Shown: positions 1 to 60,000 of the stretch, piece by piece
Layout: each line of letters begins with the position of its first letter
Numbering within the stretch: the stretch's first letter is position 1
DNA from: Malacoraja senta
Lineage: Eukaryota
Direction of reading: 5' to 3'
Assembly (NCBI GenBank): GCA_038087875.1
Contig: CM075989.1
Location: 22,942,001-23,002,000 of the forward strand
DNA: 60,000 bases
Made by a program: the position numbers and the translations under genes
The notes under the pieces: model-generated
Told to the model about the DNA's origin: nothing
Database searches by the model: none
The model's input: the letters and a program-made list of their open reading frames with translations, nothing else

Positions 1-732
1 CAGCTTAGTGCGTCTATCTAAGAGCCACAGGCTCTTTCAAAATGCAGTGAGTTGTGATGTTTGGAAAGCATTGCCTTAGACGCTGGTGGAAGAAGACCGA
101 GCAGCATCTTCAAAAGAGAACTGGAGAATACTGATTGAGCAAACTACAGCACACTGGAGAACTCGCACAGAACTGGCGCCAGTCATATAACTTTGTCAAA
201 GATGTAGTACAGTCTTATAAGTTGAATCACCTGATACTTCAAATCTTCATTTGTTGTGAAAAACAGCAGGATTTGGTTGAATGAAATGAAAAATGCTGTC
301 GAGCTGCACACACTAAATATTTACACAACAAAAGCAGGTCAAGGAAAGAGCGTTCACGTCGCAGCCCTGTTTCCACCAATCTTTACACAACATATTGCTT
401 CATTCACGACCCAAAACTTTCCTGTGTCAAACAAAAGGATTGATGTCAACCATCAGTCTCAAGAAGGGTCTCGACCCAAAACGTCTCTCCAGAGATGCTG
501 CCTGTCCCGCTGAGTTACTCCAGCATTTTGTGTCTGATAGGATTGCTTTCTTAGTTTTAACATAGAAACATAGAAACATAGAAATTAGGTGCAGGAGTAG
601 GCCATTCGGCCCTTCGAGCCTGCACCGCCATTCAATATGATCATGGCTGATCATCCAACTCAGTTTTAATGGGAGGCCAGGGAAAAAGAACAGATTTATT
701 AGTTTGAATAACAAACCAACATATAAAACACA

Positions 733-1005
733 GCTGCTGCCTCACAGCGCCCGAGACCCGGGTTCGATCCTGACTACGGGTGCTGTCTGTACAGAGTTTT
801 CACGTTCTCCCTCTGACCACGTGGGTTTTCTCTGGGTGCTCCGGTTTCCTCCCACACTCCAAAGATTCGTGTTTGTAGGTTAATTGGCTTCTGTAAGTCG
901 TCCCTAGTGTGTATGATGCGAAAGTAGGAAAACAGTGTGAACGGATTATCGATGGTGGCCGAAGACTCGGTGAGTCAAAAGGCATGTTTCCATGTTTGTC
1001 TCTTC
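733..1005 (+). mobile_element. HE1-type V-SINE
   Basis: tRNA-like B box ggttcgatcc, V-domain ctccggtttcctcccacactccaaaga and CR1-like tail. Confidence 0.85.
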
Positions 1006-1119
1006 AGTTCTGGCCTTTTCCCACCTTCAGTTCCCCACCCTCTAATTCGCTGCAGAGAGTTTGATTTACACTTAGCACCTGAAACCAGCCTACAGATCTG
1101 AACATCAGGATGACACTAA

Positions 1120-1807
1120 AGCCCCTGTCCCACTTATGTGCCCTTGGCACGCTAATTACACGACCTCGTCGTCGCGTGGAGGTGCTACGGTCCCGCGAAG
1201 GTCAAGCGCGACTTAATTCGTACGCACAGCCGTCTGGAGCGCGTGACGTCATTTGAAGATGGACACAAAGCTGGAGTAACTCAGCGGGACCGGCAGCATC
1301 TCTGGAGAGAAGCAATGGGTGATGTTTCGGGTCGAGACCGTTCTTTCAGACTGAAGAAGGGTCTTGACCCAAAACATCATCCATTCCTTCTCTCCAGAGA
1401 TGCTGCCGGTCCCGCTGAGTTACTCCAGCATTTTGTGTCTATCTTCAATTTTCTTGGCCCCGCTCTGGGGAGTAGAAGCGGGGGCGGATCCGGATCCGCA
1501 ACGGCCGTGAGCCCCAGGCCGAGCTCGGCCATCGTTTGCCTGCTTCTGCTGCTGTTGGAGGTGAGACGTTGCGCTGCACCAGGGTCTTGTGCCTGTCCCA
1601 CTTTGGCCGTCAGTTACGCGACAGACCGTTGGCGCGCGAAGATTTCGTTCGCTACAAAATTTCGGAGCGCCGCGCCATACAACTACATACCCCTCCACGT
1701 TTCTCAGTGGGACCGGCCCCGCGCGGCCACACGATGCCCGTGCGCCTCAACGCAACCACGAGGTCGCGTAATTTGCGTGCCAAGGACACGTAAGTGGGAC
1801 AGGCCCT
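1120..1807. mobile_element. PIF/Harbinger-like MITE containing an inverted hammerhead-element pair
   Basis: TIRs agcccctgtcccactt.../...aagtgggacaggccct extend ~50 bp; TAA TSD at 1117-1119 and 1808-1810. Confidence 0.85.
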
Positions 1808-2422
1808 TAACTCTTCATCAGCCATGGTCCGGGCGACACCGACTGACTTCTCCGACAGCCCAGATGTTTGTCAACCCATGCTGGGAGATTGACAGATGTG
1901 CAGGCGAAAGACCACAGGGTCAGAGGTCGCTTAGCAACACTGACCCCAGGGCAAGTTCAAAGCATCTCTGGATTGTTTCACGTTAAACTGATCACAAAAG
2001 AACCTCTGCCAGCTGGTTCTCCTACAGGTCACATTATTCCCTTATCACACTTTAAATGGCTCGATTGTAATCGTGCATTGACTGATTAGCATGCAACAAA
2101 AAGCTTTTCACTGTAACTCGGTACACGTGACAATAAACTGAACCAGTCCAGTACATCGAGCGTAAGGATCTGACATTTTTGCAAATGGTGCCAAGATATG
2201 GAGACTCGTGCATGTGTGATTGCACATGTGACAAAAAAATTATCCCTAGTGTGTGATAGAACTAGTGCATGGGTAATTGCTGGATGGCCAGCATAGACTT
2301 AGTGGGCTGAAGAGCCTGTTTCCAGGTTGTCTCTCGAACCTAAACTAAAAACTAAACTAACTAAAAACAAATCAAACTTACTTCCAAACTAACGACCAGA
2401 AACGACACTAAAACTAAACTAA

Positions 2423-2743
2423 AGGGCCCTGTCCCACTGTACGAGGTAATTCAAGAGTTCTCCCGAGTTTCCCCTGATTCAAACTCGGAGAATTACGGTA
2501 ATAGCCACTCGTAGGTACTCGGGGCTCTCGTGGACATTTTTCAACATTTTGAAAAATCTTCACGAGTCTTCACGAGCTTACCGCGTTTCCCCGAGTACCT
2601 GCCGTTAGCGTTACGAGCCGCTAAGAGACGTCCCGAGCTCCGACGTACCCGCTACGTACATTCTACGTGCTTACCACGAGTTTCTTTTTTTTTTTTTAAC
2701 TCGGGAGAGCTCTTGAATTAGCTCGTACAGTGGGACAGCCCCT
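2423..2743. mobile_element. PIF/Harbinger-like MITE
   Basis: Long TIRs (ctgtcccactgtacgag.../...ctcgtacagtgggacag) and TAA TSD. Confidence 0.85.
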
Positions 2744-2878
2744 TAACTCAGCATTGACTGATTCATCCATAAAGGCCTCAGTGATGAAGCATGTGATTTG
2801 TAGGGGATCCACTAGAGGGCACAGACGCTCAATTTTACACTGGGAATCCTCACACATCCAAAGTTTCACCAGCACATA

Positions 2879-3158
2879 TTAGTTTAGTTTAGTTTACAGA
2901 TGCAGCCACCGAGTCCGTGCCGACCAGCGATCCCAGCACACTAACACTGCCCTACACACACTAGGGACAATTTACAATGTTACCAAGTCAATTAACCCAC
3001 AAACTTGCCTGTCTTTGGTGTGGGAGGAAACCGGAGCTCCCGGAGAAAACCCACGCAGGTCACGGGGAGATCGTACAAACTCCTTGCAGACAGCACCTGT
3101 AGCTAGGATCGAACCCAGGTCACTGGTGCTGTGAGGCAGCAGCTCTACCGCTGCGCCC
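2879..3158 (-). mobile_element. HE1-type V-SINE
   Basis: Reverse complement of the consensus seen in this window; (CTAAA)n tail. Confidence 0.85.
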
Positions 3159-3249
3159 CCTTCATCAGTTTACAGAGTCGTACAGTGCAAAAACAAGTCC
3201 TTTGGTCACCTTGTTCACGCTGATCCTCAGTCTATCCTATTTACACATC

Positions 3250-3558
3250 TAGTTTAGTTTTGTTTAGAGATACAGGGCGGAAACAGGCCCGTTTGGCCCA
3301 CCGAGTCCGCACCGACCAGAGATCCCCGCACACTAACACCATCCCGCACAAGTGACAATTTTACATTCGTACCAAGCCAATTAACCTACAAACTGTACGT
3401 TTTTCGAGTGTGGGAGGAAACCGAAGATCTCGGAGAAAACCCACGCAGGTCACGGGGAGAACGTGCAAACTCCGTACAGACAGCACCCGTAGTGAGGATG
3501 GAACCCGGGTCTCTGGCGCTGTGAGGCAGCAACTCTACCGCTGCGTCGCCGTGCCACC
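3250..3558 (-). mobile_element. HE1-type V-SINE, full length
   Basis: A/B boxes, V-domain and tail present. Confidence 0.9.
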
Positions 3559-3876
3559 CTTTAGATTTGATTGCATCCAATGGAAGAGCACACAACCTCG
3601 GCTCGCGTGACAATAAACCAAACTAAACATTACCCCACGTCCACACCACGGGCTCGGAGATTCTTCCCCAGTAAACGACATTAGGATTTCTGATGGTTCC
3701 CGGCCAATGAGAACTCAATGTTTGACAACCTTCCCCTCCCCGCCCCCAGCCAACAATTGACCGATCGGGGAACCACCCTGCCCGAGGTCATCTGTTGACG
3801 GACCCAATCTGTCCTGGTTGCTTCTTGCTTCATGTATTTCCCCCTCACCAATCAGTCTGAAGAATCGTCCCAACCT

Positions 3877-4262
3877 GAAACGTCACCTATCCATGTTCTC
3901 CACAGATGCTGCCTGACCCGCTGAGTTACTCCAGCACTCTGTGAAACGTCACCTATCCATGTTTCCCACAGATGCTGCCTGACCCACTGAGTTACTCCAG
4001 CACTCTGTGAAACGTCACCTATCCATGTTCCGGCAGCATCTATGGAGCGAAGGAAACAGGCAACGTTTCGGCCCGAAACCCTTCCGGGTTTCGGCCCGAA
4101 ACGTTGCCTATTTCCTTCAGGGTTTCGGCCCGAAAGGTTGCCCATTTCCTTCGCTCCACAGATTCTACCTGACCCGCTGAGTTACTCCAGCACTCTGTGA
4201 AACGTCACCTATCCATGTTCTCCACAGATGCTGCCTGACCCGCTGAGTTACTCCAGCACTGT
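3877..4262 (+). repeat. Tandem 66-bp subunits of the hammerhead-bearing element, with an internal inverted insert
   Basis: Unit gaaacgtcacc...ccagcactctgt at 3877, 3943, 4009 (partial) and ~4199. Confidence 0.85.
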
Positions 4263-5034
4263 GTCTATCGGTGCTTGGCAATATTAGCCTTTCATAATTA
4301 GATGATTAGACAAAGGCATGTTTGGTTCACAGGTGGAATGTGCAAACTAAAGAACGTCGCTCTTTTGTAAAGTGTACACTTTTGTACCCCAAGGATGCTG
4401 GGTGGATAAAGAGTTTGGAGCAGGGCAGCTCCTTCAAAGCTCCAAGCCCAAACACTGATCTTTTACCACAGAGGCAACCTGTTTGACCTGATTTGCTGCT
4501 TGTTATTCTTGGCATTCCTGGCGTGTCCTACATCCATAAATAGCAGCCTTCACCGAAGGCCTTGGCACGAAGGCAGATGGCAAGAAGACACACAACCAGC
4601 TGTCCATGACCTTTGCTCAGCACAATACCCAACCCACCACTATCTGAACACTATTTAAAGCTCACGGATTCAGACACTGAATGAAACACGTTATCTTGAG
4701 AGGCCCTGTCTTATTAGAATGATGGCGCGGCATTTTAAATGCATTAACCTGCTCCAGTTCCATGACTAAAAGTTTAATCCAACTCCAAATGAAGATAATA
4801 GATAACGTGACAGGAGATAAGGGACTTCACTTGTTCTCTTTAGTCTTTAGAGATACAGCACGGAAACAGGCCCTTCGGCCCATCAAGCCTGCGCCGACCA
4901 GCAATCCCCATACAAACTTGTACATCTTTGGAGTGTGGGAGGAAACCGGAGCACCCGGAGAAAATCCACGCGGTCACAGGGGGAACGTACAAACTCCGTA
5001 CAGACAGCACCCGTAGTCGGTATTGAACCCGGTT

Positions 5035-5715
5035 ACTCCCTCTTCTATCAGGCAAGAAGTATAGCAGTGTGAAAACGCACACCTCCAGATTCAGGGACAG
5101 TTTCTTCCCAGCTGTTATCAGGCAACTGAACCATCCCATCAACAACTAGAGAGTGGTCCTGACCTCCCACCTATTGTACTTGGAGTCCTTGGACAATCTT
5201 TAATCAGACTGTACTGGCCTTTATCTTGCACTTCCAGAACAAGGGGTCACAGTTTAAGGTCAAGAACAAGGGGTCACAGTTTAAGGATAAGGGGGAAGTC
5301 TTTTATGACCAAGATGAGGAAATCATTTTTTACACAGAGAGTGGTGAATCTCTGGAATTCTCTGCCACAGAAGGTAGTTGAGGCCAGTTCATTGGCTATA
5401 TTTAAGAGGGAGTTAGATGTGGCCCTTGTGGCTAATGGGATCAGGGGGTATGGAGAGAAGGCAGGTACAGGATACTGAGTTGGAAGATCAGCCATGATCA
5501 TATCAAATGGCGGTGCAGGCTCGAAGGGCCGAATGGCCTACTCCTGCACCTATTTTCTATGTTTTACTAAACGTTATTCCCTTTATGCTGTATCTGTATA
5601 TTGTGGACAGCTTGATTGCAATCGTGTATAGTCTTTGCTGACTGGATATCACGCTACAAAAACATTACTGTACCTCAGTACATATGACAAAATAACTAAA
5701 GTAAACTAAACAAAA
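5035..5715 (+). mobile_element. Rex1 3' end split by CR1
   Basis: Matches 17430-17745 and its tail. Confidence 0.8.
5233..5565 (+). mobile_element. CR1 3' fragment with a ~25-bp tandem duplication at its 5' junction
   Basis: agaacaaggggtcacagtttaagg occurs twice, followed by the CR1 3'UTR. Confidence 0.88.
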
Positions 5716-5863
5716 CTATTATATTTCCCACAGGCCAGAATCCTAGCATTGGAGAAACCAGTTAAGTAGAACCCATTACCTCTTTAACCCTCAGTGAATC
5801 TTCTAATCAGCATTACGTTGCTGGACAAATAATGATTCACGGAGGTCTAATGCTTCAACTAGA

Positions 5864-6305
5864 GCACGGTGGCGCAGCGGTAGAGTTGCTGCCTCACAGC
5901 GCCAGAGACCCGGGTTCGATCCTGACTACAGGTGCTGTCTCTGTATGGAATATATATGTTCTCCCCGTGACCTGCGTGGGGGTTTTCTGGGATCTCCAGT
6001 TTCCTCCCACACTCCAAAGACCTACAGGTTTGTACGTCTCTGAAGAAGGGTCTCGACCTGAAGCGTCGCCCATTCCTTCTCTCCAGAGATGATGCCTGTC
6101 CCGCTGAGTTACTCCAGCATTTTGTGTCTACCTTTGATTTGAACCAGCATCTGCAGTTCTTTCTTACACAGGTTTGTCAGTTAATTGGCGTTGGTATAAA
6201 TGTAAATTGTCCCTAGTGTATGTGGGATAGCATTAATGTGCGGGGTCGGCACGGACTCGGTGGGCCGAAGGGCCTGTTTCCACGCTATATCTCTCAACTC
6301 AACTA
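5864..6305 (+). mobile_element. HE1-type V-SINE interrupted by a hammerhead element
   Basis: A box ggtggcgcagcggtag and B box; the insert is flanked by acaggtttgt. Confidence 0.88.
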
Positions 6306-6850
6306 GAGCAGACCCACTCTTGCTAATAATGTTGACATTAAATAGTGTCAGTTTATCAGAATTTTGCTCCACGTATCCACATTACAAAATGCAATTAAAC
6401 TAAAATAAACACTTTGATTCGATACCAAATAGCCAAAGCAAGTAATTTCAATGATGACAGTCAGCCAATGACACAGTTCACACATTTGGTGAAGTGAATC
6501 TTGCCCTCGCCTGCAATTTTCGGTTTAACCCAGGGGTGGCGATGTTTCCCAATTTAATGGTTGGGCAGGACTGGTGTAGACAGAAGGTAGACAAAAATGC
6601 TGGAGAAACTCAGCGGGTGCAGCAGCATCTATGGAGCGAAGGAAATAGGCAACGTTTCGGGCCGAAACCCTTCTTCAGACTGGTGTAGACAGAGCCTATT
6701 TCCTTCGCTCCATAGATGCTGCTGCACCCGCTGAGTTTCTCCAGCATTTTTGCGTACCTCTGGTGTAGACAGAACCCAGTAACATGAATAATCTAACTTA
6801 CCGCTGCAATCTCTCTCTCCATCCCTCCCCCACCCAAGTCACACCAGCTT

Positions 6851-8605
6851 AAACATAGAAACATAGAAAATAGGTGCAGGAGTAGGCCATTCGGCCCTTC
6901 GAGCCTGCACCGCCATTCGATATGATCATGGCTGATCATCCAACTCAGTATCCCGTACCTGCCTTCTCTCCATACCCCCTGATCCCTTTAGCCACAAGGG
7001 CCACATCTAACTCCCTCTTAAATATAGCCAATGAACTGGCCTCAACTACCTTCTGTGGCAGAGAATTCCAGAGATTCACCACTCTCTGTGTGAAAAATGA
7101 TTTTCTCATCTCGGTCCTAAAAGACTTCCGCCTTATACTTAAACTGTGACCCCGTGTTCTGGACTTCCCCAACATCGGGAATAATCTTCCTGCATTTAGC
7201 CTGTCCAACCCCTTAAGAATCTTGTAAGTTTCTATAAGATCCCCCCTCAATCTTCTAAATTCGAGCAAGTACAAGCCGAGTCTATCCAGTCTTTCTTCAT
7301 ATGAAGTGCTGCCATCCCAGGAATCAGTCTGGTGAACCTTCTCTGTACTCCCTCTATGGCAAGAATGTCTTTCCTCAGATTTGGTGACCAAAACTGTACG
7401 CAATACTCCAGGTGTGGCCTCACCAAGACCCTGTACAACTGCAGTAGAACCTCCCTGCTCTTATACTCAAATCCTTTTGGTATGAATGCTAACATACCAT
7501 TTGCTTTCTTCACTGCCTGCTGCACCTGCATGCCTACTTTCAATGACTGGTGTACCATGACACCCAGGTCTCGTTGCATCTCCCCTTTTCCCAATCGGCC
7601 ACCATTCAGATAATAGTCTACTTTCCTGTTTTTGCCACCAAAGTGGATAACCTCACATTTATCCACATTATACTGCATCTGCCATGCATTTGCCCACTCA
7701 CCCAACCTATCTAAGTCACCTTGCAGCCTCCTAGCATCCTCCTCACAGCTAACACTGCCCCCCAGCTTCGTGTCATCAGCAAACTTGGAGATGTTGTATT
7801 CAATTCCCTCATCCAGATCATTAATATATATTGTAAATAGCTGGGGTCCCAGCACTGAGCCTTGCAGTACCCCACTAGTCACTGCCTGCCATTCTGAAAA
7901 GGACCCGTTTACTTCTACTCTTTGCTTCCTGTCTGCCAGCCAGTTCTCTATCCACATCAATACTGAACCCCCAATACCGTGTGCTTTAAGTTTGCATACT
8001 AATCTCTTATGTGGGACCTTGTCGAAAGCCTTCTGAAAGTCCAGATATAACACATCCACTGGTTCTCCCCTATCCACTCTACTAGTTACATCCTCGAAAA
8101 ATTCTATAAGATTCGTCAGACATGATTTACCTTTCGTAAATCCATGCTGACTTTGTCCAATGATTTCACCACTTTCCAAATGTGCTGCTATCCCATCTTT
8201 AATAACTGACTCTAGCATTTTCCCCACTACCGACGTTAGACTAACTGGTCTGTAATTCCCCGTTTTCTGTCTCCCTCCCTTTTTAAAAAGTGGGGTTACA
8301 TTAACTACCCTCCAATCCTCAGGAACTACTCCAGAATCTAAAGTGTTCTGAAAAATTATCACTAATGCATCCACTATTTCTGGAGCTACTTCCTTAAGTA
8401 CTCTGGGATGCAGCCTGTCTGGCCCTGGGGATTTATCGGCCTTTAATCCATTCAATTTACCTAACACCACTTCCCGACTAACCTGGATTTCACTCAGCTC
8501 CTCCATCTCATTTGACCCCCGGTCCCCTGCTATTTCCGGCAGATTATTTATGTCTTCCTTAGTGAAGACGGAACCAAAGTAGTTATTCAATTGGTCCGCC
8601 ATATC
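6851..8605 (-). mobile_element. CR1 LINE, 5'-truncated (RT + 3' end)
   Basis: 451-aa RT ORF 7247-8602 plus C-terminal ORF 6945-7403; (TTTCTATG)n tail. Confidence 0.96.
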
Positions 8606-9870
8606 CTGGAGAACGGGGCATTCTCACCGAGCTAACATTGCCCCGTTTCCATTATCATTGTTACTTGTTTTGCATTTCTTTCATTGATTTGTTCTGCATC
8701 ATCTATATCGCTCGTGACTTTCAGTCTGAAGAAGGGTCTCGTTACCCATTCCTTCTCTCCAGAGAGCTGCCTGTCCCACTGAGTTACGTGTCTATCTTTG
8801 GTATAAACCAGCATCTGCACTTCTTTGATCCTAATCATCATCTTTAGTTCTGTTTAAAGATACAGCACGGAAACAGGCCTTTCAGCCAGGTCCATGCTGA
8901 CCATCGATCACCCGTCCACGCAAGGTTCTAGGTTATCCCATTGCTCTCATGCACTCCTTACACACTGGGGGATAGTAAACAGAGGGCCAATTAACCCACA
9001 GTCCCGCACGTCTTTGGGGACCTGGGAGGAAACCGCAGCACCCGGAGGAAACCCACACGGTCACAGGGAGAACATGCAAACGCCAACTTGCCCCTGGAGT
9101 GCAGGTAGTGCAGTTCTGGCCTCCCCATGACAAGAGAGATGTGGATGCTTTAACCAGGGAGCAGAGGTGGTTTACCGGAATGCTGCCTGGCCCAGAGGGT
9201 TTCAGCTACAGGGTGAGCTTGGATAGACATGGATTGTTTTCTCTAGAACGTCGGAGATTGAGGGGGGACTTGAGAGAAGTGTATGAAATAATGAAAAGCA
9301 TAGATAGGGTAGACAGTCAGAACCTTTCATCCAGGGTGGAGATGTCCAGCACTAGAGGGCACAGCTATAAGATGAGAGGGGTCCTGGAACGCGTTGCCAG
9401 GGGTGGTGGTGGGCTCAGACACGTTGAGGAGGCATTTAGATAGGTGCAGGGTACTGAGGGATATGGAAATAGTCACTTCATGATGACTGCGTGGTCCTGC
9501 GCTTTCAGAAAACCGGGACATTAGATTTGCACCGCCAATCTTTTTGTGAACTTGTGCGGTTACTGCCCGTCACGGGTTTTATGCTTGCTGGGAATTTCTG
9601 CTCTCAAAAATCATCAGAAAGATAAAGATAGCATTGAGGCTGATCTGCATGTGAAAGAAAGGACAAAGTGCGGTTGGATAAACACAAGTGCTGCTCCCTG
9701 CAAAGGCAATTATAGGTGAGGCTTACGATAGTTCATCGAAATATGAAAGGCGATAGATAAGACAGTCTTGATCACAACTTCAAAGTGTGAAATCATAGTT
9801 ACTGCCAAGGACGGAGATTAAAATAGAGAGAATACTTTTTGATCAACTGCATTCACACATGCTTCAGAGA

Positions 9871-10033
9871 ACTAGACAAAAATGCTGGAGATACTCAGCG
9901 GATGAGGCAGCATTGTCTCGGCCCGAAACGTCGCCTATTTCCTTCGCTCCATAGATGCTGCCTCGCCCGCTGAGTTTCTCCAGCATTTTTTGTCTACCGA
10001 TTTTCCAGCATCCGCAGTTCCTTCTTAAACAAT
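9871..10033. mobile_element. Inverted pair of hammerhead-family elements
   Basis: 11-bp TSD tgcttcagaga. Confidence 0.75.
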
Positions 10034-11668
10034 TGCTTCAGAGAGCTGCCCATTCCCTCCAATGACCGAGAATGTTCAAAAACCCAATGAAATGCTGCAA
10101 CAACCTCTGCTTCTTTCAGTTTCAAGGACGAAGCAGCCTCTCCTCATCCTCAACTCACGCACTAACGGTGAGTTTTAATGGACGCTAAAATTTTAAAAAT
10201 GTTCAAAGCTCCGCATAAATCTTTGTTGCAGCTATCGCAGTTAAACTTAGGATGAGACAAGCATAGAAATGGGTGTCTGAAGAAGGGTCTCGACCCGAAA
10301 CGTCGCCCATTCCTTCTCTCCACAGATGCTGCCTGTCCCGCTGAGTTACATCAGCATTTTGTGTCTATCCTCAGAATCTGCTGTTCCTTCCTGCATATAG
10401 AAATGTGCGTCCTGGCTTTAGAATTGGTTAATGGTGTTCTACCCAGAGTGTACGGGCTGTGGAAATTGTTGCTACTCATGTCTGAAGATGATACTAAAGA
10501 ACACAGTTCGATCCTGACCACTGGTGCTTGTCTGTATGGAGTTTGTACGTTCTCCCCGTGAGCTGCATGGGTTTTCTCCAGGTGCTCCGGTTTCCTCCCA
10601 CACTCCAAAGACGTGCAGGTTTGTCGGCTAATTGGCTTCAGTAAAATTGTAAATGATTCCATGCGTGTGGGGTAGTGCTAGTGTTGGGGATCGCTGGTCG
10701 GTGCGGACTCAGGGGCCGGAGGGCCTGCTTCCGCGCTGTATCTCTAAACTAAACAAAACGCTGTGAGGTTAAGGAGAGAAGAATGCGTGAATTGAGAGGG
10801 GTGGGGACACTGACAAGTGAGAAAAACATTCTGGGAACGTTGAGGGGAATGTTGGAATGGCAGCAAGTCTGTGGTGTCATAAAAGTGGCAATTGGATTGT
10901 TGGTTTGTGCTGCCTTCTGCCCAGTGATAATTTGTGGTCTCGGATAAATATTTGAATTATACCCTGCAGGGTTTGAAGGTAATCTCAGATGCGTGTTTGA
11001 AAACTCGAAACACCAATGTAAATGCTGATTGCTTTTCTTGAAGCATGCCAGCTCTCTCCCTCTCTCTCTCTCCCTGGGCAGCCTGGCAGTGGAGGAAAGA
11101 TAGTTTTGTTTAGTCCCCGCACACTAACACTACACACAAGGAAACTAAGAACCTGCACGGCTTTGAAGTGTGGGAGGAAACCGGAGTGCCCGGAGAAAAC
11201 CCACGCGGGCACGGGGAGAAGGTACAAACTCCGTACAGACAGCACCCGTAGTCAGGATCAAACCCGGGTCTCTGGCGCTGCAAGGCAGCAACTCTACCGT
11301 ATCTCAGCGGGTCACGCAGCAGCATCTCTGGATAAGCGCTGAACTAGGAAAACCGGGTGTAAACCAGCAACTGCAGTTCCTTCTTACACGTGTGTAGAGT
11401 TTTCTCTCTTGCCTTCCCGTCATTGATAGCAGCATAAAGGGCGAGGTGTCTCTGCACCCAGCTTGCTTCTGTGGCTTTATCACAGAGGTTACAAAGATTG
11501 GCCATTTTTTTGAGAGGGGGGAGCAGGGGGAACTTATTCTCATTCCATTGGACTGATTGCAATCATTTACATTCATAGGTTCTTAAGTTCAAAAGTGATT
11601 GGAGCAGCATTAGGCCATTCGGCCCCATCAAGTCTCCTCCACCATTCAATCATGGCTGATCTATCTTT

Positions 11669-11880
11669 GACCCAGCAAACAGCTAACATTGGCCAGTTTC
11701 CTTTATCATCGTTAGTTTTATGCATATCTTTCATTCATTTGTCCTCTACCATCACCGCCTATATCTCTCATTTCCCTTTCCACTGACTCTAGTCTGAAGA
11801 AGGGTCTCGACCCGAAACGTCACCCATTCATTCTCCCCAGAGTTGCTGCCTGAGTTACTCCAGCATTTTGTGTCTGTCTT
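11669..11880 (+). mobile_element. Penelope-type non-autonomous element with a minimal hammerhead core (long form)
   Basis: CTGAAGA-A-GGGT-CTCG-ACCC-GAAACGTC at 11794-11821; 13-bp TSD ctgatctatcttt. Confidence 0.8.
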
Positions 11881-12517
11881 CTGATCTATCTTTCCCTCTC
11901 AACCCCATTCTCCTGCTTCCTCCCATAACCCGACACCCGCACTAATCGAGAACCTGCCACTCCCCACTTTAGAAGTACACATTGACTTGGCCTCCACTGC
12001 CATCCGTGGCAACGAATTTCACAGATTCACCATCCACTGGTTGAATTCATTCCTGCAGGTACCTTATATTGCCAGCAGTAAAGTACTAACAACAAAATGG
12101 CTAAAACATTGACAGATATTCTCGGCCAAAACCAATTATAAAATGTGTAGTCAAAACTGAAGTACAATTAAAAATAATATGCTGATCAAAGTTAAAATTA
12201 AGATGATTTACAATAGGTTTTAACAATATCAAAAGCACTTGTAGTCTGAAATCTTCAGGTAACCTTTGTAATCTAACCATGTATAGATTTGGAAAAAAGG
12301 TCCCGACTCAAAACGCCGTCTGTCCATTCCCTCCGCAAATGCTGCCTGACCCACTGAGTTACTCCAGCATTGTGTTTTGCTCAAGACTCCAGCATCTGCA
12401 GTCTCTTGTGTCTCCATATGTAGACATCGCGACATTTCAGCCGGAGAAAAAGGAATAGGTGACGTTTCGGGTTGAGACTCTTCTTCAGACCAGGGATTTC
12501 AGATTTGAATCTGAATT

Positions 12518-12614
12518 GGTCTGAAGAAGGGTTTCGGCCCGAAACGTTGCCTATTTTCCTTCGCTCCATAGATGCTGCTGCACCCGCTGAGTTTCTCCAG
12601 CACATTTGTCTATC
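12518..12614 (+). mobile_element. Hammerhead-core element (UUCG-loop variant)
   Basis: ctgaagaagggtttcggcccgaaacgtt; 14-bp TSD tttgaatctgaatt. Confidence 0.8.
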
Positions 12615-14944
12615 TTTGAATCTGAATTAATATTATTATTATTATTATTATTAAGGGTTTCAACCTGAAACGTCACCTATTCCTTTTTCTCCAGAGATGC
12701 TGCCTGACCCGCTGAGTTGTTCTAGCATTTTGTGTCCATTTCAGTGGAAACTAGCATCTGCAGTTCCTTCTTCCCACATTTTAGCGGATAGTTTCATACA
12801 ACCAATTATCCCCCAAAATTTTGGAGAATCAATAAAGTTAACCAGAATACGTTTATATGTTTGTAGCCGCGCTTCACACAAGACCAAATGCTCTCAACGC
12901 ACACACATTTTAATCATCCATTTGTGTTTTCTAATCCAAAATAATCTCAACACAAACAATGGGCTATTACTGCAGGAGATTTGCAACAACTGCTTAAGTA
13001 CAATTCATAGTTGTTTCTCCATTTGGCTGGGAAACTGTCTTCTGAGACTTAATGTAAAATGTCACAATACATTAGCGTTACCAGTAAAAAGGAGTTTCCC
13101 ATTGCTGTATAAACAGCTGGCAGTTATTGGAAGACTTGTATTTTTCTGGCAATTGGTCCAAATGCGCCCGATTCTTCCAATCAAGGACCACTAATGGGCA
13201 ATTTAAAAAACAAAGCAAAATGGACGACGCCTAACCCGCTGAGTGCCTCCCACACTTTGGTTTTAGTTTTTAATTTACAGCATTTTGCATCTTTTTCCAC
13301 TTTCAATACCATATTGGCTGTCACCCAGCATGGAGTCGGAGACATACAGCATGGAAACAGGCCCTGTGGCCCAACTTGCCAACTCCGACCAACGTGCCCC
13401 TTCTGCACCAGTCCCACTTGCCTGAGTTTGGTCCGTATCCCTCTAAACCAGTCCTATCTCCCATCTTGATTAGTGTGGGTGTCAGGGGTTATGGGGAGAA
13501 GGCAGGAGAACGGGGTTAGGAGGGAGAGATAGATCAGCCATGATTGGATGGAGGAGTGGTCTTGATGGGTCAAATGGGCCAAATTCTGTTCCTAGAAGTT
13601 ATGAACTATCCATAAAACTTCCGTCCACAACTTCAAATAGAAAGAACAATCTCACTTAAACCCGTGGCCATTTTGATGACAGCCAGCCTTGTGTTGTCAG
13701 TGGAAACTAACTATCTCCTGCCCACACCATAACCAGAACACCCAGGCTGATGGCTGCACTAGACTGTGTCTAGAACAAAGTGCTGGAGTAACTCAGCGGG
13801 TCCGGCAGCATCTCTGGGGGACATGGACAGTCAATGTTTTGGGTTGGGACCCTTCTTCACCCTGATAGTATTAGGGAGGAGAAAGCTGGAAGAGAGGTGG
13901 GAGCAGGACCAAGCCTGGCGAGTGATAGGTGGATGGACACAAAGTGCTGGAGCAACTCAGCGGGTCCCGCAGCATCTCTGGAGAAAAAGGGTCTGGGGTT
14001 TGAAGCCTGAAGAAGGGTCCCGGCCCGAAACGTCACCCATTCCTTCTCTCCAGAGATGCTGCCTGACCCATTGAGTTACTCCAGCACTTTGTGTCTATCT
14101 TCGGTCTAAATAGGCATCTGCAGATCCTTGTTTCTACAAATGATAGGTGGATAGAGGTGAATGATTGGCAGATGGGTGAACACAGACTGGAAATGAAAAC
14201 CAGTCAAAGGGGGATGGGTGGGGCTAAAAGAGACAAAAAGGAGAGCATGTTGATAAGGAGAGAAGGGAAGTGTATCTTTTGTTACTTTGTGGTCTCCTTT
14301 ATATGCAAAAACAACGATTTTCACTGTACTTAGGTACAAGTGACAATATAATATCATTATCATGGCAAGACCATGGGAAAATGAGTTCAGTTACTAGAAA
14401 TCTGAAAACACAAACTTAATGCTGGAAACGCTCCAGAGAATCAGGTAACATCCATGGGGAATGAAAACCAGAACCACAGGAAGTGTCCAGATCTCCACCC
14501 GACTACAGACTCCCCCTTTGTTTTCTCCACTCCTTCTGCATGTCTGTAACTTGAGATGCGTTAGATTTCGGACTTTCCTCAGCTCTGGCAGAAGACTATC
14601 GGGCTGAAGGTAGACGCAAAATGCTGGAGTAACTCAGCGGGTGAGGCAGCATCTCTGGAGAGAAAGAATGGGTGACCCCAAACGTCGACCATTCCTTCTG
14701 TCCAGAGATGCTGCCTCACCCGCTGAGTTACGGGTCTCGACCCCAAACGTCGACCATTCCTTCTGTCCAGAGATGCTGCCTCACCCGCTGAGTTACTCCA
14801 GCATTTTGTGTCTACCTTCGATTTTACCAGCATCTGCAGTTCTTTCTTACACTATCGAGCGGAGATGTCAAGTCTACTCACAACTGCCGAGCATTGCCAA
14901 TGTTTGCAAGTTCTGGCTTCAGATTGCCAGCATCTCCGTTATTA

Positions 14945-15250
14945 AGTTTAGTTTTGAGATACAGCGCGGAAACAGGCCCTTTAGCTAATGCCGACCAGCG
15001 ATCCCCGCTCACTATCGCTATCCTACTCACACTAGGGACAATTAACATTTATACCAAAGCCAATTAACCTACAAACCTGTACGTCTTTGGAGTGTGGGAT
15101 GAAACCGGAGCACCCGGAGAAAACCCACGCAGGTCACGGGGAGAACGTACAAACTCCGTACAGACAGCAATCGTAGTTGGGATCAAACCCGGGTCTCCGG
15201 CGCTGCATTCGCTGTAAGGCAGCAACTCTACCGCTGCACCACCGTGCTGC
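14945..15250 (-). mobile_element. HE1-type V-SINE
   Basis: A/B boxes, V-domain and tail. Confidence 0.88.
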
Positions 15251-16689
15251 TTGCTTGTTTTTGCTTTTCAAGGCTTTCTATCTGGTATTACCTGGTTCAA
15301 AGCTGTTACAAATTCTATCACAGCTCCACCACTGCATCTAATCACAGCCGAAGCCACTGATGTGCACCTCCCGCTGACTCAAGCTCACAGTTTGTCATTA
15401 TGATACATCCCTCCAGCACCTTACTCAATGGAACTTAGTTATTAATTGGCTCTCAATGACTGCACTGCAGATAAAACAAAGTCTTCAACATAAAGTCTGC
15501 CAAACAAACTTTAAATACACGACCGAGACTGTTCTTGAAACGATAGTTACTCAAGAGAATACCATTTAAAAGTTCAAGTCAGAAACTTTACAGAGTCCAG
15601 CTGGCTGCTAACACAGTTCACTTTTGCGATACAGCGTGGAAACAGGCCCTTCAGCCCACTGAACCTGCACCGAAAATCAATCACCCATACACTAGGTCTA
15701 TTCTACACACACGAGGGACAATTTGCAGAAGCCAATTAACCTACAAACCCGCACGTCTTTGGAGTGTGGGAGGAAACCGGAGCGCCTGGAGAAAACCCAC
15801 GCAGGTCACGGGGAGAACGTATGAACTCCGTACAGACAGGTGGACTCTGAGGGCTGAAGGGCCTGCTTCCATTCTCTATCTCCCAACTAATCTGATCTAA
15901 ACTCCTTGCCTTTATCCACACATTAGGTACACAAAAATGCTGGAGAAACTCAGCGGGTGCAGCAGCATCTATGGAGCGAAGGAAATAGGCAACGTTTCGG
16001 GCCGAAACCCTTCTTCAGACCATTAAACAGCCCTTGCTGTCTCCTCCCCTTTCTCAGCCCTCGGGCTGTCTCCTCCCATCCCTCAGCCCTCGTTGCCTAT
16101 TTCCTTCGTTGCCTATTTCCTTCGCTCCATAAATGCTGCTGCACCCGCAGAGTTTCTCCAGCATTTTTTGTGTACCAATGATTAAACAAACTATTCTCCT
16201 CAAAACTGCCTGTTCATTGTGTCGTAAAGGGCCTTGGATCTAAAGGATGTGGCCTCAATTCCTAGTACGGGATCTATGCTGAAGGAATGTCGGAGCAAGG
16301 TCATCTGCATGTTGTAATTGATAACCTGAGGACATAGGTTTAAGGTGAGGGGGAGGGGGGGGGGAGAAAGATTTAATAGGAATCTGAGGGGCATTTTGTT
16401 TTTATACCCAAAGGGGTGGAAGGTGTAAAAAAAAATGAGATGCCAGAGGAGGAACTTTCTTGTAGATTCAGATTCAAATACAGATTAGTTTGGTGTCATA
16501 TACACCAGAGTGGAATGAAGTCCCTTCATCAAGTGTATGGAACGAACTGCCATAGGAGCTGTTAACTGTTCCTTTAAGGAGAGGATCGGTTTCTGTCCTG
16601 TTTCCACAGATGTTGGAAACAAGGAACTGCAGAGGCTGGTTTAAACCAAAGATAGACACAAAATGCTGGAGTAACTCAGCGGGACAGGT

Positions 16690-16845
16690 GACGCCTGTAT
16701 GGTCGTGAGTAGTCGCCCAAAGAGTCGTACTTTGTTCTGGTCACCGCTGGATTTTCAACATGTTGAACATTTTCGGCAACCTGCTGCGACTATGACGGGT
16801 GCCGGCAGTCACCGGAAAAAAAATCGCGTAAGTGGGACAGGCCCT
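16690..16845. mobile_element. Right half of a Harbinger-like MITE
   Basis: Ends aagtgggacaggccct-tta; similar to the right arm of 43038-43286. Confidence 0.7.
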
Positions 16846-17244
16846 TTACAAATTATCCTCACCAGGATATTTGAACTAAATATTCCGTTTGAACCCTCTG
16901 GTTCAATATTAAATTATTCAGCTTTTTTTCCCCGACATAGGCTAATGATTAGCTGATTCAGGCATCCGCTTCAGATTCACAAGCTGTCTTGTTTACAACT
17001 AATGATGAACAAGATCAATTGAGATTTACGTATGTTAATATTTACACTGCATAAAATATTGATTCAGTCATAAAGACTATAGAACTGCAAACACACGACC
17101 AACCTTAATTGCAAATACTTTGAGATTGTTCATTATTTTCCCTCGGATGTTCCTTCTAACAACCATTGTGCAGGTAAAAACAAATGTTTACTTCTGAAGA
17201 AAAACTCTTCAACCAGAGTTGGCAGCAGAAAGCATTTTATTTTG

Positions 17245-18190
17245 ATGCATCACAGCTTGGTTCTGGAACGGCTCCATCCAAGACCGCAAGAAATCGCAGC
17301 GAATTGTGGACGCAGCCCAGACCGTCACACAAGCCGACCTCCCTTCCATCAACTCCATCTACACTCCACGCTGCCTCGGCAAGGCCGGCAACATAATCAA
17401 GGACCAGTCGCACCCCGGTCACTCCCTCTTCTCCCCTCTCCCATCTGGCAAGAGGTATATAAGTGTGAAAACACACACCTCCGGATTCAGGGATAATTTC
17501 TTCCTAGTTGTTATCAGGCAACTGAACCATCCTCTCACCAACTAGAGAGCGGTCTTGAACTACTATCTACCTCTTTGAAGATCCTCGGACTAACTTTGAT
17601 TGAACTTTACTGGGCTTTATCTTGCACTAAACTTTATTCATGTTATTCCCTTGATCCTGCATCTATACACAGTGGACGGCTCGATTGTAATCATGTATTG
17701 TCTTTCCGCTGACTGGTTAGCACGCAACAAAAGCTTTTCACTGTATCTGAGAGGGGATCTTATAGAAAACGTACAAAATTCTTATGGGGTTGGACAGGCT
17801 AGATGCAGGAAGATTGTTCCCGATGTTGGGGAAGTCCAGGACAAGGGGTCACAGCTTAAGGATAAGGGGGAAATCCTTTAAGACCGAGATGAGGAAAAAC
17901 TTTTTCACACAGAGAGTGGTGAATCTCTGGAACTCTCTGCCACAGGGGGTAGTTGAGGCCAGTTCATTGGCTATATTTAAGAGGGAGTTAGATGTGGCCC
18001 TTGTGGCTAAGGGGATCAGGGGTATGGAGAGAAGGCAGGTACGGGATACTGAGTTGGATGATCAGCCATGATCATATTGAATGGCGGTGCAGGCTCGAAG
18101 GGCCGAATGGCCCTACTCCTGCACCTATTTTCTATGTTTCTATGTTTCTATGTTTCTATGGTACACGTGACAATAAACTAAACTCAATTC
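17245..18190 (+). mobile_element. Rex1/Babar-clade LINE 3' end (interrupted by CR1)
   Basis: Peptide PSINSIYTPRCLGKAGNIIKDQSHPGHSLFSPLPSGKRY...FFLVVIRQLN is typical of the Rex1 C-terminus; (CTAAA)n tail. Confidence 0.85.
17747..18159 (+). mobile_element. CR1 3' fragment inserted in a Rex1 3' end
   Basis: ORF 17784-18071; (TTTCTATG)n tail; host sequence resumes at ggtacacgtgacaataaa. Confidence 0.9.
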
Positions 18191-18334
18191 AGCTCATTTA
18201 TTTTACCTGGGAAAGTTCAACTGAAAATATTTATAAAGTATGATGGCAATAACATCAACCAGGAAGTATTGGCCCTGGCCTCCAAGCTCCGCTGACGACA
18301 CTTATTCCTCTAGTTGAGCAACACACAACCATGT

Positions 18335-18471
18335 CTCAACCAGTCTGAAGAAGGGTCTCAACCCGAAACGTCGCCCATTCCTTCTCTCCAGAGATGCTGC
18401 CTGTCCCGCTGAGTTACTCCAACATTTTGTGTCTACCTTCGATTTAAACCAGCATCTGCAGTTCTTTCATC
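18335..18471 (+). mobile_element. Hammerhead-core element
   Basis: 13-bp TSD cacacaaccatgt. Confidence 0.8.
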
Positions 18472-18912
18472 CACACAACCATGTTCGCCAGTTTGGCTGA
18501 TACTCTGGAACTAAACCAGTTTAGTTTAGCATAGTTTAGAGATACAGCGCAGAAACCGTCCCTTTGGCCCACCGAGTCCGCACCGATCAGCGATCCCCAC
18601 ACACTAACACTAGCCTGCACACACCTGGGACTATTTACATTTACACCAAGCCAATCGGCCTACTAACCTGTACGTCTTTGGAGTGTTGGAGGAAACTGAA
18701 GATCTCGGAGAAGACGGCGTGGGTTTTCTCCGAGTTCTTCGTCTTCCTCCCGCACAACCTCTGCAACTTAGCACAGCATTGGATGGGCAGCACATGCAGC
18801 AAGCACGTCCATGTACACAACAGTTGGCAGCTTTGATCAGTGCAGCTAATGTGTTGATCCTTGCAGCAGCAGGAGCCAGTGTCGCGAGGCGGAACACAGT
18901 GAAGTTGCTCAC

Positions 18913-19027
18913 CGCAGCGGTCCCGAATGACCAGGCGACGTCCCTCCTTCAGGTGAATCTTCAGCAGGTACGAGGGGAGTTGGCATGACGACGGGTCGCT
19001 ACTTTTCCCTTCTTGTTGCTCCAAGGC
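18913..19027 (-). CDS. MCTP2: MCTP2-like 115-nt exon, start of the first C2 domain
   Basis: Encodes ALEQQEGKSSDPSSCQLPSYLLKIHLKEGRRLVIRDRC(G), matching the MCTP2 C2A motif [20 protein letters not shown]. Acceptor ttgtttgtgtcccag|, donor G|gtgag (phase 1). Confidence 0.92.
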
Positions 19028-19659
19028 CTGGGACACAAACAAAACAAATCCCTGTTAACCAGCCCCTGCTTCCCAGTCAATGGTGCCAAGGGCCCGGCGT
19101 GGGGGGACTGCCATGAGGAGGGGGAGAGGGGGAGAACAAAGGGGGGGCCTGGCACCGGGGGATAATTCATAACTTTCTAAGCGCCCTTTACATAGCGACT
19201 ATTCGCATACCTTGGGATTGCAAGCAAAGTATTTCACTATGACTTATCACTTGTGACAATAAAGTATTCATTCATTCATTCATGTTTCAAAGCCCATGGT
19301 CATCTTAAAAACCGACCTCCATGGCGACAGTGCAAGCAGACTAGCAGTTCTATCACAGCAAGAGACACAAGATGCTGGAGTAACTCAGCGGGACAGGCAG
19401 CATCTCTGGAGGGAAGAATGGGTGATTGTTCGGGTCACTGAAGAAGAGTCTTGACCCGAAATATCACCCATAACTTTTCTCCAGAGGTGCTGCCTGACCC
19501 GCTGAGTTGCTCCAGCATTTTTGTGTCTATCTTTGGTGTAAACCAGCATCTGCAGTTCCTTCCTAAACTATTATGGTAATAACGCATTAACTGCAGCAAG
19601 ACACTTGGTGACTGTAGACGCAGTTCTACTCCATCCTAGAGCCTCACTATACAATAAAT

Positions 19660-19945
19660 ACGGTGGAGCTGCTGCCTCACAGCACCCGAGACCCAGGTTC
19701 CATCCCAACCTCGGGTGCAGGCGGTGTGGAGTTTGCACGTTCTCCCTGCGACTGCATGGGTTTCCTCCGGATGCTCCGGTTTCCTCCCACATCCCAAAGA
19801 CGTGCAGGACTGTGGTTAATTGACCTCCATGTGTGTCGGGAGTGTATGTGAAAGTGGGATAGCATAGAACTAGTATGAATGGGTATTCGATTGTCGGCGT
19901 GGACTCGGTGGGCCGAAGGGCCTGTTTCCATACTATATCTCGACA
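19660..19945 (+). mobile_element. HE1-type V-SINE (diverged)
   Basis: V-domain and tail. Confidence 0.8.
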
Positions 19946-19974
19946 AATAAAGTCCCATGACAGGACTCTCTTGG

Positions 19975-20071
19975 AGTCTGAAGAAGGGTTTCGGCCCGAA
20001 ACGTTGCCCATTTCCTTCGCTCCATAGATGCTGCTGCACCCGCTGAGTTTCTCCAGCACTTTTGTCTACCC
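19975..20071 (+). mobile_element. Hammerhead-core element (UUCG variant)
   Basis: 10-bp TSD actctcttgg. Confidence 0.8.
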
Positions 20072-20474
20072 ACTCTCTTGGCTTTGACCATTGAACAGAG
20101 ATGTTGAGGAAGTAGAATAACCTTTGAAACAATCTCAACCATATTGGAGTATCTTAATAAAGTATTTAAGCATTCATTTAAAGCCTTTGTGTGCATTTTG
20201 CATAGCCTGCCTTGAAGCCCAACAGGTCCAGACCGACCATCAACCACCCATTCTCACTCCTTCAATGCAATCACACTTTCTCATCCACTCCCGACACGAT
20301 AAAGACAATTTACAGCGGTTTAGAAACCAGCACGTCTTTGGAATGCGGGAGGAAACCGGAGCACCGTGTGGTCACAGAGGAGAACATGCAAACTCCACAG
20401 AGAGAGAGCCCGAGGCTAGTTTGGAACTTGGGTCTCTGACTCCGAGAGGCAGCAGCTCCACTGGCAACACAGTT

Positions 20475-20778
20475 GTGCAGCGGTAGAGTTGCTGCCTTAC
20501 AGCGCTTGCAGCGCCAGAGACCCGAGTTCGATCCCGACTACGGGTGCTGTCTGTGCGGAGTTTGTACGTTCTCCCCGTGACCTGCGTAGGTTTTCTCCGA
20601 GATCTTCAGTTTCCACCCACACTCCAAAGACGTGCAGGTGTGTAGGTTAACTGGCTTGTTTAAAGTGTAAATTGTCCCTAGTGTGTGTAGGATGGTGTTA
20701 AAGTTCAAGGAACGCTGGTCGGCGCAGACCCGGTGGGCTGAAGGGCCAGTTTCCACGCTGTATTTCTAACCTAAACTC
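20475..20778 (+). mobile_element. HE1-type V-SINE abutting an opposite-strand copy (20210-20475)
   Basis: A/B boxes, V-domain and tail. Confidence 0.88.
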
Positions 20779-20869
20779 CACTTGCTGCACCACTGTGGGT
20801 CTTCCAGTTCTAAGAGGATGGTTAACTGAGTATATGCTGCATTAATCCCAAGCCAACAGCTGTAACGCA

Positions 20870-21100
20870 TTAGACAATAGATGCAGGAGTAGGCCATTCG
20901 GCCCTTCGAGCCAGCACCGCCATTCAATGTGATCATGGCTGATCATCCCTAATCAGTACCCCGTTCCTGCCTTCTCCCCATATCCCCTGACTCCGCTATC
21001 TTTAAGAGCCCTATCTAGCTCTCTCTTGAAAGCATCCAGAGAACCGGCCTCCACCGCCCTCTGTGGCAGAGAATTCCACAGACTCACCACTCTCTGTGAA
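20870..21100 (-). mobile_element. CR1 3' fragment
   Basis: Reverse complement of the 23358-23633 copy. Confidence 0.85.
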
Positions 21101-22053
21101 AACAGGAGGAACACTGACTACATAGGAAGACTGACTAGGAATTGTTTATGTTAATTTTAAATCAGTTTCAATGTTCTAATCAATGTCTGGTTTATTGTCT
21201 GGAAAAAACACTTGAAATATAAGTGGTTACATTTCCGTCAAATATTACTGAATGTTTATTTGAGATAATCAAAGGTCCTGTTGTATTAACAACAAGTAAA
21301 CCAGAGGCGAGGTTTCACTGGCTGCTGGGGCCATCGTGCGAGTGCAGCCTGATGTTAACACTAAGTTCAGAAAGTATCGGAGCAGAATTCGGCCATTCGG
21401 CCCATCAAGTCTACTCCGCCATTCTATCATGGTTCATCCACGTCACCCTCCTAACCCCATTCTCCTGCCTTCTCCACATAACCCCTGGCACCCATACTAT
21501 CAAGAATCTATCTATCTCTGCCTTAAAATTAACCACTGACTTGGCCTCCACAGCTTTCTGTGGCAATGAATTCCACAGATTCACCACCCTCTGACTAACG
21601 AAATTCCTCCTCATCTCCTTCCTAAAGGAACGTCCTTTAAATCTGAGCCTGTGACTCTCCCACTGGTGGAAACATCCTCTCCACATCCACTCTATCCGGG
21701 ACAACTCTAGCAGAACTAATGATGTGGATCAGCAGAACAGAACTGATGTGTACGTTTTGAAGTGGAAAAAAGGAACTTTGGATGCTGGTTTACCAACGAT
21801 TAGATACCAAGGAATATGGATAGGTGACGTTTCGGATCGAGACCCTTCTTCAGACTGATTGTTAGGGGGATTGCACATTTTCTCTGCAAGTTTTCTTCCT
21901 CATCTCAAAGAAGTGCAGGTTTGTAGGTTAATTAGCCTCTAGAAAATGTCACTCAGTGTGTAGGGAGTGGATGAGAAAGTGGAATAACATAGAACTAGCG
22001 TGAATGGGTGATGGGTGGTCGGCATGGACTCTGTGGGCTGAAGGGCCTGTTTC

Positions 22054-22435
22054 ATACATCATTCATTCATCATCGTTGAAAACATTAGCGACGCAGTGGC
22101 GTTGGTTTCCGACGGGAACGGTGACGGACGCACCACACATCTCTGTCCTCCAGTTCCTGCGGAGTTCCGCCGCTGGAAGTATAGGATGTTGGTGTGTGTG
22201 TGTGTGCTTTATCATCGTTCCTTACAATGCTACGTACGACAGTGATCGCAACTTCTACTGAAGTGTGGATGGCCGTTGGCTCGCTAGGAGCTCATCTGCC
22301 CTTTGACAGGTCTTGTTTTTGGTCCTGCTGGGGGTCCACAGCCCCCTCCTCACCTGGCAAACCAGGTGGGGGAGACGGTTTAGTCGCCGACTGGAGCAGG
22401 TAGCACGGGATTACATGGTACCTGTGGCGAAATTT
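22054..22435 (-). mobile_element. RTE-like non-autonomous retroelement
   Basis: (ATG/ATGA)n tail, 10-bp TSD ggcctgtttc, residual ELEDRDVW peptide; shares ~190 bp with 33404-33702. Confidence 0.65.
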
Positions 22436-22552
22436 GGCCTGTTTCCACGCTGTGTATCGAAACCAAACTGAGATTGTGCGAGGAATGAGGAGTAGGCTCT
22501 TGCACACCTTGTCACCAAAGGACAACTAAAGACTTTACAAGCATATCTTTAC

Positions 22553-22615
22553 CTGCTCTTCGAAGAACATCGAACTTTGCGAAGACTCCAGGTCTGTACC
22601 TTCACCAAGTTCATC
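22553..22615 (-). CDS. MCTP2: MCTP2-like 63-nt internal exon (DELGEGTDLESSQSSMFFEEQ)
   Basis: Acceptor tcttatttttcag|GAT, donor CAG|gtaaag, phase 0/0, no stop. Resembles the recalled MCTP2 segment ...SDLNASMTSQHFEEQ and sits between the other two exons. Confidence 0.82.
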
Positions 22616-23357
22616 CTGAAAAATAAGACATTCTGTCAGCATCATCAAGGACTGGACTCCCTCTTCTCCCCTCTCCCATCAGGCAAGAGGCACAGAAGTT
22701 TGAAAGCAGGCACCTCCACATTCAGGGACAGTTTCTTCCCAGTGGTTATAAGGCAACGGAACTGTCCTCTCATCTGCTAGATTGTGGCCCTGACCTCCCG
22801 TCTACCTCATTGGTCACCTTTACACCATCGTGCAATGGAGAACGCTTAGAGGAGTGGGTCTAAATGGTCAATGGTGAGGATTAGATCATAAGACATGTGA
22901 GCAGAATCGAGCCATTCGGCCCATCGAGTCTACTCAGCCATTCATGGTTGATCTCCTTTCCCTCTCAACCCCATTCTCCCGCCTTCTTCCCATAACCTTT
23001 TTACACCTTCCTAATCAAGAATCCTCCCATCTCTGCTTTAAAAATATCCAATGACGGCCATCTGTGGCAATAAACTCCACAGACTCTGGTTAAAGAAATT
23101 GCTCCTCATCTCCATTCTGAAGATATGTCCTTTTATTGTGAGGTTGTGCACTCTGGTTCTAAACTCTCCCACTAGTGGAAACATCCTCCCCATGTCCACT
23201 CCATCTTGACCTTTCATTATCCAGTAGGCTTCAATGAGATCCCCCCCCTCGCCCTTCTACTCCAATGGGCCAAGCCACCTTGTTCAGCATTTGTTTGACA
23301 GTAGCGTTAGGTGACATTTAGTGTCGGGACCCGTCTTCAGATTCTGTTTCTGTACCG

Positions 23358-23633
23358 TAAGTCATTTAGAACGGAGACGAGGAAACACTTTTTCTCACAG
23401 AGAGTGGCGAGTCTGTGGAATTCTCTGCCTCAGAGGACGGTGGAGGCGGGTTCTCTGGATGCTTTCAAGAGAGAGCTAGATAGGGCTCTTAAAGATAGCG
23501 GAGTCAGGGGATATGGGGAGAAGGCAGGAACGGGGTACTGATTGGGGATGATCAGCCATGATCACATTGAATGGCGGTGCTGGCTCGAAGGGCCAAATGG
23601 CCTACTCCTGCACCTATTGTCTATTGTCTATTG
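23358..23633 (+). mobile_element. CR1 3' fragment
   Basis: FRTETRKHFFSQRV...GTGY followed by a (TTGTCTA)n tail. Confidence 0.88.
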
Positions 23634-25314
23634 TTAGATACAACAACAGAATCTGCAGAAGAGACCTGACCCAAACCATCACCCAATGCTGCTATCACAA
23701 AAGATAGACATACTGCTGGAGTAACTCGACTTTACGAGGGTGGTGCCCAAACTAGAGGGTGTGAGCAATAGGTAGAGGTCGACTCGGCTGGGACTCTATT
23801 CCTTGGAGTGCAGGAGGATGAGGGGTGATCTTATAGGAGGTGTATAAAATCATGAGAGGAATAGATTGGGTAGACGCTCAGAGTCTCTTGCCCAGACTCA
23901 GGGAATCGAGGACATCAGTTCAAGGTGAAGGGGAAAAGATTTATTAGGAATCTGAGGGGTAACTTTTTCACACAAAGGGTGGTGGGCGTATGGAACAAGC
24001 TGCCAAATAAGGTAGGTGAGGCTGGGACTATCCCAAGGTTTAAAAAAAAGTTAGACATGTACATGGATAGTTGTTTAAGGAAGAAACGCAGATGCTGGAA
24101 AAATCAAAGGTAGACAAAAAATGGTGGAGAAACTCAGCGGGTGAGGCAGCTTCGAGGGAGAGAAGGAATTGACGATGTTTCGGGTCAAGACCCTTCTTCA
24201 GATGGGACAGGTTTGGAGGGATATGGACCAAGCGCGGGCAGGTGGGACCAGTGTAACTGGGACATGTTGGCCAGTGTGGGCAAGTTGGGCCGAAGGGCCT
24301 GTTTCCACACTGTATCACTTTATGACTCAGAGGGACATGCCACGTGTCTGGAGAGACCCTTCTTTGGACTATCACAATGTTGAAGAACCATTTGAATAGG
24401 TAGGAAGTAGATCAGTCATGAACAACAGAGTCATTTTGTTTCAAGATGCTCTTCCTTGATTTAATTTCCCACCAGGACATTAACGGCAAGCGCAACACTC
24501 CTTCAAACGGCAATGGAAAGCCAACACAGAACCTTTGCCACAGAAAATTTGAGTCGGGACCCAAAACACATCGTCGGTCACTTGGAGATCAGAACGCTGA
24601 CAACCGAGCCACTGAAAGAATGGTTGGAAAAACCACAGGCAGGCTGTCTCACCATTCTCATTTCCACCCTGACCACACGGCCTGTACCATCGATACTTTT
24701 TTGCATCGTGTTCACTCAGTTGTTCTACATCTCTCTACACTACCTCTATATATCTCTCGTTTCCCTTTCCACCGACTCTCAGTCTAAAGAAGGGTCTCGA
24801 CCCGAAACATCACCTATTTTTTCCCTCCACAGATGCTGCCTGTCCCGCTGAGTTACTCCAGCATTTTGTGTGTCCATCACCATTTCCTCATCCTGTTTTA
24901 AATGATCAACCGGAAGCGCCTTCAATTCGATGGGAAACTCTACATTTTCTGGAAGATTTTCATCACCACAGTTTCCTTTTTATTTCTCAACGGGACCACG
25001 TCTGTAATAAACCAATTTATTCTTATTGTTTAATTAGTAAACAACATTCCATAAACTGGCTGCTCTGCCTTCAACACATTTCCGCCCACACCCTTCATCT
25101 CTGCCCGTTTTGCACGATATCCTTGTTTGATGAAAGCTGCCAGTGATTTCTGCATAAATTCTTCTCGTCTACTTATTAAACTTGTTTTATCTTATTTCCC
25201 ACAGGACTGGGTGACAGAGCACAATCAAACACTTAGATTAAGGCATCGTAAAGTCCTTACGGTGGCCACGGTAGCACGGCAGTCATGACTAGTTAAGATG
25301 TTTCGGTTCTTTAA

Positions 25315-25606
25315 TTTAGTTTAGTTTAGTTTAGAGATACAGCGCGGAAACAGGCCCTTCGGACCACCGAGTCTGCACCGACCAGCGATCCCCGAACACC
25401 ACCGCTATCCTATACCAACAATTTAACCGAGCCAATTAGCCTACAAACCTACACGACTTTGGAATGTGGGAGGAATCCGGTGAAAACCCACGCAGGTCAC
25501 GGGGAGAACGTACAAACTCCGTACAGACAGCACCCGTAGTCAGGATGGAACCCGGGTCTCTGGCGCTGTGAGGCAGCAACTCTACCGTTGCGCCATCGTG
25601 CCGCCC
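25315..25606 (-). mobile_element. HE1-type V-SINE
   Basis: A/B boxes, V-domain and (CTAAA)n tail. Confidence 0.88.
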
Positions 25607-26427
25607 AGATTGATTGAATTCCATTCCCTCATCAATCATTACCCGTATTTCAGGTATTCTTTTCCTTCTGATGACAATGATTAATGTTCAATCTTTAATT
25701 TCTTACTTTAATTTGTGATATTATTGTTTGAAGGACAGACATTATCACTGTTTACATTAAGCCATAGTAACTGAATATAAACAGTGCTTATCGAAATAGT
25801 CCTCACAAGTTTGACATTTCCTCTTTGGCAACTTTGATATCCTGTTTCCTGGATCACGCCTGTCCTTTATACTTCTGTTTTACCTCGTCACTTTATAGGC
25901 CTCGGCAGTCTGATTCGATAAATAGAGGTGACGATGTGCGAGTGTCTATGGTGCGTGTGAAGCCACATTGCGTTCTGAACACCTCCCAAGGGGATATGGG
26001 GGTCACAGTGTAAGAATAAGGGGTCGGCCATTTAGGACTGAGATGAGGAAAAACATTTTCACCCAGAGAGTTGTGAATCTGTGGAATTCTCCGCCACAGA
26101 AGGCAGTGGAGGCCAATTCACTGGATGTTTTCAAGAGGGAGTTAGATTTAGCTCTTAGGTCTAAAGGAATCAAGGGATATGGGGGGGAAAAAAATGCAGG
26201 AACGGGGTGCTGATTTCAGATGACCAGACATGATCATATTGAATGGCTCGAAGGGCCGAATGGCCTTCTTCAGCACCTATTTTTCCATGTTGACCCAGAA
26301 CTGAGCACGCCATTATATTATTGATGGGCAGAGCTATCTTTGTGCCAGAATTTGTACTCAAAGTTCAATTTGCACATTCACCTCTGCAGATATCCATTAC
26401 ACCGTTGAACATTTTTTGTCATGTTCA

Positions 26428-26720
26428 GGGTGGCACAGGGGTAGAGTTGCTGCCTCACAGCACCAGAGACCCGGATTCCATCCTGACTACGGGTGCTGTC
26501 TGTATGGAGTTTGTACGTTCTGCCCGTGACTGCGTGGGTTTTCTCCGCGTGCTCCCATTTCCTCCCACATTCCAAAAACCTCCAGGCTTGCAGGTCAATT
26601 GGCTTCTGAAAAATAATCCCTAATGTGTAAGATTACAGTGTTAGTGTGTGTGTGTGTGTGTGGGGGGGGAGGAAAAACGCTGGTCGGCACGGACTCGGTG
26701 GGCTGAAGGACCTGCTTCCG
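26428..26720 (+). mobile_element. HE1-type V-SINE
   Basis: Head, V-domain and partial tail. Confidence 0.85.
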
Positions 26721-27309
26721 CAACAGTCCATTGTCTTTTTTCGTTGTCGTAACTTGTTGTGTGTTGTGAATTTTGGCGGACCAAGTATCCTCCGGGGATG
26801 AATGAAGTTCTATCATATCGTGTCGTAGAGGGAGGAATCTCGGAGTACAACTCTGGGAGAACTCGTTACTCCAGTGAATAACACCGGGAGAGTTTATACA
26901 TCCAGATGGGCTGCATTTCAGTGACTCCCTCCTGCACTAAAACACGACCAGAATTTACACATTTTGGTCCGAGGCGCAGATTGATCCTGCATGCCTCAAA
27001 TCCAGTCGGCAGTAATGACACAAGTCAACGCAACAAAAGATATTTAGTTTAAGAAGGAACTGCAGATGCTGGAAAATCGAAGGTAGACAAAAATCCTGGA
27101 GAAACTCAGCGAGTTATTTAGTTTGGTTTAATATAGTGGTAGGACAGCTGACTAAGTGTCAAGAGTGAAAGAGGACCAACTAAAATATTAAGTGGATTTA
27201 GAATGGAGATGAGGAGGAACTTCTTTAATCAGAGGATGTTTCCACTAGTGGGAGAGTCTAGGACCAGAGGACACAGCCTCAGAATAAAGGGACGTACCTT
27301 TAGAATGGA

Positions 27310-27509
27310 AGATAGACAGCGGGACAGGCATCATCTCTGGAGAGAAGGTTTGGGTGGCGTCTCGGGTAGAGGCTCGAAACGTTAAGTAAGAAGGGTCTCA
27401 ACCCAAAACGTCACCCATTGCTTCTCTTCAGAGATGCTGCCTGTATCGTCGAGTTACTCCAGCGTTTCATGTCTTTCTCCGGTGTAAACCAGCATCCGCA
27501 GTTCCTTCC
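27310..27509. mobile_element. Inverted pair of hammerhead-core elements inside a CR1 3' end
   Basis: 15-bp TSD tacctttagaatgga. Confidence 0.75.
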
Positions 27510-28381
27510 TACCTTTAGAATGGAGATGGAGGGATTTCTTTAGCCAGAGCGTGGTGGGTCTATGAAATTCATTGCCACAGACGGCAGTGGAGGCCAAGAC
27601 ATTGGGTATTTTTAAAGCAGAGATGGATATGTTCTTGATTAGCAAAGGCTCAAAGGTCACAGGCAGAAGGCAGGAGAATGGGGTCGAGAGGGAACAATAG
27701 ATCAGCCACGATCGAATAGAGGAGCAAACTCGATGGGCTGAATGGTCTAATTCTGCATTTACGTCTTATGATCTAAAGGTGAGAAACATCAATGGATCAG
27801 GAACTGAAGAAAAGAACACTGACACAAGAGAAATGCGTGATTGAACAGCACGCTGGGCTAAAATACCACTCATTTCCAAAGGTGCTGTTGCTGTGGTAAC
27901 CACTTATTAGTGGTGAACTTTTTTGAAACCAGAGTCAGAATTCTGGCCTAATTAAAAAAGGTACAGGGAAGGTTCTGGAAACAAAATGTCACATACTTAA
28001 TAAACCACACTGGAGAGATATTAAAAAAAAAAAAAACATAATCAGTTGTGAACCTTTGAAATGTTATTTAATCTTTTAGTTTCGGACTCAGCCTTTTACA
28101 CCACAGTGGCCCAGCTGGTAGAGATGCTGTCTCAGCGCCAGAGACCCCGACTCAAAGCTGACCTCAGGTGCTGGCTGTGTGGAGTTTGCACGTTCTCACT
28201 GTGAATGTGGGTGTTTCCAACAAGTTCTCCGGGTTTAAGGTCATAAGTTCATAAGTGATAGGACTAGAATGAGGCCATTCGGCCCATCAAACCTACTCCG
28301 CCATTCAATCATGGCTGATCTTCCTCTCCCTCCGAACCCCAATCTCCTGCCTTCTCCCCATAACCTCTGATACCCGTACTA

Positions 28382-31300
28382 AACTAGAATGGTTGGGGGG
28401 AGGGACTCAAATAGAGAATGCTATTAGACAGTGTGTGAGGCAGGAGGCAGAGAAGGAAAGCACTCAGACCCAACATGTAGGGGTGAAAGAAGAAAACAAT
28501 AATAAACAGAGAATAAGAGGTGGTGGGGTTCTTAAATGGGTGAGCAGAGAAACAGAGGGGTGTAAAATGCGGGCGGAAGCAATAGGTAGCAAGGTGAAAG
28601 GTAAAAGTGGCAGGCAGACAAATTCAGGGCAAAAATCAAAAAGAGCCACTTTTCAACATAATTGTATAAGGGGTAAGAGCGTTGTAAAAACAAGCCTGAA
28701 GGCTTTGTGTCTCAATGCAAGGAGCATTCGTAATAAGGTGGATGAGTTGAACGTGCAGATAGCAATTAATGATTATGATATAGTTGGGATCACGGAGACA
28801 TGGCTCCAAGGTGACCAAGGCTGGGAGCTGAACATCCAGGGGATATTCAATATTCAGGAGGGATAGAGAGAAAGGAAAAGGAGGTGGGGTAGCGTTGCTG
28901 GTTAGAGAGGAGATTAACGCAGTGGAAAGGAAGGACATTAGCTTGGAGGATGTGGAATCGGTATGGGTAGAGCTGCGAAACACTAAGGGGCAGAAAACGC
29001 TGGTGGGCGTTGTGTACAGGCCACCTAGCAGTAGTAGTGAAGTTGGGGATGGCATCAAAACAGGAAATTAGAAATGCGTGCAACAAAGGCAAAACAGTTA
29101 TAATGGGTGACTTCAATCTACATATAGATTGGGTGAATCAAATTGGCAGGGGTGCTGAGGAAGAGGATTTCTTGGAATGTATGAGGGATAGTTATCTAAA
29201 CCAACATGTAGAGGAACCAACGAGAGAGCAGGCTATTCTAGACTGGGTATTGAGTAATGAGGAAGGGTTAGTTAGCAGACTTGTTGTGCGTGCCCCCTTG
29301 GGCAAGAGTGATCATAATATGGTTGAGTTCTTCATTAGGATGGAGAGTGACATTGTTAATTCAGAAACAACAGTTCTGAACTTAAAGAAAGGTAACTTTG
29401 AGGGTATGAGATGTGAATTGGCCAAGATTGACTGGCAATTAGTTCTAAAAGGGTTGATGGTGGATATGCAATGGAAGGCATTTAAAGACTGCATGGATGA
29501 ACTACAAAAATTGTTCATCCCAGTTTGGCAAAAGAATAAATCAAGGAAGGTAGTGCATCCGTGGATAACAAGGGAAATCAGGGATAGTATCAAAGCAAAA
29601 GATGATGCGTACAAATTAGCTAGAAAAAGCAGCATACCAGAGGACTGGGAGAAATTCAGAGACCAGCAGAGGAGGACAAAGGGCTTAATTAGGAAAGGGA
29701 AAATAGATTATGAAAGGAAACTGGCAGGGAACATAAAAACTGACTGCAAAAGTTTTTATAGATATGTGAAGAGAAAGAGATTAGTTAAATCAAATGTAGG
29801 TCCCTTGCAGTCAGAAACAGGTGAATTGATCATGGGGAACAAGGATATGGCAGACCAATTGAATAACTACTTTGGTTCCGTCTTCACTAAGGAAGACATA
29901 AATAATCTGCCGGAAATAGCAGGGGGCCGCGGGTCAAAGGAGATGGAGGAACTGAGTGAAATCCAGGTTAGTCGGGAAGTGGTGTTGGGTAAATTGAATG
30001 GATTAAAGGCCGATAAATCACCAGGGCCAGATAGGCTGCATCCCAGAGTACTTAAGGAAGTAGCTCCAGAAATAGTGGATGCATTAGTGATAATTTTTCA
30101 AAACTCTTTAGATTCTGGAGTAGTTCCTGAGGATTGGAGGGTAGCAAACGTAACCCCACTTTTTAAGAAGGAGGGAGAGAGAAAACGGGGAATTACAGAC
30201 CAGTTAGTCTAACATCGGTAGTGGGGAAACTGTTAGAGTCAGTTATTAAAGATGGGATAGCAGCACATTTGGAAAGTGGTGAAATCATTGGACAAAGTCA
30301 GCATGGATTTACGAAAGGTAAATCGTGTCTGACGAATCTTATAGAATTTTTCGAGGATGTAACTAGTAGAGTGGATAGGGGAGAACCAGTGGATGTGTTG
30401 TATCTGGACTTTCAGAAGGCTTTCGACAAGGTACCACATAAGAGATTAGGATACAAACTTAAATCACACGGTATTGGGGGTTCAGTATTGATGTGGATAG
30501 AGAACTGGCTGGCAAACAGGAAGCAAAGAGTAGGAGTAAACGGGTCCTTTTCACAATGGCAGGCAGTGACTAGTGGGGTACCGCAAGGCTCAGTGCTGGG
30601 ACCCCAGCTATTTACAATTTATATTAATGATCTGGACGAGGGAATTGAAAGCAACATCTCCAAGTTTGCGGATGACACTAAGCTGGGGGGCAGTGTTAGC
30701 TGTGAGGAGGATGCTAGGAGACTGCAAGGTGACTTGGATAGGCTGGGTGAGTGGGCAAATGTTTGGCAGATGCAGTATAATGTGGATAAATGTGAGGTTA
30801 TCCACTTTGGTAGCAAAAACGGGAAGGCAGACTATTATCTATGGTGGCCGATTAGGAAATGGGGAGATGCAGCGAGACCTGGGTGTCATGGTACACCAGT
30901 CATTGAAAGTAGGCATGCAGGTGCAGCAGGCAGTGAAGAAAGCGAATGGTATGTTGGCCTTCATAGCAAGAGGATTTGAGTATAGGAGCAGCGAGGTTCT
31001 ACTGCAGTTGTACAGGGTCTTGGTGAGACCACACCTGGAGTATTGCGTACAGTTTTGGTCTCCAAATCTGAGGAAGGACATTATAGCCATAGAGGGAGTG
31101 CAGAGAAGGTTCACCAGACTGATTCCTGGGATGTCAGGACTTTCATATGAAGAAAGACTGGATAGACTTGGCTTATACTCGCTAGAATTTAGGAGATTGA
31201 GAGGGGATCTTATAGAAACGTACAAGATTCTTATGGGGTTGGACAGGCTAGATGCAGGAAGATTGTTCCCGATGTTGGGGAAGTCCAGGACAAGGGGTCA

Positions 31301-31598
31301 CAGCTTAAGGATAAGGGGGAAATCCTTTAGGACCGAGATGAGGAAAAACTTTTTCACACAGAGAGTGGTGAATCTCTGGAACTCTCTGCCACAGAGGGTA
31401 GTTGAGGCCAGTTCATTGGCTATATTTAAGAAGGAATTAGATGTGGCCCTTGTGGCTAAAGGGATCAGGGGGTATGGAGAGAAGGCAGGTACGGGATACT
31501 GAGTTGGATGATCAGCCATGATCGTATTGAATGGCGGTGCAGGCTCGAAGGGCCGAATGGCCTACTCCTGCACCTATTTTCTATGTATCTATGTATCT
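28382..31598 (+). mobile_element. CR1 (HER1-like) LINE, 5'-truncated, with near-complete ORF2 (APE endonuclease + RT) broken by frameshifts
   Basis: APE motifs LNARSI, GITETW, MGDFN and SDH; RT motifs YLDFQKAFDKV, GVPQGSVLGP and KFADD. Frame changes near 28840, 30175 and 30840. (TATCTATG)n tail. Confidence 0.96.
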
Positions 31599-31759
31599 AT
31601 AATCACGAATCTATCTATCTCTGCCATAAAAATATCCACTGACTTGGCCTCCACAGATTCACCACCCTCTGACAAAAGACATCTCTCCTCATCTCCTTCC
31701 TAAAAGAAGTTCCCTCCCACACCCCAAAGATGTGCAGGTTTGTAGACTTTTCTTTAGGC

Positions 31760-32060
31760 TTTAGTGATACAGCACAGAAAGAGGCCATTTGGCCCACGGG
31801 TCCACGCCAGCCCGTGATCACCCCATACACAAGCACTACCCTACTCACACTAGGGACAATTTATGATTTTACCGAGGCCAATTAATCTACAAACATGTAC
31901 GTCTTTGGAGTGTGGGAGGAAACCGGAGCACCTGGGGAAAACCCACGCAGGTCATGGGTAGAACGTGCAAACTCCGTACAGACAGCTTCCACGGTGAGGA
32001 TTGAAGCTGGGTCTCTGGCGCTACAAGGCAGCAACTCTACCGCTGCGCCACCGTGCTGCC
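31760..32060 (-). mobile_element. HE1-type V-SINE
   Basis: Head, V-domain and tail. Confidence 0.85.
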
Positions 32061-32628
32061 TAATTGTAGGTTAATTGGCCTTTGTAGAATTGCCCACAGT
32101 GTATGTGCAAGTGGGATAGCAGAGAACTAGTGTGAATGGGTGTTCGATGGTCAGCATGGACTGGGTGGGCCAAAGGGCCTGTTTCCATGCTGTATCTCTA
32201 ACAAAGACCAGATGCCAAATTGGTTCAAATCCAAACCCGCACATTCCCACGACATTCAGTTGAAGTGTAGGGAGCTTCAAACCTTGGTCATTAAAGCCCA
32301 GGTTTACTGTGTATGAAAGATCTGGTCTTATTTGCAAACGGATGATAGCTTAGAACAAAGCCAGTCGCGCAAAAGACGGTTCACATAATTTATGAAACGT
32401 AAACTTCGTAGTTCTAGTCCATGGCTCAAGTTTTATAAATGACCCACAAAGTCAAAAACTACAGGCAAGAAATAGTAGCTTACGACCAACAGTTCAAAAT
32501 GAAGTTCACAAACCTCAGGTCAGGATTAAACTTGGCACCACCATGGCATGATACCTTGTTCAGTTTTAAGGTGGCACAGCGGTAGAGTTGCTGCCTCACA
32601 GCAGCAGAGACCCGGGTTCGATCCTGAC

Positions 32629-32727
32629 ACTAGTCTGAAGAAGGGTCTCGACCCGAAACGTCACCCATTCCTTCGCTCCAGTGATGCTGCCTGTCCCGCT
32701 GAGTTACTCCAGCTTTGTGTCCACCTA
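32629..32727 (+). mobile_element. Hammerhead-core element inserted just after the B box of an HE1 SINE
   Basis: 10-bp TSD cgatcctgac. Confidence 0.8.
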
Positions 32728-33091
32728 CGATCCTGACTACGGGTGCTGTCTGTACGGAGTTTGTACGTTCTCCCCGTGACCTGCGTGGGTTTTCTCCGAG
32801 ATCTTCGGTTTCATCCCACACTCCAAAGACGTACAGGTTTGTAGTTTAATTGGCTTGGTATATTAATGTTTCCACTCTGTATGACTCCATGAAACAGATA
32901 TTTTTTACTGCAACATTGACCCTTCAGTGTAAGATGTATTGCTATTTCTATTGTGAAGTAATCCTCGATTATATTTAAACAATAATTGAACGTTTTGCCC
33001 TTTGAGTCATTCAATAATTCATGAACCGTAGAGTTTTTAAATAATGATTATAATGTTCAGAAAAAAAGTTAGAGTAAAATCTTCAGGAAAG

Positions 33092-33315
33092 AAATGTTTA
33101 AAAAAAAAGAACTGCAGATGCTGGAAAAATCTAAGGTAGACAAAAATGCTGGAGTAACTCAGCGGGTGAGGCAGCATCTATGGAGCGAAGGATCAGGCGA
33201 TGTTTCAGGTCGAGACCCTTCTTCAGACTGAAGAAGGGTCTCGACCCCAAACGTCGCCTATTCCCTCGCTCCATAGATGCTGCCTCACCCGCTGAGTTTC
33301 TCCAGCATTTTTGTC
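33092..33315. mobile_element. Head-to-head inverted pair of hammerhead-core elements
   Basis: Palindrome centred on ttcagactgaa (~33225); 12-bp TSD tcttcaggaaag. Confidence 0.8.
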
Positions 33316-33403
33316 TCTTCAGGAAAGTGATTGTTATTTGTGTTTTTTAATCTCCAAGCTGCATTTAACAGAGGAGAGGACAATTTGAATTGGAAGGGGT
33401 TAA

Positions 33404-33702
33404 GATTATGATCATCATCATCGTTGAAAACATCAATGGGCACGGTGCCTTACAATGCCGTGTACAACAGCGATCGCAACTTCTACTGAAGTGTGGATGG
33501 CCGTCGGCTCGCTAGGAGCTCATCTGCCCTTTGACAGGTCTTGTTTTTGGTCCTGCTGGGGGTCCACAACCCCCTCCTCACCTGGCAAACCAGGTGGGGG
33601 AGACAGTTTAGTTGCCGACTATCCGACCATGGAGCAGGTAGCACGGGATTACATGGTACCTGTGGCGGGGGGAACTCCCCCCAATCTGACGTGTATATGA
33701 AG
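33404..33702 (-). mobile_element. RTE-like non-autonomous retroelement, second copy
   Basis: Shared body and (ATG)n tail; aggggttaa occurs near both ends. Confidence 0.65.
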
Positions 33703-34679
33703 AGGGGTTAAATGTAGGCTTGGAGACACTGAGGCGACTACAGATGTAGGAATCAGGAACAACGACGAACAAGGAACTCAGCAGGTCAAGCAGCATTTGT
33801 GGCGATAACTGGATGGTCAATGTTTGGGGTGAAAACCCAGCGTCAGGTCCTGATACAGTGACTGCCCAGAATATAGCCCACCCCTTTGCCTTCATAGATG
33901 CTGCTTGACCCGCTGAGTTGCACCAGCAGCTAGTTTAATGTCAGCTTAGCTCATTCTCTCGCTATTTGTCGTCGGATGAATCACTTTGTGGAGGCACCAG
34001 AAACTGTAGCCGCTGAGAAAAATACACAAAGTGCTGGAGGAACTCAGCGGGTCAGGCAGCATCTGCGAAGAGAATGGACAGATGATATTTCAGCCTGAAG
34101 AAAAGTCCGGAACTGAATCCTCATTAGTCCATTCCCTTCACAGGTGCTGCCTGAGCCTCTGAGATCACACATTTAAGAAAGAACTGCAGATGCTGGAAAA
34201 ATCGAAAGTGGACAAAAATTGCTGGAGAAACTCAGCGGGTGATGCAGCATCTATGGAGAGAAGGAATAGGCGACGTTCCGGGTCTCGACCCAACATGATG
34301 TGACTATTTGCTTCCAACACTCCCAGGCAGAGCTGAATATGTTGTTCACTCGTTTAGTAACGGAGGAAGTTGATGAAATTAACTCAAAACTGTGGACAAT
34401 ATGAAAAATAAACACAAACTGGAAATGTTTTCGTGATTAATATGTTTTTTTTCCTGAACTCTTACATCCAGTTCCAGGAAAATGGTCTGGAACAAAAAAA
34501 TCATTTAACTTCCACCTTGGAAAAATATTCCCCTCTATTTTTAAATGTCTTGATTGTGTACGAGGCGTGGAAAGTGGAAAGGATGTACAAACACACGCAG
34601 ACCGCGATTTCAAATCCTTTGTTGCCGCCGCACTTTCCAAGAATTACAAATGCACAAATTTAGCTGCAGATTTAGCGTC

Positions 34680-35417
34680 AAGTTGGGAAAAGGGGAAGTA
34701 CAACGGGATCTGGGGGTCCTTGTACATCAGTCTATGAAAGTAAGCATGCAGGTACAGCAGGCAGTGAAGAAATCGAATGGCATGTTGGCCTTTATAGCAA
34801 GAGGAATCGAATATAGGAGTAAATAGGTCCTTCTGCAGTTGTACAGAGCCCTAGTGAGACCACACCTGGAGTATTGTGTGCAGTTTTGGTCCCCTAATTT
34901 GAGGAAGGACATTCTTGCTATTGAGGGAGTGCAGCGTAGGTTTGCAAGGTTAATTCATGGGATGGCGGGACTGTCATATGCTGAGAGAATGGAGCAGCTG
35001 GGTTTGTACACTCTGGAGTTTAGAAGGATGAGAGGCGATCTCATTGAAACATATAAGATTGTTAAGGGCTTGGACACGCTAGAGGCAGGAAACATGTTCC
35101 CGATGTTGGGGGAGTCCAAAACCAGGGGCCACAGTTTAAGAATAAGGAATGAGCCATTTAGAACAGAGACGAGGAAACACTTTTTCTCACAGAGAGTGGT
35201 GAGTCTGTGGAATTCTCTGTCTCAGAGGGCGGTGGAGGCCGGTTCTCTGGATGCTTTCAAGAGAGAGCTAGATAGGGCTCTTAAAAATAGCAGAGTCAGG
35301 GGATATGGGGAGAAGGCAGGAACGGGGTACTGATTGGGGATGATCAGCCATGATCACATTGAATGGCGGTGCTGGCTTGAAGGGCCGAATGGCCTACTCC
35401 TGCACCTATTGTCTATT
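34680..35417 (+). mobile_element. CR1 LINE 3' fragment (second subfamily, TTGTCTA-type tail)
   Basis: ORF2 C-terminus (YRALVRPHLEYCVQFWSP...GYGEKAGTGY) with an internal stop. Confidence 0.93.
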
Positions 35418-36063
35418 AATACTTCAGAAGATGGGCAAGTCATTATAAGCAGTATCTGTGTTTAGATAGCATGCAAATCAAAGCATTTCACTGTACTTTT
35501 GTACACATGACAATAATAAATCTAAACCATGTCCCTGACCCCATTCCCTTCTCGAGACGGTTTAATTTTAGTTTAGTTTAGAGATACGGTGTGAAAATAG
35601 CCCCTTCGGCCCACCGTGTCCACACCGACCAACAACCACCCATACCCTAGTTGTACGTTATCCTAAGATGCTAGAACAACTCAGCAGGTCAGGCAGCATC
35701 TCTGGAGAAATAGGACGTGCGACGTTGCGGGTCGGAATCCTTCTACAGACCCTCATCTACACTCCACGTTATCTTAGTTTTGCATCAGACACACCAAAGG
35801 GGCAATTTACAGAAACCAATCAACCTGCAAACCTGTACGTCTTTGGGATGTGGGAGGAACCCAGAGCACCCGGAGAAAACCCACGCTGTCCTCGCAGGGG
35901 GGACGTACAAATTTGGTGCAGACAGCACCCGTGGTCAGGATGGAACCGCGGTCTCTGGCGCTGTGAGGCACCAACTCTATCACCATGCCCCCACTAATCG
36001 CTCCATTGCAAGCTGCAGGTGGGGCACTGGTGATTGGGTGATTACTCGTTTCCCTGGACTCAC

Positions 36064-36108
36064 CTCCTCCGGCAGCGGCAGCCTATTCATCATCTCCAGC
36101 ACGGACAT
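36064..36108 (-). CDS. Candidate alternative first coding exon of the MCTP2-like gene (MSVLEMMNRLPLPEE)
   Basis: cgaccATG start with an in-frame TGA three codons upstream, 15 codons, then a strong phase-0 donor GAG|gtgagt compatible with the phase-0 acceptor at 22615. Lies in unique GC-rich sequence. Confidence 0.5.
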
Positions 36109-36360
36109 GGTCGGTCAACCTGCTGAAGTCCTCCTCGCTGGGCCAGCCGACCACCGCACTTCAAGGCTGTGCACCAACTGGACTGGATGTCCTCGGGACC
36201 CGCTCTGTCCCCACCGGTCCACCCCCCCCGCTTCCCAGTTACGCTTCCCTGCCTCGGGAGCTCCGCAAAATACACACACCTCCCTCCAGCCCGCTCCGTG
36301 ACCTGCAGCTACTAGCCGCCTCAGCACTGCGTTCCGCTCCACGCCCATCCCTCCGATCTC
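36109..36360 (-). promoter_or_regulatory. GC/CpG-rich putative internal promoter and 5'UTR
   Basis: Non-repetitive GC-rich stretch with a GGGCGTGG GC-box (about 36338-36345, minus strand) upstream of the candidate exon. Confidence 0.4.
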
Positions 36361-37519
36361 TGCCTCCTACACCCTTGCTCGAGACAGAGGAACAACATCT
36401 CATCCTATGACTAAGCCAACATCAGCCTTGTCTCAACAATGACATCAACTATTCCAGATAATGAGCTTCTCCTGCTTCTTGGTTTAGGTTTCAGATTCCC
36501 AGCATCCACAGTATCTTCCCTTTGTTATTTCACATAATGATTCCTCCTCCCCTGTCCGCACCCACACGAGACCAAATCTTTTGTTTCGCTCCAATCACTG
36601 CCGTCATTTCAACCTCTTCCACCTTCCGCACGGATCCAGCTCATCCCCTTCACCCTCACTTCTCTGAACATGCTCATGTCTACCTTCTACCTGCTATCAA
36701 ACTGAAACGTTGGGGACTCGAGAAACTGCAGATGCTGGAATCTTGAACAAAAGTCTTTCACACAGAGAGTGGTGGGTGCCTGGAACAGCCCGTCAGTGGG
36801 GGGGGCGGTGGTGGAGGCAGATACGATAGTGGCCTTCGAAAGGCACACTGAAACACAGGGAAAGGAGGAATATTGTTCACCAGCTGCCAGGGGAACTCGG
36901 CGGGTCAGGCAGCAACCCTGGACAGTATGTGCAGGAAGGAAGTGCAGCTGCTGGTTTAAACCGAAGGTAGACACAAGATGCTGGAGTAACTCAGCGAGAC
37001 AGGCAGCATCTCTGGAGAGAAGGAACGGGTGAAGTTTCCGGTCGGCCAGTCTGAAGAAGGGTCTCGTCCCGAAATGTCACCCATTGCTTCTCTTCAGCGA
37101 TGCTGCCGGACCCATTGAATTACTCCAGCACTTTGTGTCTATCCTCGCTATAAATAAGCATCTGCAGCTTGTTCAGTTTTAGGGCGGCAAGGTGGCGCAA
37201 CGGTAGAGTTGCTGCCTTAGAGCACCAGAGACCTGGGTTCGATCCTGATACTAGTCTGAAGGGTCTCAACCTGAAACCTGGAGACACAAAATTACTCCAG
37301 TATTTTGTGTCTATCTGTGGAGAGTATGGACAGGCGGCATTTTGAATGTCATAATGACAAGAGCTTCTGGAAAAGTGTCAAATAGTACAGAAAAAATAAT
37401 TCTCAATTTTACAATTTTACAATATATTAATACCCAGTCACAAACTTCACTCTAATAAATATTTTAGACAGGAGAATTCTTTTTCAGCTGCCACAAACAA
37501 GGGCCAACACGATTCCTCT

Positions 37520-38048
37520 TTAGACTTTAGAGATACAACGTGGAAACAGGCCCTGTAGCCCATTGAGTCCACGCCGACCAGAATCCCCACACACCAACAC
37601 TATTCTTCACATACTAGGGACAACTTACACCGAGCCAATTGAACTACAAACGTACGACTTTAGAGTGGGGGAGGAAACCGAAGATCTCGGAGAAAACTCA
37701 CATAGGTTACGGGAAGAACGTACAAACTCCGTACAGGCAGCACCGGTTGTCGGGTTCGAACCCGGGTCTCCTGCGCTGCAAGCACTGTAAGACAGCAACT
37801 CTACCGCTGCGCCACCGTTCAAATGTTATCTCACGTTCTCGTGCGCTACCGACATCCATGGGGGATTTACAAAAGTCAATTAATCTACAAACCCACAAGA
37901 CTTGAGTGAGGAAGGAAACCGGAGCACCCGAAGAAAACCCACGCGGTCACAGGGAGAACATACAAACTCCACACAGACAGCACCCGTAGTCAGGATTGAA
38001 CCCGGGTCTCTGGCGCTGTGAGGCAGCAACTCTACCGCTGCACCACCA
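37520..38048 (-). mobile_element. Two HE1-type V-SINEs in tandem
   Basis: Heads end at about 37818 and 38048. Confidence 0.85.
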
Positions 38049-38906
38049 CATCCAGCAACTTTCTCTGTGAGCTCGTTCAATTTAATCAGCGTTTTACCCT
38101 CTTTTTAGTTCAACGTCTAAGCAACAGCGTAGGATGGCAGCTGGTAACGCATGGAAAGACAACCTTGCAATTAGCAAAGAAACAGAGTTCAAGCATGAAA
38201 GGAAAAGGTACCGATTAAAACAAATAAATGATACAATCCCAATGGGTGAAATCTGACGTTGAGTATTTCTAAATTAACGAGGGAATGTTTACCAGATCAC
38301 AGCGAAGGCAGGCAGCGATCAGCACAGCACAGGTTTCAAGATCGGATAGACACAAAGTGCCGGAGTAACTCAGCAGGACAGGCAGCATCGCTGGAGAGAA
38401 GGAACGGGTGACTTTTAAGGTTGAGACCCTTCTTCAGGCCCGGAGATGAAATGGGGCTCGGCGATGAGCAGCCACAAGGAAAGGCAGCTTCCGAATGAGC
38501 AACACAAACGGACGGAAAATGGATTCCCCACACAGAGTGCGGTACCCTGGAGGACCAGGGATTCCACGAGCAAACTGCATCATCTCAACTACTGGGAACG
38601 CAACACAAATACAAACAGGAAGCACTCCAAACACACGGCAGGTAAGGCAGCAGCTGTGGATCGGCAAGCCATTAACTTTCAAGGTCAAAATTGCCCAGCA
38701 GAGGCTCACTGACAAGGTAGCACCCAACTACAGCTTTTAACTGGACCTCAGCACACATGACTAAAGTACTATCACTCCAGGATAAGCACTCAACTAAGAA
38801 AACCAAAGCATCTAACTATCTAACTAAATATTCTAAAATCATAAACTAAAATAGACAATAAACAATAAACTAAACAGAAACGTCACCTCTCTCTCTCTTT
38901 CCACCA

Positions 38907-39220
38907 GGGTGGTGCAGCGGTAGAATTGCTGCCTCACAGTGCCAGAGACCCTGGTTCGATCCTGACTACGGGTGCTGGCTGTACGGAATTTGTACCTTCT
39001 CCTGCATGGGTTTTCTCCGTGTGCTCTGGTTTTTCTGAGTGATCTTTGGTTTGCTCCCACACTCCAAAGACGTACAGGTTTGTAGGTTAATTGGGTTGGT
39101 ACAAATGCAAATTGTCCCTATTGTGTTTGTAGGATAGTGTTGGTGTGCGGGGATCGCTGGTCAGTGCACACTCGGTGGGCCGAAGGGCCTGTTTCCACGC
39201 TGTAGCTCCAAAACTAAAAA
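38907..39220 (+). mobile_element. HE1-type V-SINE
   Basis: Head, V-domain and tail. Confidence 0.88.
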
Positions 39221-41594
39221 GCCAGGTACTATCTGACCCAGCATTTTCAGATTTTATGCTGGGGGGTTTTCCCCCCCTTATACATTTTCATTTATTGGGG
39301 TCTATAAATTGAAACATTGAACATCATTACATTCCTCTGCGTTGGAGAATATTCGCTGATGAAGCATAAACGTGCATCCTTGGCAACAGCGACACAGCTG
39401 GTAGAACAGTGCCGGTGACCTTCGAACTATCTTTGATCAGACTTTATCTCGCACAAAATTATACCCTTTATCCTGTATCTGTACATAAAGAACGGGTTGA
39501 TTGTATCACATATAGTCTTTCCGCTGACTGGATAGCATGCAACGAGAAAGCTTTTCACAAGTGAAGGAAGAATGGAGGACCCGGCCTGGGGGGACAGCCA
39601 TGAGAGAAGGGGAAGAAGAAAAAAAAAGGGAGGACCTGGCGTGCAGAGACTCTGTAACTTTTTCAGCGCCCTTTATGTGGCAACTATTCGCATACCGTGC
39701 GTACACAAGCAACGATTCTCACTGTGACTTGTCACAGGTGGCAATTAAGCATTCATTCATTAATAAACTAAACATGGAATAATGTCAACTAAACCCAGAT
39801 TCAGGGCCGAAAGATTCAAGATTCAAGATTCAAGATTCAAGGCCTGTTTCCGCGCTGTATCTCTAAAAACTCAACAAAATAAAACCTAAACTAAAACCAT
39901 GACCCCAGATTCTACCACTTGTTTAATAACAACATTTAAAAGACTCAAGGGCCTGAGCTATAGGGAGGGGTTGAGCACGCTAGGACTCTATTCCTTGGAG
40001 CACAGGAGGATGAGGCATATCTATACTAATACCATTCACCAGCACTTGGTCCATAACCTTCTATGCCTTAGCAATTAAACTCAAATCTAGATGCTTTTAA
40101 AATATTTCAAAACATCCTGCGTTTTCCACCCAATGAGCCAGTGAAAGCGAGATAGCCATCACTCTGTGCAGTCTGAACACACCAAAGGAAATAAAGCTTG
40201 TGTTCACCACAATCAAACACATGATCAGCTGCTCAACAGGAAGATGCTCAGAGACCATTTTCTGCACCAACACTACAGACATTTGAAAGATTTGATACCT
40301 CCCCACAAGGCATGAACTCAGCCCAGAGCCACCAGAGGTAGACAGAGTGCTGGAGTAACTCAGCGAGCCAAGCGGCATCACTGGAGAAAAAGGATTGCCA
40401 ACATTCCACGTCAAGACCCTTTTTCAGACTTTCCGACCCAATACGTCACCCATCCTTTTTCTCCAGTGAGGCCCCCCGACCTGCTGAGTTACTCCAGCAC
40501 TTTGTGTCTATCTCTGGTGTAAGTCAGTTCCTGGTTTCTACTTGGGCTAGATACAGCACACGGGATTCACACTGCGTAGGAGATCAGACAGCTTCTGGAA
40601 CAAGGTGCCAGACTTGTCTTCCCTTCCTGCATGTGTGTAGGGTGTGACCAATGACACCCACATTTATTGACCATCTTTACTTACCAGAGGACTGCCTTTT
40701 TGACCAAAAAACTTTCATTGGCTCCTGCCCAAATTATCATTATTTTTTTTTTTTTTAACTCTAACTAAGGAAACATTCTAGGGAAACTCAACGAGTCATT
40801 CTGAAGAAGGGTCCTGACCCAAAATGTTGTCCGTCCATTCCCTCCACAGATGTTGCCTGACCCGTCGAGTCCCCCCAGTTCTCTTTGTCTTACTCAAGAT
40901 TCCTTCCGCCCACACAGACCGTCAAGCACCAATGTACAGTCATCTCATCTGTATCTCCCCATATTGTCATTAACTCACCCCCCCCCCCCCACCCACACCA
41001 CCGAGATGAACTGTTTGGAAGCAAGATAACATCTCCAATCATCATCGTAAGATGGAGATAACTACACAAATCCTGCAGTTTCTTACACCTCCATTGCCTC
41101 AGATTCTCTCCCCCCCCCAAACCCCCCAATTAACTCATCACCATCTCCACAGATGCCAAACCATTGGGACATACCGTAGTGTCAGACAGCAGATTATTGG
41201 AGTTTTAACGCCCTTCTCTCACCAAGGTCATTTGCTTGGACCAAGCGTGTTCTCACCATTTTCCAACTCCCGAGAGCCAGGATTGAACCTGCGACTTCTA
41301 TTCTTTAGTACAATTCGCACTGCACTGCGTTCCCAGAGGTGACCCACACTGTCGATGGGACACATCAGTCGGGGTTGGTGCCGATTGTAACCCCGTTAGA
41401 AATAGTGGAGACAAAAATACCGGAATAAAAACAGCAAATTACATTTCAGTATAATTGGCCCACGTTAATGAACTAAACTGTAATTACTCATTTCTTCAAA
41501 CATCACAGCAGAAGCAGTGGTAAGACTGAAATGCAATCTGCATTTTCCAGTTCCGTGCTAAAGTTAATTAATTTTGATGACACTGACAGCGTTA

Positions 41595-42738
41595 AGCCCC
41601 TGTCCCACTTTCACGACCTAATTGGCGACCTCTGCCGAGTTTGCCCTTGACTCATACTCGCAGCATGGTCGCCACGAGGTCGTAAGAGGTCTTCGTAACT
41701 CTTCCTCATGCTTGTGAGTGATCTCAGCGTACTCGTGGCCTCAAGTAGGTCGCGGCGTTTTTTCCAGCCTGACAAAAAATGTCCACGAGTAAAAAAAAGT
41801 CGCCATGGAAAAAATTGATACTTTTTACTCGTAGGTAGGTCGTAGGTAGTCCGGTCGTAGGTAGGTCGGTCGTAGGTAGGTCGGTCGTAGGTAGGTCGGT
41901 CGTAGGTAGGTCGGTCGTAGGTAGGTCGGTCGTAGGTAGGTCGGTCGTAGGTAGGTCGGTCGTAGGTAGGTCGGTCGTAGGTAGGTCGGTCGTAGGTAGG
42001 TCGGTCGTAGGTAGGTCGGGCGTAGGTAGGTCGGGCGTAGGTAGGTCGGGCGTAGGTAGGTGGGTCGTAGGTAGGTGGGTCGTAGGTAGGTGGGTCGTAG
42101 GTAGGTGGGTCGTAGGTAGGTGGGACGTAGGTAGGTGGGACGTAGGTAGGTGGGACGTAGGTAGGTGGGACGTAGGTAGGTGGGACGTAGGTAGGTCGGT
42201 CGTAGGTAGGTCGGTCGTAGGTAGGTCGGTCGTAGGTAGGTCGGTCGTAGGTAGGTCGGTCGTAGGTAGGTCGGTCGTAGGTAGGTCGGTCGTAGGTAGG
42301 TGGGTCGTAGGTAGGTGGGTCGTAGGTAGGTCGGTCGTAGGTAGGTCGGTCGTAGGTAGGTCGGTCGTAGGTAGGTCGGTCGTAGGTAGGTGGGTCGTAG
42401 GTAGGTGGGTCGTAGGTAGGTCGGTCGTAGGTAGGTCGGTCGTAGGTAGTCATAGGTAGGTAACTGGCCCGAGAATAAAAATGCAAACTTGACATCATTT
42501 TATCATGTGATAATTTTCCACTCGTAGCTAGTCATAGTTGGTCTTAGGTGTGGAAGACTGAGGTCGAGGGGGGTCGTAGGCATAGTCTTGGGAGGTCGTA
42601 GACATAGTCGTAGGAGGTCGTAGACACAGTCGCAGGAGGTCTTTTACTTCAGCGAGTCAACACGACTTTGACATTTTTTTCAACTCGTCTAGGGTCTTCT
42701 AAACTCGTGGATTAGGTCGTCCAAGTGGGACAGGCCCT
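41595..42738. mobile_element. PIF/Harbinger-like MITE with an internal minisatellite
   Basis: Same terminal motif; TTA TSD at 41592-41594 and 42739-42741. Confidence 0.85.
41830..42460 (+). repeat. 15-bp minisatellite (GGTCGTAGGTAGGTS)n, about 40 units
   Basis: Read directly; contains blocks of variant units. Confidence 0.97.
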
Positions 42739-42910
42739 TTAGGCTTTGGAGATGAGTCCTTTAACTTCATGAGAAAGATAGGAACATAAGTAGGCCACTC
42801 TGCCCCTCAGGCCTGCTCTACCATCCATGTGTTCATAAGCTTATACGTGATGGGCGCAGAATTAGGCCATTCGGCCCATCAAGTCTACTCCGCCGTTCAT
42901 TCATGGTCCA

Positions 42911-43415
42911 TTTTAGTTTAGTTTATTGTCACGTGTACCGAGGTACAGTGAAAAGCTTTTGTTGCGTGCTAACCAGTCAGCAGAAAGACAATACATGATG
43001 ACAATCGAGCCATTTACAGTGTACAGAAACATGATAAAGGGCCTGTCCCACTTGGCGATTTTTTCGGCGACTGCCGGCATCATTGACTGACGTATCAGGT
43101 CACCGAAAAAGTTACGTAGTGATACGACGTGACGCGGCGTGATAACGTATTGACGCACGGTGTTTCCTCAAGTGTCGCAACATTTTTTTTGTCGCCGCTG
43201 GATTTTGAAATGTTCAAAATCTTTTGGCGACCCTAATATGACGCCGGCGGTCGCCGAAAATAAAATCCCCAAGTGGGACAGGCCCTTAATGGAATAACAT
43301 TTGGTGCAAGGTAAAGCCAGCAAAGCACGATCAAGTATAGTGCGAGGGTCACCAAAGAGGTAGATAGTAGTTCAGCACTGCTCTCTGGTTGTGGTGGGAT
43401 GATTCAGTTGCCCGA
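42911..43415 (-). mobile_element. Rex1 3'UTR split by a MITE
   Basis: Reverse complement of the Rex1 3'UTR; an uninterrupted equivalent lies at 43985-44185. Confidence 0.8.
43038..43286. mobile_element. PIF/Harbinger-like MITE
   Basis: agggcctgtcccacttgg.../...ccaagtgggacaggccct; TAA TSD. Confidence 0.88.
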
Positions 43416-45381
43416 TTATGCGTTGCGTGAGAAGGTTGGACACAGACCCAGAGTGAAAGCTACGAGAGGGGAAGAAGGGGAACCTCAGACTGGGAATGAA
43501 AGTTCCAGTTGACTAAAAGGAAGCTACGGACTGAATCAAAGAATTAAACATTGAACGAGAGAAGGCTAAATATTGACATGAATAGAGAACAAAATAATAA
43601 TTGATAGAAAGTTATGAATTGGTTGTTTCTGAGGAATGTGGGCATTGCTGACAAGGCCACCTTTTGTTCCCTGTTCCTAGTTATCTGTAAGAAAGTAGTG
43701 GAGTGTCATCGTCTCAATCTCCTGCATTCCTTGTGGGTGAAGACAGTCCCTGGTATTGTTGGGCTGGGATTATCTGGACGTAGATCCCATAGTGCTGAAG
43801 GATTGAAGATTGAGGATTCATTTCCAAGGTCAGAATGATGTGAAAAGGGACAAGGATAATGGATGTGGCACCAATCAAGTGAGTTGCTTCATTCCCGACA
43901 GGGCTTAAAGTCTTTGAACGGTCACAAGTTCACAAGTTTTCTAAATGGAGAGAGAATCCAGAAATTGGAGGTGCAAAGTCCAGTTCAGTGTAGTTTATTG
44001 TCACGTGTACCGAGGTACAGTGAAAAGCTTTTGTTGCGTGCTATCCAGTCAGCGGAAAGACAATACATGATTACAATCGAGCCATTTACAGTGTACAGAT
44101 ACATAAGGGACTAACGTTTAGTGCAAGGTAAAGCCAGCAAAGTCCAATCAAGGATAGTCCGAGGGTCACCAATGAGGTAGATATGATACCATACGGTATT
44201 TATTGTTAAAAGATAGACACAGGTCCAGGAGTAAATCAGTGGGTGAGAACATGGAAAGGTGACATTTTGAGTCAGGGAGGGCCCTGTCCGACCTGTTGAA
44301 TTATTACAGCATTATGTGTCTATATTTGAAATGTGGACTTTGTGGGCCGAAGGGCCTGTATCTATGATGTTTCTCTCTGTATGACCCCACATATCAGGGT
44401 GTTGGGGGTTATGGGGAGAAGGCAGAAGAATGGGATTAAGAGGGCAAGATCGATCAGGCAACTGAACCATCCTATCACAACCATAGTGGGACCAAGTAAA
44501 GGGGATGTGTTGGTCAGCATGGATGAGTTGGGCAGAAGGGCCTGTTTCCGTGCTACAACTTCATGACTTTAACCAGGCCCATTCTGTTGGCAGTTGCCAG
44601 CCCGCACTACAGTTACACCCACTGTGGTAGAGTGAAAGCCTTCTTCTCCAAAAGGATGCCCAAGTTGGCAGATAAACTTAGAGTGGCCAACTTGGAACAC
44701 AAGGGAAAGGGCAAAGCAAAACTTCCACCATTGCACACGGAAGGGATCAATAAGTTCATGTGTTAGGAGCAGAATCAGGCCATTCGGCCCATCGAGTCTA
44801 CTCCGCTATTCAATCATGGCTGATCTATGCCCCCTAATCCCATTTTCCTGCCTTCTTCTCCCCATAACCCTCGACACCTGTTCTAATCAAGAATTTTTTG
44901 ATCCCTGCCTTAAAAGTATCCACTGACTTGGCCTCCACTGCCCTCTGTGGCAATGAGTTCCACAGTTTAACTACCCTCCGACTAAAGAAGTTCCTCCTCA
45001 CCATCTTTCTAAGCGAGCGCCCTTTAATTCTGAGGCTGTGACCTCTGGTCCTAGACTCTCCCACCAGTGGAAATATCCTTTCTGGAAGCATTATTCTGCA
45101 AGTTTCAACGAGGTCCCTTCTAAACTCCAGCGAGTAGAGGCCCAGTACTGTCAAACTAATTCCTGGAATGTTCCTGCCTTCTCCCCACAATCCCCGACAC
45201 CCCGACTAATTAATAGCAAGAAAAGTCATGTACACTTTAAACACAAATGCTAGTCCTGTCCAGTCTGCTTGGCATTACCTGCAACACACCCAACTTACAA
45301 CTCAGTCATGCATGCTGATCTAACATGTCGTCATACACACTCTACCTGGGCCTACCCACTACCCACTTGTAAGAAGTGTTA

Positions 45382-46249
45382 AACCTCTGTCCCACGGTAC
45401 GAGTTCATTCCAAGAGCTCTCCCGAGTTTGCCCTGATTCGAACTCGGAGATTTACGGTAACGGCCACTCGTCGGTACTCGGGGCTCTCGTGGACATTTTT
45501 CATCTTGTTGAAAAATCTTCACGAGTCTTCCCGTGCTTACCTGCCGTTAGCGAGTCTTCCCGAATACCTGCCATTAGCGCTAAGAGACGTCCCCGAGCTC
45601 CGACGTACCCGCTACGTTCATTCTCCGTGCTTACCACGAGTTTGATTTTTTTTTTAAACTCGTGAGAGCTCTTGGAATGAACTCTGAGGAAGGACATTAT
45701 AGCCATAGAGGGAGTGCAGAGAAGGTTCACCAGACTGATTCCTGGGATGTCAGGACTTTCATATGAAGAAAGACTGGATAGACTTGGCTTATACTCGCTA
45801 GAATTTAGGAGATTGAGAGGGGATCTTATAGAAACGTACAAAATTCTTATGGGGTTGGACAAGCTAGATGCAGGAAGATTGTTCCCGATGTTGGGGAAGT
45901 CCAGGACAAGGGGTCACAGCTTAAGGATAAGGGGGAAATCCTTTAAGACCGAGATGAGGAAAAACGTTTTCACACAGAGAGTGGTGAATCTCTGGAACTC
46001 TCTGCCACAGAGGGTAGTTGAGGCCAGTTCATTGGCTATATTTAAGAGGGAGTTAGATGTGGCCCTTGTGGCTAAAGGGGATCAGGGGGTATGGAGAGAA
46101 GGCAGGTACAGGATACTGAGTTGGATGATCAGCCATGATCATATTGAATGGCGGTGCAGGCTCGAAGGGCCGAATGGCCTACTCCTGCACCTATTTTCTA
46201 TGTATCTATGTATCTATGTATCTATGAACTCGTACCGTGGGACAGGGCT
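45382..46249. mobile_element. PIF/Harbinger-like MITE (same family as 2423-2743) with a CR1 in its right arm
   Basis: Interior aligns by eye to 2423-2743; termini are degenerate and the TSD is unclear. Confidence 0.8.
45685..46223 (+). mobile_element. CR1 3' fragment inserted into the right arm of a MITE
   Basis: CR1 C-terminal ORF and (TATCTATG)n tail, flanked by duplicated atgaactc. Confidence 0.92.
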
Positions 46250-47029
46250 ATCACGCGAGGACTTGGGGGGGGGGGGGGAAATCAATTCAGACCGTGACGT
46301 ACGATTCCTGCTAATCTCCACATCGGATGTCATCGCCTACATAAATAAATCGGCCTTAACGTTAGTGTACAACCTGCTTCCCATCAATTCAGATGCAAAC
46401 ACTTAACGTACAGCTCAGCTGTAAACTCAAACCAACCCATGGGTACGTCGCAGTTTGTGGATTTGTTGAATCATTTAGTCACTACTGATCAAACTTTCTT
46501 TCCATAAGCCATGTACAGGGAGTGAACCAAACAGATACTTTTGACCTTGAGGTTACGTCATAGGATGACGTCTTCTCACAACTACACCGCTGTACTGCAG
46601 CGGGTAGAGCTGCTGCCTCACAGCACTAGAGACCCGGGTTCGATCCTGACCTCGAGTGCTGTCTGTGTGGAGATTGCATGTACTCTGCAATGGAGGCAGG
46701 TGGAGGCTGGTTCTCTGGATGCTTTCAAGAGAGAGCTAGATAGGGCTCTTAATAATAGCGGAGTTAGGAGATATGGGGGGAAGGCAGGAACGGGGTACTG
46801 ATTGATCAGCCATGATCACATTAAATGGCGGTGCTGGCTCGAAGGACCGAATGGCCTACTCCTGCACCTATTGTCTCCCTGTAACTGTGTTGGTTTCCTC
46901 TCAATTCCAAACAAATAGGGGGGGGGGGGAGGCAGGACAGTGGGGTTGAAAGGGGAAAATAGGTAATCCATGATCGAATGGCAGAGCAGACTCGATGGGA
47001 CGAATGGCCTATTCTGCTCCTATCTCTTA

Positions 47030-47335
47030 GGTTAGTTTAGTTTAGTTTAGAGATACAGCGCGGAAATAGGCCCTTCAGCCCACCGAGTCCGCGCCGAGCA
47101 GCGATCCCCGCGCATTAACACTATCCTACACACACTAGGGACAATTTTTATGTTTATACCAAGCTAGTTAATCGACAAACCTGTACGTCTTTGGAGTGTG
47201 GGAGGAAACCAAAGATCTCGGAGAAAACCCACGTGGTCACGGGGAGAACGTACAAACTCCGCACAGACAGCACCCGTAGTCAGGATCAAACCCGGGTCTC
47301 TGGCGCCGTGAGGCAGCAACTCTACCGCTGCGCCA
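47030..47335 (-). mobile_element. HE1-type V-SINE, near consensus
   Basis: Head, V-domain and (CTAAA)n tail. Confidence 0.9.
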
Positions 47336-47586
47336 ATTAGTATCTCTCTTTTTCTTGGAGAAAGGGAGTTCAAATTTTCACAACGGGCATCGTGACCCCC
47401 GAGATTGCCATTTGTGAATCATCAAGTTACCGAAGCCACAATAATTACACCAAATAGTCAAGTATCTTATTATTCAAACAATGACTAACTGCTTGACTCA
47501 GGATGATCGATACTGTCAATACAGATTATCAAAGGTCCTTCACAAAATCAATACCTTTTCCTTCCCAGTTATATGACTTAAGAAGG

Positions 47587-47637
47587 GGGGTGGAAGATTG
47601 CAACCTTCACGTGGTCCGCCCTGTTTTAACGAATGCA
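47587..47637 (+). ncRNA. Minimal HDV-like self-cleaving ribozyme motif
   Basis: P1 GGGGUGG/CCGCCCU (G1-U wobble), P2 UGCA/UGCA, P3 ACC/GGU, L3 UUCACGU, single G for P1.1, rudimentary P4, J4/2 CGAA. Confidence 0.75.
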
Positions 47638-47710
47638 CAATGAAATAAGATCAAATAGAACAAGTTGTCCTACAACTTTAGGCTGTGCACGCCATACGCA
47701 AGAAGAAGAA
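47587..47710 (+). mobile_element. 124-bp SINE-like retroelement headed by a minimal HDV-like ribozyme
   Basis: 12-bp TSD gacttaagaagg (47575-47586 and 47711-47722), (AGA)n tail and 3' hairpin aagttgt-cct-acaactt. The 5' 51 nt fit the HDV topology. Confidence 0.85.
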
Positions 47711-47847
47711 GACTTAAGAAGGCTCTTCAGTCTTGAGTGCAGTCTAGTTATCAGTAAGAAGGCAATTGTTTGGTATATTACATTTGAAGAACAGCACTTA
47801 TTTTTAAACACATAATAACATTACCAGCTGGCACAAATAAATAAGGA

Positions 47848-48658
47848 AGTAAGTAATTTTATTTGCCAAGTATTCACATACAAGGAGTTTGCCTTGGTGC
47901 TCCGCCCACAAGTAACAACATGACATGGATTTGAGTATAGGAGCAGGGAGGTTCTACTGCAGTTGTACAGGGTCTTGGTGAGACCACACCTGTAGTATTG
48001 CGTACAGTTTTGGTCTCCTAATCTGAGGAAGGACATTCTTGCCTTAGAGGGAGTGCAGAGAAGGTTCACCAGACTGATTCCTGGGATGTCAGGACTTTCA
48101 TATGAAGAAAGACTGGATAGACTTGGCTTATACTCACTAGAATTTAGGAGATTGAGGGGGGATCTTATAGAAACTTACAAAATTCTTATGGGGTTGGACA
48201 GGCTAGATGCAGGAAGATTGTTCCTGATGTTGGGGAAGTCCAGAACAAGGGGTCACAGTTTAAGGATAAGGGGGAAATCTTTTAGGTCCGAGATGAGAAA
48301 AACATTTTTCACACAGAGAGTGGTGAATCTGTGGAATTCTCTGCCACAGAGGGTAGTTGAGGCCAGTTCATTGGCTATATTTAAGAGGGAGTTAGATGTG
48401 GCCCTTGTGGCTAAAGGGATCAGGGGGTATGGAGAGAAGGCAGGTACAGGATACTGAGTTGGATGATCAGCCATGATCATATTGAATGGCGGTGCAGGAT
48501 CGAAGGGCCGAATGGCCTACTCCTGCACCTATTTTCTATGTTTCTATGTTTCTATGACCTACAGTGACAGTTACGAATGACTCAGAAAACACTAAACATT
48601 AATAATAATAAAACATTAATGATAAAACACCATTGATCAAGCATGTGAACCAACAAAA
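47848..48658 (-). mobile_element. Rex1 3'UTR (same family as 49425-49812), split by CR1
   Basis: Reverse complement of 49635-49810. Confidence 0.8.
47927..48556 (+). mobile_element. CR1 3' fragment inserted in a Rex1 3'UTR
   Basis: ORF 48053-48457; (TTTCTATG)n tail. Confidence 0.92.
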
Positions 48659-49424
48659 TCAGAATTATACTTTCACTCTCCCCGACTCAAACTACGTTTT
48701 AGTGGAATTCCAACGATGAGACCAATGGATAGCCGGGAACTCTTCAGTTCTAGCAGTAGGCAAACAGAATCTTTATTCCCCAGGGTGGAAATATCAAATA
48801 CTTGAGAGCATAGCTTCTAGTATTTGATACTAGAGGGAAAAGATGAGGGGCAAAGCTTAAAGGAAATGTGCGAGGCAAGATGGACACACGGACACGGGAC
48901 TAGAACAGAGTGCTGGGCATGATGGGTCGATACAATGGTGGCATTGAAGACTTTTGGACAGGCACTTGGACAAGCAGGGAACGGATGGTCATGGATCACG
49001 TGCAGGCAGATAACAGTTGGTCTTATCATCACGTGCGACACAGGCATCGTGGGCCGAATGGCCTGTTCCTGTGCTGTACTGTTTTCTATACAAAGTTGCA
49101 CTTTCTTTTGGGTGAAGTATATTTTTACACCAACACCGAACAGTCTTGGTTCGGATTCTAATGCACCTCCTTGATCGGAACACCAAGGAAACACTCCCTC
49201 TCATGATACGGTCACAGGCCCGACAGCCCAACTCACCCACTCCGACCAACCTGCCCCATTTATAGTCCCACCTGCCTGCTTTTGGCCCACCACCCTCTGT
49301 GTAAAAAAGTTACCCTTCAGGTTCCTATTAAATCTTTCGCCCTTCACCTTAAACCTATGTCCTCTGGTTCTCGATTCCCCATCTCTGGAAAAAAACTGTG
49401 CGTTTACCCAATCTATTCCTCTCA

Positions 49425-49812
49425 ACTGAACTGTACACTGCAAGGGCCAGGAAGCGAGCGGGCAAGATCATCTCTGACCCCTCTCACCCTGGCCACAAAC
49501 TCTTTGAATCACTTCCCTCTGGAAGGCAACTCCGGACTGTCAAAGCTGCCACAGCCAGACATAAAAACAGTTTTTATCCACGAGTAGTTGCTCTACTCAA
49601 CAGCCAAATATCTGTAGCCTCCCTTTGATCTGGTATTTTGTTGGTTCACATGCTTGATCAATGGTGTTTTATCATTAATGTTTTATTTTTATTAATGTTT
49701 AGCGTTTTCGGAGTCATTCCTAACTGTCACTGTATGTCATGTTGTTACTTGTGGGTGGAGCACCAAGGCAAATTCCTTGTATGTGAATACTTGGCCAATA
49801 AACTTACTTACT
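49425..49812 (+). mobile_element. Rex1/Babar LINE 3' end (second family)
   Basis: RARKRAGKIISDPSHPGHKLFESLPSGRQLRTVKAATARHKNSFYP; (CTTA)n tail. Confidence 0.85.
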
Positions 49813-50216
49813 CATGATTTTCTGCAGCTCTATCAACATCACCCCTCATCCTCCTGCGCTCCAAGGAATAAATCCTAGCCTGCTCAACCTCTCCCTATAG
49901 CTCAGTTCCTCGAGTCCTGGCAACATCCTGGTAAATCTTCTCTGCACCCTTTCAAGCTCGACAACATCTGTTCTATAACATGGTGACCAAGCCCGAACAC
50001 AAGACTCTAAATGTGGCTTCACCAACTTCTTATACAACTGTAACATGACCTCCCAACCTCTGTACTCTGACTGATGAAGGCCAAATGTACCGAAAGCCTT
50101 CTTAACCACCCTCATTTTCAAGAAATCTGCACTCCTAGATCCCTCTGCTCCACAACACATGTTGGATTTACCAATTAATTCCTTCAATCCTCCAGAGCGG
50201 ACCAGTCACCACTTAC

Positions 50217-50675
50217 CACATATTTTCCTTCCATCATTGTATCTGCCAGGGTCACGTCCGGAATGATTTCCTCGTCGGTTCTGCTGGATTCCTTCTCCGA
50301 TGCAGGCAACCCAATGGGTGGAGAAGCTTCATTGTCAGGGCAGGGGTTTGCAGGTTGACCAGCCTCCACCGAGAGTGCCGCACCCTCCTGGAGGATGTCC
50401 TCTTCACTCCTCTCGTCCGCCTTCTTGACTGGGGTGGAGGGGCTGCTGTAGTAATTGGGGGCACGGGACGGGACGATGGGGGGCGAGCAGCCTTCGTTGT
50501 AGCTCTTGACCACCTGCAGCATGTCGGGCTCCGACACGCTCATCCGCTTGTCCAGGAGTCGTCTCTGCAAGCCTGCCTTCCTCTTGCCCGACATCTTGCC
50601 CTTCAGGTTCTGCAGGAGGGGTTTGGTCTTCGCCCGGAAGGACCTCCACCTGGTGATCTCCTTCTGCTCATCCAT
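50217..50675 (-). CDS. MCTP2: MCTP2-like first coding exon (153 codons); the exon probably extends as 5'UTR to an acceptor at 50757
   Basis: MDEQKEITRWRSFRAKTKPLLQNL...RRLLDKRMSVSEPDML resembles the MCTP2 N-terminus as I recall it (WGSLKQRTRPLLINL...HHLDRRLSLSVPDLL). Phase-0 donor GTG|gtaagt at 50217/50216. Pyrimidine-rich acceptor ctctctttctccag| ends at 50758. Confidence 0.88.
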
Positions 50676-50857
50676 CGCCTTGGCCGCCGTGCCGAGTCCT
50701 CACGACAACCAGCAAAAACAGAGATGGGACTCTGGCCAGCGTCAGGAGAAACAGGATCTGGAGAAAGAGAGCACACAGTATTTTCATCATGACAGAAAAT
50801 TCAACCACATGAGCTCAATACACCACGGTGAAAGGAAACTATCCCCCTGCAACAAGA

Positions 50858-51300
50858 ATAGACAATAGACAATAGGTGCAGGAGTAGGCCATTCGGCCCT
50901 TCGAGCCAGCACCGCCATTCAATGTGATCATGGCTGATCATCCCCAATCAGTAACCCGTCCCTGCCTTCTCCCCATATCCCCTGACTGCGCTATTTTTAA
51001 GAGCCCTATCTAGCTCTCTCTTGAAAGCATCCAGAGAACCGGCCTCCACCGCCCTCTGAGGCAGAGAATTCCACAGACTCACCACTCTCTGTGAGAAAAA
51101 GTGTTTCCTCGTCTCCGTTCTAAATGGCTTGCCCCTTATTCTTAAACTGTGGCCCCTGGTTCTGGATTCCCCTAACATCGGGAACATGTTTCCTGCCTCC
51201 AGCGTGTCCAAGCCCTTAACAATCTTATACGTTTCAATGAGATCCCCTCTCATCTTTCTAAACTCCAGAGTGTACAAGCCCAGCTGCTCCATTCTGTCAG
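50858..51300 (-). mobile_element. CR1 3' fragment (TTGTCTA tail)
   Basis: C-terminal CR1 peptide in ORF 50948-51574; tail reads tagacaatagacaata on the + strand. Confidence 0.9.
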
Positions 51301-51419
51301 CAATAGGCCAGCAGCAAGGGGCGAGGGGCTGGACTCGTGTGAATAGGCCAACTAAAGCATCACTGGTGCCTTGTACGTAGAATGTATTAACTTGGGGTAA
51401 TAATGTATAATAATGTATA

Positions 51420-51640
51420 GTGGCACAGCGGTAGAGTTGCTGCCTCACAGCGCCAGAGACCCGGGGTCCATCCCGACTATCGGTGCTGCCTGTACAGTGT
51501 GGGAGGAAACCAGAGCGCCCGGAGTAAACCCTCACGGTCACGGAGTGAACGTACAAACTCCGTACAGACAGCACCCGTAGTCAGGATCGAACCCGGGTCT
51601 CTGGCGCTGCGAGGCAGCAACTCTACCGCTGCGCCACCGT
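51420..51640. mobile_element. Two HE1 SINE 5' halves fused in inverted orientation
   Basis: Plus-strand head 51420-51496 joined to minus-strand 5' half 51497-51640. Confidence 0.85.
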
Positions 51641-51664
51641 GTTGCATGTCATGATTTATCTATC

Positions 51665-51695
<31 letters not shown>

Positions 51696-52132
51696 TCCTC
51701 CTTCATTTTTTTCTTCCCACACTCATCTCAAAACTTCTTCCTCACATATGCAATAGTTTCTAGGACTTTATTCCAAATCCACAACTTCCTGAAAGTGGCA
51801 GCACGAGTTGACAGAGTGGTAAAGAGGCTATGTAGTCCGCTTGTCTTCATCGGTCAGGGCATGAAAAATAAGAGTTAGAGGAAGTCAGGATGTAGCTGTC
51901 TAGGATTATGCTGGGCCCCAACCCACAAGGTCACCAATTCCTTCTCTCCAGAGATGCTGCCTGACTCGCTGAGTTACTCCAGCTATTTGTGTCTGTCTCC
52001 CATAATGTTACTGCACTGATACAACTTTGGGTAAAGGGCCGCTGAGAAGTGACATTTAAACAACTGGTTTCAATCTTAATCTCTTCACATGTAGAATAAC
52101 GGGGGAAATGAAACTAACTCTGAAGCCATTCA

Positions 52133-52408
52133 AGGGCGGCACAGCGGTAGAGTTGCTGCCTTACAGCGCCAGAAACCCAGGTCACATCCTGAATACAGGT
52201 GCTGTCCGTACTGAGATTGTACCTTCTCAATGTGACTCCGGGTGCTTCGTGTTCTCCCCCACACTCCAAAGACATGCAGGCTTGTAAAATAATTGGCTTC
52301 TGCAAATCGTCCCTAATGTGTGGGACGGCACTAGTATACGAGGTGATCGCAAGTCGGCACGGACTCGGTGGGCTGAAGCGTTTTGCGCTGTATTTCTAAA
52401 CTAAACTA
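52133..52408 (+). mobile_element. HE1-type V-SINE (diverged)
   Basis: Head, V-domain and tail. Confidence 0.82.
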
Positions 52409-52704
52409 TCGTGCAGTACATTGAATAATGTGGAAATGAAACTTCCTTAGAAATCATTTAAGAACAATTCCTGATGAAGGATTGAAGATTTTGATTTTTG
52501 GGCAGAGAACAAACGACAGCCCCAGGGGCCGTCCATTTCTGTATAGAGTTTTGCTGGAAACGCCAAGCAGACAGCCAAATATTATGAAAAAGCTTTAGAA
52601 ATCAAAAACACTGTGAAGATGTTTATTAAGCATCTAACCTACACCAGAACTAAACATTTCCATCGGTATCGCTGGTCTGCCTCAAAACTACACATGAAAA
52701 CAAC

Positions 52705-53398
52705 AATAGATAATAGACAATAGATGCAGGAGTAGGCCATTCGGCTCTTCGAGCCAGCACCACCATTCAATGTGATCATGGCTGATCATCCACAATCAGT
52801 ACCCCGTTCCTGCCTTCACCCCATATCTCCTGACTCCGCTATCTTTAAGAGCCCTATCTAGCTCTCTCTTGAAAGTATACAGAGAACCGGCCTCCACCGT
52901 CCTCTGATGCAGAGAATTTCACAGACTCACCACTGTGTGAAAAAGTGTTTCCTCATCTCTGTTCTAAATGGCTTACCCCATATTAGAAACATAGAAAATA
53001 GGTGCAGGAGGAGGCCATTTGGCCCTTCGAGCCAGCACCGCCATTCATGGCTGATCGTCCCCAATCAATAACCCGTGCCTGCCTTCTCCCCATAATCCCT
53101 TGATTCCATTAGCCCCTAGAGCTCTATCTAACTCACTCTTAAATCCATCCAGTGATTTGGCCTCCACTGCCCTCTGTGGCAGGGAATTCTACAAATTCAC
53201 AACTCTCTGGGTGAAAAAGTTTTTTCTCACCTCAGTCTTAAATGGCCTCCCCTTTATTCTTAAACTGTGGCCCCTGGTTCTGGATTCCCCCAACATCGGG
53301 AACATGTTTCCTGCCTCTAGCGTGTCCAAACCCTTAATAATCTTACACGTTTCAATAAGATATCCTCTCATCCTTCCAAACTCCAGAGTGTACAAGCC
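52705..53398 (-). mobile_element. Two tandem CR1 3' fragments
   Basis: Two CR1 3'UTRs with different tails, at about 52705 and 52984. Confidence 0.85.
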
Positions 53399-54224
53399 AG
53401 GATAACACCAGACAGACATTTGCCCAGAGTATGGGGAAATTGAAAACCAGTGGACATAGGTTTAAGGTGAGGGTGGGGGGGGGGGGTATGGAGGGTGTAT
53501 GGAACAAGCTGCTGGAGGAGGTAGTTGAGGCAGGGACTATCACATTTAAGAAACATTTAGACAGGCACATGGATAGGACAGGTTTAGAGGGCCATGGGCC
53601 AAATGCTGGCAGGTGGGACTAGTGTAGCACACTAGTGTAGCATGTTGGTCGTTGTGGTCAAGTTGAGCTGAAGGGCCTGTTTCCACACTGTGTGACGATG
53701 ACTGGAAATTTATTTTCATCACAACAGCACGACAATGTTCCTGATGCAGCTGTACCACCGTGTGATATACAACGCATCGTCACTTTCACACTGCCAACCA
53801 ATAAGTCACACCTCCACATCGGATGCTCGATTCCTGCTGCCAGTCTAAGGAACACTTTGCTGCTTCACGGCAGCGAGGTCACAGTCATTATGCCTCTCGT
53901 CGTAAAATTGGCTGCACACTGTGGAATATTCGACTAAAAGCATTTCACGAGGTTGTATCAATCTTCCTTGTATCAATCTGAATCGAGGTTCAGAACAAGA
54001 CCACATGGAATCATCAGGTGCGATAAAACTTAGTTTGGTTTAGTTCAGTTCAGAGATACAGCGTGGAAACAGGACCGAGTCCGCACCAACCAGCGATCCC
54101 CGCACACCAACGGAAGCCGACACACACTAGGGAGAATTTACATGTATACAAAGTATAAAAACCCAAGTCAATTAACCTGTAAACCTGTACGTCTTTGGAG
54201 CGTGGTATGAAACCGAAGATCTCA

Positions 54225-54300
54225 GACCCACACCTGGCCGGCTACCTGACCCACACCTGGAGGGCTACCTGACCCACACCTGGAGGGCTACCTGACCCAC
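54225..54300 (+). repeat. 23-bp tandem repeat, 3.3 units
   Basis: Unit gacccacacctggagggctacct. Confidence 0.9.
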
Positions 54301-55100
54301 GCTCTGGCAATAGGATGGACTTTGTCAGGAAACATCAGTGACATCCCAAGAAGGACGTCTTTGACCACAAGGCCCTGACCAAGAGTCTCCACACCCCCGG
54401 AGGCAACGGGCAGAGATTCACGAGGTTTTCTCCTCACAAATACACAGGCTTCACTGTGGACGGCTTGGTTGCATTCATGTTTGACTGGATAGCACGAGAC
54501 AAAATCCTTTCACTGTCCCCCAGTACACGTGACAATAAACTAAAAATGTTGATGTGATATGCATCCTGGATTTATCATTCTCACAAGAATAATTTCTTCA
54601 ATTTCACACAATGAGGCTGCAGTTGATGTTCCTTCCCCCAAAACATCGACACTTTCCTGAATTAATTCAATAATCTGTCAACTCCTCGAGCTTAAAAATC
54701 AGTCCCAAGCATTCTCAGCCACTAAAACTCTACAGCCCTCCTTAGTCGAGGATTCCAGAAGTTCAAAAACCATTCGGCAAAAGAGCATCTACACATCCCT
54801 ACCTTGAATGGCTGAACCTCTATTTTATTTAGACACAAGAAGCTGGAGGAACTCAGCGGGTCAGGAAGCATCTCTGGAGAGAAGGAATGGGTGACGTTTC
54901 GGGTCCCTTCTTCAGACTAGGGAAAACCCACTGAGTTACTCCAGCACTGTGTATCGATCTTCGGTTCAAACCAGCATCTGCAGTTCCTTCCTACTCTATT
55001 TCAATTAATTTAGTTTAATATTTTCATGTGTACCGAGGTACAGTGAAAAGCTTTTGTTTGCCTGATATCTAATCCCAGACCCTCCCACTACTGGAAACAT

Positions 55101-57637
55101 CAGGGGGGTGGGTGGAGGGTGTCCCCCTCCCATTGGTATGGAACTATTGCATTTTTCAGCTTGAAATTGTGCAATATGGAGCAAACTGTAGCAAGTCGTT
55201 TAACTTACACTTGAATGCAATATATATGCTTTAAATTGGATTGGAGCATTTTTTAAAGGGGGGAGGCTGAGCGATCACTGATCACTGGCCTTGGGGGTAC
55301 TCGGTGAGGGAGTGGAGCAACCGAGTGGGGAGAGGGTGTGGAAGAAGGGTGTCCCCTCTCCCAGGGTAGGAACCTTTTGAAATTTGATGTATTAAAATCA
55401 TGTTTTAGTGCATTGTAGAAGTACATTTCAATGTTCTTTGTATGAAGTATTTTTAAGAGGTAACTTTTTAAGGGGTAACTTTATCGACACAAAGGGTGAT
55501 GGGTGTATGGAACAAGCTGCCAGAGGAGGTAGTTGAGGCAGGGACCATCCCAACATTTAAGAAAAAGTTAGACTGATACATGGATAGGACAGGTTTGGAG
55601 GTATGGACCAAAAGCAGGTAGTGTAGCTGGGACATGTTGGCGGGTGTGGGCAAGTTGGGCCGAAGGGCCTGTTTTCACACTGTATCACTCCATGACTACG
55701 TTATACCTCCACCATGCATGAATGCTTCAAAATCAAGTGGTCGAGTTTTATTGCCATATACTCAAGCATAGAAACATAGAAAATAGGTGGAGGAATAGGC
55801 CATCGGCCCTTCGAGCCAGCACTGCCATTCAATATGATCATGGCTATTCATCTAAAATCAGGACCTCTTTCCTGTTTTTTCCCCATATCCCTTGATGTCG
55901 TTAGCCCCAAGAACTAAATCTAACTTTCTTGAAAACATCCAGTGAATTGGCCTGCACCGCCTTCTGTGGCAGAGAATTCCACAGATTCACAACTCTCTGT
56001 GAAGAAAGTTTGTCCTCATCTCAGTCCTAACTGCCCCCCCCCCCTTTATTTTTAAACTGTGACCCCTGGTTCTGAACTCTCCCAACATCAGGAACATTTT
56101 TCCTGCAGTTACAGGAAGTGAAAATCTAGCAGGCAAGCAGGATGCTTTCTCCAACCACCCCCATTTGAAGTCTACTATCTTCCGCCGTTTCTACCCAGTA
56201 CTTGGTACTTACTTCCAGCAGCCACTGATTGTCCTCCTGGATGCACCGAGCCGCAGCCTGATCCATGCCGGTCACCTGGGCCAATTTGGCAAAGAGACCC
56301 TCACGGCAGCGGCGCAACGCTTCCAACGCCTTGCACTGATTGAGGCTGCTCCATGGCCGGAGCTGCAGTGAGCGACTCGCCAGCCCGGGAAACACTCGCC
56401 AGCCCCGCTCCCCGTCTGCACCTGTCCCCACCGCTGCTTCTGCTTCCAACACCCGCGGCCCATGCAGTTGATATGAGTTTTTAAATTTTCGTTGATCACA
56501 GAATTTCTCACAACAGAGCGAGAGAAATTTGTGATCAGCGTGAGAATTTGGCGAAATGCGTGATTCTCACGTTCAATGCATGGGAGTTGGCAGCCCTGCC
56601 TCTCTCCCCCCCTCTCTCTCCACCTCTCTTTCCCAGCTCTCTCTCCCTGTTTCTCCTCTCACCCCCTCTCTCTCCCGTCTCGCCCCTCACTCTCTCCCCT
56701 TCCCTCTCTCCTCTCCCCCCTCTCTCTCCCCCTTCACCACTCTCCCCCTCTCTCGTCCCCTCTCCTCTCTCCCCCCTCTCCTCTCCCTCTCTCCCTCCTA
56801 ACTCTCTCTCCACACTTTCCCCTAACTCTCTCCCCCTCTCTCTCTCTTCTCTCTCCCCCTCTCTCTCTTTCTCCCTCTCCACACACTCTCCCCCTCTCTG
56901 TCTCTCCTCTCTCTCTCTCATCTCCCCCATTTCTCCCTCCCACCTCACTCTCCCCCTTGCTCTCTCTCCTCTCTCTTTCACCTCTGTCTCTATCTCCTCT
57001 TTCTCTTTGCCCCCCCAATCTCTCTCTTTCCCCCTCTCTCCCCCCTCTCTTTTACCACCCTTCTCTTCCCCCTCTCCCATTCTCTCCTACCCTCTCCTCC
57101 CCCTCTCTCTTCCCTCTCACCCCTCTCTTTCCCCCCCTCTCCCACCTCACACTCCCCCCTCTCACCCCCCCCTCTCTCCCTCTTCTCTCTCTCCATTCAC
57201 TCCCCCTCTGTCTCTCTCCTCTCACCCCTCTCCCCCCCGTCTCCTTCCCCTCTCTCTCTCTCCACCTCCCTTTGAGAGTCTGTCCCTTCGGCACAGAGAC
57301 CCTCGCGGCAGAGGCGCAACGCTTCCGACGCCTCCGACGGCCCGGGACTCTTGCACTGCTCCATGGCCGGAGCTGCAGCAAGCGACTCGCCAGCCCCGCA
57401 AACACTCGCCAGCCCCGACTCCCCGCATCTGTATCCGCCCGCTGCTTCCTTCCTTCCCTCCCTCAGCCCCGGCTCTCCAACACCCGCGGCCCATGCAGTT
57501 CATCTGAGTTTTGAAATTTTCGTTGATCACAGAATTTCTCACGACAGAGCGTGAGAACTTTCTGATCAGCGTGAGGGGGTGAGAGTTTACTCAAATGCGT
57601 GATTCTCACGCTCAAAGCGTGAGAGTTGGCAGCCCTG
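55101..57637. mobile_element. Composite non-autonomous DNA element, CAGGG...CCCTG, 7-bp TSD
   Basis: gaaacat at 55094-55100 and 57638-57644 interrupts the CR1 motif ggaaacatcctctcc. Contains two copies of a ~300-bp right end (56293-56598 and 57294-57637). Confidence 0.65.
56599..57270 (+). repeat. ~670-bp low-complexity polypyrimidine (CT-rich) tract
   Basis: Read directly. Confidence 0.95.
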
Positions 57638-57919
57638 GAAACATCCTCTCCACATCCATTCTCTCACAGCCCTTCATTATTTGTTGTGTCAAACTGCAAA
57701 ACATCTCAACGTACTTGGTGAAATGTATATTGTTGTGGTAAATGGACAGATCTGACACGCCTCAAGTTATTCTCCTTTTAACAGGAACTTGTGGCCTACC
57801 CCACACAGAAGATACTTTACTCTGACAATAACTGGCTTATGGGGAAATGTGAGAAACTCAAAAAGGTCAGCAGATTATAACATGATAGATGGGGTAGACA
57901 GCCAGAACCTTTCTGACTG

Positions 57920-58197
57920 CAGCACGGCTAGAGTTGCAGCCTCACAGCGCCAGAGACCCGGGTTCGATCCCTACTACGGGTGGTGTCTGTACGGAGTTTT
58001 ACCTTCTCCCCGTGACCACGTGGGTTTCTCCAAGAACTTCGGTTTCGTCCCACACTCCAAAGACGTACAGGTTTGCAGATGAATCAGTTTGGTATAAATG
58101 TAAATTGTCCCAAGTGTGGGTGTAGGGTAGTGTTAATGTGCGAGGATCGATGGTGGGACGAAGGGCCTGTTTCCGCGCAGTATCTCTAAACTAAACT
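57920..58197 (+). mobile_element. HE1-type V-SINE
   Basis: Head, V-domain and tail. Confidence 0.85.
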
Positions 58198-58796
58198 TTT
58201 CCCCAGGGTGGAACTATCCAACACCAGGGGGCATCGCTTTATTCCCAGTGGTGGTGGTGGTGGTGGAGACACATATGATAGTGGCGTTTTAGAAGCTTTT
58301 AGACAGTGACATGGAAGTGCAGGGAATAGAGGGATATGGATCATGTAACAGGCAGATGAGATTAGTTTAACTTGGCATCAAGTTTAACACAAACATTGTG
58401 GGCTGAAGGGCCCGTTCCAGTAGTAATCTACTTTGAACGGGATCAAGGGGAAAATCATGGGTGAAAAAGCAGAAACAGGGTACTGAATTTGGATGATCAG
58501 CCATAATCATATTGAATGGCGGTGTTGGCTCGAAGGGCCGAATGGCCTACTCCTGCACCTATTTTCTTTCTTTTTTTCTACGATGTAGAACATCAATTGG
58601 TTGCTATGGTGAAGAGAACACTAAACGTTTGGTGTGGAATAACAGCATTGTTTCCTTTGCAGAAAACTGCCTCTAACTTTCTCAATAAAAATGTTGGATG
58701 CAAGTTCTTGCTTGAATTCTGCCGTCTTGGAACCAAAGTCCAGACAAGCAGCATTGTGATGCGTCACACACGATCATGCTCGACTAATGCTCTGGA

Positions 58797-59081
58797 ATTT
58801 GAGGATGTAACTAGGAAAATGGACAGGGGAGAGCCAGTAGCTGTAGTGTACCTGGACTTTCAGAAAGCCTTTGATAAGGTCGCACATAGGAGAATAGTGG
58901 GCAAAATTAGAGCACATGGTATTGGGGGTAGAGTGCTGACATGGATAGACAAGTGGTTGGCAGACAGGAAACAAAGAGTACGGATTAACAGGTCCCTTTC
59001 AGAATGGCAGGTAGTGACTAGTGGGGTACCGCAACGCTCGGTGCTGGGACCACAGCTATTTACAATATACATCAATGATTT
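58797..59081 (+). mobile_element. CR1 RT fragment abutting the younger minus-strand CR1
   Basis: FEDVTRKMDRGEPVAVVYLDFQKAFDKV...GVPQRSVLGP. Confidence 0.9.
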
Positions 59082-60000
59082 ACATAGATACATAGATACA
59101 TAGAAAATAGGTGCAGGAGTAGGCCATTCGGCCCTTCAAGCCTGCACCGCCATTCAATACGATCATGGCTGATCATCCAACTCAGTATCCCGTACCTGCC
59201 TTCTCTCCATACCCCCTGATCCCTTTAGCCACAAGGGCCACATCTAATTCCCTCTTAAATATAGCCAATGAACTGGCCTCAACTACCCTCTGTGGCAGAG
59301 AGTTCCAGAGATTCACCACTCTCTGTGTGAAAAAGTTTTTCCTCATCTCGGTCTTAAAGGATTTCCCCCTTATCCTTAAGCTGTGACCCCTTGTCCTGGA
59401 CTTCCCCAACATCGGGAACAATCTTCCTGCATCTAGCCTGTCCAACCCCATAAGAATTTTGTACGTTTCTATAAGATCCCCTCTCAATCTCCTAAATTCT
59501 AGCGAGTATAAGCCAAGTCTATCCAGTCTTTCTTCATATGAAAGTCCTGACATCCCAGGAATCAGTCTGGTGAACCTTCTCTGCACTCCCTCTATGGCTA
59601 TAATGTCCTTCCTCAGATTTGGAGACCAAAACTGTACGCAATACTCCAGGTGTGGTCTCACCAAGACCCTGTACAACTGCAGTAGAACCTCCCTGCTCCT
59701 ATACTCAAATCCTCTTGCTATGAAGGCCAACATACCATTCGCTTTCTTCACTGCCTGCTGCACCTGCATGCCTACTTTCAATGACTGGTGTACCATGACA
59801 CCCAGGTCACGCTGCATCTCCCCATTTCCTAATCGGCCACCATTTAGATAATAGTCTGCCTTCCCGTTTTTGCTACCAAAGTGGATAACCTCACATTTAT
59901 CCACATTATACTGCATCTGCCAAACATTTGCCCACTCACCCAGCCTATCCAAGTCACCTTGCAGTCTCCTAGCATCCTCCTCACAGCTAACACTGCCCCC
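59082..60000 (-). mobile_element. CR1 LINE 3' part (runs off the window)
   Basis: 256-aa ORF2 C-terminus nearly identical to the 28-31 kb copy; (TATCTATG)n tail. Confidence 0.95.

Follow-up and report, generated by a model that had tools for sequence, protein, structure and literature searches.

The short hammerhead-bearing repeats in the window, a 60,000-nucleotide stretch of skate DNA, are best read from their sequence as terminal fragments of an abundant skate Penelope-like element (PLE), a retrotransposon of a kind already known. The one unusual trait is a fixed start, at the same base near the hammerhead core, in most copies.

Copies of the repeat and their host locus

A profile built from 12 window copies detected 67 repeat segments (38 on the plus strand, 29 on the minus strand) and none in the reversed window, in agreement with a sequence-only reading of this DNA that had described dozens of copies on both strands. 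The segments merge into 41 loci and occupy 5,780 bases, which is 9.6% of the window; within bases 1-41000 the share is 13%. Copy density drops sharply towards and past the first MCTP2 coding exon, with 5 of the 67 segments to the right of 41 kb. The repeat was present in all four public contig runs (from four studies), with 102,722, 93,369, 8,815 and 1,671 contigs matched. These are not copy numbers, and contigs permit no conclusion about expression or the ends of RNAs. In one run the number of distinct contigs matched was about 10^5. The share within bases 1-41000 suggests that a substantial part of skate intronic DNA is PLE-derived. Public records matching the stretch itself were coded as nine organisms, and one of 22 rows held at least half of its words. 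The exact family motif was absent from the metagenome, viral and prokaryote contigs searched.

The placement of MCTP2 on the minus strand was borne out by protein matches and three mapped exons. The frame 50187-50699 matches 14 cartilaginous-fish MCTP2 proteins, the best at 86% identity to two skates, and mapping of the skate homologue gave the following exons:

50217..50675, minus strand: MCTP2 coding exon, residues 1-153 of the skate homologue
22553..22615 (approximate bounds), minus strand: MCTP2 coding exon
18911..19027 (approximate bounds), minus strand: MCTP2 coding exon

Across these three exons, residues 1-213 of 878 were all that was found in the window; the gene must therefore extend past the left end of the window, and we infer that the copies left of 50.2 kb are intronic. 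Searching the protein atlas with an MCTP2 exon yielded no usable match, and a second exon had none in the PDB. No selection against sense-strand copies was detected in the MCTP2 intron, at low power: the minus strand carries 28 of 64 segments (p = 0.38) and 3 of 10 intact cores (p = 0.34).

Many copies are bounded by target-site duplications (TSDs). All eight TSDs listed in the sequence-only reading proved to be exact direct repeats of 10-15 bp that abut the insert ends given for them. Across the family, a repeat of at least 9 bp within 25 bp of both ends was found at 11 of 41 loci, compared with 29 of 1000 random intervals. The span that the reading had named, 11656-11893, comprises a 13-bp TSD, a 212-bp insert (11669-11880) and an exact 13-bp TSD. 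The empty site of this insert is present in public contigs, where joints skip 221-226 nt in three of the four runs. Its parts are as follows:

11656..11668, no strand: left TSD, 13 bp, exact repeat of 11881-11893
11669..11790, plus strand: pyrimidine-rich 122-nt "head", upstream part of the presumed pseudo-LTR (pLTR); homologous heads occur elsewhere in the window
11791..11793, plus strand: AGT, 5' strand of stem I and usual start of headless copies
11794..11821, plus strand: minimal type I hammerhead core, predicted cleavage after 11821
11822..11880, plus strand: downstream body, ending near model position 98 with the short 3' end; 8 nt fewer than in other copies
11881..11893, no strand: right TSD, 13 bp, exact repeat of the left TSD

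Other insertions used below are:

12518..12614, plus strand: headless copy of the young UUCG type with the short 3' end; 14-bp TSD
19975..20071, plus strand: headless copy of the young UUCG type with the short 3' end; 10-bp TSD
18335..18471, plus strand: long-form copy with a tail of about 35 nt; 13-bp TSD
6034..6167, plus strand: long-form copy with tail, inside a SINE-like repeat; 10-bp TSD
32629..32727, plus strand: short-form copy, inside a SINE-like repeat; 10-bp TSD
24657..24876, plus strand: copy with a 125-nt head and short 3' end; 8-bp TSD, weaker call
33092..33315, no strand: head-to-head palindrome centred on CAG-A-CTG, tail on the left arm and none on the right; 12-bp TSD
9871..10033, no strand: inverted pair with 5'-truncated arms, tail on one; 11-bp TSD
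13935..14140, no strand: inverted pair lying within the upstream flank of an older minus-strand copy (13770-13859), one arm with a tail; 12-bp TSD
27310..27509, no strand: inverted pair, tail on one arm; 15-bp TSD
54826..54993, no strand: inverted pair with one tailed arm; weaker call, 8-bp TSD
6586..6759, no strand: inverted pair with a third target copy between the arms; 15-bp TSD; young UUCG type
3855..4276, no strand: partial tandem of 66-bp and 34-bp sub-units, without two consecutive complete hammerheads

Inverted copies with a palindromic junction include 33092-33315, 1253-1455, 34002-34165 and others. A second young UUCG-type inverted pair, with target-like or duplicated host DNA between its arms, lies at 15922-16189.

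The two ends of the copies

We analyzed 3' ends in 15 TSD-bounded insertions, chosen by eye and including two with only 8-bp repeats, and 20 of their 21 arms were measurable. The ends fall at model positions 91-98 (11 of 20 arms) or 123-138 (9 of 20), with none between, so that there are two 3' ends about 35 nt apart. In five of the six two-armed inverted insertions, the extension, or tail, is restricted to one arm. Passages in PMC8557442 and PMC3846280 describe a PLE tail of 30-40 bp, often on one end only, and PMC11167929, in its account of the anole element PAc, equates the tail with the stretch between two internal reverse-transcription start sites. We consider this two-site pattern of 3' ends and tails the strongest sign of a PLE origin.

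The start of the model is reached by 34 of the 67 segments. By hand count, these 5'-complete copies include eight with a shown or possible head, five palindromic junctions and about 21 that start within about 3 bases of the core. Among the 21 plain starts, a purine occupies position -3 in 17 and a C occupies position -4 in only three, which sets the boundary at -3. Only one of the 67 segments starts at the hammerhead cleavage site, namely the plus-strand arm at 6694 of the 6586..6759 pair. The public contigs mark the same boundary. Summed word depth in run X1 is 0.28 million over 11780-11789 and 16.9 million over 11790-11799, a genome-wide step at 11790/11791 that is inflated because the reference copy deviates at 11790 and heads of other types also occur. 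Across the four runs, the loose 5' ends with the best support lie at 11791-11794 and have unrelated letters upstream (agreement 0.31-0.41), and among the ends listed for these runs none falls at cleavage site 11822. The fixed 5' start suggests that the copies derive from short "strong-stop" cDNAs made on uncleaved RNA.

The head at 11669..11790 is homologous to the heads at about 8630-8723 and 24657-24781, with none of 200 shuffles reaching the score, and is repeated in all four contig runs. Possible heads before 3855 and after 13859 show no homology to other heads. The 11669..11790 head ends in CTAG just before the core, where other copies have CTCAG, and the 5' boundary sits in TCAGTCT, a motif that contains a YAG acceptor and, together with the CTGA of the core, makes up a near-palindrome. 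TCAGTCT also fits the initiator consensus. PLE start sites are placed in the pLTR, with an initiator-like TCACT in a rotifer pLTR, in the relevant passages of PMC8557442, PMC3846280 and PMC2377424. We also looked for palindromic additions at headless 5' junctions, and these were not general.

The YAG raises the question of splicing, in which the head would be a 5'-UTR intron ending in CAG/TCTG, as in Drosophila Penelope, and headless copies would come from spliced RNA. The pyrimidine-rich heads with a YAG just before the core fit this explanation, as does the D. virilis intron, which ends at the 5' strand of helix I according to a passage in PMC4209133. However, most headless copies keep the AG and lack a common upstream exon, and the letters beyond -3 are heterogeneous in window copies and likewise at loose contig ends. 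We therefore find a splicing origin scarcely credible.

Hammerhead core and Penelope-like relatives

The core consists of CUGAAGA, an extra A, a 4-bp stem II with a 4-nt loop, GAAA and a palindromic ACGU. The pattern CUGAAGA-A-GGGU[CUCG]ACCC, first drawn from the letters by the sequence-only reading, was confirmed by nine exact matches in the window against 0.00 expected from 100 shuffles, and 26 matches were obtained with up to three mismatches. This design is that of the minimal hammerheads of metazoan PLEs as described in parts of PMC4209133, which have CUGANGA, an extra unpaired base after A9, a G10.1-C11.1 pair and a palindromic ACGU at 15.2-16.2 in place of helix III. The skate helices are at the short end of the reported range, with 4 bp in helix II and 2-3 bp in helix I, compared with 7-8 and 4-5 bp in Schistosoma and a 2-bp helix I in D. 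virilis (same source). The Rfam hammerhead model had no match at gathering score in the whole window and none at E up to 10 in bases 1-41000, where the only matches were to below-threshold hairpins, mostly on inverted repeats.

The core is intact in 10 of 32 core-covering segments. Two subfamilies differ in the stem II loop, and the UUCG subfamily is young, with a pairwise difference of 2.5% among four copies versus 8.7% among six copies of the CUCG type. The existence of this subfamily had been proposed together with a retained stem II; the former holds, whereas the stem II change is one-sided and not compensatory (U-A in 31 rows, U-G in nine, other in three). Expected conservation of the core relative to its flanks was likewise found in part. 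None of nine non-CpG core columns differs between subfamilies, against 14 of 52 downstream columns. In the 27 rows that span both regions, per-copy decay was not significantly lower in the core than in monomorphic downstream columns (10 of 243 versus 72 of 1026, p = 0.11), while the comparison with all downstream columns gave p = 2e-6. Decay is unhindered at the CpG positions of the core (20 of 81). Constancy between subfamilies without clear constraint on individual copies indicates selection on source elements and not on the copies.

The suspicion that a short stem I leaves many copies inactive was supported. Stem I measures 0-3 bp in all 11 window matches, most cores are not intact, and a competing fold is favoured. 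Stem II had a probability of at most 0.04 in all seven folded copies, and the cleavage-competent fold was 3.9-8.6 kcal/mol worse in each of them, because the core pairs with downstream sequence; in 11822..11880, it is the first 15-20 nt of the body that pair with the core in the predicted fold. Monomer folds were no more stable than shuffles (z from -0.94 to 0.49), and the ACGU duplex was weak (-1.7 kcal/mol). Small PLE-associated hammerheads reportedly cleave as dimers, according to a 2017 paper. Solo copies, having no stem III partner, should mostly not cleave. These folding energies leave out protein help, and a protein enabled cleavage in the anole element in the experiments outlined in PMC11167929. 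In the folding model, the ribozyme is probably mostly off in the window copies. Intact cores on the strand transcribed with MCTP2 are spaced 6-9 kb apart, and a hammerhead threat to the MCTP2 pre-mRNA appears unlikely.

The headless, tail-less UUCG copies could instead represent a self-propagating, non-autonomous, SINE-like mini-element, in which a 95-nt unit, above all of the UUCG type, serves as master RNA for a PLE protein acting in trans. All four complete UUCG-type copies are headless and tail-less and share the same ends at 2.5% difference, and a rotifer pLTR sequence alone mobilised DNA in trans, according to a passage in PMC3846280. Arguing against this, the anole protein, as characterised in a section of PMC11167929, needs RNA well beyond the first initiation site (the first 172 nt of the ORF), and a unit without a tail does not contain that RNA. 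A longer source is also implied by the headed copies and by arms that are truncated at many different positions. Scanning with the Pol III A- and B-box consensus found an A-box in none of the 67 segments and a B-box in one, and the window holds no tRNA, so that there is no internal Pol III promoter and the suggestion of a SINE is not supported. We consider a mini-element unlikely; the UUCG type is nevertheless the best candidate for a separate non-autonomous family.

We then compared the repeats with 62 loci retrieved either by PLE-like ORFs or by the hammerhead motif. A looser core motif retrieved two metagenome loci and none from viral or prokaryote contigs, and a PLE profile found nothing in viral contigs. 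In one of the two loci (L002), the same GGGT-N4-ACCC core with a 4-bp stem II directly precedes a 961-codon ORF. This ORF matches the RT family PF00078 at E 5.6e-6, below the curated cut-off, and its homologues carry RT and GIY-YIG families. Positions 1-3018 of this metagenome contig appear to be an intact PLE, with the hammerhead followed by the 961-codon RT and GIY-YIG-type frame. The other locus (L001) has the core upstream of a broken RT, in inverted orientation and again in a TCAGT context. The other 60 loci (L003-L062) were fetched through an alignment of 20 PLE-like proteins and come from prokaryote genome records, many of them repeats within a few records; they are probably host-animal contamination of prokaryote assemblies. 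A minimal-hammerhead scan matched 15 of the 62 loci and nothing in reversed sequence. The motif is duplicated around the ORF in L008 and L015-L017, two of which have a repeat that runs to 55-66 nt past the start of the core. L015-L017 also show a tandem array with a spacing of about 3.9 kb.

Skate family sequence beyond the core occurred in none of the 62 loci. Within the window, no PLE ORF remnant was found, with profile E-values of 4.2 or worse and no tblastn match from 121 proteins. As no family sequence is shared beyond the core, membership rests on structural signatures and not on homology to a coding element. The proposal of a Penelope-derived family with a minimal, dimer-type hammerhead thus gains from the tail, the palindromic junctions and the occurrence of this core design beside RT and GIY-YIG ORFs, while homology to a full-length skate PLE was not shown. 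A degenerate frame at 36270-36740 was considered as the C-terminus of a PLE endonuclease and rejected: the resemblance was by eye only, the frame had no Pfam family and no homologue, with one unrelated bacterial protein matched, and it was absent from the matches of the 121-protein PLE profile. It is followed by a pyrimidine-rich stretch and tail-like pieces.

A retrozyme-like origin had also been proposed. Non-LTR retrozymes resemble the skate repeats in being noncoding, hammerhead-bearing and pLTR-related with long TSDs (parts of PMC7229834 and bioRxiv 2026.07.22.740005); transcripts of tandem arrays would be cleaved by dimeric hammerheads and closed into circles, to be inserted again as monomers. 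According to portions of the preprint, retrozymes derive from pLTRs, occur in one chondrichthyan genome that was tested and are recognised by two or more tandem units in a row, all with a complete hammerhead. Joints running head to tail, from 11880 back to 11791, were found in 33, 26, 3 and 0 contigs of the four runs, one of them with a tail between, yet they are few among about 100,000 contigs. No tandem in the window (units of 66, 34, 65 and 16 bp) has two complete cores, and the copies run intact through the cleavage site, with the single exception given above. Retrozymes use canonical type I hammerheads in units of 150-450 bp, according to a section of PMC7229834, whereas the skate unit is shorter, its hammerhead is minimal and it shows no sign of cleavage-site starts. 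The 6-bp helix I of a canonical type I hammerhead was found in none of the 11 window matches. Their short stem I also contrasts with the PLE loci, in which it spans 1-6 bp, mostly 4-6; among 11 distinct motifs of these other loci, stem I reaches at least 3 bp in eight (excluding L001) and at least 4 bp in seven. We consider a retrozyme origin of the window copies very unlikely. The joints in a few dozen contigs elsewhere are in favour of a minor retrozyme-like fraction.

Proposed origin of the copies and other repeats

We think it probable that the copies are dead-on-arrival pLTR insertions made by the element's own RT and GIY-YIG protein in five steps. First, the endonuclease would nick the target with a stagger of 8-15 bp, leaving the TSDs that are observed. 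Second, reverse transcription would start inside the RNA, about 95 or about 130 nt past the 5' edge of the hammerhead, a mechanism borrowed from part of PMC11167929 to account for the two observed 3' ends. Third, the template would be uncleaved RNA with its core held in a competing hairpin, as folding and the rarity of starts at the cleavage site suggest. Fourth, synthesis would mostly stop at the A or G three bases before CUGAAGA, the position at which copies are seen to begin. The likeliest cause, which we hold only tentatively, is that the RNA begins there, at the initiator-like TCAGTCT, which would make each copy a "strong-stop" cDNA. The next candidate, doubtful in our view, is stalling or fold-back at the TCAG-T-CTGA near-palindrome. 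Fifth, occasional fold-back would give the observed head-to-head palindromes with a tail on one arm, and longer templates would give the minority with upstream heads.

Taken further, the repeats may be an extensive skate fossil record of Penelope "strong-stop" cDNAs, a possibility that we offer as speculative. RNA would start at the 5' edge of the hammerhead, priming would occur 95 or 130 nt in on uncleaved RNA, and run-off would yield a fixed-length noncoding unit in nearly all events, while full-length copies would arise only through read-through or tandem RNA. Such a start differs in position from that of Drosophila Penelope, which lies about 120 nt upstream of the hammerhead and before the intron in the descriptions given in PMC2377424 and PMC4209133. 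If true, the strong-stop reading would unite pLTRs, solo minimal hammerheads and head-to-head palindromes in one sense-strand mechanism, and the antisense template put forward in a passage of PMC3846280 would not be needed.

The closest known counterparts are the pLTR ends of EN+ PLEs (Penelope/Poseidon and Neptune), which share with the skate copies a minimal hammerhead near the end, an optional tail of 30-40 bp on one end, 5' truncation, copies inverted head to head, palindromic junctions and TSDs of 8-15 bp. The skate family differs from them in having no ORF seen, in consisting mostly of solo units of 95-135 nt and in its fixed 5' start. Like the skate repeats, the anole Poseidon element PAc has two RT starts past the hammerhead that give two 3' ends; its uncleaved RNA template and protein-dependent ribozyme were demonstrated in vitro in the work described in sections of PMC11167929, whereas in skate we infer them from genomic copies. 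The local density in skate is very high, at 10 intact cores per 60 kb, and the 4,000 and 9,000 per genome in coelacanth and Xenopus were called remarkable in a passage of PMC4209133.

We found no description of this skate repeat family in the literature, although Repbase, Dfam and the tables of the retrozyme preprint may contain it, and the main text of two papers on the little skate genome does not mention "Penelope". The element class, minimal hammerheads, tails and palindromes are already in print, and this is not a new kind of element. The features of wider, genome-scale interest are the fixed 5' start and the copy density. How PLEs form their ends and what role the hammerhead plays are presented as open questions in passages of PMC8557442 and PMC11167929, and many TSD-bounded short copies in one genome could show, to the single base, where synthesis initiates, stops and folds back.

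Several other repeats share the window. Pieces of a non-LTR retrotransposon ORF, which we take to be CR1-like, lie at 28971-31499 (plus strand), 7250-8623 (minus strand) and 59185-60000 (minus strand), and 7250-8623 matches RVT_1 at E 7e-32. Many short 3' fragments of this presumably CR1-like element are also present, one of which hosts the insertion 11669-11880. A SINE-like repeat family, presumably HE1-like, occurs at 32560-32760, 37190-37256, 5850-6033 and 35750-35990. The hammerhead copies at 32629 and 37251 occupy the same position in this SINE-like repeat and have the same ACT before their start, reflecting either a target hot spot or a chimeric family. A 15-bp unit is repeated 41 times in tandem at 41831-42449 (97% matches), with several open frames, and a CT-rich low-complexity tract at 56063-57551 lies between copies of a repeated segment. 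An unclassified dispersed repeat, matched over about 45 bp, has at least six copies, at 2091-2135, 14300-14350, 35471-35515, 42924-42954, 43996-44026 and 55018-55061.

Follow-up and report, generated by a model that had tools for sequence, protein, structure and literature searches.

The window, the whole 60-kb stretch of DNA analysed here, carries on its + strand a 124-nt element bracketed by identical 12-mers at 47575–47586 and 47711–47722. The first 51 nt of the element hold their parts in the order of an HDV ribozyme, and a strict descriptor (P1 of 7 bp, P2 of 4–8 bp, P3, L3, the P1.1 G and C-N-R-A) matched once in the window, at this element, and nowhere in the reversed window. An initial annotation had described a ribozyme-headed SINE here, and its coordinates for the target-site duplications (TSDs), P1, P3, L3, G47623, C47630, CGAA, the 3' strand of P2 and the tail were all reproduced. 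It had drawn the 5' strand of P2 as 47599–47602; that strand is really 7 nt long, although this copy does keep the four contiguous pairs that were described. The features are as follows.

47575..47586, + strand: 5' target-site duplication, 12 bp, the same as 47711–47722; TSDs in the family are mostly 11–13 nt
47587..47637, + strand: predicted P4-less HDV-like ribozyme with a CPEB3-type core, from the 5' end of the parent LINE (descriptor match; 88% over 43 nt to LINE L123; cross-family covariation)
47587..47593, + strand: P1 5' strand, pairing with 47616–47622 (7/7, G1·U36); G1 is the first base of the element and the predicted cleavage site
47596..47602, + strand: P2 5' strand, 7 nt, with contiguous partners kept only for the last 4 nt in this copy
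47603..47615, + strand: P3 (3 bp, 47603–05/47613–15) and the 7-nt L3 (47606–12), which is identical to the L3 of the Rfam CPEB3 consensus
47623..47629, + strand: G37/U38 and a 5-nt linker replacing P4; single C22–G37 P1.1 pair, U21·U38
47630..47633, + strand: J4/2, CGAA; C47630 is the predicted catalytic cytosine (HDV C75, CPEB3 C57)
47634..47637, + strand: P2 3' strand, 4 nt in this copy
47634..47641, + strand: deletion junction, 15 nt gone between two TGCA repeats
47665..47708, + strand: last 44 nt of the parent LINE, comprising final codons, ORF stop (47679–47681), 3' UTR and start of the tail (95% over 44 nt to L123, E = 3e-13)
47700..47710, + strand: (AAG)n tail; L123 and L100 end in the same tail
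47711..47722, + strand: 3' target-site duplication, identical to the 5' 12-mer
50184..50699, − strand: open frame of a tentatively MCTP2-like host gene, lying upstream of the element

This frame and another at 18641–19054 suggest that the element sits antisense in an intron of the host gene, which may be MCTP2-like, judging by the translations of two exons on the minus strand; the name was not confirmed in Pfam, PDB or the Atlas. The window also holds CR1-type LINE fragments at 7247–8623 (−) and 28273–31502 (+) and several shorter ones, one of them all being nearly full length. The genome as a whole is rich in CR1, and its repeat content suggests a cartilaginous fish. At 41611–42531 the window has a tandem array of a 15-nt repeat, and at 56485–57514 an extended low-complexity tract rich in CT.

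The expectation that the element would have other genomic copies was borne out. A 30-nt head pattern had 3,705 exact matches in the 1.94-Gb genome and a 24-nt tail pattern had 2,930, with none for either reversed control; the family thus has at least 3,705 copies. Ninety loci reduced to 76 distinct copies, 71 of them full length, and TSDs were found in 59 of these 71 (8–17 nt, with 45 of the 59 at 11–13 nt), compared with 1 of 207 shuffled flank pairs. As had been predicted, full-length 5' ends pile up at G1: the TSD boundary lay within 1 nt of it in 50 of the 59 copies. Among 30 loci anchored on the tail instead (two are a tandem duplicate), 28 had the head and 20 had its four Gs in register. 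Median divergence from the majority sequence was 2.6% outside CpG (41 copies). Near-identical sequence was present in sequencing runs (contigs) of seven coded organisms, A to G, and was not found in those of H; nine of the 20 run rows with such sequence are marked as possible sources of the assembly, a mark that the rows for A, D, E and G do not carry. The two runs recorded as RNA, with fewer than 5 words, were left aside. Several copies have been split by later insertions (L039, L060, L091 and L044). One of them, L091, with head and tail 1.36 kb apart, was considered as a LINE and turned out to be a short element split by another insertion.

Ordinary copies are ~139 nt long, with a P2 paired at 7/7 and a 3' domain that a long stem closes, so the 124-bp length and 4-bp P2 first described are right for the window copy and not for the family. 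The 15-nt loss takes away the end of P2 together with the 5' arm of the long 3' stem. P2 pairing drops to 4/7, as opposed to 7/7 in L049 and L044, and the folding z of the 3' domain is −0.26, as opposed to −4.4 in the intact L045. The junction had 17 exact matches genome-wide and was present on differing head variants, from which we infer repeated slippage rather than a subfamily. The window copy reads as a rare deletion variant with a weakened P2, and a dead end.

Intact copies fold on paper as a nested double pseudoknot with 7, 7, 3 and 1 pairs in P1, P2, P3 and P1.1, and have G1·U, U20, G25 and the catalytic C. The proposal that the stems covary held across sister families for P1, P2 and P3. 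P2 keeps its 7/7 pairing in three families that each have a P2 sequence of their own, P3 likewise is paired 3/3 with three sequences, and P1 and P3 change in step across the families (single copies keep 5–7 of 7 pairs in P1); within the family, stem changes are only one-sided. A search with HDV-like models had also been suggested, and its outcome was divided: the descriptor finds the site, and Rfam gave the intact copy an HDV_ribozyme match of 20.4 bits (E = 0.44; cut-off 50), and no HDV-type match on the window copy at E ≤ 5. The head of the element family stayed under every Rfam cut-off, whereas the sister families do pass RF00622.

Common non-CpG variants among copies are at nt 8 in J1/2, at nt 32 in P1 (U·G or U-A) and at the second base of J4/2, which is G or U at 20–49% of depth in four runs; the parent LINE has the U-A form in P1 and the U form in J4/2. 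Besides CpG decay, the shared ribozyme variants fall on tolerant sites. Two CpG-type changes lie within 47623..47629 of the window copy. The catalytic role of C47630 is predicted from the model position aligned in the intact copy L049, and the P1.1 comparison follows a published description of the CPEB3 ribozyme (10.1101/2022.09.22.508989). We infer self-cleavage of the element from the pairing evidence and the known chemistry of the fold (PMC6326823).

A core pattern had 63 more sites in the genome (control, 27), and 12 were fetched: two were 5' ends of a LINE family that we call F1, eight belonged to a second short family and two were variants of the element family. The second short family is ~175 nt long, has TSDs and carries the same 5-nt linker instead of P4. 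Its members (L160–L165, L168 and L171) have a Vingi-like tail, score 20–37 bits on RF00622 and are closed by a long stem that spans from the region after P2 to the 3' end; six of the pattern matches are clustered at C2:2.65–3.78 Mb. Metagenome contigs had no exact match to the head pattern, and 36 metagenome loci (174 kb) had none to the strict descriptor, nor did four of them to a relaxed one. The metagenome contig L149 gave a sub-threshold CPEB3 match in Rfam (19.9 bits, E = 0.012), and this distant LINE has a decayed head with further compensatory pairs in P1 and P3. The contig (2062–2114; also L150 and L151) carries a Vingi-like LINE whose decayed CPEB3-type head lies ~140 nt upstream of an APE match.

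Several routes were taken to a parent of the element. A pattern at the middle of the element had 65 matches of mixed kinds and no recurrent LINE flank; a tail pattern had 95 (control, 3), also with no recurrent LINE flank, one match later proving to be a LINE end. In four sequencing runs, no LINE-like loose end on the element was found. A degenerate pattern for an RT motif had 391 matches in several families (control, 0), and one of these lay 800 nt upstream of a tail-like match, in a LINE whose 3' end is 80% identical to the element over 44 nt. Four other RT-motif families, one of them interrupted, had 3' ends that did not match the element.

The LINE sharing the 3' end of the element, which had been sought from the start, is L123, a Vingi-type LINE of this genome that is nearly full length and has its own TSD. 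It matches the element head at 90% over 70 nt (E = 3e-19) and its tail at 95% over 44 nt. APE (PF14529) and RT (PF00078) domains were found in it, and RNase H (PF00075) had no match in the six L123 pieces scanned and does not figure in the domains listed for 120 proteins homologous to the sister RT. A single ORF with APE and RT, seen in the L123 pieces and near-continuous with two frameshifts in the sister L172, and the lack of RNase H, which separates Vingi from Ingi, agree with the Vingi clade (Vingi-1_Acar, Vingi-2_Gav, Vingi-1_BF and Vingi-2_SPur; PMC13708176). The RT of the parent family differs from that of F1, being only 44% identical to it, and is 47% identical to an Anolis homolog not named Vingi; the placement is by domain make-up and by 5' ends resembling those of named Vingi elements.

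L123 begins at ribozyme nt 9–10 and is damaged: its frame has stops, part of the RT is deleted and 497 nt have been inserted. Among the copies examined, none of the parent family had an intact ORF or the first 8 nt complete. When 18 parent-family copies were probed 1.9 kb upstream, one had the head in place (L123), one had an inverted head, and 17 did not have it in place. Parent LINE 3' ends number 35 exact matches and 204 at ≤1 mismatch, far fewer than the short element. Long-range pairing between the 5' UTR and 3' end of L123 was unsupported, with 105 of 174 control windows equal or better in a copy that is decayed there. The 497-nt insertion (L123:1992–2488), in the APE region, has terminal inverted repeats and an 8-bp duplication, and holds a GC-rich coding-like stretch that is possibly a captured host fragment.

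Copy L054 bears on how the short form arose: it follows the LINE 5' UTR for 92 nt and then runs straight into the LINE 3' end, with the junction preserved. A 6-nt repeat stands just before the LINE ATG and again at the ORF end, and is likely the deletion point. The element is the first ~80 nt of the LINE, its last ~44 nt and a short linker; because the tail comes from the LINE 3' end, it includes the LINE stop codon. With both parts matching one LINE, dispersal with TSDs and no ORF, the element has the composition of a SIDE, that is, an internally deleted LINE, and the class name SINE did not survive. A SINE in the strict sense would have a tRNA, 7SL, 5S or snRNA head with pol III boxes; the head here is LINE-derived, Rfam gave no such match, and the element has neither an A box (at ≤1 mismatch) nor an exact B box, the absence of both having been noted correctly at the outset. 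The distinction between internally deleted LINEs and SINEs is drawn in PMC4494074 and PMC5786205.

The partner suggested earlier, an RTE-type LINE, had to be given up in favour of the Vingi-type LINE, which has both ends. The 8 DUF6451 (PF20049) loci examined, of 150 matches, represent three RTE families, and their 3' regions share nothing longer than 10 nt with the element. The genome has at least three RTE families (L092–L099), ending in (AAG)n or (TAAG)n. That one of them ends in the same (AAG)n, and that RTE elements are known to bear such ribozymes and to yield bipartite derivatives, speak for a SINE mobilised by an RTE LINE; given these comparisons we consider it highly improbable. An RTE origin is already refuted, which leaves at most occasional cross-mobilisation by RTE.

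We are confident, if short of certain, that the element is non-autonomous, derives from a Vingi-type LINE by internal deletion and has a ribozyme-based mobilisation scheme. Transcription of a source copy would come about by read-through from the host or start at a promoter within the head, the ribozyme would cut just 5' of G1 and free an RNA of ~140 nt, and the APE-RT protein of the LINE would bind the common 3' end and insert the RNA by target-primed reverse transcription. The shortness of this RNA and its defined 5' end would, we propose, explain why copies are mostly full length and have the ribozyme rebuilt. Since the element is non-coding, it would move in trans, as the initial annotation held.

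An internal promoter would likewise give a fixed 5' end, and the head might be mainly an RNA polymerase II promoter starting at G1. The ribozyme fold would then be of lesser weight or an additional function. A precedent in the sister Ingi/L1Tc clade is Pr77 of L1Tc, which serves as promoter and ribozyme alike (PMC4035085, PMC3383444), and Vingi heads are conserved in sequence and not in pairing alone. We nevertheless find this reading rather unlikely, because the stems change with compensation while pairing is kept, which indicates selection on RNA structure, and because the element starts exactly at the HDV cleavage position. More doubtful still is a ribozyme inherited from the LINE that no longer cuts in the short element, with full-length copies arising where reverse transcription of read-through RNA stalls at the folded head. 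A CPEB3-type single-pair P1.1 is weak, P4 is absent, and some copies that have TSDs of their own carry deletions running through J4/2 or P2. Deletions of this kind are rare, however (the 17 exact window-type junctions and the 65 mixed matches), and did not amplify, the changes fixed in source elements preserve the ribozyme core, the second short family independently retained the same P4-less core, and P4-less ribozymes have been reported active (PMC6326823, citing Riccitelli 2014). We therefore regard this reading as improbable and retain an internally deleted Vingi derivative with a predicted self-cleaving head.

Bipartite non-autonomous LINEs are known from RTE, Ingi, Vingi and R2 (PMC5786205). 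The element resembles NARTc (from L1Tc), RIME (from ingi), the R2 SIDEs, the Vingi-1_EE derivatives and Bov-A in joining LINE 5' and 3' ends, lacking an ORF, having TSDs and being moved in trans. NARTc and the R2 SIDEs also start with an HDV-like ribozyme (PMC5786205, PMC4035085). Unlike these bipartite LINEs, the element belongs to a vertebrate, has thousands of copies, is ~139 nt long and has a ribozyme without P4. PMC5786205 lists six ribozyme-bearing clades, with Vingi not among them, and does not mention CPEB3. A known design, in which an internally deleted LINE is headed by a ribozyme, is thus extended to vertebrate Vingi elements; what is new here is a P4-less, vertebrate Vingi version of it with a 54-nt ribozyme and thousands of copies.

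Among ribozymes, the element shares L3, G37/U38, J4/2 and the 16-nt spacing from G1 to P3 with the CPEB3 ribozyme (RF00622), and differs from it in the sequences of P1, P2 and P3 and in lacking P4. The CPEB3 ribozyme is single-copy and conserved in a host intron, unlike the element. Minimal P4-less HDV-like and theta ribozymes come from microbiome and phage sequences, whereas the carrier of the element is a vertebrate retroposon. In those ribozymes, P4 is replaced by a short linker, as it is here (PMC6326823).

The likeness to CPEB3 is strongest in F1, a young Vingi-type LINE family (L166, L167 and L172; G000:C1:86602673–86605300 and C1:217550467–217550700). Two of its heads are 99% identical, its APE-RT ORF is near-continuous and begins just past the head, and its RT motif lies 2,249–2,282 nt downstream of the head in three copies. 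The F1 heads scored 59.7 and 63.8 bits on RF00622 (cut-off 35; E = 5e-15 and 2e-16) with a full P4, and no other Rfam family matched them at E ≤ 0.5. Genome-wide, 39 of 51 RF00622 matches were above the cut-off, with only 59 of 102,231 candidates scored. In 16 of the 63 pattern matches, 22 consecutive nt agree fully with the core of the CPEB3 consensus, 12 of these positions being fixed by the pattern itself.

The F1 head is also close to named Vingi 5' ends in the supplement of PMC5786205 (Kojima 2018), which gives those of Vingi-2_Gav, Vingi-4_Crp and Vingi-1_BF, a segment of Vingi-2_SPur and the Vingi-derived middle of the alligator SINE2-1_AMi. Compared by eye with the CPEB3 consensus, Vingi-2_Gav agrees at 46 of 48 positions outside P4, SINE2-1_AMi at 57 of 62 without the L4 loop (14 of 14 in the P4 stem), F1 at 46 of 63 and the window element family at about 27 of 49 outside P4. 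The heads compared with CPEB3 in this way were of Vingi type only. The HDV fold requires only about six fixed bases, and the R2 and HDV cores have 21 of 27 in common by constraint (PMC8256844). The identity of Vingi and CPEB3 across P2, J1/2 and P4 goes well beyond what the fold imposes.

Vingi heads range from lancelet to crocodilians, the CPEB3 ribozyme is reported in mammals only (PMC8233481) and Vingi traces are present in the human genome (PMC5753468), which together point to a direction from Vingi to CPEB3. Domestication of a Vingi 5' end is the probable source of the CPEB3 ribozyme. We think it likely, overall, that the Vingi clade starts with a CPEB3-type HDV-like ribozyme, that this genome holds two short P4-less derivatives of it, and that the ribozyme in the CPEB3 intron derives from an amniote Vingi 5' end or a SINE carrying one. 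That vertebrate intronic ribozymes were domesticated from mobile elements has been suggested in general terms, without naming a donor (PMC7761336). A Vingi–CPEB3 ribozyme link was not found in the open literature as accessible to us; repeat databases, patents, subscription journals and bioRxiv supplements lay outside this search.

If the link is true, it tells where the CPEB3 ribozyme came from and which way the transfer went, and it supplies real outgroups. The provenance of this ribozyme, which has been linked to memory in mice (PMC10919898), would become directly testable. It would also undercut the view that the HDV ribozyme must derive from CPEB3. In Vingi-based gene-writing systems (PMC13708176), the retained 5' UTR probably self-cleaves.

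Vingi-type copies also showed LINE heads on the opposite strand beside their own bodies, at L108, G000:C2:72571934–72572085 and G000:C1:380487059–380487582, an arrangement that suggests 5' inversions.
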